64,000 bases of DNA, taken from the NCBI GenBank assembly GCA_965153455.1, contig OZ234494.1, forward strand, positions 4,836,001 to 4,900,000, in the 5' to 3' direction. This DNA is from Sphagnum compactum. Taxonomy: Eukaryota. The position numbers and the translations under genes are program-made. The notes under the pieces were generated by a model. It was not told the origin of the DNA and ran no database searches. It worked only from the letters and a program-made list of their open reading frames with translations. Below, one piece after another: positions 1 to 64,000 of the stretch; the first letter of the stretch is position 1, and each line of letters begins with the position of its first letter.

Positions 1-864
1 TGCTCAAAATGACCGCCTCCCGCTCCGTACTGTTGTCCAAGTACAAATCTTTGCCAAATAACCAAGCTCACGAAACTGGTTTCTGCAGAATGTGAATCCT
101 AGGCAGTCGCATGATCTGAACCTTGCATAACAATCAAGTTCCTTCAAGCATTTGGTATATACTGAAACCTGAGACATTACCAAACTGCAGGTACTATTTA
201 GTGAGCAACTGAAGCTCAGGGATGCTATCACAGGAATTACCAACCAGGTTGTGAAAGAAACAGAATTGCATACCTCATCAAGGCTGGAAGCTCAAGGCAA
301 CAACTCCACAGCCACTGCACTACACACAGGGACTCGGCAAGTGGAGGCTTCAGCAGCACAGGAGCAGGTCAATCAGAAGGACATCAAAGCATTGCAACGA
401 GACCTTGATGCAATGACAGTCAAGTGCACACAACTTGAGAAAGAATATACTGGCATACATGAACAAGTACTCATCCTGAACCCTAAACCATAAACCAGCT
501 ATACGTGAAAATCATTCTCCGTAATGATGTCTGAAATTGGTGTTTTCTTTCTAAGCAAGTCCTGAAGTTGGTGTTCTGAAATTGGTTGTTTCTTTGATCT
601 AAGGAAGTCCTGAAATTGATCCAGGTGTTTTGTGGGTTCTGCTGGTTGTGGAAATACTACTATTCTGGTTCTGAAACTGGTGGACTGTGGCAGGTTGAGA
701 GGCTTTTGAAACCACCCAAACCACATTCATCATCACCATGGTCATCTGGGTGGAAAAAGCTGAGTAGAATGCAAATTTTTCATCACCACAACAAGGAAGA
801 GACTGTGATGGTCCCACCGCCTCAACGTGCCACACCTCGAAAATGGAGGAATTCGATATCATAA
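1..864 (+). CDS. NPH3/RPT2-like (NRL, BTB/POZ-NPH3 family) protein, last three exons; 5' part lies outside the window
   Basis: Exons <1-40, 191-466 and 694-864 are joined by GT-AG introns and give AQNDRLPLRTVVQ|VLFSEQLKLRDAI... This is the end of the NPH3 domain (consensus AQNERLPLRVVVQVLFFEQ). A coiled-coil-like segment (QKDIKALQRDLDAMTVKCTQLEKEY), WSSGWKKL and a C-terminal RKWRNSIS* follow. Confidence 0.92.
529..625. repeat. Short imperfect tandem repeat in the last NRL intron
   Basis: Recurring ctgaaattggtgtt...tctaagnaagtcctgaa units. Confidence 0.6.
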
Positions 865-2749
865 GAGTGAGGAAACTGGTTTCAATGGCTTCTGGAAAAT
901 TTATGTGACTACAAAAACAGAGTTATAAGTGCACAGAAAAAGATTTCCCCATGAAGAACTCCACTCAAGGCATTTGCTCCAAATCCATGGTTGGTATTAA
1001 CCATTTAATGGGGGACAAAATCCATAGTTCAGTTTTTCCAACAGATTGGAATTGTAGCATCTGTGGTTGCATGCTAAATCTGCAAGGACCAGCTGCAAAG
1101 TTGTGCCCAAAATGCTAGTTTTCATGGGCAGAAACATTTACTATTTGGGCAAAATTTGAATTTAGGAGAGTGAGAAGGAAGAAAACAAATAATGAAATTG
1201 GGTCTGCACATACTGCTGCAAAGCTACAGTTGAACATCCAGAGCTTGAATTAGGAGAAACCTCATGTAGATAGGCTACGAGGCAACACTTCTATGTCATG
1301 GGTGATCTCGACCAATTTGAGCATGTAGAGACATGAGACACCAAAAGGGTTTAGCGCGTAAGCTTGGTTAAGGTTCACTGCCACATTCCATACTGAATTT
1401 TTCTGAAGCATGCATGATTGATTAATTAGGTGAGGGATAGAAAGTGAGAACTGTTTTGGTACAATTCTCACTACTTGTCAGAGTTGTTGTACTGAGGTTG
1501 TACATAACCTTTTGTTTAAAGCTTTCAGTTTGTGTGAGTAGTATTGGGGGAAGAAGTCAGGACATACATGGACTGAGAATGTTGTGCTTACACCGCCAAT
1601 TAAGTCAATTCATATGCTAGCATAACACTCTGATGATATGTACATTTCTGTCTTGCAATCTACTTCCATGATGTCCCAACAATTGTCCTGCCAAGAATGT
1701 CAGGCTGTAGTCATATACTCTCTCCCTCTTGCTCTCTCTCTCATATGTATTTGTTGTGCTCCAAACATCTGCATGGGAGTTCATTGTGGGTTCTCAGCAA
1801 AGTTTGGAATTCTAAATTTCTTGGGTTGGTTTTGATCTTTATCTAACGGTCTCTACGTTTCATGCAACGACATATACTTGTGCAATAATGTTTCTTGTTG
1901 TTGGATATCCACCTCAATAGTAGGTAATACAGCATAAGTTCAGACTTTTTAATTGTTGGTTGGTTCTTGTAAATGAGAAGCTAGTCTTTGGGAATTTGGA
2001 AGCCTCACAAATGTATTTGGAGGGCACCTTATGTCCATGGATATCCCTCCCTCCCCCTCTCACATTAGACATTGATCATCTCAGACAAGTACTTACCATC
2101 CAGGAAGAAAAATGTGGCATTTCTTACATGCTATATAATTCATGGACTTCACATTTTGTTTGTTCAGAATCATAATGCTAGTCTTATTATTAAGACTTAG
2201 TTTTAGTTCTACTCTTCTGTGTTTTTTGTTTTTCCTAGTTCTTTAGTCATTTATTATGGTGAGTCTGGGGATTTCTGGATTGTCATGAGATTTGCTTCTG
2301 TTGTTTCACAGGGGTGTCATGTTACAAGCTTTTTCCATGACAACGGTGATATCATTAGCACACGAGATCAAGATTTGGGTGGTCAGATAGTTACCCGATT
2401 GTAAAGATTTTTTTTCAAATGCACCAAAATTTATTCCATTTCTCCAAACAATAGCCAACTCTTGAAATTGCATTGAGATTTTTCATTACTCAGTCTGCAT
2501 GCCTCATGGTCACAATTTTGAACATTGGAGACCCATTGCATGCATGAACAAAACCCAAGCCAACATGATGAAATTGGCAGCAAGAAACAAATGAACAATG
2601 TAGAAGTAGCAAAGCTCTACCATAGTACCTCCATCACTTCAACACATGTTTGTCGAATAATTAGGTAAATTTTGAGGATTCCATTTCAACAAATGATATA
2701 TTCACAAATATTCCATCAGTTTCTTTATTTCTTTTTACATAGACTAAGG

Positions 2750-3170
2750 CGCTACCTAGTAAGTAAGGGATTAACTAGGTTAGGCCTATCTACCTCCCTA
2801 CCTACCCACCTTCCTATCTATGGGTTTACTTACCTACCTACCTAGTTATTTGGGATAGGGGTTATCAAAAGCTTACATGAGGGGGTTACAAAGGGCCATT
2901 TTAAAGACTACCTAAAGTTACCTAGGGATAATTTACAAGGTTACATAAAGCCTACCTAAGGGGTTATAAAGGGATTTTCTAAGTGATGGGGTACATAAGG
3001 GTTAGTTATGAGGTTATGTAAGGGCTATTTAAGAAGATTATCCAGAGTCTTCCTAAGTTAGGGGATATTTAGGAGGTGACTTATGGGGCTGCATGAGGAG
3101 CTATGAGGAGTTACCTCAAGGATACTTAAAGACTACATAGAAGATGACTTAAGGTAGGGGATATTTAAGT
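2750..3170. repeat. Degenerate low-complexity repeat (ctacct/ggggttac/taagg motifs), probably TE-derived
   Basis: Dense recurrence of tacctacc, gggttac and aagg motifs; no ORF. Confidence 0.5.
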
Positions 3171-3189
3171 ATAATAGCAAATCAAACAA

Positions 3190-4785
3190 ATTGGACACCT
3201 TCTGTGCAAGACACAGAACCTCATGGTGGCTCCTATGTGATCAAACTATATGATTTGGAAGGAAGTTTTTCTGCAGTCCCTGTGGGTGAGAGAGAGAAGC
3301 CATGGCAGTAGTTCTTTTCGGATCCTTCCCAATGGTGGGGTCACAGATCAGAGAAGGAAACTGAACATCAATCTTGTTAGAATTCACCTGTCTTGTTGAT
3401 GTCAATTTTGCTGCTCTCTCTTGATTGCTATCCTGTTGTGGGTCTAAACGTTGGCATAACTTCTTTCACATCCTTTGCACTGGTGGGATGATAGTAGTAG
3501 GCTGGAGAAGGTAAGTAGATGCAATATGCTGATGGAGAAGGTTGGCGCAGCTTTCTCCATTCTTATGATAACATTTATACCTGGTATGTGGATCCTGCAC
3601 GGCTGGTCAGCTTGACCTGGATCCTTGTTGTAGACAAATGAAAGGTACCCAGATTTCACACATAAGGACACAGCAGAAGCACTCTGGTTTGAGAGCTGAT
3701 GAAACCCACCATGGGTGGCAGCAGAGATGGCTGCAATGGCACTGGGCCCAGTGCAGAATTACACATTTTTCCATGGAATGAGAAGCTTACAACACATGTG
3801 AAGGGTGGGCAATCTGAGAAGGCAACCAGAAGAATGAGTCCCAACAAATTCACTGTGTGCAATAGCTTGATTGACATATATGCAAAATGTGGGAGCATTG
3901 AAGATGCTTGCTTGGACAGCTTTCAACAAGATGCTATCTTGAGATGTGGTCTCTTGGAATGCCATGGTATTGGGACGTGTAAAATGCGGGTAAGGGTAGA
4001 AGGCACTGGAGCAATTTCAACAAATGCAACAGGACAGTGTATGGCCAAACACTGTGACTTTTTTGGGGGGTGCTGAATGCATGTGCCAGCATGATTGCAC
4101 TTGAAGAGGGCAGATGTGTTCATGTGCAGACGTGCAGACAAAGTGATTTGGAGTCTGAGGTCTTTGTGGGGAGTAGCTTGGTTGACATTTATGTAACATG
4201 TAGGAGCATGGAGGATGCCATCTCAAGATGTGATAACTTGGACTGCCGTACTTGGAGGATGTGCCCCTGCATGGGCATGATAAGGACGCTCTTATACATT
4301 TTGAACAGTTGTGTAAGAAGGTTTGCAACCAAATGATATCACTTTAATTTGTCCTGTCAGCTTGTAGCCATTCAGGTTTGTTGGATGAAGACGTGTGCTT
4401 GTATGCTTCAATGGTCACCGAGTATATGATTTCTGCAAAATTGAAACATTACACCTTTATGGCTGACCTTCTTGGCTGTGCTGGCCATCTACAGGAGGCA
4501 GAGAATATGGTCATTACAATGCCCTGTAAACTAGATGTGGCAGCATGGGTGGCTTGCTTCACACTTGCAGAATTTGTGGTAATTTGGAGGTGGCAGATGC
4601 CATTGCCAAATGAATTCTTGAAATGGAGCCTGACAATGCTGTTGGGTATGTGTGTTGTCAAACATCTATGCTGGTGCTGGCAACAGGCTTCTCTGTGAGA
4701 ATTCTGAGCACAGAGAAAGGAAAAAAGATCTGAAGAAACAGCCAGGTTGCACTTGGATTGAGGTGAATAATGAGGCACACTGCAA
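3190..4785 (+). pseudogene. Decayed PLS-class PPR protein with E/E+ domain and an N-terminal OSB-type PDF motif
   Basis: Reading across stops and frameshifts: transit-peptide-like FCARHRTSWWLLCDQTI*FGRKFFCS; EKPWQ*FFSDPSQWWGHRSEK; RWHNFF-HPLHWWDDSSRLEK; GT-AG intron 3511-3633; TNERYPDFTHKDTAEALWFES**NPPWVAAEMAAM. PPR motifs follow: FPWNEKLTTHVKGGQSEKA, VCNSLIDIYAKCGSIEDA, SWNAMVLGRVKCG*G*KALEQFQQM, VTF-GVLNACASMIALEEGRCVH, VFVGSSLVDIYVTCRSMEDA, HYTFMADLLGCAGHLQEAENMV. E-domain EMEPDNAVGY...SNIYAGAG and KKQPGCTWIEVNNEAH end it. No DYW domain follows. Confidence 0.9.
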
Positions 4786-4930
4786 GGTCCAGGAGCAAAA
4801 CTAAGGTCCTCAGTGACTCCTGCACACTAAACAATGATTTCTATTACTTCTCGTATGTAACTTGTTGCTGGAGAATGGGTGATGATAATACTTCTGTTAT
4901 GGAACTTGCTGCTGGAGGATGGACTGGATG

Positions 4931-6290
4931 TTATTGTGTGGAACACAGCCTCTTGTGAATACCCACTACAAGCATGCTCATAATAATTCTGCATTTGCAC
5001 ATAAAAATCTGCAGCTCCCAGTACACATGTTGACAAGAAAAGCCAAATCATCTCTATACAAAACAGATTGTTAAAACAGCCGACCATTCCCATGTTCAAA
5101 ACACTTCAACACAAGCATACTGTTGTTCGCTTAAGTCTTACAGTTTTGCTCCAAACTGCATTTTTGACTCCAAAAAATTCAATCTACATAAAACTATCAT
5201 CTTCAAACTTTGAAGTTGCAAGGACACACATGATCTGGTTGTATATGACTCCAAAGGAAAGGGGAAACATTGCATGTAAAGATTATCTCTGCTAAGGGAG
5301 GGCTTGACAATGATCCAGTTAGGGGCTGATTGAAGCTCTTGCTAGCAAGAGCTTCAATCTTTCCTCTACCTCTCCTCTTCCAACCCACAAAGTCCTTCCA
5401 ACTGGTTAGCACTGGTTAACTTTTGAACACCAACTGCAAGAGTGTACTCCTGACTCTATGTGTTGTGTTTTTCGTCTATTCTCCTGTTTTTTTTACCTGA
5501 CTGACTTGAGGAAAAGTTTCTTGCTTTCTTCCGCACTAGTGGATATCTGCTGGGAAGATCTAGCAAAGCAGATGCCTTGATCTAGCATAGGTACCAGCTT
5601 GATCTGGCAAAGTGGGTATTTACCTTGATCTGTTGTCACAGCATTTGAGGATAAGACTTTGGATATGAGTTCGTTGTGAGGCATGACAGTGCAGTTGCAG
5701 GATTGGAAGATGAGGTGAAGCTGGTTGAACAGTTGTGGTAGACCTGATAGCATTAGTTGTCACTGTCGTCGCTTCAAAGTTTCACTACTTTGCTCTTCCA
5801 ACACCTTTTTCTCTTCCTCTATCACCTGCCACAAATATATTCACCATCTTTAGGATACGATCTAGATCCTAGCTTTCTTTCATGTCCAATGCATCATGTT
5901 GAACACTCCATACATTTCAAATGCAACAACAAGTGCAATTAATCTGTTAATTTCTCTACAGTGATTTTACTTGGAGAGGGAGCTTCACATAGTGAGTGCA
6001 CGAGTTCAGCTGGTAGTAGACACTGTATAATCTTCATGTCAGCATCTGAAACCCAACTCCATCTCAGAAGGGAGAGGAATTTCCTGGTTGTGAGCAACAG
6101 CACCATCAGTGATGCTTGAATTGCAAGGAACTTCTTGCTGCTTGCAAGCATCATGATCATCAGTGATGCTTGAAGTGCACTTAGAATCTGAAAGCCCTCA
6201 GATTGAAAGAAGGGATCTGCTGGGTATCTTCACAGTGTCTTTGAAAGTGAGGGTTCTCATTGTAGCAGTTTTCTTTACAAGGATCATATT
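4931..6290 (-). pseudogene. CDT1: CDT1 (DNA replication licensing factor) 3' fragment, pseudogenised
   Basis: Minus-strand exons ~6290-5993 (..DADMKIIQCLLPAELVHS), 5825-5624 (VIEEEKKVLEEQSSETLKRRQ*QLMLSGLPQLFNQLHLIFQS..HNELISKVLSSNAVTTDQ), 5374-~5275 (GEVEERLKLLL/SAPNWIIVKPSLSRDNLY) and 4988-4931 (IIMSMLVVGIHKRLCSTQ*). These match the plant CDT1 C-terminus (KRRxxMIACLPKLFN..ELVHKII..DRxEVEEQLxLLxExxPEWI). Lesions: in-frame TGA at 5760-5762, a 10-nt frameshift insertion, and an apparently mutated donor. No 5' exons are seen. Confidence 0.82.
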
Positions 6291-7549
6291 TTTTTGTATA
6301 TTACAATAATTAGCATGATTACTTTAATTCTTAGTAATTAATATTTTAAATGTGAGCTTCTAAATTACTTAATTTTTAAAAGTATATTAGAACCAGCTTT
6401 TTTTTTCCCCCCCCCCCTTAAAGTATGATATTTTTGGGTCAAAGTTTAATTTTCGTATATTAAAATAATTAGTATATAACTTTAATTATGAATTATCATT
6501 ATTATTATTATTTCAAGTCTAAGCTTCTAAATTACTCAATTGTTTGAAATGTATTAAAACTAAATGTGTTATTTTCTAAATGATGATGAAGAAAGAGTAT
6601 TATGGTGTGGTTTTGTGGAAAAGGAACCCATTTAGTTCATTTGATTTCATTTGTGTTGCAATCTGATCTTTTATCTCAATCACTAAATCCTAAGTGCAAG
6701 GTTCAACTCCCTTGCTCACTTCTATGATTTTTACCCTCTTCCCATTAGATATTATGTTTTTTTTTTTTTTTTGGTTTTTTATGTCAATTTAATACATATA
6801 TTCAATAATCAAAATCATTATTTAAATTTCAAAATATTATTTTAAATAGTTGCTTCACATTAAATATGATGTTTGAAATGTTGCAAACAAACATTTAAAC
6901 TAATAAAAAATGTGCCAAACACAACTACCTAAACAACTTTTTAGATGGATATTATAGTAATTAAATTATTATTTAAATTTTGAGTTATTCTTTTAAATTA
7001 TTAGTTCCCATTAGATTTTTTTAAAATTTTTTTTCTAATGTCAAATTTCAATATGTGTTTAAATGATTAAAATAATTATTTGATTTCCAAGGTATTAATT
7101 CAAATCAATCCAAGCGCCAAACATAATTATATCAATAAAATATGCCCAACACAACTACCTTTAGGTTTCAACCAAATGTATGAAAACCGATTGAATCAAT
7201 TTTTGTCATTTGCATTATGACATTAAAATAACAACCACATTACATCTTGAATTTGGATCTCCTATTTCAATGGCTTTCTCTTTTGTACATAAAAATCCTA
7301 GTGTACATTGATACCCCACAATCAAATCAATTTTTCAAACATAATTTTATGATCCAAAGACATTTAATAAATGACATAATTAACAAAGTAATAAATCTAA
7401 CATGGTGTTAAGTTGTGTAATGAGTGCAAATTAAATCAAGGTTGTCAAAATGGATGTGATGTCCTCAAATTTGTGTTAGTTATGACATCATCATTTGTTT
7501 CAACACATTAATTTTGTCTTTTAAGACAAATGTCAACTATTTTTTTAGT

Positions 7550-7920
7550 GATTGAAAATTTTAGTTTGCCAACTTTTGGTTATCACAATGTGCAACCAAA
7601 AATTTTCGATTGCCATTCAAGCGACCAAAAGTTTTTAATCATCGCCCAAAAATTTGGGTGCTGCGCAAAAAAATTCAATCATCCAATTGATAGTCGTTAA
7701 ATCCTCACAATTGATTCAATGATTGAAAACTTTTTGATCATTGTTAAAAAGAACATCAATTGCTCCTCAAATTTTGCCTAAAAAAATTGATCTTCACTTT
7801 TTGGTCTTCAAATCAAACCATTGAATTTTTAAAGACCTACGTGGAAAATTTTTGATCATTATTCGAATTTTTTCAATCGTCCAATGGATGATGGTTCAAT
7901 CTCCACCATTGATCTAACAA
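7550..7920. repeat. Degenerate AT-rich repeat tract (aaaattttt-gatca/caatc motifs), likely TE subterminal remnant
   Basis: Recurring aaaa(n)tttt-gatcatt/aatcatc units. Confidence 0.45.
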
Positions 7921-8462
7921 ATGCCTAGACGTTGTGACAACCCTAAATGAAATGATTTTTCATTTTAATATCATTGCAACGAAATTTCTTGATTTATTTT
8001 AATTTTAAATCTAAGATTTTAGTTAATAGAACATACACGTGCACATTGTTCACTTTAAATTTTTCATGAAATGTTATTTTCAAGATATGAACAATGTTTG
8101 AGTTTAAATTGAAAAAAAAATTCAAAAAGGAGGCAAAGAAATTTAGTAAGTACCTAATGATCTTAAAAATACCTGAAGCACATTAGAATAAACCATCACA
8201 TTGGTCACAAAAGTTATTTTTCCTTTTAGAATACAAAATTGACATAGTAATAGTCCATAAAAATGAAGCTCTCGAAAATCATTACATTTGCAGACATTGA
8301 TGTTTTCTCATGAACAATTTTGAAAAGAGAAACTTATTATATGTTGGATCAAATTACAATGTTGAATTGTTCTCTCAACCTTTTGAAATCATCCATTCAT
8401 GTTGAATGGAAGTTCAATTTTATAAAGGAATTGAAAGTTTAGAAAAGATAGGAAATACATAA

Positions 8463-9839
8463 CAATAGTAGAAATCAACCAAAATGCAACCACTACATTT
8501 ATGGTTACCTACTATAACTTGTTGTTTGCAACTAGTTTTGGGAGTATTTGCAACTATTAGATCAAAATTTTCAATTATTTTGGTCATTGTTACGACTCTG
8601 TTGCAACTATTGATGACTTCATCCTCTGGGCTAGATGGTTTTAAAATCTCTTTTCATTCGTGAATAAGTTAATATGTCTCATTAGTCACAATAGTCGCCA
8701 AGTCAATCGCACCCCTAAAGATATTCTATGGTCATTTAGGGGCATATTTTTATGTATGTATTAAAATTATATTTAAGATATATTACCTGTATAATAGAAA
8801 TAATAATAATAATAATATCATACATTAATTATGTATGTGTGTAATGTTCATATAATTGAATCTAGAAGTTCATATTATTTTAATCTGAAAATTGCTGTCT
8901 AAATTTGAAAATTGATATTTGATCTATGAAAATTGTTACGTGAACTCAAAAGTTATCATTTGAATCTGAAAAGTGTTATTTGAATATCAAATTTGATATT
9001 TCAATTCTAAAAATTGTTATTTGAACTAAAATCTAATTATTTCAATTTTTACAATTATTAATTGAGTCTAAAAATGGATATGTCAATTTTGAAAAAAACA
9101 ATTTGGATCTAAAAGTGAATAGTTAAAATTTGAAAATTAATTTTGAAATTGAGAAACGTATTTCAATTTATTAATTTATATTCGAATTCTTAAAATTGGT
9201 AATAAGAGCTATAACAAATGAAATAATAACAAAAGTAATAATGGCAAAATAGCTAGCCACTAGCTACATTAATATTAAATATTTAGTCTATTAAAAATAT
9301 AGAATTTTATTTTATTAATATTATTTATTATTTTAAATATTAAATAGTTATAAAAATGGATAATAATAATAAAATAACTAGTTAGTCTAACCACTAACTA
9401 CACTAGTAATAATATAATATTATTATATATTAACTTTTATTAATTTTAATAATGGATATAATTAGGAGGTGAACTAAACTAAACTTAACCTAGGTACATA
9501 GCTTAACCCAACATAACCTAACATGGTTAGTTAATTAATAGTTGTTAGTTAATATGTAGTTATTAGTTCATGCAACTAAATTGCAATTAAAAACTTATCG
9601 TATATCTTTTGTCTTTGTTTTCACATTTCAAAATTATATAAGTAAGTGCACTAAAACATTGAATATACACAATGACAATCACATAGACCATACATTTTGT
9701 ATGTAGATGAAATCGTATATGTTAACTTTGACTTCACATGTTGTTTGTAACTAAGAACACGTGCAACTTGTTCAAGGCAATTAGGGCATTTTTAGTTGCA
9801 CATGACTCAAGTGTCTAAAAAACCATTTTTCTTCTAGTG
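8463..9839. mobile_element. Non-autonomous CACTA (En/Spm) element
   Basis: The left end CAATAGTAGAAA matches the reverse complement of the right end (CACTAGAAGAAA) at 10/12 positions. TAA flanks both sides (8460-8462, 9840-9842), consistent with a 3-bp TSD. Repeated tgcaacta/tagttgca subterminal motifs and an internal tandem array are present. Confidence 0.75.
8860..9200. repeat. Degenerate ~20-21 bp tandem array inside the CACTA element
   Basis: Units resembling tttgaatctgaaaattgttat repeated more than 10 times with divergence. Confidence 0.7.
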
Positions 9840-10149
9840 TAAACGACTCGACGATATGAACAATATCATTATGTTTGTGTTTTACCAAAGGAAAAGAAAG
9901 TTTGACAAACATAGGAGATAGGCAAACAATTCATAACGATATCAAAAACATGCTTGCACATACATTTATTAAAAATTTTAACTTATATAATATATCTTTG
10001 ATTAAATCATCGACAATCTTTTGAACCTAACTTGAACACTAACATTTAATGTATCCATGGTTATTTGCAACAATTATTTGCTACCTATATAATATAGCTA
10101 AGAAAGTTATATTTAAAATTAACAATGTTAAAATCAAGTGTTTGTTAAA

Positions 10150-10310
10150 TTTTAGTTTCGACCAAAATTTAGGAAAAAATATTAAATTTTTATATATGGT
10201 TCAATTAAATAGCTAGAAATGTCAAATTAATACATTGACTTATAGTCAGATTTGGATATTTTTTTCCTATAGATCATTGTTACTTTTGCTTACCACAAAG
10301 ATGATAAAAG
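10150..10310 (+). repeat. Decayed copy of a short dispersed repeat (related copies ~58350-58420 and ~60150-60370)
   Basis: Shares the order aaatt(gcc)agatttctatacatgg..tagc..aaa...tatagccagatttggct...cctatggatgat with the 60.2 kb copy. Confidence 0.5.
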
Positions 10311-11227
10311 AACAAGCTAGTTTCTTGTGATATCTACCCAAGTTTTCTAGTGAGGTCATTTACGTAAAAGAGCTTTGTCCAACATTTTAAAACCCTTAAT
10401 TTTAAAATTATTGATTTTTTAATGAATTTTCTTTTGGAGTCAAATTGGTGATCATGCGTAAGAACATCAATGTTTTTTAATTCTAAAATTTGTGAGCTTG
10501 AAAAAATAATTTTTGGAAAAAAAAAAAACCTTGTAATCAACACCCACAAATTATATGCAAGGACTAATTGCAGCCTACAGTACTTGGAAATGTGTAGGAC
10601 CTAATTGAAGTTGTTGGTAGTGGGCACCTTTATCAAAAGCTTTTTATGTGAATAACAACATTTTAGAACTCATGGAGTTTAGTAATAGTATTAGCAAAAC
10701 TTATTAAATTACAAAACAAATCCAATTGTGCTAGTGTGACATTGTTTGTCATGAGAATGGGTTTAGTGTGGTCCATATCTTATCAACCCACATCTTATTC
10801 AATGTTTATTGTCTATTTTGAATTATCTTCATGGCTATGGGTGCATCACATGGAGGTTTACAATACCTACTTGAATTTTTCTAATGGGCTCATCTAGTTG
10901 AAAAACCTCTACCTTTAACATTTTGAAACCTTTAGTTATAAAACCCTTTCAACCAATGGTTTTTTCATGACTTTTCTTTTAGAGCAAAAAACACATAAGA
11001 CTAAATTGTTAATTTAGAATTAAGTTACCCAACATAATGGATAGAAAATTCCACTTAATGACCATCAGATTTATCATCAGACCATCAGATTTTAACAAAT
11101 TTATCATTATTATTTTTAAATTACAAAGTAATCAAATTATTTACAAGAAATGAAAATTTATTTTCAGTAACTCATTAAAAATTTATAAATATATATAAAT
11201 AAGAGAACTGTTATCTAAAGTTTAATG

Positions 11228-12300
11228 CACTACAAGAAATTGTGTACCGTCCCTTGTCAAAGACACACATAATTGAAATAAAAACCTATATCATGATCTA
11301 CAACAAGTTCGACACCCAAGCTCCAATTTTTGTGATTCCAAAAGAATCAACAAGATCGAATTATATTATTCCTCATGCACCAAGCACTTGGGACGAGATT
11401 CAAAATTTATAATTTCTTATAATGTGTGGGCAACACATGATTATTGCAGCAAAGGTAGGATTTCATTCATTTTTATTTTTTTCCATCTCAATGTGTGCCG
11501 AATATTGTTACTAACATTTATTATAAAAAACCAAATCCTTGATTTATGCAAAAACTTGTGGCCAATGACAACACCACCCAACACACAAGGGATTTGTCTA
11601 GTGAATTCCAAAGTGTGGTGCTTTGGGATTTGGATTTTAGAAATATATGTAATATGTCCAAGATTTTGAATAACAAGGATTGTAACCTAGAAAGTACATC
11701 GTCTTATTGAGAAAATGATAATGGAGAGGTATTGTTCATCCTCCAAAAATATTAAAAAAATCAACATTAAACCTCAAGGAGAAGTAACGCGAGAAGCTAG
11801 CAAAAGGACTAATTTCAAAATAATCATATTACGTGATTTACATGTCAAGGGGGAAGGGGGGACCTGACCTCAAGTCTATGTATGTGTTCATGAAACTCTT
11901 GAAAAGGAAGGCCATGATCCATAATGAAATCATGATTTTTTGAGATCTCCAAAACCATTGGCGAATAACCAAAAGCCATATTCTAATGAGGATTGGCACA
12001 AAAAGAAAGTGTAGCACAAGTTCGACAAGATGTTTTTTTCAATTTTGAACTCAAAGCTCAATGACACGTTCTATAAAAAAATAAAATGAGACTCAACCCC
12101 TTCGATGATGCTCCACTTTCTAAATTTATAACTATTTTGAAAAAGTGGATAATTAGTGTAATTTCGAAGACAATTATTGCAAAGTTCATTACTCTGGACA
12201 CACATTACAAGTATGATAGATTCAATGACATGATAAAGCTTTTGAACAAATTCTAGAGCCAATATTGAATAGTGATATGGTATGTCTTAGCACTTTCGGT
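11228..12300 (+). mobile_element. Possible CACTA left end followed by decayed internal sequence
   Basis: Canonical En/Spm terminus CACTACAAGAAA at 11228. No matching right terminus was found, so the extent is uncertain. Confidence 0.35.
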
Positions 12301-13122
12301 GGGGGAATTGTGACTTACATTTGCTTGGAAAGTCCAAGTTGAACAATTATCTATTCATTTGCAATGCTTGTCGTTATCTTTTCATCTCACTTCCCGAATT
12401 TCTCATTTTTGATACTTATGGGAATTGAATTTTTTCTTGTTGTACCTATACAACAATTTTCTTAATATATTATGAGAACATTTGGATAAGTTGACGTGAA
12501 TTTAATAAATATAAAACAATTTGATTACAAGTGTTATATATTCATTTTTTTCATTTCTAAATGATTTGAAATGTTTTTTAAATAACATTATAATCATGAG
12601 TATTTGTAATTTACACTTTTACATATGGAACATTAATTTTTTTGTTTTTTTGAAACATAATAGTAAATCCAATTGACAAGTTATTGACATTTCAAAATCA
12701 AGTTCAATGGTTAGAGGTTAGTGAAGTTTTCATTTACACACAAATAGGTTTGAACTTAAATTTTTTTTTGAGGTCCTAGGATCCAAAATATGAACATCAT
12801 ACCATTAAACCATCACTATTAAGGAAATGGAACAATTTTTTCAATCATAAAATTTCTTATGTCAATTTAAAAATTTAAAGTTCAAAAAATATTCTTTTTT
12901 AAAAGTCAATTTTAATTTTGGCACATTATTTTGATTATTTAACACACTAGTTTTAAGCACATGATAAAAGAAGCAATTGTGGGTCATGTTTTCCATGCTT
13001 ACACTTTGAATAAAATAATAATAATCAATTAGATTCACACAATTATATGTAAAACAAATCATGTCTTTTCCATCATTAAATTACATGTTTTCAAATATTT
13101 CATCTCTTATAAATACAACAAA

Positions 13123-13145
13123 ACACACACACACACACACACACA
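13123..13145. repeat. (CA)n microsatellite
   Basis: Direct reading. Confidence 0.9.
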
Positions 13146-14081
13146 TATATTTTATTTTTATCTAAATTGTTTTTCTCCATATATACCTTCCAATATTTTT
13201 GTATCATTTTTTAAAAATTGCTTTCATTTCAACCTTAAACAACAATAAACTAAACAAAGAATAAAATTTATGTAAAACTAACTTTCACCCTTCAAACAAA
13301 ACTTGCAAATAAGTATTCATGTTGAAAAAACAACCATTGAGTTATAGATTTTCCCCAAAAACTCAAAATAATTGTTGTCATCCTTTGAGAAAACTTTATA
13401 CAATTTATTAAACCACCTATGCCATTGTCATCATCAACAACAAAAAATGATTTTATTCATGCATCCCAAAAATTTCACAAAACACCTTTCAAAAAATAAA
13501 AATGAATTGAACAAAATGAACCTTATACCTAATACATTTGACAATAAAATTCCCATAACTCACAATTAGTCTCAAATGTTATGAGATAATAACATGGTTA
13601 AGGAACCATCAATGGCTCTTGAATCATGTTGTGACATTATTTTTTACATTGTTTCACAATACATTAAATAGTGTTCCTATTTTTACACTATTTCCTATAC
13701 CTTAAAAATTGAACCTTGTTTGGTTAATGTTGGAGTGTTTTTAAAGGTTCAATTTCACATTTTAAATATAAGTTTTTTAAAAATATGAAATTTGAAAAAA
13801 AACAATGTCCTTCATCCAAAATGAACAATGTTTTATTTATTGTTCCTTGTGTTTAGTATTTCAAACAAATCAATTTAAGTTTGATTATGTAATTCAAATA
13901 AGAATCAATTACAATTGTTGACCATAACATTCAAACATTAAGGTACAAACACATTAAAGAAAACCAAGGGCACTAAAATCAAAAACTTTCCCAAGGACTA
14001 CATTTGAAATGTAACATTCACGTGTTGATATATTTTTTTTAATTTTGTATTTTAATATTTAATTTACAATTGTGTTTAAGG

Positions 14082-14107
14082 TATATATATATATATATAT
14101 ATATATA
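14082..14107. repeat. (TA)n microsatellite
   Basis: Direct reading. Confidence 0.9.
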
Positions 14108-14805
14108 CGTTTTAATTACATCTTGATTTTATGTGATATATAATTTATATCCCATGCTTGTAAAAATACATAAATGCATAACTTTTGTTGAAAACACATT
14201 CAAAATCCATAATTTTTTGGGCTAAAAACATGTTTGAACCAAAGGTGTTGAAATGAGTTATATTTTTTTAATTATTTTTTAATTTTTAAATCATTAACAT
14301 TGAAAAGGAATGTTGTGAATTTTATAAGGAACACATGTAAAAAGAAAAGAAAAACTTTCATCAATTGTTTCAATTTTGAAACATTGAGAATTTGCAAATA
14401 ATGGAACAAATTGCAAATTTGTTTTTTTAAAAAAATTATCCCACTATTGTTGTCCCCTTATGATTTTTTCAAAAATGAAACCGTTATAATTTTGTCCACA
14501 CAACTTGTGGCTCCTTTTATTGTGTTTGCACTAATTTGAGTCCTTTATTTTTTAGAAATCTTAACGTACACATTCAATATCATATCTTGAATTCAAGTTT
14601 AGAAGTTTAACCAAAAAAAATACGTAAACAAAAGAACCAACTATTGACCATCACACCAAATGAATTCCAACAACAAAACATTTACACCTTCCTAAAACTC
14701 TCCACAAATCAATTCCAAATTATGTTCATCATTAGAATGTGTATGTTGAGTTTTTGAACATTTCAATGCAGATTTTCTTTAACATATAATACCGCGTCTT
14801 GAAAA

Positions 14806-15000
14806 TCTATCTATGAAGGAAGGTAGTTTAGTTTGTTTTGTTTTGTTTGTACCGATGAGATCCACCGAACCAGGATGCTTTCAGATCCCGTTCTTGGTGT
14901 CTTTGGAAGGCTCTTGACGAGGAGGGGTGCGTGAGCTTTGGTTCCATGACATTTTGACTTGTGATGCAAAAGTTCTTGAATATTGAATGATTTGTTTCAA
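14806..15000 (+). mobile_element. Dispersed repeat, possibly the 5' part of a non-autonomous Helitron-like element (related copy at 58872)
   Basis: Begins a|TCta..aaggaagg..gtttgttttg..gagat..aacca..tcttggt..tggaa.g..cttga.gag..gggt, collinear with 58872-59060. Confidence 0.5.
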
Positions 15001-15259
15001 GCTTTCATTTGAACCACTTGGTGATTGAAGGAAAGGTTGAAAGTATAATTTCATCTTCCATTATTGGTTCGAGTCCTTTGATATGTGTCATATTTTGCAA
15101 TCTTTGATGGCACAATCTTTAGTCCCGTCACACTTTTAGAGGTTTGATACTAGGCCACGATCTAGTACAATGGAGCACCTCGTCTTTGCAAAATTGAATG
15201 CACCTCCCCAAGAGAATTTCATGTTTCAAATCTCAGGGATCTTACAAAAGTGGAAGGCA

Positions 15260-16347
15260 GGTACCTTATGCCTTTGTAAGATTTGCAAGTCTAAGTGAAG
15301 ACAAGAAAAACACGTGAAAGATCGTTGCGAATGTGCACCTGGAAATTGTATAAGGATGTAGACAGAATTTGCTTGGTTGGTGATTGCTGACAACCACCAA
15401 GAATACCTCATATTTTGTGAAAGGAGAGCCATATAGCTTTCACCCTCATCAAGGGTGAGTTTATGTCTTGCTAAAATGAGGGATGTTGCAGAGCTCCTGG
15501 AGTGTATTTCTTGATGCAGATGGTGCAAGAGCTATTGCAAGCACCTCATGTGTAGCTAATGCAGCCAATCCACTATGTTTGACTGTGTTGGGATCCCTTG
15601 CAAATAATCCTTCCTCAAGTCCACGGGAAAATGAATGAATGTGGTGATTCCAAATTCTCCCAAAAAGGTCTGCAAGGCCAGACTTGTGTGTCTTGTCTGT
15701 ATCCTGCAGTTTAGTACCAAGAGCCAGTCATACATGTAGTCTAAGGCTTCCTTGATTTGCAATTCCCTTGCCATGCACACCACTTCCAGCCATGAAACTT
15801 ATTCTGTTTGCTTTGCTATCCTCCCAATGCATAGAAGGAGGCTGCAAACATACAATAGAGTTTCATCACAGCTTCCAACCATGATCATACTTGCCATCCT
15901 CCTCAATCTGATGTACATTTCCAGGCATCCCTTGTCCTCCCTCCCCACTTTCATTGGAATCCCCCAGATCCTCCTCATCTCCAGAGCCAAAATACCAAGT
16001 CAATCACTTGTTGGAACTCTTCTTTACCTCTCTTTGGATTGCTGTCCAACTCGTTCTTACTTACAGATGCTTGCTCTGATACTCATCAGGTGTTGACAAG
16101 CTGTGAAAGAAATCCATCAGTAACATCATTAAGCTCAAAGACAAATTGGAATCACTGGGATTTCAGTTGCACCTGGAAGTCCTGGAGAAGAAGAGAGTGA
16201 GCTCCTCCTCTTGCTTAGGTATCAGTTGCCAGTTTTGCAGCTTCCCTTTTCTTCTCACCAGTCCTTTGTTTCCCTTTTGCTTTACCATCTTTCTCATATG
16301 AAAATCGAAAGAACTTCCCCGAGCCCATACGGTACTACATCAGAGAC
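15260..16347 (-). pseudogene. Decayed protein-coding gene of unrecognised family, divergent from COP10
   Basis: Minus-strand intron 16609-16348 (GT-AG), then ATG at 16328 (MGSGKFFRFSYEKDGKAKGKQRTGEKKREAAK). An acidic stretch (GDEEDLGDSNESGEG) and an ~89-codon open stretch (..SGLADLFGRIWNHHIHSFSRGLEEGLFARDPNTVKHSGLAALATHEVLAIALAPSASRNTLQELCNIPHFSK) follow. After frameshifts it continues LYGSPFTKYEVFLVVVSNHQPSKFCLHPY. Several stops are present. Confidence 0.5.
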
Positions 16348-16817
16348 CTGTACATAAACACAACATTTGGAACACAATCAGTGCCTAGCCATGACAGGTA
16401 CAAGAGGTGCTTCTAAAGGAACTGAGAGGAAGGAGGTACAAAAAAGAGGTGTGGTTCTGAAGGAACTGGGAGGAAAAGAGTACCAGAACAAATAGGACTG
16501 CAGCTGAGAATTGAAGAATTGAAGAAAACAGGAGGAATCTAGCATTGTTTGACAAAGCAAACAGCAAGATCTGAGATGCATTTGTAAGAAATCATGACAA
16601 AACCCACACCTGATCTGCAGCAAAGCATAAGCAAACAGAAAAAAGTTTCACAAGAATTAGGTCATTAGGGCTGCTGTTGTTGTATTGGGTCCTTGCTTGT
16701 TCCTTGCTACCGTTTGTCCTCTTCTTGAGGTTTCTGCGTGACCCGCACAACAGAAAGAATTCTTCACAGACAGACCCACAAACAGATCCATAGACACAGA
16801 GAGACACAGAGTTAGAG

Positions 16818-18466
<1,649 letters not shown>

Positions 18467-19739
18467 GAGCTCTTGGGCTTGGGAGAAGAAGATGGACTGA
18501 TTGAGGAGCAGCCTACAAGCAATAATGCCAAAATCCTGGTAAACATGGTCTTAATGTGCGCATGGGAAATCCACAAAAACTAAGCCTATGGCAATGAAGC
18601 TGAGACTTGTTGCAACTGAAGTGTGACATCTTTGTCAATTTGATTCCTCACTGCCTTGAGATCTATCCCATAAAAAAATAGAGATCCAAAGCATGTTCAA
18701 AGCATGAAGGTGGTATGTGAAATAGAGCTGCTTGGATGCATGCCGGAGTCCCACTCCTAAGAAATTCCATATTTCTGCTCTATGAAAAATCTAAATGGGT
18801 GGTATGTGTAGGCATTGAATTGTAGTAGATGTACCGAGCTTGGGTGTAAGTATTCTCTGGAATGAAAAACTGGGTTGCCCAGATGTGGCAAGCTTGGTGG
18901 TCATTTAGTCATTGTCTTGCCTACTGAGGAGAAAGCCTACCTCAGCTGAAACTCAGTCTCAAAGTGCTGCTGCTTTGAAGGTTGGTCAAGCAAAATGAAA
19001 ACCCGTTTTCTTGGTGTCTCTCTTGAGAGGCTTTTCTGAAGGCCCTAGGATGAGGGCATTACCAGATTAAGGGCAAGCTAGGAGATCCAACATTGAGAAG
19101 AAACAAAACACCTTGCTACTAAAGCAATTCTCAGATCGAGATAGAAACAACAAAAGGCCTCAAAAACCAATTTGCTTAGTATCAAATATTTGAGACTTGC
19201 ACTCAAAATGTCCAATTTCATTACCAACACGGTCAACAACAACAACAACAACGAGTTTGAGCAACAACATCATCATCATCATTAGAAACTCAAGACTGTA
19301 GCATCTTCTCAAGAAAACAAAATTTCCAACACCTTGATGAAGAAATTCTCAAATTCTAGTCATGGTTCCGAAGCTAACTTGAATCTTTGTACAAATTCCA
19401 AATAGGAACAAACTTGGAATTTATTTTTTCTTCTCAATAGCATGCAAATATATCAATCCATTTTATCTGACCTTGATGAAGAATACTCAATTTCTAGCTA
19501 TGTTTTAAAGCTAAGAATATATTTGCAAATTTATCTAGTTATGTTTTAGAGCTAAAACATTTATCTACAAATTCAACTTGTTATGTTTTCGAGCCAGGAA
19601 TTATTTCTCTAAAAGGTTCAAACAAGAAGAGATTTTACATTACAACTTTGTTTCTTTTCAGGTGTATGCAAAGAGATCATCAACTTCATACCATAGTCCA
19701 CAATTTCGAGGAGCTACTCCAACAATGGTTTCTGAAAAT

Positions 19740-20500
19740 TGCTTCAGAGCAGTTCAAAATCTTTGAATCAAATCCTGAAATTCATCTTTGAAACTAGATT
19801 TTTGAAGCAAATTTTTGAATCAATCTTAGAAGCAAAACCTTTGAATCATCAATAATCTTCAAAGCAACTGACTTTGAAGCAGTCTTGGGATCAATCTTAG
19901 AAGAAAGTTCCTTTGAATTGATCATTGGAGCAATTTTGGAGTCACTCTTTGATATCAGAATCTTTTGAAGCAATCTATGAATCATAATCCTTGAAGCAAA
20001 ATTTTGCAATCAATGTTTGGAATAGAATCTTTGGAGCAATATCTATGAATCAATCTTTGAAGAAATCTTGCTTGGAATCAATCTATCTGTGAAAGCAAGC
20101 CTTTGAATCAAGTCTTTGAAATCGATCTTTCAAGCAATTTTGGAATCATTATTGATCTTTGAAGCAATTTTGCAATCAATCTGTTTCGGAATCGAAGCAA
20201 TAGTCTATGAATCAATCTTGGAAGAAATCCGTTGATGAAGTATTCGTTGAAGCAATCTCTAAATATGCATTCTAGTGATCATGCAATTCTATTGAGAAGA
20301 TTGGATCCATTGGAAAGATCTCGTCTGAATCAATCTGTTTTGGAATCGATCTTCGAAGCAATAGTCTATGAACCAGTCTTTGAAGAAATCCGTTGTTGAA
20401 GCAATCGTTGAAGCAATCTTTGAATCTAAACATGCATTCTAGTGATCATGCAATTTTATTGAGGAGATTGAATCAATTGGAAACATCTCGTCTGAATCGC
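19740..20500. repeat. Degenerate tandem array (gaatcaatctttgaagcaa-like units) ending in a ~160 bp direct duplication
   Basis: Many gaatcaatct/ttgaagcaa units. 20175-20331 and 20332-20499 are near-identical (..atgcattctagtgatcatgcaatt..attgag.agattg.atc.attggaaa.atctcgtctgaatc). Confidence 0.85.
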
Positions 20501-22507
20501 TTATTTCATGGAGCGCAGGAACTGCATTTGTTTTCAGATCAGGTTCCTCTGCTGCTTTCTCTGTTTTCCGCAAGCGGCATCTCCAATTGGCATACTTAAA
20601 GCTTAGTTATATGATCAGTTTAACAACAGAAAAAGCTTGTAAGAAATGATTTGATCAAAGTTTTCTGCGAGCTAAGGAACTTACCAACGTGATGATGATG
20701 ATGATGGAATGATGCCGATGTTTTGTGAAACAAGCTATCTCCACAGTGCTGTTGTTGTTTCCTGCACAGCTTGCTAGTTCCGCAACAGAGAATTCTTCTC
20801 TCCACGTTGTCGTCGTTTTTGTGTTTGTTCAGTATCCCTGATCTTCTTCGCGGAAGAGACACACAGGTGGCACCGTCCACGCCCCTATTTCAGGCACCAG
20901 TTGTGCGAGAAAAGCGGTTCTATATGTCTTTCCGGAGCGTGCTGGCGGAGAGGCGCATTTCCATATTGGAAAAGACAGAAGTTGGCGCTTTCGAGAAATT
21001 TCAGCAGCTTTTGTTTTCTTGCGTGATTTCATGGCATACTACTGTGTGACAAAGACGAGCTATACGGTAAGCAATCGTATCACTTCCTCTCTTTGGCGTG
21101 CTTCGGCGAATGCCTGAGTAGTTTGTGCGGAAGTGCGCGTCCGGTAGAGAAGTTTGCTTGCAATATAAGCCAGGAAACGAGCCGAACCGTTTGAACTTTG
21201 AACGGATCAGCAGCTGATGTTGCGATTGAAGAATAGTGATTCCATCGGACTTGTTGCCGGGCAAAAAGTTTTGAAAGAATTTCAAGTTCCGGGGGAATCT
21301 TGTTCAGATCACAGGGAAGTGAAAATATATGTCGTATCTTTGCTGTCAAGAAGAAGAGCTTATAGCATTCGAAATTCCTGTGGCGTCCGTTGTTGTTGCT
21401 GCCTGCGACAGATTTCGAGCTTTTTCCGAGAATCTAGTATCGAGAGTGGAGTTTGGAGACTGTGCAACACAGACGAATGATAGCGTCCTCCCCCACAGGT
21501 TTGGCGCTAAAACCTACAACCTCATGAAGGAAACCTTGAACTGCAGATTGCTAGGTGATTATTTTTTCTCGGGGGATTGAGAAAGGGATTCCAGAGTTTT
21601 GTTGCCAGAAAGTAGCTGAAGGGACTCGATCAGCAGGAGTTCAGGGTCAAGCAGTTTTAGGCCAGGGAAAGATCTTGAAGAATGTGGTCAGGTTTTCTTT
21701 AGATTCACGAAGACTGAATTCACAAAGACTTTTTCACTTTTGAGATTTTTGCAACTAGTGGCACCACCAATGGGTTCTCAGTTTTATGTTCAGGATGGGA
21801 GAATTCAGTGGATTGTTGTGAGCAGAAGCTTGAATAAGTTGGAAACTCTGCAATTGTGTTAATCCAGGCTGTGCAAATTGCATTTGAGAGATTAGGTTTC
21901 AGGGTTTGAACAATTCAGTGCACTGTTTTGTTCTTAATGGTTGAAGGATATGGGTGATTGTCTCGTGGGAAGAAAACAATATGGAATTGTGGGTTTTGCT
22001 GCCAAAACCCCAAGTTGAAATCTATGTAGAGTTTCAATCTTTGTGTTCCAATATCATTCTGCTATGAAGATCACTGAGGAATGATCTCTTTGTGTTTTTG
22101 TTTATTTTTAGATTGACCAAGTCGCTCAAGAGGTGGAGTTTTGGGCTGGCAGTTTGGAGTTTCAACTCTCCAGGATATTAGGCAACATGTTGGGTGGAAT
22201 TTTTGGAGCGTTCAAGAAGCTCTTTCTGACACAGGCATGTGAAGCATTGTGAGAGCTTGGAGCATTTGATGTAAGAGCTTGGTTGCTTCAGAGACCTTGA
22301 GGAGATGGAGAGGGGATGCTCAGGGCAGGGATTGCCCGCCACCTTCCCTCCTTTGGCTGTTTGAACTTGAACAGACAACTGCATTGAGCTTGGCCATGGA
22401 GACCTAGAATTAGGTTGTGCACGGTCAAATTTCAACAAGATGTTGGTGGCAAGAGCTTGGTCAATTTGAGCGTTTTGGTTTTGAGGTTGCTGCAAAGGAC
22501 ACTGAGG

Positions 22508-25500
22508 ATGGAGGGAAAGGAGCAGCACATGCTTGGGGGGGCAATCGCCAACTACCTCTTCCTCTCGCAATTTGAGCTTATGCGTGCAACTTTGCTAAGC
22601 TTAGGTGAGCGGAATCCACAGGCAGCATGTGACATCTATCGCGCTGTAATCCTGCAGGTCTGGAAGCTCAAGGGGATTGTGTGGTCTGAAAGTGTGCCAT
22701 CCTCTGCACATTTGGCATGGATGTGTCTCCAAGAGCTTCATGCAATGGAGGAGAAACTTCTGGACAAGGCTGATGATGATCTGCAACAAGGGGGGGAGAC
22801 ATTGAACTATAGGTTGTCAAGAGACCATTGTTGGAGCTTTAATTGCCAGCCTGTTTATGACAGAATCGAGTTCCTTCTTTTAGTGGAATTTCTGAAGAGC
22901 TTTATACTTGAGAATGGGGAGGCGAATGCCGGGGACATCAAGCACAAGGGCTTTGTTGATTTAGGTAGGCAGAGGAGGAAGATGCATATTTTAAATGTGT
23001 CTGTTTCATAAGCTGGCAAGAGTAACAATTCTAAATGGGCTTGTTCATCCCTCCTGCTGCTTGTGATTAAAAAACAGAAGGACCCTCTAGAGTTCCTGAC
23101 TACTATGGGTTGCTTTGGGAGTTCTTTTGTGGCTGACCAAGTTCTAAGTCATGTGAGGGATTTGCATGTTGTTCCTTTTGCAATGTCTCTTGATTGCTAG
23201 CCAATGTCATGACTAAGTCTTCTTGTTGCTTCTGGTAATGCAACAGAAACTCAGGACACAGATTTTTGTGTCATGGTTTGCCCAATATTTTGGGCAGGTT
23301 ATTATTAACGTATCTACACCCACAGTCAGGAGCTGATGAAGTCAGTGGGGAGTCATGGCAGCTCATCACTGCTATTCATGGGGAAGATGATGGTCTGACA
23401 CTTTGTGAGCAACCTTCAGAAGGTTATGACCACATTCGTTGTTTTGTTACCTTCAATTGTTGTGGAGTTTCTTCATAATCTCATAGATATCTTCTTCTCC
23501 ACCTGTCTGGACTGAACTGTGATTTTGGGAGTATGAAACTGGGTATCCAGCATTTTCTTTGGGAACAGATGATGAAGGTGTGAACAGACCTTTGTCTCTG
23601 GATTGTTTGCCCTTTTGTTTATGGGCTTGGTGAAGTCAATTGCATCGTGAAGTAGCAAGAACTAATGGGGTGCATTTCATGTCATTTTGTGTGGAGTCTT
23701 GTAGGGGTGGGAGGAACAGAGGGAGATGAAGTAGAGGTTCTCTTTGGAGGTAAAGCAAGTGCAAATAGAACTGAAGACAATTCTGAAAATGTGAAAACAG
23801 TGGGTCTTCAACTTGTGGAGAAGATGATGGCAGCAGGTCTTGATCGGCTGAACAGAACACTCCAATTTGTCACAGGATTTGTATCAGAGGAGCAAGTTAA
23901 TAACACCGAGAGGGAGAGACAAACTGAAGAGAAGGATGCAGATAGAAAAGAGCACATTTCAGAGTCACTGCAAACACTTGGACATGGGAAGGAAACCCTG
24001 TCAGCAATGGAGAGAAAGTGGTTACGCTATGTGACACTTCGTCATCCTCAGCTTCTGAATGTGTTGTGTCAGAACATTTGGAGGCAACAGTGTAGCGCTG
24101 ATTTGGATTCACTGACTATGGTGTCTGATAGGTGCATCAATGGAGATAACATCAAAATGGCAGAAGAAGAAGACATGAATGGAGATCCAGTTGAAAAACT
24201 GAAGAGAGTTTCTAAGTGCCCTGAAGGCTTTGAGGTTAGACTCAAACTTTTTGCCAGCACCCTACTTCTTGTCACAATCTTGATGTGCAATTGAGATGTA
24301 GGATTGTGCTTGGTTGCAAACATCAAGCCAGCAGCTCAACAATCACACTTATAGCACTTTGTAATTGGTTATTAGGTTAAACAATCCCCTTAGGTGTTAC
24401 ACATCATTTTCAACTCATCACTAGCTGGATACCTTTGTGAGCAAGAAACCCAGCCATGCAAGAGAATTGTTGGGCTTCATGGCAGCTCAGCCCTCATGGA
24501 AAAGTGGTTGCTTTATATGCAGATGGGTTCTGTCATTCAGAGGGAAGTACAGCATGCACACCTCTGGCAAATTGGGGAGGACATGAAAGCAGGCCAGCTG
24601 GTCAAGGCAGCTCAGCACCTGCAGTACCTCCATGAAGATTTTGCACCTAGTGAAGCTGAATGCAGGTTCTTTGTGATTTCTTGGCTGGGTTCTCATTCAC
24701 AGTTTTGCAATGGTTGCAGTCTTGCATAAGTGTCATTTTGCATCACCACAACTGGCCTGTTTGTAGTGTTCCAATTGGTATTCTCAATGTGTCAACATGT
24801 ATCCTAATGTTACTCTGCTGTGTGATAATGTAAAGAAGGGCATCTGCTTTATTAATTTATCCATGTCTCAGAAGCCATTCAGGTGAAGAGTGTCACTCAC
24901 TCATAGTTGTTAGCAGATGTGGCATCCACTTTTCTCTTGGTCACAATTTGAGATATGCGGAGATATCAAGGTAAGCCAATTCCCTTCATTTTCAGGAAGA
25001 CAACTTTCTCAATACAATCCAGCCTTTCTCAGTCCTGTCTTTTTGTTTGGATGTTTATCCAGTGATGCAGTCACCTCCATCTTCAGGGAGACCAAATCCA
25101 AGGTGGGAGGGGAACATGATCATATCATGATGACCATACATGAATGCAGTCTTGCCTCTGGGAGCAGCCTGATCCCTAGGCTGGTGGAGGTATGCTGTTC
25201 ATGATCATATAGTTACTTGGCTCATCCGTGGTCAGCTGATGTGTTTGCATACACACATTGAGAAAGAGCATCAAGCTAATAATCTTGTTATAGAGCTCAC
25301 TACCATCTTATGGGCCTAGTCTCAAACCCCAGTTTTAGCCACCACCAATGAGGTAATTTAGCATGTTTGTTATCTAAAACTGTTAGAACCTTATGTCTTT
25401 GTGGGATGATAAGCACCTTGGAGAGGAAGCAACAGCATACTGTGTAACAATACCATGAAATAGAATGTGGACAGATCCTATGACCTTATTTTCTGAGGAT

Positions 25501-28500
25501 GGACACTTGTAGGTCAGAGATGTGGTGGAAGTACAGAAAGATGTTGGAAACTTTTTTGTCCCTACATTTATCTGGTCTATGGACAGATCTCTGATTTTTG
25601 TTGACAATGCTTGCATTTGAACTTGACCAGTCTGCACAGGACAACATACTTCGAGAAGAACTACAACAAACCAGAGTTTCTCCAGATGAACTTTATCCAC
25701 CAGCACTTGAGCACCTTCATCAACAACTTCAGCAGTTGCGCTTGGCTGATCAGTCTGCTTCAGAAGGCAGCTCACTAACAGAGGCCTTTGCAATTTCTAT
25801 GTACTTGAGGGAGGCCTTTCAACATGCACGTGTGAATGGAGCTCATATATTGGAGTCTGTGATGAAGGCTGCACTATCTTCCATCAAGGGTGGTCAGCTT
25901 CAAAGAGTGGCAGATGTGATGGCCCCCTATCCTCGACTAAAGCCTTTGGTGGCGGTAATGGGTTGGGATCTCTTAGCTGGCCAGACAAAGGAGAGGCGGC
26001 AGCTGATGGAGCTTCTCTGGATCAGAAGACACACAACTGAGGGACACATGCATGCAGATTCAACTGAGGAGGTTGACTTTCTTGGAGCATGGACCTGTTT
26101 GTCTCCATAATCTTTGCATTTTATCATTAGGGTGGGCCCAGATTGAGTGACAATGATGCTTAATAAGAAACCCAACAATGCAATAGGAGTAATTCCTCTT
26201 GGTTTCCTCTGATGCTTCTTTGTTGGCATTTTCTCTTTGTTCTCTGAGAATGTAACTTAATCAGCCAATTTATCCTGTACTTTACCTCCAAATATCTGCT
26301 CGTATGATGGTGCCCTGAACAACATTATCTCTACTGGCTTCCTTCTTGTTACGTGAAGTGTTACATTCATCTCTTTATAGTTCGGGGATGACTGCAGGGC
26401 TGACTATGAAGTTGGTGGATTTCAGATGTCGTGTGTGGAGCAGCTATGTGAGGAGCTATGCTATCGATTAGAGCTGGCTTCCTTTGTTGCACGTGTAAAT
26501 TCGGGAAAGAGTGGTCTAGCGAGCAACATTCAGATCTTCAGCAAGGGAAGCCAAGCCACAAATGAAAATGTTGATGGGGCACCAGCCAGCTCATTTGCTG
26601 CAAATCTTGTCCTTGAGCGCTTGGCCATGCATTCCCCTGTGCAGGTGAGCATCAGTTGGTCATATTTTCTCCATAGGAAAAAGATCTCAACATGTGCATC
26701 TGTACAATTGTCAAATTGCAAAACTCTGACATCAGTTCAAGTTTCGAATCCTCCATGAGATCTGTGTTGTCTCAATACCCGCCAGTATGGGTTATTCAAT
26801 GGCATCCTCATCCTTCACCCTTGGTGCCCAGGTCATAATGCCCTGACAGCAGGGACTTCCCCTATATGTACAAGCCACAAATGAAATAGAAGAGGTCCCA
26901 AGGAGGCACAGCCATCTCTGTTCAGTGATGCTTAAGGTACACCACCCAGATTTTTCTGGGCATCAGCTAGGTGTTAACTTTTGAAGCTCATGCAGGTTCA
27001 AGTACCAACAGGATAACAACTGGTGAATGCTGCAGAGTGTTGGTACCATAAAATAACTGGTTGATACCCAGTTTGACACCTGAGTCAATCATAATTACCA
27101 ACTCTGGTTAATGTCTGCAGTAATTGACAGCACCCATTACATCTCATTGTGATATTTGTAATTGAGGATGTGTTTGACATGTAGGTGATTTTTGACATGG
27201 TCCCAGACATTAAGCTGAGTGATGCTCTTAAGCTTGTGAAGTTGCAGCCCGCAGGCACATCCAATTCTGCTGCCAGGCGAAGGTTAGGCTCAAGCTCTTG
27301 ACAACCCACCTTCTACTGTACATCTTGAGTTTCCTTCTGCAACTGCATCATGTCTAACATGTGAAGAAAGTTGCTGGTTAAGATTTTACCTTCTCTTCCA
27401 ACTGACTTTCTGGCGGGCCTTATGACATCAAAGGCTTCTTGACCTGGAGCTCGTACACATGCATTTTGGGGTTCAAGATGCAGTATGTGCCTTGGCTCGT
27501 ATGGAGCTGGGTGCATCTGATGACTCGAAAGATGACGAGAGACAGAGGGAAGCAATCTATTTTCTGGAGCAGCTTCATGAGCATTTGAAAGCTATCACCA
27601 CTCCTTTTCGCCGGGTATGTCTGCCTTATGTTTTTGCACTAAGATATTATCTGTCAGTGACACCGACAGACCAGTAAAGGACTTGCTACATGTTTTCATT
27701 TTTTGCATCAGTGCATGTCCTGATATGGTGCCTCTTGTGCAGATTTGGATGATGGAGATTGTGGTTTCTCTTTTGCGTATGGAGGAAATAAATATTCAAC
27801 CACCTGCAGGCAAAGGATTATCTGAATCAGAAACAGTGGAGACTCTTGAAGAGCATCCAGATGTTTCAGCAACATCTCAGAAATCTGAGCAGCCAACAGC
27901 TGTAGCATTTGTTAGCAACATTCTCAAGATGCTTTCTCAGTGCATGCCAGTTGCTAGGCTAGATTTTGAAGCAAGTGACTGGACAAGTGATTCAAACAAA
28001 TCAGGCGGCCTTCAAACCTTTGGATTCCCAGGAAGAGCAGCAAAGAAGACTTGGATGCAGAAAGTTGAACGTCTCCAGAGCTTCATAGATGAATGGGAAT
28101 GGCGCCTTGGGGTTTTGCAGCACCTGTCCACATCTTCACAGCAGCCATGGCAATGGAGGGAAGCCCTAGCAGTCCTTCATGCATCTCCAGCAACTTTGCT
28201 CAACATGTATGTTCTGCACACTCTGCCTAGTTTAATTTCTCTTTGAAGGACTGGATTCAACAAACATTGAACTCTGCTGACTTCAAGGAGCTGTTGATTT
28301 TTTGACCATGTCCTTGTGTAATCTCTTAGCAGTCTCCTATCTGGAATGTTTATGTGCTCTCTTCATTTATTCTTTGTCATGGAGAACATGTGGAAGTGAT
28401 GCTGATCCTCATGAGGTTGCTGATACAGGTGTGTACAGCGGAACCAATATGATTTGGGAGCAGTGGCAGTGAATCGCTTCGGATTGTCTCCTGAGGAAGC

Positions 28501-31500
28501 AGCTACCTTGCAGCTTGCTAAATGGGTTCACAGTGCTTTGACAAGAGCGTCAGTAGGTCCTCAACCTTCTAGTCCAACATTATGCTCCTTTTGTCACATG
28601 TAGGCTCATGTTGTTGCTTCTGAGATTCCTAAACAATCAGCTTGCATGGCTTACATGCCTCTCTCAACACTACCATTACTGTATTCAAGTGATATAGGCT
28701 GGATGACCATTGCTAGTGATTAACACTGTGTTGAATTGGTGTCATTAGGTGGATGATGGAGCATCTGGAGCTGCAAACAAGTCATTGAGCACCAAGGAGG
28801 ATCTTAAATTTTCTGCCCTTTGCAAGCCACTACCACCTCTTGCCAATGTAAAGCTTCATATCTCTCAGTGCTATGAGCTCACCACTTGTACATTTTGCTC
28901 ACATATCTTCACTCAATGTCCCAGGGGACATTCTCATGGAAGCATCTTTCTGGTCCTCAACTCAGTTCTTGGGCTGCTCTCCTCCTGAGAGTGTCTGCCA
29001 TGGTGGCCGTTCCTATGCATGTTAAGCACAGGTTCTGATCTTAAGGATGAAGGTATCAAATCTCAATGTCTTTAGGGTGTCAGGGACATTTCTGACTATG
29101 TTTGCTTTGGTGAAACATTGCAGGCGCTTCTCTGTATTGATGTTGCTGTTTCTTCTGTAAGTTCTGCTGACATGGCAAGGCAGCTTCTAGATCGGGTAAG
29201 AGCAGATGCAATTAGATGAAGTAGCAAGATTGGCTGGTTGACCAGCAAGTTCAGAGCTCTTTGGGTTGCATGTGCTTCTATCTTTGAAAAAGTTGTTTGT
29301 GCCTTGTGCGAATGCATATCCCACTCTTCTCAGTGGTCAGTAACATTTTGAGTGTTTCTAATCTTTAGATAATGACTGCAGGCACGTGCCTTTTTGTCCC
29401 AAATCTCAGCAAATAAAGGCCAAGGACTTGAGCAGCGTTTGGAGGCATGTATGGTCATGGTAGCAAAGCGTCTGGTGCTTCGTCTGCTTGCTATTCTAGA
29501 ACAGGTCCCTCTTCTATCTGTGTGGTTCTTGCTCTGTGTTGCCCTGTCCTATCTGGATTTTGGGTCTTATGGCCACAAACTTAGAGCAAGCTCAGTCTTT
29601 TGGAAGGGTTGTCCTTAAGGGGAATCTAATGCTAGTTTGACAAAGGTTGTAATGTCAATTACCACTCTGTGGCTTTCCCTGCCTTCTCTTGAGTGTTGGC
29701 CAAAACCATGACTGAGTCTTCCCATTACTTTTGGAAATGCGACAGAAACTCAGAATGCAGATTTTTGTATAAAATTTTGCCTGAGATTTGAGCACAATTA
29801 TATACACTCACTGTCCAGAGATGAAATCAGTGTGGAGTAATTGCAGTTATCACTGCCATTCACGATGAAGGTGATGGTCCAATACTTCGTGAGTGACACT
29901 CACAAGGTTATGACTGCACTCATCCTTGTTGTGTTTGTTTTGGTTGCTGGAACTGACACACTTTCAATGTGTTATTGTGGAGTCTTTGGCCCCCACTGTG
30001 ACAAGGATGCTGTTGCCCTATGGGTGAGAAGATGTATGGTTAGGCTTGTTGCACAGACATGATCTCATTTGTCTTTATGCTCACAGGATACAAGGAATAT
30101 GATGACACTGATATAATTTTCTTTTTGGCACCCTGGAATGATAAAGACAGTAAGACCTTGTTCTTGATCACTGATGGAACATGTAACCTAACACTGGATA
30201 GCTACTGTCATTTTGTCAGCAGAGAGGTGCATCTTTGCAAGCAGTGTTATCTGGTGCTGATATGGTATCAGAATCAGGAACAGACAGCTCACGGCAAGTA
30301 CTAAGGCAGCGGGCACTAGCCATACTGCAACAGACAATTGAGGATGCCAACAGTGGCAAGCGACAGTTTTTGAGTGGTATGTGTCCAGAGTTTGTTCTAC
30401 TCAGAATCATCTCTTGTTTGTTTTTGAGAAGGAAGATTTCTCCTTTGATCTTTCTTATGCAGCATATGGATGATGCAGGTAAACTTCACAACCTTGTGAA
30501 GGCCCTGGCAGATGAGGACAGTGATGACTGGTCAACAGGTCATGGAGAGAGAAGGCCATTACTTGGACCAGAGCATAGTATTGGTGTCGGGCTTGGGTTC
30601 CGTGCTTTTTCAAGACAGAGCTCAAAACATGCTCCTCTGTCAGCCAGTTCTGGATCAGGAGACATCTCAGGGGAGATGACTCTATCAGTGGCTACTAAAG
30701 GGACTGTGAAGCGGTTTCTTGGGTCATTGAGTAACAAGCCTATGGCATATCTCTCTGCCTTCATACTTTATATTGCCACTGTTGGTGATATTGTGGATGG
30801 TGTGGACACTACTCATGACTTCAACTTCTTCAAGCTTATCTATGAGCGGCCAAGTGATGTAAGGATATCCTGCCCCCTTGACAGGTTACTGATCTTACAT
30901 CAATGCTTCCCTTATTTCTGGGTTGTGCTGGTTATGCTATTAGAAACTGGTTCCCTTCTGTTTTGGGACAACTATTCTTGGGCTGAGGTGCTTTGTCATG
31001 AAAATCCCAAAACAATTCTGTATTTTTCACTGGGCCATGGAGCCTAGAGAGTGCCTCAGCTTGTCTCTTTTTCCTCTTTTGTTGTGTCTGGTCTTCTGTA
31101 TCTCTGCTTCTCCTCACAATACTGATCCCACAGATTCCATCAACAGCTGCATCTTTGAGATTAAGGTTGACTGTGGATCTTTATTGTTTTCAGGGCTTGG
31201 TTGCACATCTGTTTCCAACTCTGTTGTGTTGCTCATCATGTTATGCAGTTGTTGACAAGGCTGGTTTTTGAGCGAGGAAGTGCAGATGCTGCGGGAAAAG
31301 TTGCAGAGGTCATGGGAGCAGATTTGGTGCACCAGGTACTCTACTCTCCAAACCAAACATTACAGTATTGCCTTAGTGGGACATCACTAACCACCTTAGG
31401 GGAGTCTTGCATTGTAAGCTTGGCCAAAGTTTACATAGGTGTACAGAAGGGATGCTTTGGCACAGGACTTCAATTCAAAATGCAGGTGACATGAAGTTTT

Positions 31501-34500
31501 CCAGTTATGCACCAGTTGTGCTCACAAGTGGAATGTATTGCAGATCATCTCAGCTTGTGTACCCCCAGTCTACTCTCCCCCCTCTGGCAGGGGTTGGGTA
31601 TGCATCATCCCAACTCACAAGGTGCAATCACCTGCCAGTCAGCAGGGGGATGCACATGCTTCAACAGCATCTTCTCCAAATGAACAAGAGACACAATTGT
31701 ACCCCTTGCAGCTGGATGTTGTGAAGCACCTTGCCACATTGTCAGTAGTGCGTTCAGTTCTTGCCTGTGTCTTTGGCCAAAGTCACTTCATTGCAAGAGC
31801 CAAGAGTTCCCATGGTGCTGATATTGATGCAGATCACTCATTTTATGATTTTGCTTTGGAGCAGTCTGAACGGTGGGTGTTGCCTTCTGCCCAAGTCTTT
31901 TCCTTGTAACCACTGTCATTGATGCATATTTTGTTTAAGCTCTGGATTCAATGATCATTGTGATGAGCTACTGTGCTTGTGGGTTGCAGTTACCCACCAC
32001 TGAACAGGTGGATCCAACTAGAAGCAAACTCACAACATTTATCTGATTCAACAATGTTGTCTCCTCGGAAGCTTAACGAGGACAAGGAGAGCAAAGAAGA
32101 GGAAAGGGTGTCACTGAAGCGATCACGTCCACACGAAGAAGATTTGGACTCACTATCTGAAAACAAAGAGGAGGATGCATCATCAAGGTTGCCAAGCTCC
32201 ATGAGGACATGGAATTCCCAGTCACCTGGCTTAGATAAGCTAGAAGCTGTACCAACTCAGCCAAAGGCTGGCAAAGACCCAGACCTGAGTAGCTCGTACT
32301 TGCTCATGTTTGATTGGGAGAATGAAACCCCTTATGCAGAAGCTGTTCAAAGGTGGGATTGTACACACACATGATTTCATTAATCTATGTGTTGCACATG
32401 GTGAGGTAGGGAACTCTGAAGTTGAAGTCCAGGGAAATATGAACTTAGCAGATTGTTGTAATGTCACAACTAAATCAAAGTTGTAGCCATCTGAACATCA
32501 TGGGACTGGCTTCTGCAGGCTAACAGAGGAGGGGAAGCTGGTGGATGCATTGGCATTGGCTGACCGATGGTTGCAAGCTGGTGCGCCTGACTCTCTGCTC
32601 CAGTTACTAATTGAGAGAGGAGAGGAGAATGGATCCCAGTCTGCTGGCCAATGGAAGGGCAATGGTGGTAGTCACCTTTACAGCAGCAGTTGGCAGTACT
32701 GCATCCGCCTTCGTAACAAGACCTTGGCAGCCACTCTTGCTCTAAAGTATGTGTGTTTAGAATGATCTGGCTACCCACCTTAGACCTTCAGAATCACCTG
32801 AACAAGGACTAGGAAGTCAGTATGTGTGTTGTGGGGGTTTGTGGCTATTTTATACCCGATTCTTAGTTCATAATCCCTAGTTGCATGCTAGGTATTGCCT
32901 ATTACTGGTAACATGGGTGTAGTAAAGGTAACAGGCAAACATGCTATTCAAACTGTGGCCACTTAAGGGGTTCTGAGTTCCTGGAATGAATTGGTTCAAC
33001 TGAGTTCTGGTTTTGGGTCCAGAAGGTGTGCTCTTTCACAGCAAGGCAGTATCCTCAGCAGAGTAATGAGGTGCTACAATGCAAGATGTGTGGCAGGCAC
33101 TGGGATGGTCTTAATTGCAAGGAGCTCCTTGTGCAAACCCAGGACTATGTTTGTGGTGAAGTCTCTGTGGTGAATGTGGTTTGTTTTGCTTACCTGATTC
33201 TGATTGAGGCACCTTTTTGTGGGAAAAAATTGGCAGGTACTTGCAGCGGTGGGAACTTGATGCAGCAATTGATGTGCTTACCATGTGTAGCTGTCATTTA
33301 TCTTCCACAAATCCACTGCATCTTGAGGTTAAGAAACCCATTGTCTAATTTTGGTTTCCTGTAAGAAAATGTACATGGATTAGTCATTGGGACTTGAATG
33401 TCTTTGGTTGCTTCACTACATTCTCACCAGAGGTTTCAGATGATGGTTTCATGACATGGCCTCATGTGGTTTGCATACTTGACTACTTTTCCACAATCTT
33501 TGTAGCCACAGAACAACTGGATCAAGGATGCTTCCAAGATGGCATATCTCACAGGATGTGCATTGGATGTAGGTGGCACAGAAGAGACAATTGCTGCAGC
33601 AATACGGTCGCATTCTGCAGGCTGACAATCGGTTTACACATTGGCAAGAGGTACCTCTATGTACCCAATCAATGGTTGACAATGTCCTTGTCAAAGAGCA
33701 ATTTGTTTGTTTGCTCTTGACTTCTATGAGGGTGAATAACTTCTATGCTCTCAAACAAGCAGATTGTTGAGACCAGGGGTGTGAACAGGGTTGTTTACAT
33801 TAAAGAGCTAACAATTTTTAATCTGGTTGATGTCCAAACTGGTGTGCTTGTTAAAAGTATTGAGCCAATTGCTGGTTGTGTATTTGTCTATTGCAATTTT
33901 GAGATGCCTGAAACTGGTGGGTATCTGGAATTTTGGTACTGTGCAGAGGTTGAGAGCAGTTGTCTGTCCATATCCTGGACTGCTTCAAGGTTTTGAAGGT
34001 TGCTACACTAATGCCCCTACATTACATTGCTTTCTGCAGGTGGAATCACTTTGTCAAAGTGACCCTGAAGGGTTGGCTCTCCGATTAGCAGGAAAGGGAG
34101 CAGTATCAGCTGCACTTGATGTAGCTGAAACCTTCAAGCTATCTAGCGACCTGAGGAGAGAATTGCAAGGTCGACAGCTGGTCAAACTATTGACCACAGA
34201 CCCAATCAATGGTGGAGGACCTGCAGGAGGTTTACGCTTTCTTAATTCCTTGCTTCAACCAGAAGATGCATTGCCAGTGGCTATGGCAGCAATGGAGCAG
34301 CTTCCGAATCTTCAATCAAAACAGCTGCTGGTACTTCCTCATTGTCTAGGTGGATATAATGCAGAGAAAAGCCTTTGAAGTTGCATTTAGGAGTTGAGGG
34401 CCATGTATCTCATATTCCACTATGATCTACAGGTTCATTTCTTCCTGAAGCGACGGGTTGGCACTCTTTCAGAAGAGGAGCATGCAAGGCTTGATCAACT

Positions 34501-37500
34501 AGCTTTGGGCCTGCGTATGCTTGGGGCCCTCCCTTTACCATGGCAGCAGCGTTGTTCTGCACTGCATGAGCATCCCCGGTTGATCCTTGAAACCCTGTTG
34601 ATGGGTAAACAACTTCGGGCTGCCTCTCAGGTACTCTCAATCTGCATCTCCTTCATGTATATTTTTACTTAGCATCAAGCAAATGGCGTGGATGTGGATG
34701 ACCATTCTGCAGATGGGTTGGACCTAAACACACCTAGGTATATTGTAGGTGCCACTAACTTGAAGATAAAATGGTGATCTTCTAAACTGTGAGACCACAT
34801 AGGGGCCTTCGGCCTTGGGGGGAAGAATAGACAAACCAAGATGTCCGAAGTACAGCTGTTAAGAAGGTGTCCAATCTGAACAGAAGCTAGTAGTCCTGAA
34901 AGGGTTTGAAACATGCCATACTACTGTGAAGTTGCAGTGAACTTAGAATTAAGTTTAAATGTAGTAATCGTATTTCCTTCTGCTATACATCTTCCCCTTA
35001 AGGAAAATGTTGATAAGGTTCAACCTTTTACTGCATCACAAGGCAAAATTGGGAATTGTGGATTGCATCTGGAGCTGACACTTGCTAGCAATGTTTCCAG
35101 TGAGGATTCCCTGTCTCATGAAGAGATTGGTCTTTGTTGCAGTTGTTGCAAGCATTTCCCTCTCTGCAAGAAGATGATCTTGTGACAATCTATGCAGCCA
35201 AAGCTCTTAGTAGTAGCAATGCACCTTATGAGCGGAGAACCCCAGTAACAAGTACAGCCTCTGTCAAGCCTGTTGGCCATATTGTGCCCCCAGTGCGGTC
35301 CAACGTCAGCACTGGGTTGACATCACTTCCAAAGCGGGCCTTTTTATGGTCTCCACGTGACACAGGGAACAAAATTATAAGTCCAGACAGCAGCAGCAGA
35401 AAGAGAAAATCTGCTGGGACACTCCCACCTTTTCAGAAGGCGACATGGGAAGCATTGGCTGGTCTATCAGAAGAACCATCTGCTGTTCCAGCTACTGTTG
35501 AGAACTATGGACGGCCTTCCCCAACTGCAATGACAGAGGAGTGGGTGTTGACTGGAGACTTGCAAAAAGATGATGCTGTTCGTAGCTCACATTGCTATGA
35601 AAGTGCCCCTAACTTTGTTCTTTTCAAGGTGTGGATTGAGTGTAAAGACCCTAACATCCCCTGGTCTATATGTTCACATTTTGGTTGAATTTAGGGGGAG
35701 ATCCTTTCAATGCCACAGCAAATTGTCCCTGAACAAGTTTCAGATATTTGGGAGTCTGATTTTGATTGAACAATCTCCTGTTTGTGGGTTATGCTATGGA
35801 TTATGTTATTTCCTTTGGGTTTGACCATTTGTCAGTATTGTTCCATGCATTTCACACTGCTGTTCTACTATGTTTAAGGGAACAAAATTATACTGAAGCT
35901 CAAGATGATATTTGGAAGCTCCTGCAAGGATGTATTACTCTAAGCTATTGCTGTGGGTTTTTCACAGTCGCTGCTTGAGCTGTATTCTGGAGAAGCTATA
36001 GCAGCTAAGGCAGCTGTTGATCTGTGTATTGCACAAATAAAGCGAGACCTCTCTTCTGAACAACTTCCCCTTGATTCTTTCCATGAATCAGCTGAGCGAG
36101 CTTTTCATGCCACCAATGTTTTTGTAAAGGTGAGTCCTGTATACCAGCTTCGTAGGTTTATGTGTTTCAGTCTGGTTTGTCTGGTTTCAAAAGTTTGTGG
36201 TACAATGAACCAGACCACTGGGCATGTTAGGTGGTGCAATTTTCTCATCCATGTGAACATCAGTGCACAGTATAGGAGCACTAGATTATGCTTAACTGGT
36301 TGTCCCCATCCAGTCCAGGCTCTTACACATGCACAAGAACAATTACAGAAGCTTATGGGCAAATCAGGAAACTTATCAAGCAGTGCAGCAGTCAGAGAGG
36401 GGAGAAGAATTGGCAATGAAGAATATGCAAGCCAACTCAAAACTTCCACAACCACTCCTGGTGGTGCCTGTGGGGAAAAAACTGAAAGTAACATTCCTGA
36501 TCTATCTGCGGTTCTAGGACAAGCAGAACTCTGGTTGAATCGTGTGGAGCTTCTCCAAAGTTTGTTTGGGTCTTATTTCCCAGCATCACTTGATGACTTG
36601 CTTGATGAGGGGGCAGCAGAACGGCTTCGAGACCGGCTCATTGAGTATGAGCATTATAATCTGGCTAACGAAGCCTGTACAAAATGCGAGGTATTGACTG
36701 TTATTCCTTGACTTGACATTGTGATTTGAAGGGTTCTGTGGGTTGGTGTGTGAAGATGAAGACGACTGGACCTAAGTCAGATCATAAGCATGATTATTTG
36801 TCCCTCAACGCTTAGTGCTGCTGCTGCCTCTAATCAATTTCAGAGATGGATAATTTTCTGACTACTAGAGGGCAACTGGTTTCTCCGGTAATCCACTCAA
36901 AGTGGGACTGACCTGTTAGGGTGGCTACTGTACATGGTGAACAATTGAGTATGAACTTTTCACCACTCATATGGAGCCCAAGCAAACCCTACCCTTTTAT
37001 GAGCTTGTCTGAAATTCCTTCAAATTGGGTTGATAAGACACTGGATTACTGATTGCAGATTGATGCATTTCCTGTCTGGGAAGCGTGGGGCCATGCACTT
37101 CTTCGTATAGAGAACTATGCTCAGGCTCGTGTGAAATTTAAGTAAGCACAATCGGCATGCAACCTATGAGGATTTCGATTGAATCTGGATGCTTGAGAGT
37201 TAGGCTTTTGCTCTTCTTCCTGTGGGTTTTTACTTGTGTGAGAAGTTCACAGTTTTATATGTGTCCATTATTGGATGCTGATTCTTTTATGTGTGGCAGG
37301 CAGTGCCTCCGATTATACAAGAGTGATCCAGCCCCAGTTGTGCGAAAGATAGTTGATGCCATGGACACAGGCCCACCAGCTGACGTGTTTGCTGCTCGCT
37401 CCTTGTGAGCTTTTCTTTGACCTGAGGCAGTCCTGTTACAGTTAGCTGCACAATCACAAGGACTGCACACTGCCATGTACAGTACATCATTTCAGTGGGG

Positions 37501-40500
37501 TTTAGGCTTAATATTCTCCAATTTTGTCCCTGCAGGTATGTTCATATGGCAAGAAGTGTGTCGTCATCCTCAGATGACTCTCTTTCAGCAGATTCATATC
37601 TGAACGTGCTCTACTTGCCTTCCTTCAACAAGCAGGACAGATCTCGAAGGTCGTCTGAGGATTCAGCAGACAGTCACCAAGCACCAACACTGCAGGGCAA
37701 TGTGGAGGAGTGTCCCCAGAGTCACCTTGATGATCCACGCTATGAAGAAAGTGTGTACTATCTGCAAGAGGTCAACTGCTGTCTAACCCATCAAATTGAT
37801 AGTCTGATGATTCTCTTCAATTTTCCATGAAGTTTTGTGTCTGACAGATAAACATAGAAAGAGAAAACTAATGATGCTCCTGCTGGTGTGATGTTGGATT
37901 GGCAGTATGCTCGGCGGGATCTTATGCAGTTCATGTTTCAGCACTGTCACTACAGTGATGCATGCTGCCTTTTCTTTCCACCAGATGGCCTTCCACCACC
38001 TCCCCTTCCATCTCCTTACCAGACACAGGTGTCATCATCCTCACCACAAAGGCCAGACCCTCTAGCAACTGAATATGGCTCACTAGATGAACTTTGTGAC
38101 CTCTGTGTCGGCTTTGAGGCTGTTCCCACTTTAGAACGGGTCATAGCTTCTCGAGGTATTGGGTCCAGCAACCCAAATTCACCAGTGGCCCAACATACAG
38201 CTGCAGCACTCACTCGGATTTGCACTTACTTTGAGAATCACCGACATTTCAACCATCTCTACCGGTTTCAGGTCAGTCGCTCTGCTTACATATGAAAGTA
38301 GGCCAGTAACTTATTGGCAGTTTGGGTCTTTTTTTACTGCTCAATGTTCTTTCTTATGTCATATGTGCTCATATTCCTATTTCTTCCTGCATTTTTTGGC
38401 TGTATTCTCTCTGTTTCTTCAGGTGTTCTTTAACATGCAGAGATATCTGTAAAGAAGTAGAAGAAATGAATGTGAGCCTCCACACAAATAAGAGTCCGAG
38501 TGATTTTGTCTATGCAGGTTCTGAAGAAAGACTATGTGGCAGCAGGCTTGTGTTGTATTCAGCTCTTTTTGAATTCATCTCATCAGGATCAAGCTCTACG
38601 TCACCTGGAACATGCAAAGGTTTGCCCTTATTTGCAAAGTACTCACAAATATGGTGCTTCAGTCGTCCTCAAAAGTTCTCTCAAAGCTCTCCATCTTGTT
38701 TCTTTCTTTTCTCCTTCCCTTCTTTTTTGGGTTTTTCCATGTCTTTCCTTGCTCTTGAATTACTCTTTGTCCTTCTTTTTGGGCTTCTCTTTGTCTTAGG
38801 TATTTTGGTCTTCCTTCTCTTGTAGGTTTTTATTAAGCTAGCCAGCATCATGGCTGAGTTTTTCCTTTACTGCTGGTCTTGTAACAGAAGCTCACTATGT
38901 CAACCTGAATATATATCTTCATAAGCAAGAAGTCATTGAGAGTTTGAAGATGTAGATTCAGTTGCAGGTCTGACCTTAAAATCCTGTCTTATTCTACACA
39001 CTGAGGGCAGCACCAGTGCATTTTCTGATTCTTCCCACTTATGCACCTAGTTCCAATGACTGATTCATGGCAGAATGTAGTTGGGAGTTTATGGAAACAG
39101 AAGATGACATGCCTTCTGGTGTTGGGCTGGTCTTAGAGTTTTAGGTAGGTTTCTACAATCATTTGACATTACTGATCCAACCACCCTTAGCACTTTGTTT
39201 CTTTTCTACACAAATCAGTGCAGGTTTCAGAAGTTTTTTTCATATGACAATCAATAGTAGCATATCTTTGTTCTTGCCAGAAGACACTGACTCAGCAATA
39301 AATTTTGGAGGGCATTCTAGGTTCTTTTGTGGCTTTTGACAAAAAAATCATGGCTTTCTCTTCAGATCCTGTTAGGGATATCAATGTCTGATTTGAAACT
39401 GGAAACTGAAACTTGAAAAGGCTCGGTATGAGGTCAGGTGGGCATGGTCTTTACTCTTGACCTCATAACACTGAGAGTGCCATTTGTGGGGCAGGTGCAC
39501 TTTGATGAAGGTTTACTAGCACGGCAGCAAGCAGGGGAGGGGGCTAAGGGGGCAACCAAGGCTGCTCGTGGAAAACTACCATCTCAGAAACTCACAGAAG
39601 AGGAGCTGATCAAGTTCACAGCTCGAGTTGGCATACAGGTTATGGACACAATATTTTCAAAACTCCCATGAACCAAATCTAATGTCACCTCACTTTCCAG
39701 GATTTGGTGAACTAACAGACAAACCCATACCTGCAGGAAGCTTAGTCAATAAAACAGTACTTCATAGGTTATGAGCTTTTCAGTTTTAGATTCAGAAACT
39801 GCATACATAGCCAAGATGAAATATGACTTAGCCCTGATCTGGTGAGCCACCCCACTGCTTGATTTTGATTCGTGCCAGCAGGTTTATATAGGTTATAGTG
39901 TGTACTGGTCTGTCTTAGGATAAAGGATTTGGTTCCAGCTCAAATTACCAGAAGTGTCCCTTACTGATCTGTTTTGTGGAGTCCTCCCAAAGGAGCAAGT
40001 GAGAGGTGTCAGAGAGTTCTGACACTGAATTTCATAGAAAAGCTTCAACTCATAGGGTGGTTGCAGAGCTCATTACAGGTGAGAATTTTGGTGTTACAGA
40101 TAGAAGTGGTTCGCACATTTGGTGACAACGAGGGACCACCATGGAAGCATTCATTATTTGGAAACCCAAATGATGCAGATACCAGCAGGTAAAATGGTGT
40201 ACAATAAATAAGGTGACAGATGACCAAGCATGAAGTTAATATAGTGAAGGTCAGGGCTGATGGCCCACATCATAAGTTGTTCTTGAAGCTGTCTTGGTGC
40301 ATGCTAATTGTTGCTTGTGCCATCAACCAGTCATGTGAATTGCAAGAACCTGGAGTGGCGGTTTTGTGTTTTTTTAGGAATACCAAACACCCACCACTGC
40401 CATGGTAATTTTCTGAAACATTCATTTTAGGAAGTGTTGACCTCTTTAGAAGCAGGAGCTTGTAGCCTAGAGCAGACTGAGTCATGTAGGCATTCTTCTT

Positions 40501-42234
40501 TAAGTGAGCAGTTTCATTTCTCTGATTCATTTTACCTGTTACTTGCTCTGTAGACGTAGGTGTGAAGTTGCAGAGGAGATGGTGGAGAGGAACTTTGATC
40601 TGGCATTCCAACTCATATATGACTTCAATCTCACAGGTAGGAATGTCCTCACTTTTGTTTTGTAAACAACTCATTTTCTATTGTACCAAAATTGTGGATG
40701 CTTTGATATGGATATTCCTTGACAGCTCATATATAGATTTTTTGATTTGCTGCACAAATTTTTATTTGAAGTCCACATATCTGGTATCCCACATATTGAT
40801 TGGTCTCCTGTTTTTTGTGTGCAAACACAGCGGTGCCTATTTACGCAGGTGTGGCAGCCAATTTGGCAAAGAGAAAGAAGCTAAACCAGTTGATGGAGCT
40901 CTTGCCCAAAATTAAGGGCACCATAGATGATTATGACTGGGACCAGGTTCAACTGTTCTCCTTACTGCTTTGTGCTCTTCATATTTTCACATAAACAAAC
41001 AATTGAGTTGGGATATGATTCCTGTGGCTTGTCCAGTGTTAACCTTGTAAGTAAATAAAAAGTGTGATATCCACCCCATGCCCATTGCCAATACAGCAAA
41101 CAGTTTACATGCATTCACTTCCTATTTTTTATAGACATTGGTGGTTCTTTTGGTCCTGGGTATCTTATCTGTGGGCATTGGGTACAGGTTCTGGGTGCTG
41201 CAATTAATGTTGATCCAAATAAACGGGAGCGAGCACCGAGTCGCCTCATTGAGATGCTTTCAAGCAGCCACAGGCATGTCAATTCACCCCTAGCTCATTT
41301 GAATTGTAAGGTCTGTATTCACACCAGTGCTGTGTGGATATGATACTTGGTTATCAACTTTGAATTTGATATCACCAATTGTTGGTTCTCAGCCATTTTC
41401 ACCTATTTGATTCCAAGCCCACATTGATGTGAAAATTAATCCCCAGTTGGAAGGTTAGGAGCGGCATGTATGGGATAAGCAATACTGGCCTGAGGGGGGT
41501 ATGGGCTTCCTGGTAGCTTTATGAGTTCTGTTGTGATTCCTGACAAAATTTCATGACTTTTTGGTACCTCAATTTGACAGGTACAATGTGGTGGTATCAT
41601 GGTTTGAGGGTGTAACAGAGTTGATACATTTAGGTGTGCAATGTTGATGGGTCTTAGAAAGTGAATGAGAGCTGTAAGACACTTTTGTAGCTGTTTCTGT
41701 GGAAATGGTGTTCATGGAGTGGTTGTTACAGCTATGAAGCATACTCTTCAACTGAAGTGTTAAGATATTCAATGTGCCTGTTGTTTCTGGACTGTGTACA
41801 GCAAAGTGTTGGCATGTGTGATTTGGGGTCGGTTGAAAAATGCCTTTCAGATTGCTTCTCGCAGCGAGAGTGCATCTGATGTACAGTATGTAGCTCGTGA
41901 GGTAAGTACTCAACCAACCTTGGTTCTCATTAACTATGCTTTGGACCATCCACCCCAAGGATCTTGTTTTGGCACTCTAGGTAATAATCCATAAGGAATC
42001 CATCGTAAGTTGAGAGCACTGGCAGTTCAAGACATTCATCTAGCACTGTCCTTTCAGGACTCTTAATGAATCAGGCAGAGACAAATGTGTACCTGAGTCC
42101 AAGTAACTGGCTCTGCAGATGCTTTTTCCTTCCAAGTCACATCACTTTACTGGTGGATGCTTTCTCTGCAGGCACGGCAGTCAGGCTCCCTTGCAGTGTT
42201 GGATATGTGCAAGCAGTGGTTGGCATCACATTGA
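22508..42234 (+). CDS. ZFYVE26: Spastizin/ZFYVE26 (SPG15)-like large protein, AP-5 accessory family; ~38 exons
   Basis: The N-terminus MEGKEQHMLGGAIANYLFLSQFELMRATLLSL..NP and C-terminus KVLACVIWGRLKNAFQIASRSESASDVQYVAREARQSGSLAVLDMCKQWLASH* match the plant spastizin-like protein. Internal conserved blocks: DTTHDFNFF, YPLQLDVVKHLA, DPEGLALRLAGKGAVSAAL, LPLPWQQRCSALHEHPRLILE, EEWVLTGD, KDYVAAGLCCIQLFLNS. Exons traced from 22508-22964, 23705-24234, 24523-24665, 25063-25189 ... to 41188-41273, 41802-41901, 42172-42234. No stop or frameshift was seen at the junctions checked. Confidence 0.92.
23190..23470 (+). repeat. Intronic dispersed repeat, copy 1 (ZFYVE26 intron 1)
   Basis: Collinear similarity with 29690-29990: catgact.agtctt...cagaaactcag...cagatttttgt...gatgaa.tcagtg.ggagt...gatggtc...aaggttatgac...tgtggagt. 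Confidence 0.75.
29690..29990 (+). repeat. Intronic dispersed repeat, copy 2 (ZFYVE26 intron 13)
   Basis: Collinear similarity with 23190-23470. Confidence 0.75.
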
Positions 42235-43487
42235 GTTGAACTTGCTGTTTTTGACCTTAGTATAAAACTCAAGGGACTTCCCTTTCAAGACCTTTACTTG
42301 CTAAAGTCCAAAAGGCAATATTACTTGAGTTGATTGTATACCTTTCAAGGAATACCATGTTCCAAATGCAGCACTCAGGTATCTGATCTCAGCCCAAAGA
42401 ATACTTAATCCTCCTGGTTGCCAGCTACAGCAGATCTGGCCAGGCAATCACAGCATGGTGGGTTGACCATATTGTCTTCATTGTTCTGGTCAGCCACCAT
42501 GTATTTGCTCTTGCATAGAGTTACATATGACTGCTGCAATAGTACATTTTCTTGGATGGGCCTACTTGAATCACTAGCAGCAACAACACAAAAACAAGAG
42601 GTTAAATTTCTTTGCATCTTAAGGTTCAAAATACCACCCCTTGATGTTACACAGCCATCTTAGAGCCCACTGTTTTTGTTCCTGAACTTTGAGCTTACTT
42701 CTTTAGCTTCAGAGGAGCATTCACCCAACTAGATTTCTGTTTCTTGTTATTTAGGACATCTGCAGCATCGAGAGAGTTCAGAAGAATGGTTCAGAAAAGG
42801 AGTTTAGAAAAAAGGCTCTGAGTGGAAAACTTGTTCCATTAAGATAGCAACTCATTTTCTTTGCTTTGACATATTGTACATGTGGTAGTGAAAGAAATTG
42901 AATTGCAGAGAGACAAAAGGAGAGAGCTCCATTGACTGACAAGACAAAGTTCTTGTCAAAGATTTATAGCAGAGTAATCACTAGCAGGTAACAGTAGTAT
43001 ATGTTAGCTTACATGTTTAGAATGGTCACACAAAGTGTATATGGTTTGTTTAACTATTTCTCTCTATGGTTATAACAAACTTTCTCTCATTCTTTGAGAG
43101 ATGGAGACTTTAATGGTTAAAAGAATTGCAGGTAGGTGACATGAGGTTACATTTGGCTATTTGCCGTTTACTTTTGGGAGCAGTTTGTCCTTTGGTTTGG
43201 TTAGTGAATGTCTTGTTTCTCCTATTGAAAACCTGATACTGTACCTGCCATCAAGCTTTACTGTTGAATAGGTGACAACTATTGACAAAATGCCGAGGGT
43301 GCACATTGCATTGAATGGGTAGTGAGACTCATATGAAGCCTCCCAATTGTTGGTTACTGACGTTATGTCCTCATGAGGCCCTTGAAAGATATGACCCCAG
43401 CTGTGATCCTGGTGAAAAAAATTCTTTGACTTGGGTGGTGGGTACAGAGGCTCTCTCAAAACCACTTTTCAAATGATAAAGCTGCAG

Positions 43488-44413
43488 GAAGTGGGAGAGA
43501 TGACACAGCATCCAGGCCCAGAAGTCCAATTGTCTGGCAAGCAGCCAACTGAGGAAGAGAATTGTTGAGGAATATGCTTCAGAGCGATGAGGTATGAAAA
43601 CTCAATGAACTGCCTTTGCTTCTCATAATTGCACTGTCTTTGCAAAGTCAGTCTAAGGGGTTCCCCAACCGGCACTTGTGTGAATTGAGTTCACCTTTTT
43701 AGTTCTTCTCCTGCTGCTTTTCTCTGCATCACTGCAGGTTAACCTGATGTTGACTTGTTCCTTTTCTGGTTCTGATCCATTTGGATTCAGGACTTGAGTG
43801 ATTTCCTCCCTATATCTTTTAAGAAAGGGTACTAACAAGCACATGCCAAGTTCTTGTTGGACAACATCACAGTTATGGTCACTCGCATACTGTAGTGCAC
43901 AGCCATATCAAAACTGGGATCAGCTTGGGGCTCCTGAAGAAAGTGAATGGATGATGAGACATCCAGGAAACAAGATCATTGAGAAGTCTATCAGTTTATC
44001 TGGAACACTAGAAACACCTCTAAGATGTTTGAATGAAAATTCAATGGAGTGTAGATATTGACGCAGAAATATTACAAGGATTACATCTTGTGAAAAATAG
44101 TAGAGGCTTTGCTGTAGTGCAGATCTGCTCGATTTCCTCCACACAGCAATGTAGTGCTGACAAGAAGTAGTAGTATCTCCAGAAGCAATGCAGCAACCTG
44201 CAGGGTAGGAGTGGAGGCTTTGCAACCATCAATGATCCACAAGCTTTTCCAGATGAAGAAAATGTCAAATAGAGTGATGCCAATCTGCTGATAGAAAGAG
44301 CCCAGTGCTTTGAGAGGGGATTGCTGGGTCCTATGGGGGGCTTTGCTGGAAGCATCCATCATGAAGATAGACAACAGAGAAGACCAGTTGAGAATTTTGA
44401 AAAGCTTGTTGAG
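43488..44413 (+). pseudogene. Possible decayed exons of an unidentified gene
   Basis: Exon-like segments bounded by tgcag|...gag|gtatg (43488-43591) and ending ..GTTGAG|gtacgt (44413). The frame ..LQKQCSNLQGRSGGFATINDPQAFPDEENVK*SDANLLIERAQCFERGLLGPMGGFAGSIHHEDRQQRRPVENFEKLVE is interrupted by TAG codons. Family not recognised. Confidence 0.3.
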
Positions 44414-44429
44414 GTACGTCTGCAGCTGA

Positions 44430-44930
44430 ACCAACCTTCATTTTGTTCATCATCTTTCTTGGATTTCAACTTCCTTGAGTCCTCTCTTTCTTTCTTGACC
44501 TTCATTTCATCCATTTTGTTTCTCAGGTTTCTTCAACTTTCCCATATCCTACCTTCTCTCGCATTCCATTTCTCTTACTCAGAGTTTCAACTTTCACAAT
44601 TTTTTTAACCTTTCTCAACGTTTTATTTTATTCATTATCTTTTTCAAATTTGAACTTTTTTTCTTCTCATTTCTCCAAGTATTTGTTTCATCCATTTTTT
44701 TTCCTACATTGTAACTTTTTTGGATCTTGTTTTCACTAGCCTTCATTTCATCCATTTTATTTCCTAGATTTGAATGTCTTGGATCATATCTTTCTTGACC
44801 TTCGTTTCATGTATTTACCTTTGTGTCAAGTCAACTTTCTTGGATCTTATTTTTCATAGCTTTCATTGCATCCATTATTATCTTCCTTAGATTCAACTTT
44901 CCAAATTTTTCCTTTTTAATTCCATGACCA
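44430..44930. repeat. Degenerate ~58-60 bp pyrimidine-rich tandem array
   Basis: Recurring ccttcatttcatccattttntttcctagattcaactttcttggatc. Confidence 0.75.
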
Positions 44931-45290
44931 ATGTATCATAGAGTGTTTCACTCTCTTGAATTCTATCTCCATTCCATTCAAAATTTTCTCCATATCCAAT
45001 TTTATTTTCTTAATTCAAATTTCCAGACCCCACATAATCACACAACCATCTTTTGTCAGTTCTTTAATTGCCTTTTTACTTACATCTCATCCAATGTTTC
45101 AACTTTTTCACTCAGTCTTCTTTTTGCATCCATTGTCCAACTTTTTCAACCCATATACAATCCAATGGGCATATATGGTTCCATTAAGATGGAAGGTTTT
45201 AAGATAAATCAATTTTGGCTTCGGTCCAAACTTTTGAATGCCCATTTAGGGCAGAATTATGACCATTGTAAGAAGCCTCCCCAAAATGTG

Positions 45291-45367
45291 TAAATGCAAA
45301 ATGCATCATCTCGTGTTGTGCATTTGTAAAATGCAAAATGCATCATCTTGTGTTGTGCATTTGTAAT
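45291..45367. repeat. 37-bp direct tandem duplication
   Basis: aaatgcaaaatgcatcatctYgtgttgtgcatttgtaa occurs twice. Confidence 0.9.
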
Positions 45368-46049
45368 AAATAATAACCCAATAGTTTTCAATTTTCAACA
45401 ATTTTGACAAATATTAATAAAAACTTCTCTTCTTTTCAGCTTGATCGTTTGTGAATTATTTTGTGCTGAAACATCAAAATTATTTTTTGAGCTATAAGTT
45501 TTCGAAGCTGACCACTTGGGGATATCTGTTTTTCAGGTTGCCTGGTAGGAGGAGATAAGAAGGCGGGTTCAAAATTCAAAAGGATGATTTAAACTTCAAT
45601 TATGTGATCATGAGGGACGAAGCAATATCTGGTTTTGTTCCTTCACTCTGAACCAGTGTTGGGTGGTTTTTGGAAATTTTCAAGAACTTGCAAGTTTGGG
45701 TTTTCTTGGGTAACTTTAAAGAACCGTCCTAATTAGAATTTATTTTATTTATTTTAAATCACATTTGCCCTTAATAAACTGACGAGGGTTTCAGTTTTTT
45801 TTTCTTTTTTTTTCTTTTGCTGGTTCTGACAAATTTTGAAGACTCGGTTTTCCTGAATGATTCTTTCAATCCCTAGTTCACCTTTTGTTAGTAAGTGATA
45901 ATTTTTTCAAAGAAAAAGAAAAAAAATTTGAAATTAATCAATATCAAATTATTAGAATGAGGAACTCATCATGTTACCCATTACAAGATTACAACTCCAC
46001 AACCTCATCTCATTCAAATTCCCCTACAAATTTAATTTTTTTAACTCTT

Positions 46050-47900
46050 TTTTTTTTCTCGGTTAGGTCTACCAAGTTAAAAGGTGCACTACAATCTTAT
46101 TCTAAGATCATTGGGTCAAATTTTTTTTTTGCAAAAATCAACTTTTTCAAATTGCCTAATTGCAATATGCATTCCCTCAAGTTTGTAAGTATTTCAACTA
46201 AAGAATATATATATATATATATATATTTCAATTTGTGACCCTATAATGTCAAGAACTTGTCAAGTTAGAAAGACCATTGTTAGGAACATCATTTCATATT
46301 CTTTCCATCAATCCAAAAGACATTTAATATCCTTCACATATCCATTTGAAAACATCGAAAAATCTACAACTCCCAATTAAGAAGTTCCATTGTTGGTTTC
46401 ACTTGTTTCAACAATCATTTTGAAAATGTCCAAACTATAATCCTCATCAATCACTTCATTTGATACAGCTCCATATTCAACCAAAGGATGTGATATTTAA
46501 TGACATTTCATGAATATCGAGAGAAAAAATTTCTTATCATATTCTTCTACAATATAGCAACACCTTGCTTGCGTCCAATGAATGAGAGGAGATTAAATAA
46601 AGGCTTTTAAATATGGGGTCTAATATCAAAGATTCCATGTTTTTTATTTTTCATTTTTCTTCATTTTTTTGAAGGAATGAAACGAAAAAATCCAAAAAAT
46701 ATATATTTCTTTTTTTATCTAGATGTAAATAAGTTTAATTCTCCATCAATAATAGGATCTTTTTCATTAAGCTTTTTATAGAGGAAAAGAAATTCACATT
46801 CATGGTCATGGCAACATGCAATGCATCATTAAATAATCAAGAACCATGTGACTAATTCAAAACACAAACATGAACAACTTGAGAAATAAATTCGACAATA
46901 ATTTGTGAAATATGCCAAATTAGAAGAAATGGAACATGCTCAAAAATCCTCATTGTGATCTACGTGCTATAACACAAAAATAGCCTTTTAAAATTGTATA
47001 GCTTCCTAAAACATGATAATCTTGCTATTAAATCTTTAAAAAATCAAAAATTCAAATTACTATTCCATCAATAGATTAACAAAAAGAAAAAAATTCAAAT
47101 TTTCAAAAATGTTTAATATTATCTTGTCTTCATAAGAATATTCAACTTTCTTGGAAGAAAATTGGCATTCATGCAAGCTTTATTCCATTCCTACCTAGTC
47201 TTATCATATTTCTTTAGCCAGGTAATGCATTTTTGTAAATATAATTGCATAGATTTTATGGAGACATATTTGAAACCTTTGCACATTTTTTCATCTAGTG
47301 CAACATATTATCAACCTTTGAAAAATGCATGGCCAAAACAAGTGCCTTGAATTTTTTTTCTTCCATGCCCATTGCTTCATAATTCACAATAGATTTTAGT
47401 GTTGTAATAAAGGCATTTCAAGTGGAACCCTCATCTTTTACATATGCAATGATTTTTGCTTACAAATTGTACAGATAAAAAAGGTCAATCAAATTTGTTA
47501 CAAGGCCTATCTAATCGCTTTAATAGTTTCAAAAAGACCAATAATGATATGTCTTTGTTCCCAATCTGCTCTTAAGAAATTAATAAATGCAAAAATGTCA
47601 TGGGCTCCCTTAAGCATTCATAAATCAAAATTAGATGTTGCATAATTAGATTTTACTAACAGTTTCCGGAAACATTACATCTTTTTGGTGTTCTTCACCA
47701 AATTTGATAACATGTCTTGTGAAAATTAGTTTTCTTGAAGGGAGAACCATTTGAGGACATAGAAGCATAACCATGCATTTCAATCATGGGCTCTTTACAA
47801 GCTACAATGGCAAATGATTTTTCAATATCAACAGGCTAAGGTCTTCCAAAAAGCTTTTATGTTGAACATCATCCTCATTGTTTTGGCATAGGTAGAAGCG
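46050..47900 (-). mobile_element. hAT-superfamily DNA transposase remnant (copy A)
   Basis: Minus strand reads FQGTCFGHAFFKG**YVALDEKMCKGFKYVSIKSMQLYLQKCITWLKK..EWNKAC..PRKLNILMKTR. The C-terminal dimerisation domain KDIKCLLD*WKEYEMMF..QVLDIIGSQIE..SLVEILTNLRECILQLGNLKKLIF..PNDLRI is also present. Many stops. Confidence 0.85.
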
Positions 47901-48096
47901 AGAGTCATTGAGCTCAGAAAGTTTCAATGTGGTTTGTCAACTTTTAACTTAGATTCAAGCATGTTGACTGGAATGGGGTGGGAATGTAAGGTCTGAGCAT
48001 TTATCAATGAGATATTTGTGTAGATTGTGGGGTGTGCATCTTGGGCAGGTATTACATGTTTCTACCTCTAATATTGCTTTGGCCATTTTGTGCCAG

Positions 48097-49888
48097 GTCT
48101 GCCTTGTTCATGACAAGGATTCCAGGAAGCCCCGTGGCTATGCATTCATTGAATATCAGCATACTCGGGACATGAAGAGTATGTACATGTTACTTTTTGG
48201 AAGTTTGGATGGCTGCATTTGGTGGTGACGTGTTTATAGATTATTGCTGTCCATGAATTATACTTCTTGTGGAGAGAGGGTCAAAGAATGAGCATCTGCT
48301 TGAGATGTGTCCTATATTCAGTTGTGTCCTAAGTCTGAACTGTGCTAAACCATATCCACTTTGTGGTAGATTCTTGCTAGAGCTCTGCAGCTTAGAACTC
48401 ATTTTCTGGCTATTTTGTGCAGCTGCTTACAAACAGGCAGATGGCCGAAAGATTGACAATCGGAGAGTTCTTGTGGATGTTGAGCGAGCCCGGACTGTCC
48501 CAAATTGGCGGCCTCGTCGGCTGGGCGGGGGTCTTGGGTCAACTCGGGTTGGAGGGGATGCAGAAGTACTCTGGCCGGTAAGACTAACAAAGTGCATCAT
48601 CTGGTGGCCACCAGATACAAAATGTGTCAGGTGGGCCCTGATGATCACCTGTTGATCACCAGATCTACAAAACATATCGAGTGACCACCAGATCATACTT
48701 CTATCTGGTGGTCATGAGGTGGGAAAGAAGTGTTTCCCTTCACCTAGATGGAGGTTTGTCACTCTATCATGTCAGCCAATGTAGAGCAGAAATACTCTGC
48801 TCTACATAGGGGACTTTGAGGAACTTTTATAGGAAAGGTTTCTAGATACAGGTACAACGGTGAGTTTGATAATTCTGGAGAACCAGTGTGGTTTAGCTCA
48901 CAAGATGACTGTAAGTTGACCTAAGTACTGCATGCTGGTCAAGGCATAGCTAATATTATCTCTGAGTTGGTATGTCATTGTGTATGGCAGGGAGCCCCAA
49001 CTTGTTACAGCCACAACAAACACAAGGTCTGAAGAACCAAAGGCACGTGAATCTGAGCAAGTCATAGACGAGAGGTACTTTTACCCAATATTCTTTTTCC
49101 TGCATGAGGTAGTCTCCTCTACCAACCTTAAGTTCCAAACATTTGTTGGGGTGAACTTTATCTAGCTGCCCTGAAGCATAGGGTACCAGGTGTACGCTGG
49201 AGACTTCATTTCTACCTTCTACCTCACTCCTCTGTCTTCTGCAAACTGATTACTACTCTGTACTCCATCACTATTCAGTTAAACATACGTAGGTAGGGAA
49301 GGTTGGCTTGTGATTTCTGTGTCTTGTATCTAGTTCAAGCCTGTTTTCAAACTTCCTTTGCTAAGGGTTGAAGACTTTTCTGCGGCCCTGTGTTCACCAG
49401 TCAGTGTTTGTGGGCAACCATGCATTCCCATTCCAGTCTTGTTTTGCTAGTCATCTGGTTTTGTTTTGAGGACTTAAATGCTAAAGTTCTCTCCTTGTCT
49501 TGCTGTTGATGTTCTTGAACTTTCTCTATCTGTGCCACCATTTTTACTCGACATATATATCTGTTTGCAGGGAGCCTGAAAAGCTAGATAAGCGTGAGAA
49601 GGATCGCGAGCGAGAGAAGGAGAGAGATGGGGAGAGGGATCATGAGCGTGACCGAGAGCGTGAACGTGAAAAGGAGAGAGGAGATGGTGAAAGAGACCGT
49701 GATCGTGAACGTGATTCTGAGAGACTGCGTGATCGTGACCGTGATCGTGGGGAAAGGGAGCGAGGTGGTGGCCGTGAAAGGGATCGTGGAGGACGAGACC
49801 GGGAACGCTATTATGAGCGTGATCGTGAGAGAGAGAGGGAAAGAGATCATGGTGACCGGTCTCACTCACGGGATCGGGAACGAGAGAG
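48097..49888 (+). pseudogene. U1-70K: U1 snRNP 70K (U1-70K) copy, 5'-truncated and frameshifted
   Basis: Exons 48097-48178 (VCLVHDKDSRKPRGYAFIEYQHTRDMK, with RNP1), 48423-48577 ([45 protein letters not shown]), 48991-49074 and 49571-49888 (RD/RE-rich). The expected continuation QKYSGR|EPQ is out of frame with the RRM. No N-terminal/RNP2 exons are seen upstream, where a hAT remnant lies. Confidence 0.8.
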
Positions 49889-52129
49889 GTAAGTAAGTGT
49901 GTAGGGTCATTTGACTTTTGTAGTCTATGCATGAAATGGCAGATTTCTGTGCAATATCTTGGAAAAGGCGCCATTTGAGTTCTGATGTTTGAGGTTGTTT
50001 TTCCTGGTCTCTAGTGATGTCATAAGATCTGGATATCAGGTATCCAGCACGGTTGAGTTATGAAAACTCACACTTCCCTATACAACTTCCATTGCAGAGA
50101 TCGTTGGTGTGGAGGTTTGAAGGCAACATGAGGTGGTAAGTGAGGTTTTGAAATGCAGAGGTGGGGCTTCATGATTACAAGGAGCTCACCTACAAGGTTA
50201 CCTTCACTTAATATTTTTGTTACTGTCTGGGTCAAGCTCTGTTTTGTTGAGGTTATGCACAGAGACACCCAGTTAGGAAGGACATGCCAGTGAATGGAGC
50301 TTCTGCTTGTATGGTATGCCAGACATTGGAAATCTGTTTTCTTCTTTCAATTGTCAGATTTCCAATGGGGCTGCTGGTCATCCTACAAGCTTGAAGGTAT
50401 GTTATATGTAGGTCATGAGCATGTTTGGAAGTATAGCTTGTCATGAGTGTAGAGTCACTGGAAACTGGTTGTGCTATTGAAGTGGGTGTCATTGATGAAC
50501 ATCTCCATCATACATTACCTAGCCACACCTAGATGTCATGTAGTGTTGGCAATCATTGTTTTCACATGGTGTCCACAAGCTTTGGCAGGTGGTGAAGAGT
50601 GTCACTTTTGAGTGGTTGGACACATTGTTTTGTCTACTGTGAAGTGTACTGGAAAATCTTTTGAAGCTTCCTGGGCTATGTTGTGTTGCTGCCTATGGTA
50701 TTACAAACAGTTTTAGCATTCTTAAGGTGTCTGTTTTTTAAGAACATGTAATAACATGAGGTTGAAGCAGGACACTCTGATTCATGCTCAATGTGAAAGC
50801 ATTCTTCTGATCAGGTCATGCAATAGAATGACATTGACTCTACTGGCAAGAGCAGTAGCATGTCCTTCCATCTTTTCTCTGGTGGTTGTAGCAGGTGCAA
50901 TTTGGTTGCACTAATTTCTCCCAAAATCTTTTTCATGGTTTTCACACATGAGATAGCCAGCTCAATCCTGTTGTCATCAGCTTTTGTATGTTTGTGGAAT
51001 TGAATGTTTATGGAGTTGGATTTGAGTGAACAACCTCCATGATAGCTGTGAGCACAGGAGAGTGGTTTAGTGAGTTTTGAATATGCAAGGAGCTCAAGAA
51101 TGGTAAAGAAAGAGTAAGATTTGCCAAGAATAATGATACCATTTTGCCAAATAGCTTGTCTCTGAATTGGCAGTTCCTTTGTGAGCCCAGGAGTTACTCT
51201 TTATTTCTCTGTGGACCAAAATTCATCTAGGCCTCATTAATTCCTTCCATACTTGATATGTTATAGGGGCCACTGTGTTGTGATTGTGCATGCTGTTGGC
51301 AGTTTTCGTGCAAGATGGGTGCGAGGGAAATCTTACTTTGACCTGCATTGTGCCATTTAATATCTTGCTGAATGTTATTGAATGATCGTGTAAATTTGTC
51401 TTCGCATCTCTTCACAAAGTAAGAAAGTTACCACTTTTTTTTGGATAAGAAAGTTATATTCAAATTGGTTTCCTGATCAACTCTTTTGTACATATTTACT
51501 GGGACCAGTGCTCTGCATATTGGTTTGATGAATAGAACCATCTGGATCATGAGAGATGATGAAACCACCAAACATTAGTTAGGTGATTTAATCATACTCA
51601 ATTTATGAAGAAAGCAGGGACACCTGCAAAGTTGGTTTCAAGCTTAACTCAAATGGCACACCTTTGGGATGCAAAGTGTCTTCCCTCTGGTTAGACCTAA
51701 TGGACGAAGTGACCTTCAACAAGCCATAATTTGACTGAGCTGATGATAAAAAAAACTAAGCCAATTTGACAAGGTTTGGTGGAGAAAAGGGTTCACAGGC
51801 TCAGCCTGGAAGTTGTCAGAGCTTTCCCTTTCTCTGCCATTCTGCCAATAAATCATGCCTTGAAATTTATACTTGTTTGATGATTTTGGACACAGCTAAA
51901 AAACCTGGAAAAGTGGTGATGTAATTGAGTTGGTTACCTTTTTCAGCTGCCTGCAAAAGTATTTCATAGGAAGGACAAGTAGGTCCATTTGTTCATTGCC
52001 TCTGTCTAAGGGACTATCATAGTCTTTTGCAATAATCATGGCACCATTCCATGTGTTGTGAAGTGGCCCATTTGCCTTGCAAATTTTACACAATGCTGCC
52101 ATGCAACTATGGACATCCTACATTACTGT

Positions 52130-53460
52130 TGTTGCACACACCCAAAATTTCAAATCTACTTTTTGCTCCATCTAGACCTCAAAATCTAATCACTTCGTTC
52201 CTTCTCATTATATCCAACTTCAATGATGTCACCATGCTTGTTTACCAAAAAAATTCCATCTTTCTACATTTCAAGACATTATTATTTTTGGCAAAGTTTT
52301 CAAAAGAAAAAAAAAAGGAAATCTTTTCTCAAGTTGAAAGTTACCTTGTCTTCATTAGGGTATTAAGTTTCCTTGGGCAAAGGCTTAAATCAATACTTGG
52401 TCTATTCCACTTTTGTTTGTCTTTCCTAGATTTATTGGGTTAGGTTATGCACTTTTAAAATTCTCTTTTGCAAACTTGATAAATGCATATTTCAAGCTTT
52501 TCCAGACTTTTTCATACAATGTCACATATTGACATGTTTTAAAAAATGCATTGCTAAAAAAACTTGTTTTGAATTTTTTTCCAAATCCAATATTTCACAA
52601 CCTATGACTAATCTTAGTGGAGTTATAATATTGGAGTTAAATCTTTCATCTTTCGCATAGGCAATGATTTAAATCATATTGTTCTAGCAACTCAGTAAAA
52701 TTTCAAAATTTTAAATAAATATTTCCCTATAGGTTTTATAGTTTCAAATTTTTTGGTAATACATTTTGGCTATCAATCAACTCCCAAAAAATTAATCACA
52801 AGTGCAAAAATATGATGAACATTTTCTAACATTCACAAACCAAAGCTTGTAAGTATAAAAATACCTTTTTGTCAAGATTTAAAACATATAACTATTTCAT
52901 TTTTTCCACCACCTTAGGTAGTATCTTTTGTGAAAATTGCTTTTCGGACGAAAATACAATTCTTTGACATAAACGCATAGTCAAATGCTTCAATCACACA
53001 TTTTTCACAAATTGCACATGCAAATGATTTTTAACAATTAAAAGGTCAAGGTCTTTCAAGATTGTTTTTAATGCACATCATCTTTTTTCAAAGAATATTT
53101 TGTAACAAAAAAAAGAATTGAACTTCTAGGCACATAGGCCTTTCTTTTCTGGCTTGTTGCCTCTCCACGATTCCTCTCGAAAGGTTATTCATTCCTTTCT
53201 CATATTTTTGTAATGATAGAATGGTTTACATTCACATTTTTGTTTTCCAGCGATGTTATCCCATTTAATTTATTCTAAAATATTAATATATTTTTTCCTT
53301 TATCTTTTGGGTTTGGAACTAAGACTAAACTATTATAACAAAAAATACACTACGTGGTTTGGGCACAAGAAACATCAACATCTTTGTTGTCATTCACACC
53401 AAAAACCCCAACACAATGCATTCTTGCTATATAGTTTTTAAACTTTTGTTTTAAACATGC
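52130..53460 (-). mobile_element. hAT-superfamily DNA transposase remnant (copy B, N-terminal to middle part)
   Basis: Minus strand reads ALCWGF..VNDNKDVDVSCAQTT*CIFCYN (zinc-finger-like start) and FFSNAFFKTCQYVTLYEKVWKSLKYAFIK..KCIT*PNKSRKDKQKWNRPSIDLSLCPRKLNTLMKTR. It is homologous to copy A. Confidence 0.8.
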
Positions 53461-55109
53461 AATTTTTGAAGATGATTTTTCATTGTTTCTTTTGCACTTT
53501 TTGAAATTATGTAGATTTCTATTAACAAACTTGAAGTTTCTTTAGATTTTTCTTGTAAATATATTTTGTTAAAATCACGTGAACCAGAAGTTTAAAAAAT
53601 CCAAAGAACTGGTCTGAAGACTGGACCGGAAATATTCCATCCAAGAAAAATTAAAAATTAAAACCAGGATCAAAGGTTCCTTTTGAAATCACTTTGGAGG
53701 GTGGTGGTGCATTTGAGATTGGAGAGACACTTACATTTATTTTGGAAGGGAACCTTTTTTCTTTCTTTCTTTTGCTGGGGGCTTGTCTTTACCATTCATT
53801 TTCCCCTTCAATGTGCAAATGATGTTGCCTTTTGTTCTCATAAAGACAACAACCCAGCAAGGTACCATATCTACAACATGTTCTACAGGGTTGAATGTCA
53901 CTTGGTGCTGAAGTAAGATGCCATTTGCAAATTGGCAAGTTTGCTGACCACAAGGGACAAGACAAAAATATTGCATGATAGACTCTCTCACATCTGGTGA
54001 ATTAAAGGCGTAGAGGAAAAAATGTTGTGATACAAATTGCTGACATCTTGAGTAGGATGCTGAATAATGAACACCAAAAGCACCACAAATATCTTCCTAA
54101 CCCCCTTCCATAACAACCTAAAAATTTCCCATACATATGAAAATAAGATCTAGAAGCCATTCAAACTACTAAGTTATTACATACCACCAAATATTATAGA
54201 CTTCCACACAATGCAAAGGTAAAGAACTTATTATCACAGGATAGAACTCACCATATATCCTTTCCATGTAAGGCATAGTCATCAGTGACATGTTTAAAGA
54301 ATGTCACAAGTTGAATTAAGATAGCCCACATTGCTCAGAAAATAGAGAAAAAAAAATGGGGGAACTTGATCTAGCAACTACGATGGAAAATACTGTACAT
54401 GAACAATGGATACAGCACTACTACTCTTCTGCTGTTGCTGCTGTCATGTGAATCATCCAGCAGTGTCCAATGTATAAATGTGATTTTCAAAGAGTATAGA
54501 TAAGGGAGAGGCTGAAACTGATCTGGTCATGATTTGAATTCTCAACCTACCTATTAATTTGAGATTTCAACAACCAGTTCACTCAAGCTGAGAGCTAGCT
54601 AGATTGGGTAGCTTTTCTCTCTAACAAGGGTGTGGAAACAATGGCCATCTTACAGCATCTCATTACTGCTGACTAGAGTACTGTATCCTACTACTAGATA
54701 GTCGATGCAGGATTTTATAATGGCGTGGGATTATATTACTCTAAACCTCTTTCCCTTTGGTTCTGCAAGATTTAGATTTTCAGACACGTTAAATCCCTAT
54801 TAGAATTATAATTCAGAGCTGATCAAATTTCTAGCCATTGTTGCAGGAAGTAACAACCATTAGCTTCTCAATGTGTTGAATTCCTGGGTCGGATTTGAAG
54901 GTCATAGCACCCATCAATCCCAAGTTGCCTAATACTATTGATAGAGTGCAGGGATTAATTTGTGATCTGATTTAAATAGGTGGACAGTGAGCGTGTAAGA
55001 AGCATAACAATTACTGAACAATATTGTTCTAAGTTGGATGTGAAGTAGCAACAAAACCCATTATGTAAATAAGGCAACTTGATGAGTGGTCGTGAAATTG
55101 GCAATTGAC

Positions 55110-57184
55110 TTAGGGTTCAGCTGGTTTCCGAATGGATTCGACTGACCCTGCTGCTTCCAGGGTAGTGTGCCGAAAACCATATTGGTTGATGACTTGGTTG
55201 TCTGCGAATTTGATAGCCCGTTCCATTTGGGTTTGGCATAACTGGGGTGTGAAGGCTGGATTAATGACTCCTTCACAAAATTCACAACCCACAAAATGAG
55301 TTACAAATGGCCACCGTTCATCCCCATACACTCCTGGCTTGTACTTGGCCATCATTTCTTCAAATTTCTCTGTCAAAATTCTCCAGTACCCTTGCAAGTA
55401 GTAGGAACGCTCCAAGTATACCTTGGAACCCCACTTCTCGCTGCATTCACCACAAAAAAACCACATCAAAATTCAGATCAAGGATTACATTTTTTACTGC
55501 AGGCTCGGACAGATGAGGATCCCATATAATTTTCTGTGAGGTTGTTCTTAACTAGGGTCAGCTTCCATGTGGCTCACCTAGTCACTACGTCCAACTTCCC
55601 GGGCTTTCTATTTTCCAATTTTGTGATATCGAAAATATGGCGCATTTTTCCCCAAAAAAGAAGAATTAGTCAAATTTACACTAGGAAAGCAAACACTCTC
55701 AAAATTTCCCCCGTTTTTTTGTGAGGAAAAAACTAAAAACATGGCTCAAAGAAAGAAAAAGAAAACTGCACCCAATCAGGGTTTTCTTTTCCAATTTTTG
55801 TAATATCAAGAATTTGTCTCATTTTTCCAAAAATAGAAGAAGAATTAATACTCGAATTTGCACTACAAACAAAAAAGTTGCCAATTTTTGGGATCCAAAA
55901 ACGACAAAATTGCTTGAAAAAAGAAAGAAAAAACACTGGATTGGATTCAGGGGGGGGGGGGGGGGGGGGGGGGGTAGAGATTTGAAAATAAATTGACCTG
56001 TTTGAGAGCATGAGGTATACAAGTGCAGACTGATCATCAGCTTCGCTTGGAGGTCGATCAGGGAGGGCCTCGCTAAGGAGCGGACCAATGGCGTCACGGA
56101 CAGGACCCTGGGGACTCATGGGAGCCCAGGCGTTCAAGAGGTCCAAAGACCACTGGCAGTTCCGGAGCAAGAAAACACCAGCGTTGAGAGCCAGCCAGCT
56201 TCGCTTCTCGTACACGGCTTCATCCCACCCGTGCAACACCATGTTGTAGTTCGCGTATTTCTCCAACGGCAGTTGGAACGACATGTCCGTCAAGATGGCG
56301 TCGCTGTCCATCCACCAGATCCAGTCCACCTCTGGGTGCTTCCGTATCAGCATGTGGGTCAGGAATACCTTCACCCACCACAGTGTCATGTCGTCATCAA
56401 TCTTGTCCATGTTGTAGTAGATCTGGATGTCATGCAATCGGCAATAGTCCATTTTGTTCTTTATGGCCTTCAGAAGCATCTGATCTCCCCGTTTGTTTGG
56501 ACAAGCTTTTGGGTGTGAGCTCGTCACCAGAAGGATGCGAGGACCAGGATCACGTTTTGATGAAGAACTCGAATAGTACTGATCATCATCATTATCACGA
56601 TGCAGATCTTCAGCTGCTGCTGCTACTGCATTACTTGATCTAGTACTCTTCATCAGCTTTGCCTTGGTGATTTCTTCACGTTGCTCATCCCAGTTCTCAA
56701 TTCTGGGTCCAAATTTGGTGAACTCCTGGTTTGAGTTGAAGATCTGTTGCATCTTGGTGTCTATCTCTGTGAAAAGTCTCTTGACATCCTCATCCATTGG
56801 TGGTGCTTGATAGACTTTTTCCGACGTGACTTCCTGAATCGCGCCAGCTTGATCAATGACTTGTTTCTCCAGCTCATGATCTGAACCGAATTTTCGAACA
56901 GCTAATTTCTGAAGTGTTGTTTCACCACGACGTTGTTCTTGATCGGGTTGTCCCGAATTTACGGCGTCCTTGAAGTCGATCTCGTAGCTTACGCTCCAGA
57001 CAACCAGTATGCACACAGCAACCGCGGCGAAAACGAGATAAATACTCTTGCATTGAAACGTTTGCCGCAGCAGCTGCCCCTGCTGCTGCTTGAACCCTTT
57101 CTGACCTGCAGCAGCACGCAGCACCCTTCGGTACCAGGGCAGCTCCAGCGCTGCTTTTGTTGGTGATCCTTCTTCCCCTGTCAT
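55110..57184 (-). CDS. GT34 family glycosyltransferase (xyloglucan xylosyltransferase / galactomannan galactosyltransferase-like), type II Golgi membrane protein, 505 aa
   Basis: Exons 57184-55998 and 55440-55110 with GT-AG intron 55997-55441; 1518 nt in frame. N-terminal TM helix (IYLVFAAVAVCILVVWSVSY). GT34 motifs: GPRIENWDEQR, LLKAIKNKMDYCRLH, WWMDSDA (DxD), LNAGVFLLRNCQWSLDLL, EADDQSAL, YYLQGYW, RWPFVTHFVGC, MERAIKFADNQV. Confidence 0.95.
55600..55945. mobile_element. Two diverged copies of a short MITE-like element in the GT34 intron
   Basis: ttccaatttt(t)gt.atatc.a.aat.tg...catttttcc..aaaa.gaagaatta.t..aattt.cacta occurs twice. The second copy is bounded by cagggttttc ... aaaaaacactg (imperfect TIR). 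Confidence 0.55.
55950..55974 (+). repeat. G25 homopolymer
   Basis: Direct reading; it lies near the GT34 intron donor. Confidence 0.95.
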
Positions 57185-58871
57185 GGAGACTTAATCGGAA
57201 CACTGCTGCAGGAGGGCAGTACTGTACAGCTAATAACAGCTAAATGCTCCTCGCGGTCTAAAACAACTCCACGACATAGAACAATCTATAATACCAATCT
57301 GAAGACAAGACGAATATGACTCATGCAGCAGCAGGAAGTCACAACTCCAGAACAAGTCATGACTTGTAACACACTCTTTGCTGCAGGCAGGAAGAAATTT
57401 AATATAATATGAGGTCTAGGCATGAAAGATGTATGAATCCTGCAAGCACAATTTAGGTGATCACTCTTTCAATTAGACTGTAAGGATGGGTACAGCGCTG
57501 ACCAGCTAGCTGTTCTCAACATGAAACAACACTATCACTACCCACATCAAGAGTCCGTGCGCCCGCCTTTGCAGCCTTCTAGTTGGAAAAAGTCTATAGC
57601 ACTAAATCGTCTGAGTTCTGCAATCACCCTTGCAACTCCGAAGAACTCATCGGACTTGTACAAAATCTGGCAATTAGTGCACTGGCCCACACCAACTTTT
57701 TCAATTTTGAGTTAAATTGTGAACGAGGATCACTACAGAACTAATTCTCTGGAAGATCTGCAAATATTTCATGAGCAGGGATAAGTCTTTTTGCGTGACA
57801 ACAGCCGTCCCGCGAGCGTACCTGGTAGTATTCGATCAGCTTGCTGCCCATCATGAATGTATCCTGTCTCCCTCCCTGAGTGTGCAAGCCTAGCTGTGCG
57901 GATCTGACTACCACGCTAAAGGCATCTTTCCATTAGGCTGTTGTGATCACAGATTCCCTGATCAGAGCAAAGCAGCTTTGCATCATGTTTTTCTCAACTA
58001 ACTCTGCTCACAGTCATCTCATAGCTCTACCGATCAAACATTGACGAATTGCAGGAGCTTTGTGTCAAACTCTGACTCGCCCTACAATGAAATCTGTCGC
58101 CTGTTTTTTTCATGAGAACACGTGTTCCCAGAGTTCTTAACATGTATTTTTAGACACTTGCAGCTCTCTAATGGAAAGCTACCGTCTCTTCAATTAGAAA
58201 ACAAGGCCCTATGTCAATGGCTTTCAATTATTCTGCTATGATCATAGCAACCTAATGGAAAGCGACGCTAATTTAGTGCTACTTGCCTTCTCGCGTTCTC
58301 CATTTCGTTCCGGCAACTACAGACGACGAATGCAAGAGTATCATGCACGACAGTTCGCCAGATTTCGAAGAAAAATAAATCCAAATTGCCAGATTTTACT
58401 GGTAAGTTCTAGTAGATGATTTTAACTCCTCACATGAGGGTATCATAGTAGATCATGAAAAATATTTTAAAAGAAAAAAAAAACCTAATTTTTGAAAAAA
58501 ATAAGTTTATTTATTTTTTGCATGTGGAAATTGACCCTAGGCTATCTATCATTGATATGACAATATCATCCCTAAGATTGGATGGAATTCATTTGTGTCT
58601 TTATGTATCAATGATGGGACAATTTCATGTCCTAAGATTGTATTATACATACTTAGCACACCAGGATTTCAAAAGCTTGGGGGCTGCCTGAAGGCTTTTA
58701 CAAAGGACCTAACCGATTTCACTAAGCCGGGCCATCAAGTTACAGCAGAAAAAAAAATTCATGGGGTAAGGCCTTCCACTAAGGGTGCTCATTGTCATAA
58801 GCTCCCTATAATCGCCTTTGGTCAAATCTGTAATGTCCTCTCTAAGGGCATAGGGAGCTTACAACCATTCA

Positions 58872-59200
58872 TCTAGTAAGGGAGGTTGTTTGTTTGTTTT
58901 GTCATAGTGAGATTTCCCAAACCATGGCGCCCCCTATCATGCTCTTGGTATGGTTGGAAAGGCCCTTGATGAGATTGGGTACATTGAGGTGGGTTTGCAA
59001 TGTTTGGACTTATTGTACATGGGTTATTGAAATTTGAACAATTTTGTCATTTCAAATCATAATGTTAAGGAAATTGGGGTGTGCTCTACATAACATTGGA
59101 ACGTCCTTGATGAGTAGGGTTTCATGGAGATGATTTTGCAATTTTTCAACCTAAGTTGTAGGTAATCTTGAATTGCGAATTTATGTCAAAAATTAAAATT
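58872..59200 (+). mobile_element. Dispersed repeat related to 14806-15000 (possibly Helitron-like 5' part)
   Basis: Begins a|TCtagtaagggaggttgtttgtttgttttg and is collinear with the 14.8 kb copy. It contains an internal second ttggaa..ccttgatgag..ggt unit. Confidence 0.5.
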
Positions 59201-60397
59201 TTTTGTTGAAAATTGGATTTCAGCATCACACCTCAAGAAGGAGTACATTTTCCCCTTTCAAAATTCATTCAGTATTACAGAATCTACCCACTTGGTACAT
59301 ATTACTCCAAGAACCAGCAAGACCTTTATGGGTCAGGTATTGAATTTTCAAATTTTAATAACCTACCTAGATTATTGGAATTTCATGTACATAAGTTATA
59401 CCGCTGAAATCCTAAACATATTTATAATAAAAAACATGAAAATAGGAAAAAAAAAAAAAAAAAACCCCTTATAACCTACCCTACCTATGTAGTATAACCA
59501 ACAGTTCTCAAGGTGGCCATTTGAGAACCGATCCTTATACATAATTCATAGAAAATTCCATTTCAAGGCCTATGGTACATACAATGCTCGATATGTCAAA
59601 TGGCATGAGACTTCCAAATTTTCTCAAACTTAGAAACAAATAGAACTTTGAATTGGATCCTTCTTCACATTAATTAGAAAAAACTCTTTTTTTATTAAGG
59701 TACAATGATCAAATATCAGTAATTATTATTATATACACACCTATATACCTTCCTTGTGCTTTTCCATGCAACGTAATGTGATGACCAAAAATTATTGTCT
59801 TTGTGTTGAAGCAGCAGTAGCAAAGGAAACAATTGGGAGATAATGAATTGAATTGAAAAACCTTGTTCACAATAAAAAAACATACTGTAGGACCTTGGCA
59901 GCTTCAGCACAAATTTTTTAATATTGTCAGAAATGATGAAATTTTTTTATCAAAAAAATTTCATAGGAAATTATTTTGGGTGACGGGAAATGAAGAATCT
60001 TTTGGAAATAGATTCTGAGAATATTTTTTTCTCGGACTCGAATCTCAGTATTAATTAATTATTTATTCATTCGACAAATGTGCACTTAAGCCGCCCGTGT
60101 AACAACTACTAGCCTTTTTTATATACTAGTAACAACTACTAGCCTTTTTTTTGGGTAAAATTTTGGACTTTTTTTGGGTTGCAAATTCAATGATTTTTTG
60201 CAAAAAAAAAAATTGTCAAAAAAAAAAAATTTTTCAAAAACCCTTTGGAAATCGCCAGATTTCTATACATGGTAGCCAAAAATTATACAAGAGTGTTTAA
60301 ATTTTCACTTTTCATATTTTGTTAATCGCCAAATTTGGCTAAATCAGCTTATGGATGATCACCAACTCACCACCAGAAGAGTTCCAAATAATGCCAT

Positions 60398-61490
60398 TCA
60401 CATTGACATCCTAGCTTTGCATGAAGTCCTTTTTTTAAATCTTAAAAAAAATTCAAACCAAGTTTTAACATATCGAGTTCCACATGGTACTTGCAGCAAC
60501 AAACATTTATGTCTTTCAAAGGTTTGACATAATATGGCTTTAACTTCTGGAATGCACATTGCTTGATGTTGCATTCTAGGTGGGTTGTCTGAACTTGTAG
60601 AAAGAAACTGGTCTATAGTCCAATGCACATCATTGGTACACATTACCAAAAAAAACTAGTTTATGTGAATTTGAGGTTTACATTTCAATGAAACTATGGA
60701 TAAACATATCGATTTATAAGAATAGTTCATAAAAACATAACAGGCAAATATTGATGTACTAGCCTATCTACTTGATCCTTATACATAGACAAATAATGTG
60801 GTGCATGATCTACATAAACTACATGTCATGATACAAAAATAATGAATGTGATGCATAAAATACATAAATTCTGATGTCATATAATACCAAAACAACAAAG
60901 ATGGTGATAAGGTATATAAACTATTATGTCATGATACAAAAACAACAAAATTGATGCATAAGATACATAAACAATTTTGTCATGATACAAACATAGCTAA
61001 GGTGATGCATAGGATACATAAATTGTTTTCTCATGATACAAAAAAACCAAGGTATTGCATAAGATACATAAATTGTTATGTCAATATACAAAAACAATTA
61101 GGATATGTATCAAATCTACATAAACTGAAATAAGATGGTACAAGATAAACCAATATAGTGCATAAGATATATCAATTATAATCTAATGATACAAAAATAC
61201 ATAAGGAATATATGAAACCTTCACAAATTGGAATGACATGCCAAGTATCTAGAAGAAGGAGATGAACATCTTGTCTCACATTTCCAATTCCTTTCATTTG
61301 ATGCGGCATTACATCAACACATTGTTCAATTAAGGATTGAATGTTTGATTTAGCCTGTATTGCTGGGGCTCGACACTTTTGACTACCCTTATTTCGATGT
61401 GGTAGAATCCTACACCCTCTTTTGTTTTCATGCTTGTAACTCATGTAAATTGACCTAGAAATCCCCATGATTATGTACCAAGCAGTTTCA
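60398..61490 (-). mobile_element. Decayed transposon-like coding remnant interrupted by a minisatellite
   Basis: Minus-strand segments MGISRSIYMSYKHENKRGCRILPHRNKG..LIEQCVDVMPHQMKGIGNVRQDVHLLL and HWTIDQFLSTSSDNPPRMQHQ.. sit in AT-rich context without exon structure. The H(G/R)NKG...D.MPH...LLP pattern resembles Sola/DUF7869-type transposases (tentative). Confidence 0.4.
60780..61210. repeat. ~45-52 bp degenerate minisatellite (~8-9 copies)
   Basis: Unit like gtgatgcataagatacataaactattatgtcatgatacaaaaacaaccaag. Confidence 0.85.
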
Positions 61491-63039
61491 CAAAATTACA
61501 ATGTTAGATTTTGAATATTAAAGATAAAACATAATTTTCAATATCTATGAATGCAATGAATTTTGAACTCCCCAGTTTTCAATATAAAAATGGATTATCA
61601 TGAAAAAATAATGCATAAAATAATTGGTAAATGAAGACATTTAAAAAATAATAAGCCTTATTAATGAAATTGAAATATTAAAATTTATTTTTGTATGTTG
61701 GATGCAAAAAATAAATAAATTATGAATGTAATTTGTTCCATTTTTGATTTTTTGTTTTCACCATCAATGTCAAATAAACGAATGACGTATGGCCACGCAT
61801 TGTGCTTTTTTTTTTTAAGGTGAATTCTTTATTTCATAAAATAAAATAAAAACCACATGTTTATCCCGAAAAATTCACCGCTTTGGGAAATTCAAGAAAT
61901 TGATGATACATATTTGATGAGAATATTTATTGTTACAACATCTATTGGCCCCCTAGTGAATTTAATGGTTTTTCAAATTTGCCAACTTTCAAATGGCCAA
62001 TAATTGTTAAATTTGGACTTTTCAAAAGGCTTCCGAAACTAAGTTTTATATACATGAAGAAACTCTAGACATTGGGTCTAAAGTAATGGTAGTAATATGC
62101 ATACAAACATTGTAGCACACGCTCAATATTCGTGCAGACATTTTAGAAACATTTTGGACTTTGAAATTAGTGTTGTGGTTCATAAAATGCACATCAATCA
62201 TGATTCAAGGTGTAATGTTCTCCTTTTTCAATTTACCCCCCAGACCTATTATGATGCCACGAAATGCATTCACCCCATTGTTAAGGGCAAGATTATATTG
62301 TAGTAATTAAACCATATAAGCATAAAGAGTAAAAATTGTAATGTTTATTCAAAGACAAGTTGTATAGAGCAAATGAATCAGTAGTTACATGGTAGCATAT
62401 ATTATCTTGTTGCATTGGAATTTAAATATATGTGGGAGTTTTTTTCTTCTCCAAGAGTGAGTCCAATGTGGGAGTGCAAAGACAAGAGAGAATAGAACAG
62501 TAGCAGATAGAACCATGATCTTTTGTTTTTTTTTTTTTTTTGTATTTATTCCAATGTTTATTGTTCTTCCCTACATGTCATTATGAGAAGTAAAATTGTG
62601 GCATAATTATGACACAATCATAACTATGCATATACTTGGGCTATGGGATATATTATGGATGAGGTATGGATTTCAATTATAGATTTTGCATGAATGGAAA
62701 TCAACATGTATAAGAACAAAAATCACAATTGAACCAGTGGTAAAATATTAAGATTTACCAACCGTCAACCCTATAATTAATTTGGTTTAGTTTAGTTTCG
62801 ACTAAAAAAATATGGTATAAATTACAACCCTACAACTCTCATCCCTCAAAATTTCAAAACTTTGGAATGACATAAATCTTACAAGACTTTTAAAATAAAA
62901 AACTTGAAGACAAAAAAACTCAAACAACATATTGAAAACTTGAAATCAATAGGATATTATCCATGTTGTAGATTATTATAAAGTAGTTCATTTATTAAAT
63001 TTATCATTTCAAAATTTTATTGGAATTTCCTGATTTTTA

Positions 63040-63260
63040 AAAATTTCTAAGTTGTTCTGAAATATTCTTTCTCAATTGTTCTAAAACATAATTCATGTTA
63101 AATAACTCTGGAAGATTCCTTCCAAATTATTATGCAACGTTCATTTTATATTATTTTAGAATGTTCTTTCTAAATTATTCCAGGACATCCTTTCTGAATT
63201 AGTCTAAAATATTCCTTTTGTATTTAACTTGGAATATTTTTTCCAAATTATTCTTTCAAA
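63040..63260. repeat. ~23 bp degenerate tandem array
   Basis: Unit like ttgttctgaaatattctttctaaa. Confidence 0.75.
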
Positions 63261-64000
63261 ACATTTAGTTTATGAAAAAATAGCTAGAATATGGCGACAC
63301 CTAAAGAAGAACCATCGATTGAAATTTTGTCAACATTCGACATGACAATAATTATTTGGACTTTCAAAAAAAGAAATTTTCATGGGCACATTTCGAGAAA
63401 AAAAAACTTCAAATATGGCAAACAAATTTTTACAAATTTCAATAGGTTGCCAAATTAGAAATGTAGTAGGAGATATCTATCTAAACCCATATATTGAAAA
63501 TCACCACTTTAAAATATTAATACAAAAATGAAAATAACAAAACCCTGTCGTCGTTTGCAAATTCATAATTGCAAGGGGTGGAGACGAAGAGGTGGTGGCA
63601 AATGGTAATGCCCCCCTTTTAATTCCTTCAACTTTTTCCCCATCCTCCCCCTCACTCATATTCTTCTAGTCTATTTCACAACTTCTCTCCTCATACCTCT
63701 TCTTTCATCTCCAGACCTTTTCAACTTCAACAATTTGAATTAGGCTTTTGTGTTATAACTTCTCAAATCTCATCTCATTTTTTTCTTTTCACTTTCTAAC
63801 TACGTTCAATTCTTTTAGTAACTTATTTTTCTTTTTCTTCTTCTTCTTCCTGTGAAAAGATAAAACAAGCAGACAAGTTAGGCTAGGAAAGGGAGTGCTA
63901 AAAGAAGCAGCAAAACACAGTGAAACATTCGACGCAAAAAATTCTTGCAGATGTGGAGGCAGTGCAAAGAAACCATCTTATAGGTTTGAGTTTTCTTCAC

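What the first reader, a model, noticed from the sequence alone, without database searches (positions are those of the whole stretch)
3190..4785. OSB-type PDF ssDNA-binding motif fused N-terminally to a PLS-PPR/E editing-factor scaffold
Seen: splicing intron 3511-3633 yields W(H)NFF.HPLHWWDD..RLEK|TNERYPDFTHKDTAEALWFES..NPPWV, running straight into PLS PPR repeats and an E/E+ domain, behind a transit-peptide-like leader. Known: WxxFFxxPxxWWDxRxxKxxxRYPDFKHKDTGEALW...PxWV is the PDF motif that gives ssDNA binding to plant organellar OSB proteins. PLS-E/DYW PPRs are organellar C-to-U editing factors. Inference: the functional relatives of this pseudogene combine an ssDNA-binding module with an RNA-recognition/editing scaffold. 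That could tether editing factors to nucleoids, transcription bubbles or R-loops, or direct them to ssDNA. I am not aware of this architecture being functionally characterised. This copy is dead (stops, internal deletions, no DYW).
Basis: partly seen in the sequence, partly recalled or inferred. Interest (0 to 1): 0.78.

Follow-up and report, generated by a model that had tools for sequence, protein, structure and literature searches.

The report
Dead copy of PDF-PPR editing factor
This is a decayed copy of a moss gene family whose working members join a small DNA-binding motif, known from organelle genome-maintenance proteins, to the front of an RNA-editing enzyme, a combination that I could not find described in print.

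Summary
Window 3634-3717 encodes the second half of an OSB-type PDF motif. Two diverged first halves lie upstream, at 3279-3356 and 3452-3510. A GT-AG intron (3511-3633) sits where the family keeps its intron. A degenerate PLS-PPR array and E motif follow directly, ending at 4813. An HMM built only from seed-plant OSB PDF motifs finds the exon-2 half at E 2.2e-9 among 3330 window ORFs, and the spliced readings at 1e-20 and 2e-15. The copy is dead: 8 internal stops, 8 frame changes, deletions, no start, no leader, no DYW.

Intact PDF-PLS-PPR-E(-DYW) proteins exist in seven Sphagnum species, the liverwort Calypogeia fissa and the lycophyte Diphasiastrum complanatum. They occur as single ORFs on long genomic contigs. 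Matching contigs that lack the GT-AG segments look like spliced transcripts. The PDF part is under purifying selection (median dN/dS 0.16).

Nine full-text searches and passages of eight papers found no mention of a PDF-PPR fusion. The function of PDF in this context is inferred, not shown. The most likely role is a non-specific anchor on single-stranded nucleic acid just 5' of the PPR footprint.

The parts
3196..4823 (+). Whole pseudogene segment. It is multi-copy in the genome and sits between single-copy flanks.
   Evidence: Contig word depth is 300-25000 inside against about 46 in the flanks, in organisms A, B and C. Contigs of B and C bridge both borders, so the locus is orthologous.
3213..3278 (+). 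Remnant of the end of the N-terminal leader. The start codon and the transit-peptide part are missing.
   Evidence: tblastn aligns P0262 residues 5-52 to 3213-3356 at 60% identity. No relative aligns upstream of 3213.
3279..3356 (+). Exon-1 copy '1a': the PDF first half in the family-typical sequence. It has a TAG stop at 3309-3311 and G in place of the conserved D. It is followed by GA where the family's intron-bearing genes have GT.
   Evidence: Translation. Intact proteins align up to ..EK at 3356 and resume at 3634. OSB-HMM E is 3.1e-3 alone and 1.1e-20 when joined to exon 2. RNA of paralogues reads G at 3309 in 12 of 14 reads and A at 3340 in 32 of 32 reads on the main strand.
3452..3510 (+).
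   Evidence: DNA alignment of 3303-3408 with 3452-3576 scores 50, against 23.7 +/- 4.4 (maximum 43) in 200 shuffles. OSB-HMM E is 1.8e-15 when joined to exon 2.
3511..3633 (+). Phase-0 GT-AG intron of 123 nt, at the position in the motif (after ..EK) where the family keeps its intron.
   Evidence: GTAAGT at the start and AG at the end. 20 of 80 related metagenome loci have a 135-156 nt GT..AG segment at the same point. In 4 of 4 pairs tested, a second contig carries the same gene without that segment.
3634..3717 (+). Start of exon 2: the PDF second half, with two TGA stops at 3697-3702.
   Evidence: Translation. OSB-HMM E 2.2e-9. tblastn with 8 OSB-type proteins hits only here and at 3294-3356 in the whole window.
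3718..3764 (+). Conserved linker between the PDF and the first PPR motif.
   Evidence: It aligns with the family linker.
3750..4554 (+). Degenerate PLS-type PPR array, readable only by changing frame six times between 3750 and 4554. It has internal deletions of 8 and 34 residues in the first motifs relative to P0200.
   Evidence: tblastn chains. Frame segments and stops. Pfam PPR weak hits.
4554..4813 (+). Remnant of the last PPR motif and the E1/E2 motifs. The copy ends here, before any DYW domain.
   Evidence: Pfam E_motif 2.6e-7. Relatives align to 4813 and no further.

Best explanation
Window 3196-4823 is a dead, 5'- and 3'-truncated copy of a nuclear gene family that I call PDF-PPR here. 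Working members encode four parts in order. First comes an organelle-type leader. Then come one to three PDF motifs, the roughly 50-residue ssDNA-binding motif of plant OSB proteins. A conserved linker of about 14 residues follows. Last comes a PLS-class PPR array with E1/E2 motifs and usually a DYW cytidine deaminase.

Shown:
- the motif is homologous to OSB PDFs;
- the fusion is real;
- it occurs in Sphagnum, Calypogeia and Diphasiastrum;
- it is transcribed and spliced at a phase-0 intron inside the motif;
- it is under purifying selection;
- this copy cannot make protein.

Inferred (about 50%): in working members the PDF acts as a sequence-unspecific clamp on single-stranded nucleic acid. 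It is held rigidly at the N-terminal end of the PPR superhelix, so it would grip the transcript just 5' of the PPR footprint. That would add affinity or residence time for the editing factor. Target choice would stay with the PPR code and catalysis with DYW.
For: Identity of the motif:
- phmmer from the window peptide gives 184 hits at E<=1e-3 among 1.84 billion proteins. They include annotated OSB3 proteins with Pfam SSB domains.
- The OSB-only HMM hits the window as given above.
- 15 positions are conserved at 80% or more in both 109 OSB-type and 67 PPR-type PDF segments.

Reality of the fusion:
- Of the 150 listed hits, 18 are PDF+PPR.
- 75 clusters match the PDF-plus-junction region, and 72 of them have the full PDF.
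- 52 of 77 further PPR proteins carry a PDF, up to 3 per protein in Diphasiastrum.
- P0141 scores Pfam DYW_deaminase 2.3e-44, E_motif 3.7e-14 and PPR_2 1.1e-29, with nothing annotated over its PDF.
- Genomic contigs up to 149 kb hold PDF and PPR in one ORF of 744-975 aa.

Expression and splicing:
- L040, L020, L001 and L002 equal L078, L064, L003 and L065 minus GT..AG segments, at 99-100% identity.
- Poly-A RNA reads of the window's species lie on the family in sense orientation if the library is of the usual stranded kind.

Selection and origin:
- 19 loci with ORFs of at least 600 aa gave 171 pairs, 158 of them usable. Median dN/dS is 0.163, and all 158 are below 0.5.
- 30 of 35 PPR-type PDFs form one cluster (SH-aLRT 90). 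A tree that holds all 35 together is not rejected (p-AU 0.907).

Mechanism:
- Reviews state that the PDF motif of AtOSB1 is sufficient for ssDNA binding, and that OSB1/2 prefer ssDNA to dsDNA or RNA (passages of PMC6963530 and PMC4166229).
- The AF2 model of P0140 is confident through PDF, linker and first PPRs (pLDDT 83-97 over residues 41-120).
- PPR arrays are read with the last repeat at position -4 of the edited C (passage of PMC10482289). An N-terminal module would therefore lie 5' of the footprint.

Death of this copy: 8 internal stops, 8 frame changes, a mutated donor after 1a, no start and no DYW. Only 8 of 1002 laid RNA reads are at least 99% alike.
Against: - No binding, localisation or editing experiment exists for any PDF-PPR protein, so the role of the PDF is by analogy only.
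- The reviews say OSB proteins prefer ssDNA to RNA. That fits a DNA-directed role at least as well as an RNA clamp.
- The models gave no coordinates, so contact between the PDF and the RNA groove was not examined.
- The PDF fold has no match among solved structures (best Z 4.2; no Foldseek hit at E<=0.001), so structure gives no functional hint.
- Physcomitrium DYW factors edit in E. coli without most of their N-terminus (passage of PMC10482289). An N-terminal module is therefore not generally needed for editing.
- The taxon range rests on named database rows. Absence elsewhere was not tested.
- That the intron-less contigs are transcripts is inferred from their structure, not from their records.
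Confidence: 0.85

Rival explanations
1. DNA-directed role. The PDF keeps the OSB preference for ssDNA. It tethers the editing factor to the organellar nucleoid, to transcription bubbles or to R-loops, so that editing is coupled to transcription. The PDF does not touch the target RNA.
For: Reviews report that OSB1 and OSB2 prefer ssDNA over RNA and that the PDF motif is sufficient for ssDNA binding (passages). All 15 hallmark positions shared with OSB PDFs are kept in PPR-type PDFs.
Against: The linker to the first PPR is short, conserved and confidently modelled. This places the PDF in line with the RNA path rather than on a flexible tether. No localisation data exist.
Confidence: 0.25
2. The PDF in PPR proteins is not a nucleic-acid binder but a protein-contact or stabilising module. 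Examples would be an N-terminal cap of the PPR solenoid, a dimerisation surface, or a docking site for OSB or other PDF proteins.
For: The PDF is rich in conserved aromatic residues that could equally form a hydrophobic interface. The model is rigid across the PDF-PPR junction. PDFs occur in tandem arrays of up to 13 per protein in other contexts.
Against: The same conserved basic and aromatic positions as in the ssDNA-binding OSB motif are retained under purifying selection. No interaction was tested.
Confidence: 0.15
3. Chance juxtaposition or annotation artefact. An OSB gene fragment happens to lie next to an unrelated PPR pseudogene, and the 'fusion proteins' in databases are merged gene models.
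For: This copy is dead and rearranged. It has two first halves, and copy 1a is followed by three codons that resemble the start of exon 2. No Pfam model exists for PDF, so annotators could not check it.
Against: - Uninterrupted ORFs from PDF through the PPR array lie on long genomic contigs.
- The same junction sequence is found in three plant lineages.
- Intron-free contigs span the junction.
- No OB-fold remnant is found anywhere in the window with 8 OSB-type queries.
- The PDF has dN/dS 0.16.
Confidence: 0.02

Closest known systems
[quoted passage not shown]
   Same: They share the same PDF motif. 15 hallmark positions are conserved, hits are reciprocal, and both have organelle-type leaders. 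The predicted fold is the same in an OSB-type fragment and in a PDF-PPR fragment: helix, small beta element, helix.
   Different: OSBs have an OB/SSB-like domain in front and the PDFs at the C-terminal end, and they act on mitochondrial and plastid DNA recombination. Here there is no OB fold. The PDF is N-terminal and is followed by PPR, E and DYW.
PLS-class PPR-E/DYW RNA editing factors (for example Physcomitrium PPR56 and PPR65; synthetic PLS-DYW, PDB 9kfx and 5iww)
   Same: The PLS array, E1/E2 and DYW deaminase are the same (Pfam). The first PPRs of the model superpose on designer PLS-PPR structures: Z 15.3, rmsd 1.0, 90 residues for 5iww; Z 14.0 for 9kfx.
   Different: Described editing factors have only a leader before the array. 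The list of additional PPR domains for Physcomitrium names RRM, LAGLIDADG, SMR, NYN, CBS and SAP, but not PDF (passage of PMC9459714).
PPR proteins with an extra N-terminal RNA-binding domain (maize PPR4 / AtPPR4 with an RRM)
   Same: The logic is the same: an unspecific nucleic-acid-binding module sits ahead of a sequence-reading PPR tract (passage of PMC9459714).
   Different: PPR4 is P-class and acts in splicing, not editing. The RRM is a different fold and family.
MORF/RIP and ORRM cofactors of seed-plant editosomes
   Same: They are possible functional analogues: accessory modules that raise the RNA affinity of PLS-PPR editing factors (5iww is a PLS-PPR bound to MORF9).
   Different: They are separate proteins with unrelated folds. 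[quoted passage not shown] Its supplements were not seen.

Membership tests
PDF motif (as in OSB proteins) | Significant sequence match to bona fide OSB PDF motifs | tested here: met
   OSB-only HMM: 3634-3696 at E 2.2e-9, 1a joined to exon 2 at 1.1e-20, 1b joined to exon 2 at 1.8e-15. phmmer to annotated OSB3 proteins at 2.6e-17 and 5.3e-15.
PDF motif (as in OSB proteins) | Hallmark residues W, P, W, D, R, K, PDF, K, LW, P, WV | tested here: met
   14 of 15 (1a) and 15 of 15 (1b) of the positions conserved at 80% or more in both groups.
PDF motif (as in OSB proteins) | Binds single-stranded DNA | not testable with these tools
   Known only for AtOSB1 and AtOSB2, from review passages. No PDF-PPR protein has been assayed.
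OSB protein family | OB/SSB-like domain N-terminal of the PDF motifs | tested here: not met
   tblastn with 8 OSB-type proteins against the whole window at E<=10 hits only the PDF pieces. Intact PDF-PPR proteins show no SSB Pfam hit (P0141 and P0039). So this is not an OSB.
PLS-class PPR editing factors | Tandem P-L-S PPR motifs | tested here: met
   Present as a relic. Intact PLS-PPR proteins align over 3634-4813 (chains to E 4e-69). Pfam PPR is only 0.012 and 0.033 in single ORFs, below the cut-off.
PLS-class PPR editing factors | E1/E2 extension motifs | tested here: met
   Pfam E_motif 2.6e-7, 31.2 bits against a cut-off of 27.3.
PLS-class PPR editing factors | DYW cytidine deaminase domain | tested here: not met
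   Absent from this copy and from the whole window. Present in relatives: P0141 at 2.3e-44, and 33 of 70 plus 16 of 52 PDF-bearing relatives end in DYW.
PLS-class PPR editing factors | Open reading frame, start codon, organelle leader | tested here: not met
   8 internal stops, 8 frame changes, and no leader upstream of 3213. It is a pseudogene.
PDF-PPR fusion family (defined here) | PDF immediately N-terminal of the first PPR through the conserved linker | tested here: met
   The window linker 3718-3764 aligns with the family linker.
PDF-PPR fusion family (defined here) | Phase-0 intron after ..EK inside the PDF | tested here: met
   3511-3633 is GT..AG. 20 of 80 related loci have a 135-156 nt intron at the same place. 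The other loci lack it: they are transcript-like contigs or intron-less genomic paralogues.

The most novel reading that the evidence does not exclude
PDF-PPR-DYW proteins work at single-stranded DNA. The PDF would park the editing factor on the non-template strand of transcription bubbles or R-loops in the nucleoid, so that editing in these lineages is co-transcriptional. At the extreme, the DYW deaminase would also act on organellar ssDNA. In lineages without MORF-type helpers (recalled, not tested here) this would be a distinct, self-contained editosome design.
Probability: 0.12. Interest if true: 0.85.

Novelty: new variant of a known kind. Interest (0 to 1): 0.62.

Why it matters
Plant organellar C-to-U editing factors are described as leader, PLS-PPR array, E motifs and DYW domain. 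Extra nucleic-acid-binding modules are known only as separate cofactors or in P-class proteins.

Here, at least 16 Sphagnum fallax loci, 12 S. magellanicum loci and at least 10 Diphasiastrum loci (tallied by eye from the rows) carry a conserved, selected, expressed ssDNA-binding motif fused to the front of the array. No Pfam model covers the motif, so domain-based surveys cannot see it.

This gives a direct handle on two questions. One is how short PPR tracts reach enough affinity without MORF-type helpers. The other is whether editing is physically coupled to the nucleoid. It also offers a small portable module for engineered PPR editors, and it enlarges the known uses of the PDF motif beyond OSB proteins.

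The window's own copy has no function. Its value is as the pointer to the family.

Tried and rejected
- Whole-genome search: no genome is held for this window, so paralogues could not be counted in the genome itself.
- The first word-indexed search with the window peptide, at longer lengths, scored nothing among 122 candidates.
- ESM Atlas with P0141 residues 95-160 gave no usable hit.
- Earlier findings of this scan: nothing by place, by words or by sequence.
- Fold of the PDF alone (P0049 model, mean pLDDT 78.2): the best VIA match is Z 4.2 (2fzt), with none at Z>=5 among 48161 chains. Foldseek on PDB gave none at E<=0.001. This does not show the fold is new.
- Fold search with the P0140 model tested only the PPR part.
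- The original OSB paper (PMC1785405) is not held. What is said of it comes from review passages.
- Sequencing runs: no RNA holder was listed for the stretch. The poly-A RNA run that was laid gave reads mostly 90-95% alike (903 of 1002). They come from paralogues, so expression of this copy is neither shown nor excluded. No RNA joint across 3511-3633 was among the 15 joints shown, and 86 more were not shown.
- The alignment-based protein search was dominated by the PPR repeats, so its ranking says nothing about the PDF. The PDF content was counted afterwards.
- I first took 3357-3633 as 'the' intron and 1b as an intronic pseudo-exon. I then softened this. Copy 1b has the canonical donor and intron length, while 1a has the family-typical sequence. 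Which was the original exon 1 of this locus is left open.
- Supplementary files of papers were closed. Domain tables in the supplements of PMC13386178 and PMC13393729 could hold PDF-PPR rows that I could not see.
Full report
**1. What is in the window**

The window is plant nuclear DNA. It holds a GT34 glycosyltransferase ORF, an E2 exon and a large multi-exon gene, and G+C runs from 27 to 45%. The closest relatives of the region studied are Sphagnum proteins. From this I infer a peat-moss genome.

The pieces read as follows.
- Frame 1 of 3460-3510 reads LLSHPLHWWDDSSRLEK.
- 3511-3633 starts GTAAGT and ends AG. It is 123 nt long and keeps the frame.
- 3634-3717 reads TNERYPDFTHKDTAEALWFES**NPPWV.
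- A second, better first half lies upstream at 3279-3356: PVGEREKPWQ*FFSDPSQWWGHRSEK.
- The two first halves are diverged DNA duplicates. Their alignment scores 50, against 23.7 +/- 4.4 (maximum 43) in 200 shuffles.
The same mis-frame string recurs in database ORFs of relatives (P0003, P0025, P0045).

**2. Is it a PDF motif, beyond chance?**

Yes.
- phmmer with the read-through of 3460-3801 (stops as X) against 1.84 billion representative proteins gave 184 hits at E<=1e-3, and 21 at E<=1e-10.
- Named hits include 'protein OSB3, chloroplastic/mitochondrial' of Chenopodium quinoa (2.6e-17), Amborella (5.3e-15) and Morus (1.1e-8). These carry Pfam SSB domains.
- I built an HMM from 33 PDF segments of 7 seed-plant OSB-type proteins only, and searched all 3330 six-frame ORFs of the window.
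  - 3634-3696 scored E 2.2e-9 and 3312-3377 scored 3.1e-3. Nothing else was below 0.5.
  - The conceptual splice of 1a with exon 2 scored 1.1e-20 (70.7 bits). The splice of 1b with exon 2 scored 1.8e-15.
- 15 positions are conserved at 80% or more in both 109 OSB-type and 67 PPR-type PDF segments. The window keeps 14 of them (1a) or all 15 (1b).
- Pfam has no model over the motif.

**3. The PPR part and the state of the copy**

- Intact PLS-PPR proteins align from 3634 to 4813 in nine frame segments.
- Pfam finds an E motif at 2.6e-7, above its cut-off, in 4634-4804. It finds only sub-threshold PPR hits.
- Along the chain there are 8 internal stops and 8 frame changes.
- The first motifs have deletions of 8 and 34 residues relative to P0200.
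- Copy 1a holds a TAG and is followed by GA where relatives have the GT donor.
- No start codon or leader is present upstream of 3213.
- No DYW domain is found anywhere in the 64 kb.
- No OB-fold remnant is found with 8 OSB-type queries.

Contigs of public runs give a word depth of 300 to 25000 over 3196-4823, against about 46 in the flanks. The segment therefore belongs to a multi-copy family. Contigs of two other organisms bridge both borders, so the dead copy sits at an orthologous place in related species.

Of 1002 poly-A RNA reads laid, 903 are only 90-95% alike and 8 are at least 99% alike. They come from expressed paralogues. At 3309 and 3340 they carry the family's intact letters.

**4. 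Do working PDF-PPR genes exist?**

Yes, in number.
- Among the 150 listed hits, local searches gave five classes:
  - 42 with OB fold plus PDFs (OSB-like);
  - 27 multi-PDF proteins with neither OB nor PPR detected;
  - 18 with PDF plus PPR;
  - 42 short single-PDF pieces;
  - 21 partial pieces.
- A search with the PDF-plus-junction region (residues 95-185) of the 564-aa Sphagnum compactum protein P0141 returned 75 clusters. All have PPR Pfam domains.
  - 72 of the 75 have the complete PDF directly before the first PPR. 3 are N-terminally short models.
  - Of the 73 ids new in that search, 70 are recognised by the OSB-only HMM, and 33 of those 70 end in DYW.
- P0141 itself scores DYW_deaminase 2.3e-44, E_motif 3.7e-14 and PPR_2 1.1e-29.
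- Named sources are Sphagnum fallax, magellanicum, jensenii, troendelagicum, tenellum, compactum and balticum, the liverwort Calypogeia fissa and the lycophyte Diphasiastrum complanatum, on contigs of megabase to chromosome size.
- A further 52 of 77 PPR proteins carry PDFs, with up to three in tandem in Diphasiastrum.

**5. Gene structure, expression, selection**

- A scan of metagenome contigs found 477 confirmed stretches, of which 80 loci were kept.
- In 20 of the 80 loci, a GT..AG segment of 135-156 nt interrupts the motif exactly after ..EK, in phase 0. Uninterrupted ORFs of 649-1238 aa follow, many ending in DYW.
- In four of four pairs tested, another contig carries the same gene at 99-100% identity without this and other GT..AG segments: L040/L078, L020/L064, L001/L003, L002/L065. 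The simplest reading is spliced transcripts.
- Other loci on genomic contigs up to 149 kb have the motif uninterrupted and one ORF through PDF and PPR, for example L010, L014, L015 and L019. These are intron-less paralogues. They fit the retroposition-driven PPR expansion described in PMC13386178 (passage).
- The window's 3511-3633 is at the family's intron position and of similar length. Copy 1b therefore has the canonical structure, while copy 1a has the family-typical sequence. Copy 1a is followed by three codons that resemble the start of exon 2. Which half was the original exon 1 here is left open.
- Database ORFs that read through the intron at 54-75% identity (P0003, P0008, P0013, P0014, P0018, P0019) show that the arrangement with 1b and its intron exists in several other copies.
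- For 19 distinct loci with ORFs of at least 600 aa, pairwise Nei-Gojobori dN/dS over 62 PDF and linker codons has median 0.163 (171 pairs, 158 usable, all below 0.5). For the core motif it is 0.147.

**6. Origin**

In a quick maximum-likelihood tree of 206 PDF segments (63 columns, weak resolution), 30 of 35 PPR-type PDFs form one cluster (SH-aLRT 90). This cluster lies inside the land-plant OSB-type group and away from the multi-PDF group. Rows dropped beforehand were short proteins of unknown architecture and near-identical segments. A tree with all 35 held together is not rejected; it scored higher than the free quick search, with p-AU 0.907. One origin of the fusion is compatible with the data but not proven.

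**7. Structure**

- AlphaFold2 on P0140 (leader, PDF and 2.5 PPRs; 47-row alignment) gave mean pLDDT 84.6, with 83-97 across PDF, linker and first PPR. The elements are helix 40-55, short strands at 60-62 and 75-77, helix 93-101, then PPR helices.
- An OSB-type single-PDF fragment (P0049) gave the same order of elements, with mean pLDDT 78.2.
- The PPR part superposes on designer PLS-PPR structures: 5iww at Z 15.3, 9kfx at Z 14.0.
- The PDF alone has no convincing match: best Z 4.2, and no Foldseek hit at E<=0.001.

**8. How it most likely works**

Shown: an OSB-type PDF is fused, through a conserved and confidently modelled linker, to the N-terminal end of PLS-PPR-E-DYW proteins, and it is kept by selection.

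From the literature (passages only):
- The PDF motif of AtOSB1 suffices for ssDNA binding.
- OSB1 and OSB2 prefer ssDNA to dsDNA or RNA (PMC6963530, PMC4166229, PMC6451138).
- PPR arrays are aligned with their last repeat at position -4 of the edited C (PMC10482289).

Inference: the PDF lies over the nucleic acid just 5' of the PPR footprint. There it acts as an unspecific single-strand clamp that adds affinity (about 50%). Rivals are tethering to ssDNA of the nucleoid or to R-loops (about 25%) and a protein-contact or capping role (about 15%). None is tested.

**9. Known or new?**

Nine full-text searches were run.
- 'PDF motif' alone gave 5 papers. With 'pentatricopeptide' it gave 1 paper, and that one is unrelated to a fusion.
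- OSB + DYW + PPR gave 1 paper, a localisation survey seen only in the search listing; it is not about a fusion.
- The other searches were 'PDF motif' + OSB1 + single-stranded DNA; Sphagnum + DYW + RNA editing + pentatricopeptide; Sphagnum + pentatricopeptide; OSB1/OSB2/DYW; and PPR/DYW/N-terminal/lycophyte/Sphagnum.

None of them turned up a report of a PDF-PPR protein.

Passages read:
- The 2026 survey of editing-factor domain fusions has 0 occurrences of OSB, PDF or single-stranded (PMC13386178).
- The 2026 study of 182 OSB genes and their PDF domains has 0 occurrences of PPR or pentatricopeptide (PMC13393729).
- The Physcomitrium PPR overview lists RRM, LAGLIDADG, SMR, NYN, CBS and SAP as additional domains (PMC9459714).

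Supplements were closed, and subscription journals are not covered. 'Not in print' is therefore limited to these searches.

**10. Verdict**

The window feature is an ordinary dead gene copy. The family it points to is a real, conserved, expressed and apparently undescribed variant of the plant RNA-editing factor.

Noticed in passing
window 55733-57190 (-): A long ORF with Pfam Glyco_transf_34 (4.5e-41). It is probably a xyloglucan/galactomannan-type GT34 gene; that reading of the family is recalled.
   Followed up: partly
window 16794-17249 (+): An ORF holding the start of a ubiquitin-conjugating enzyme domain (UQ_con, 6.6e-4, below the cut-off). It looks like one exon of an E2 gene.
   Followed up: partly
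window 22300-38300 (+): A run of long ORFs on one strand that looks like a single large multi-exon gene. Five ORFs tried gave no Pfam hit at E<=0.001.
   Followed up: partly
window 48257-50010: An ORF with an RNA-binding-like stretch is followed by an RD/RE/RS-rich ORF (49485-49892, +). The antisense frame is H/P-rich. It resembles a U1-70K-type gene, from recall only.
   Followed up: no
window 2800-3150: Degenerate short-motif, low-complexity DNA (variants of GGTTAC/CTACCT) lies directly 5' of the pseudogene. Tandem Repeats Finder reported no array there.
   Followed up: partly
L001 713 / L003 2655-2785: In one PDF-PPR-DYW gene, the transcript-like contig skips a further 131 nt inside the PPR array. 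This shifts the frame and ends the ORF after 107 residues. It could be an unproductive splice form.
   Followed up: partly
L040 1-2109 / L078 19-3568: The transcript-like contig of another PDF-PPR-DYW gene is made of at least five further upstream blocks, so this gene has a multi-exon 5' part. The ORF is open for 226 residues before the PDF.
   Followed up: partly
L005, L009-L019 (metagenome contigs up to 149 kb): These are intron-less genomic paralogues of the family (the 'WWDCRPEK' group), found beside intron-bearing ones. This fits expansion by retroposition.
   Followed up: partly
P0002, P0004, P0005, P0006, P0009: Proteins made of 6-11 tandem PDF motifs with no OB fold or PPR detected. 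Only P0009, an unnamed JGI/IMG record, was looked up; the sources of the other four were not. The named Sanguina aurantia protein P0010 has an OB fold plus 5 PDFs and belongs to the OSB-like class. This may be a third architecture for the motif.
   Followed up: no
window 3357-3365: Copy 1a is followed by three codons (ETE) that align with the first codons of exon 2 in relatives. This hints that 1a stems from a processed, intron-less copy.
   Followed up: partly
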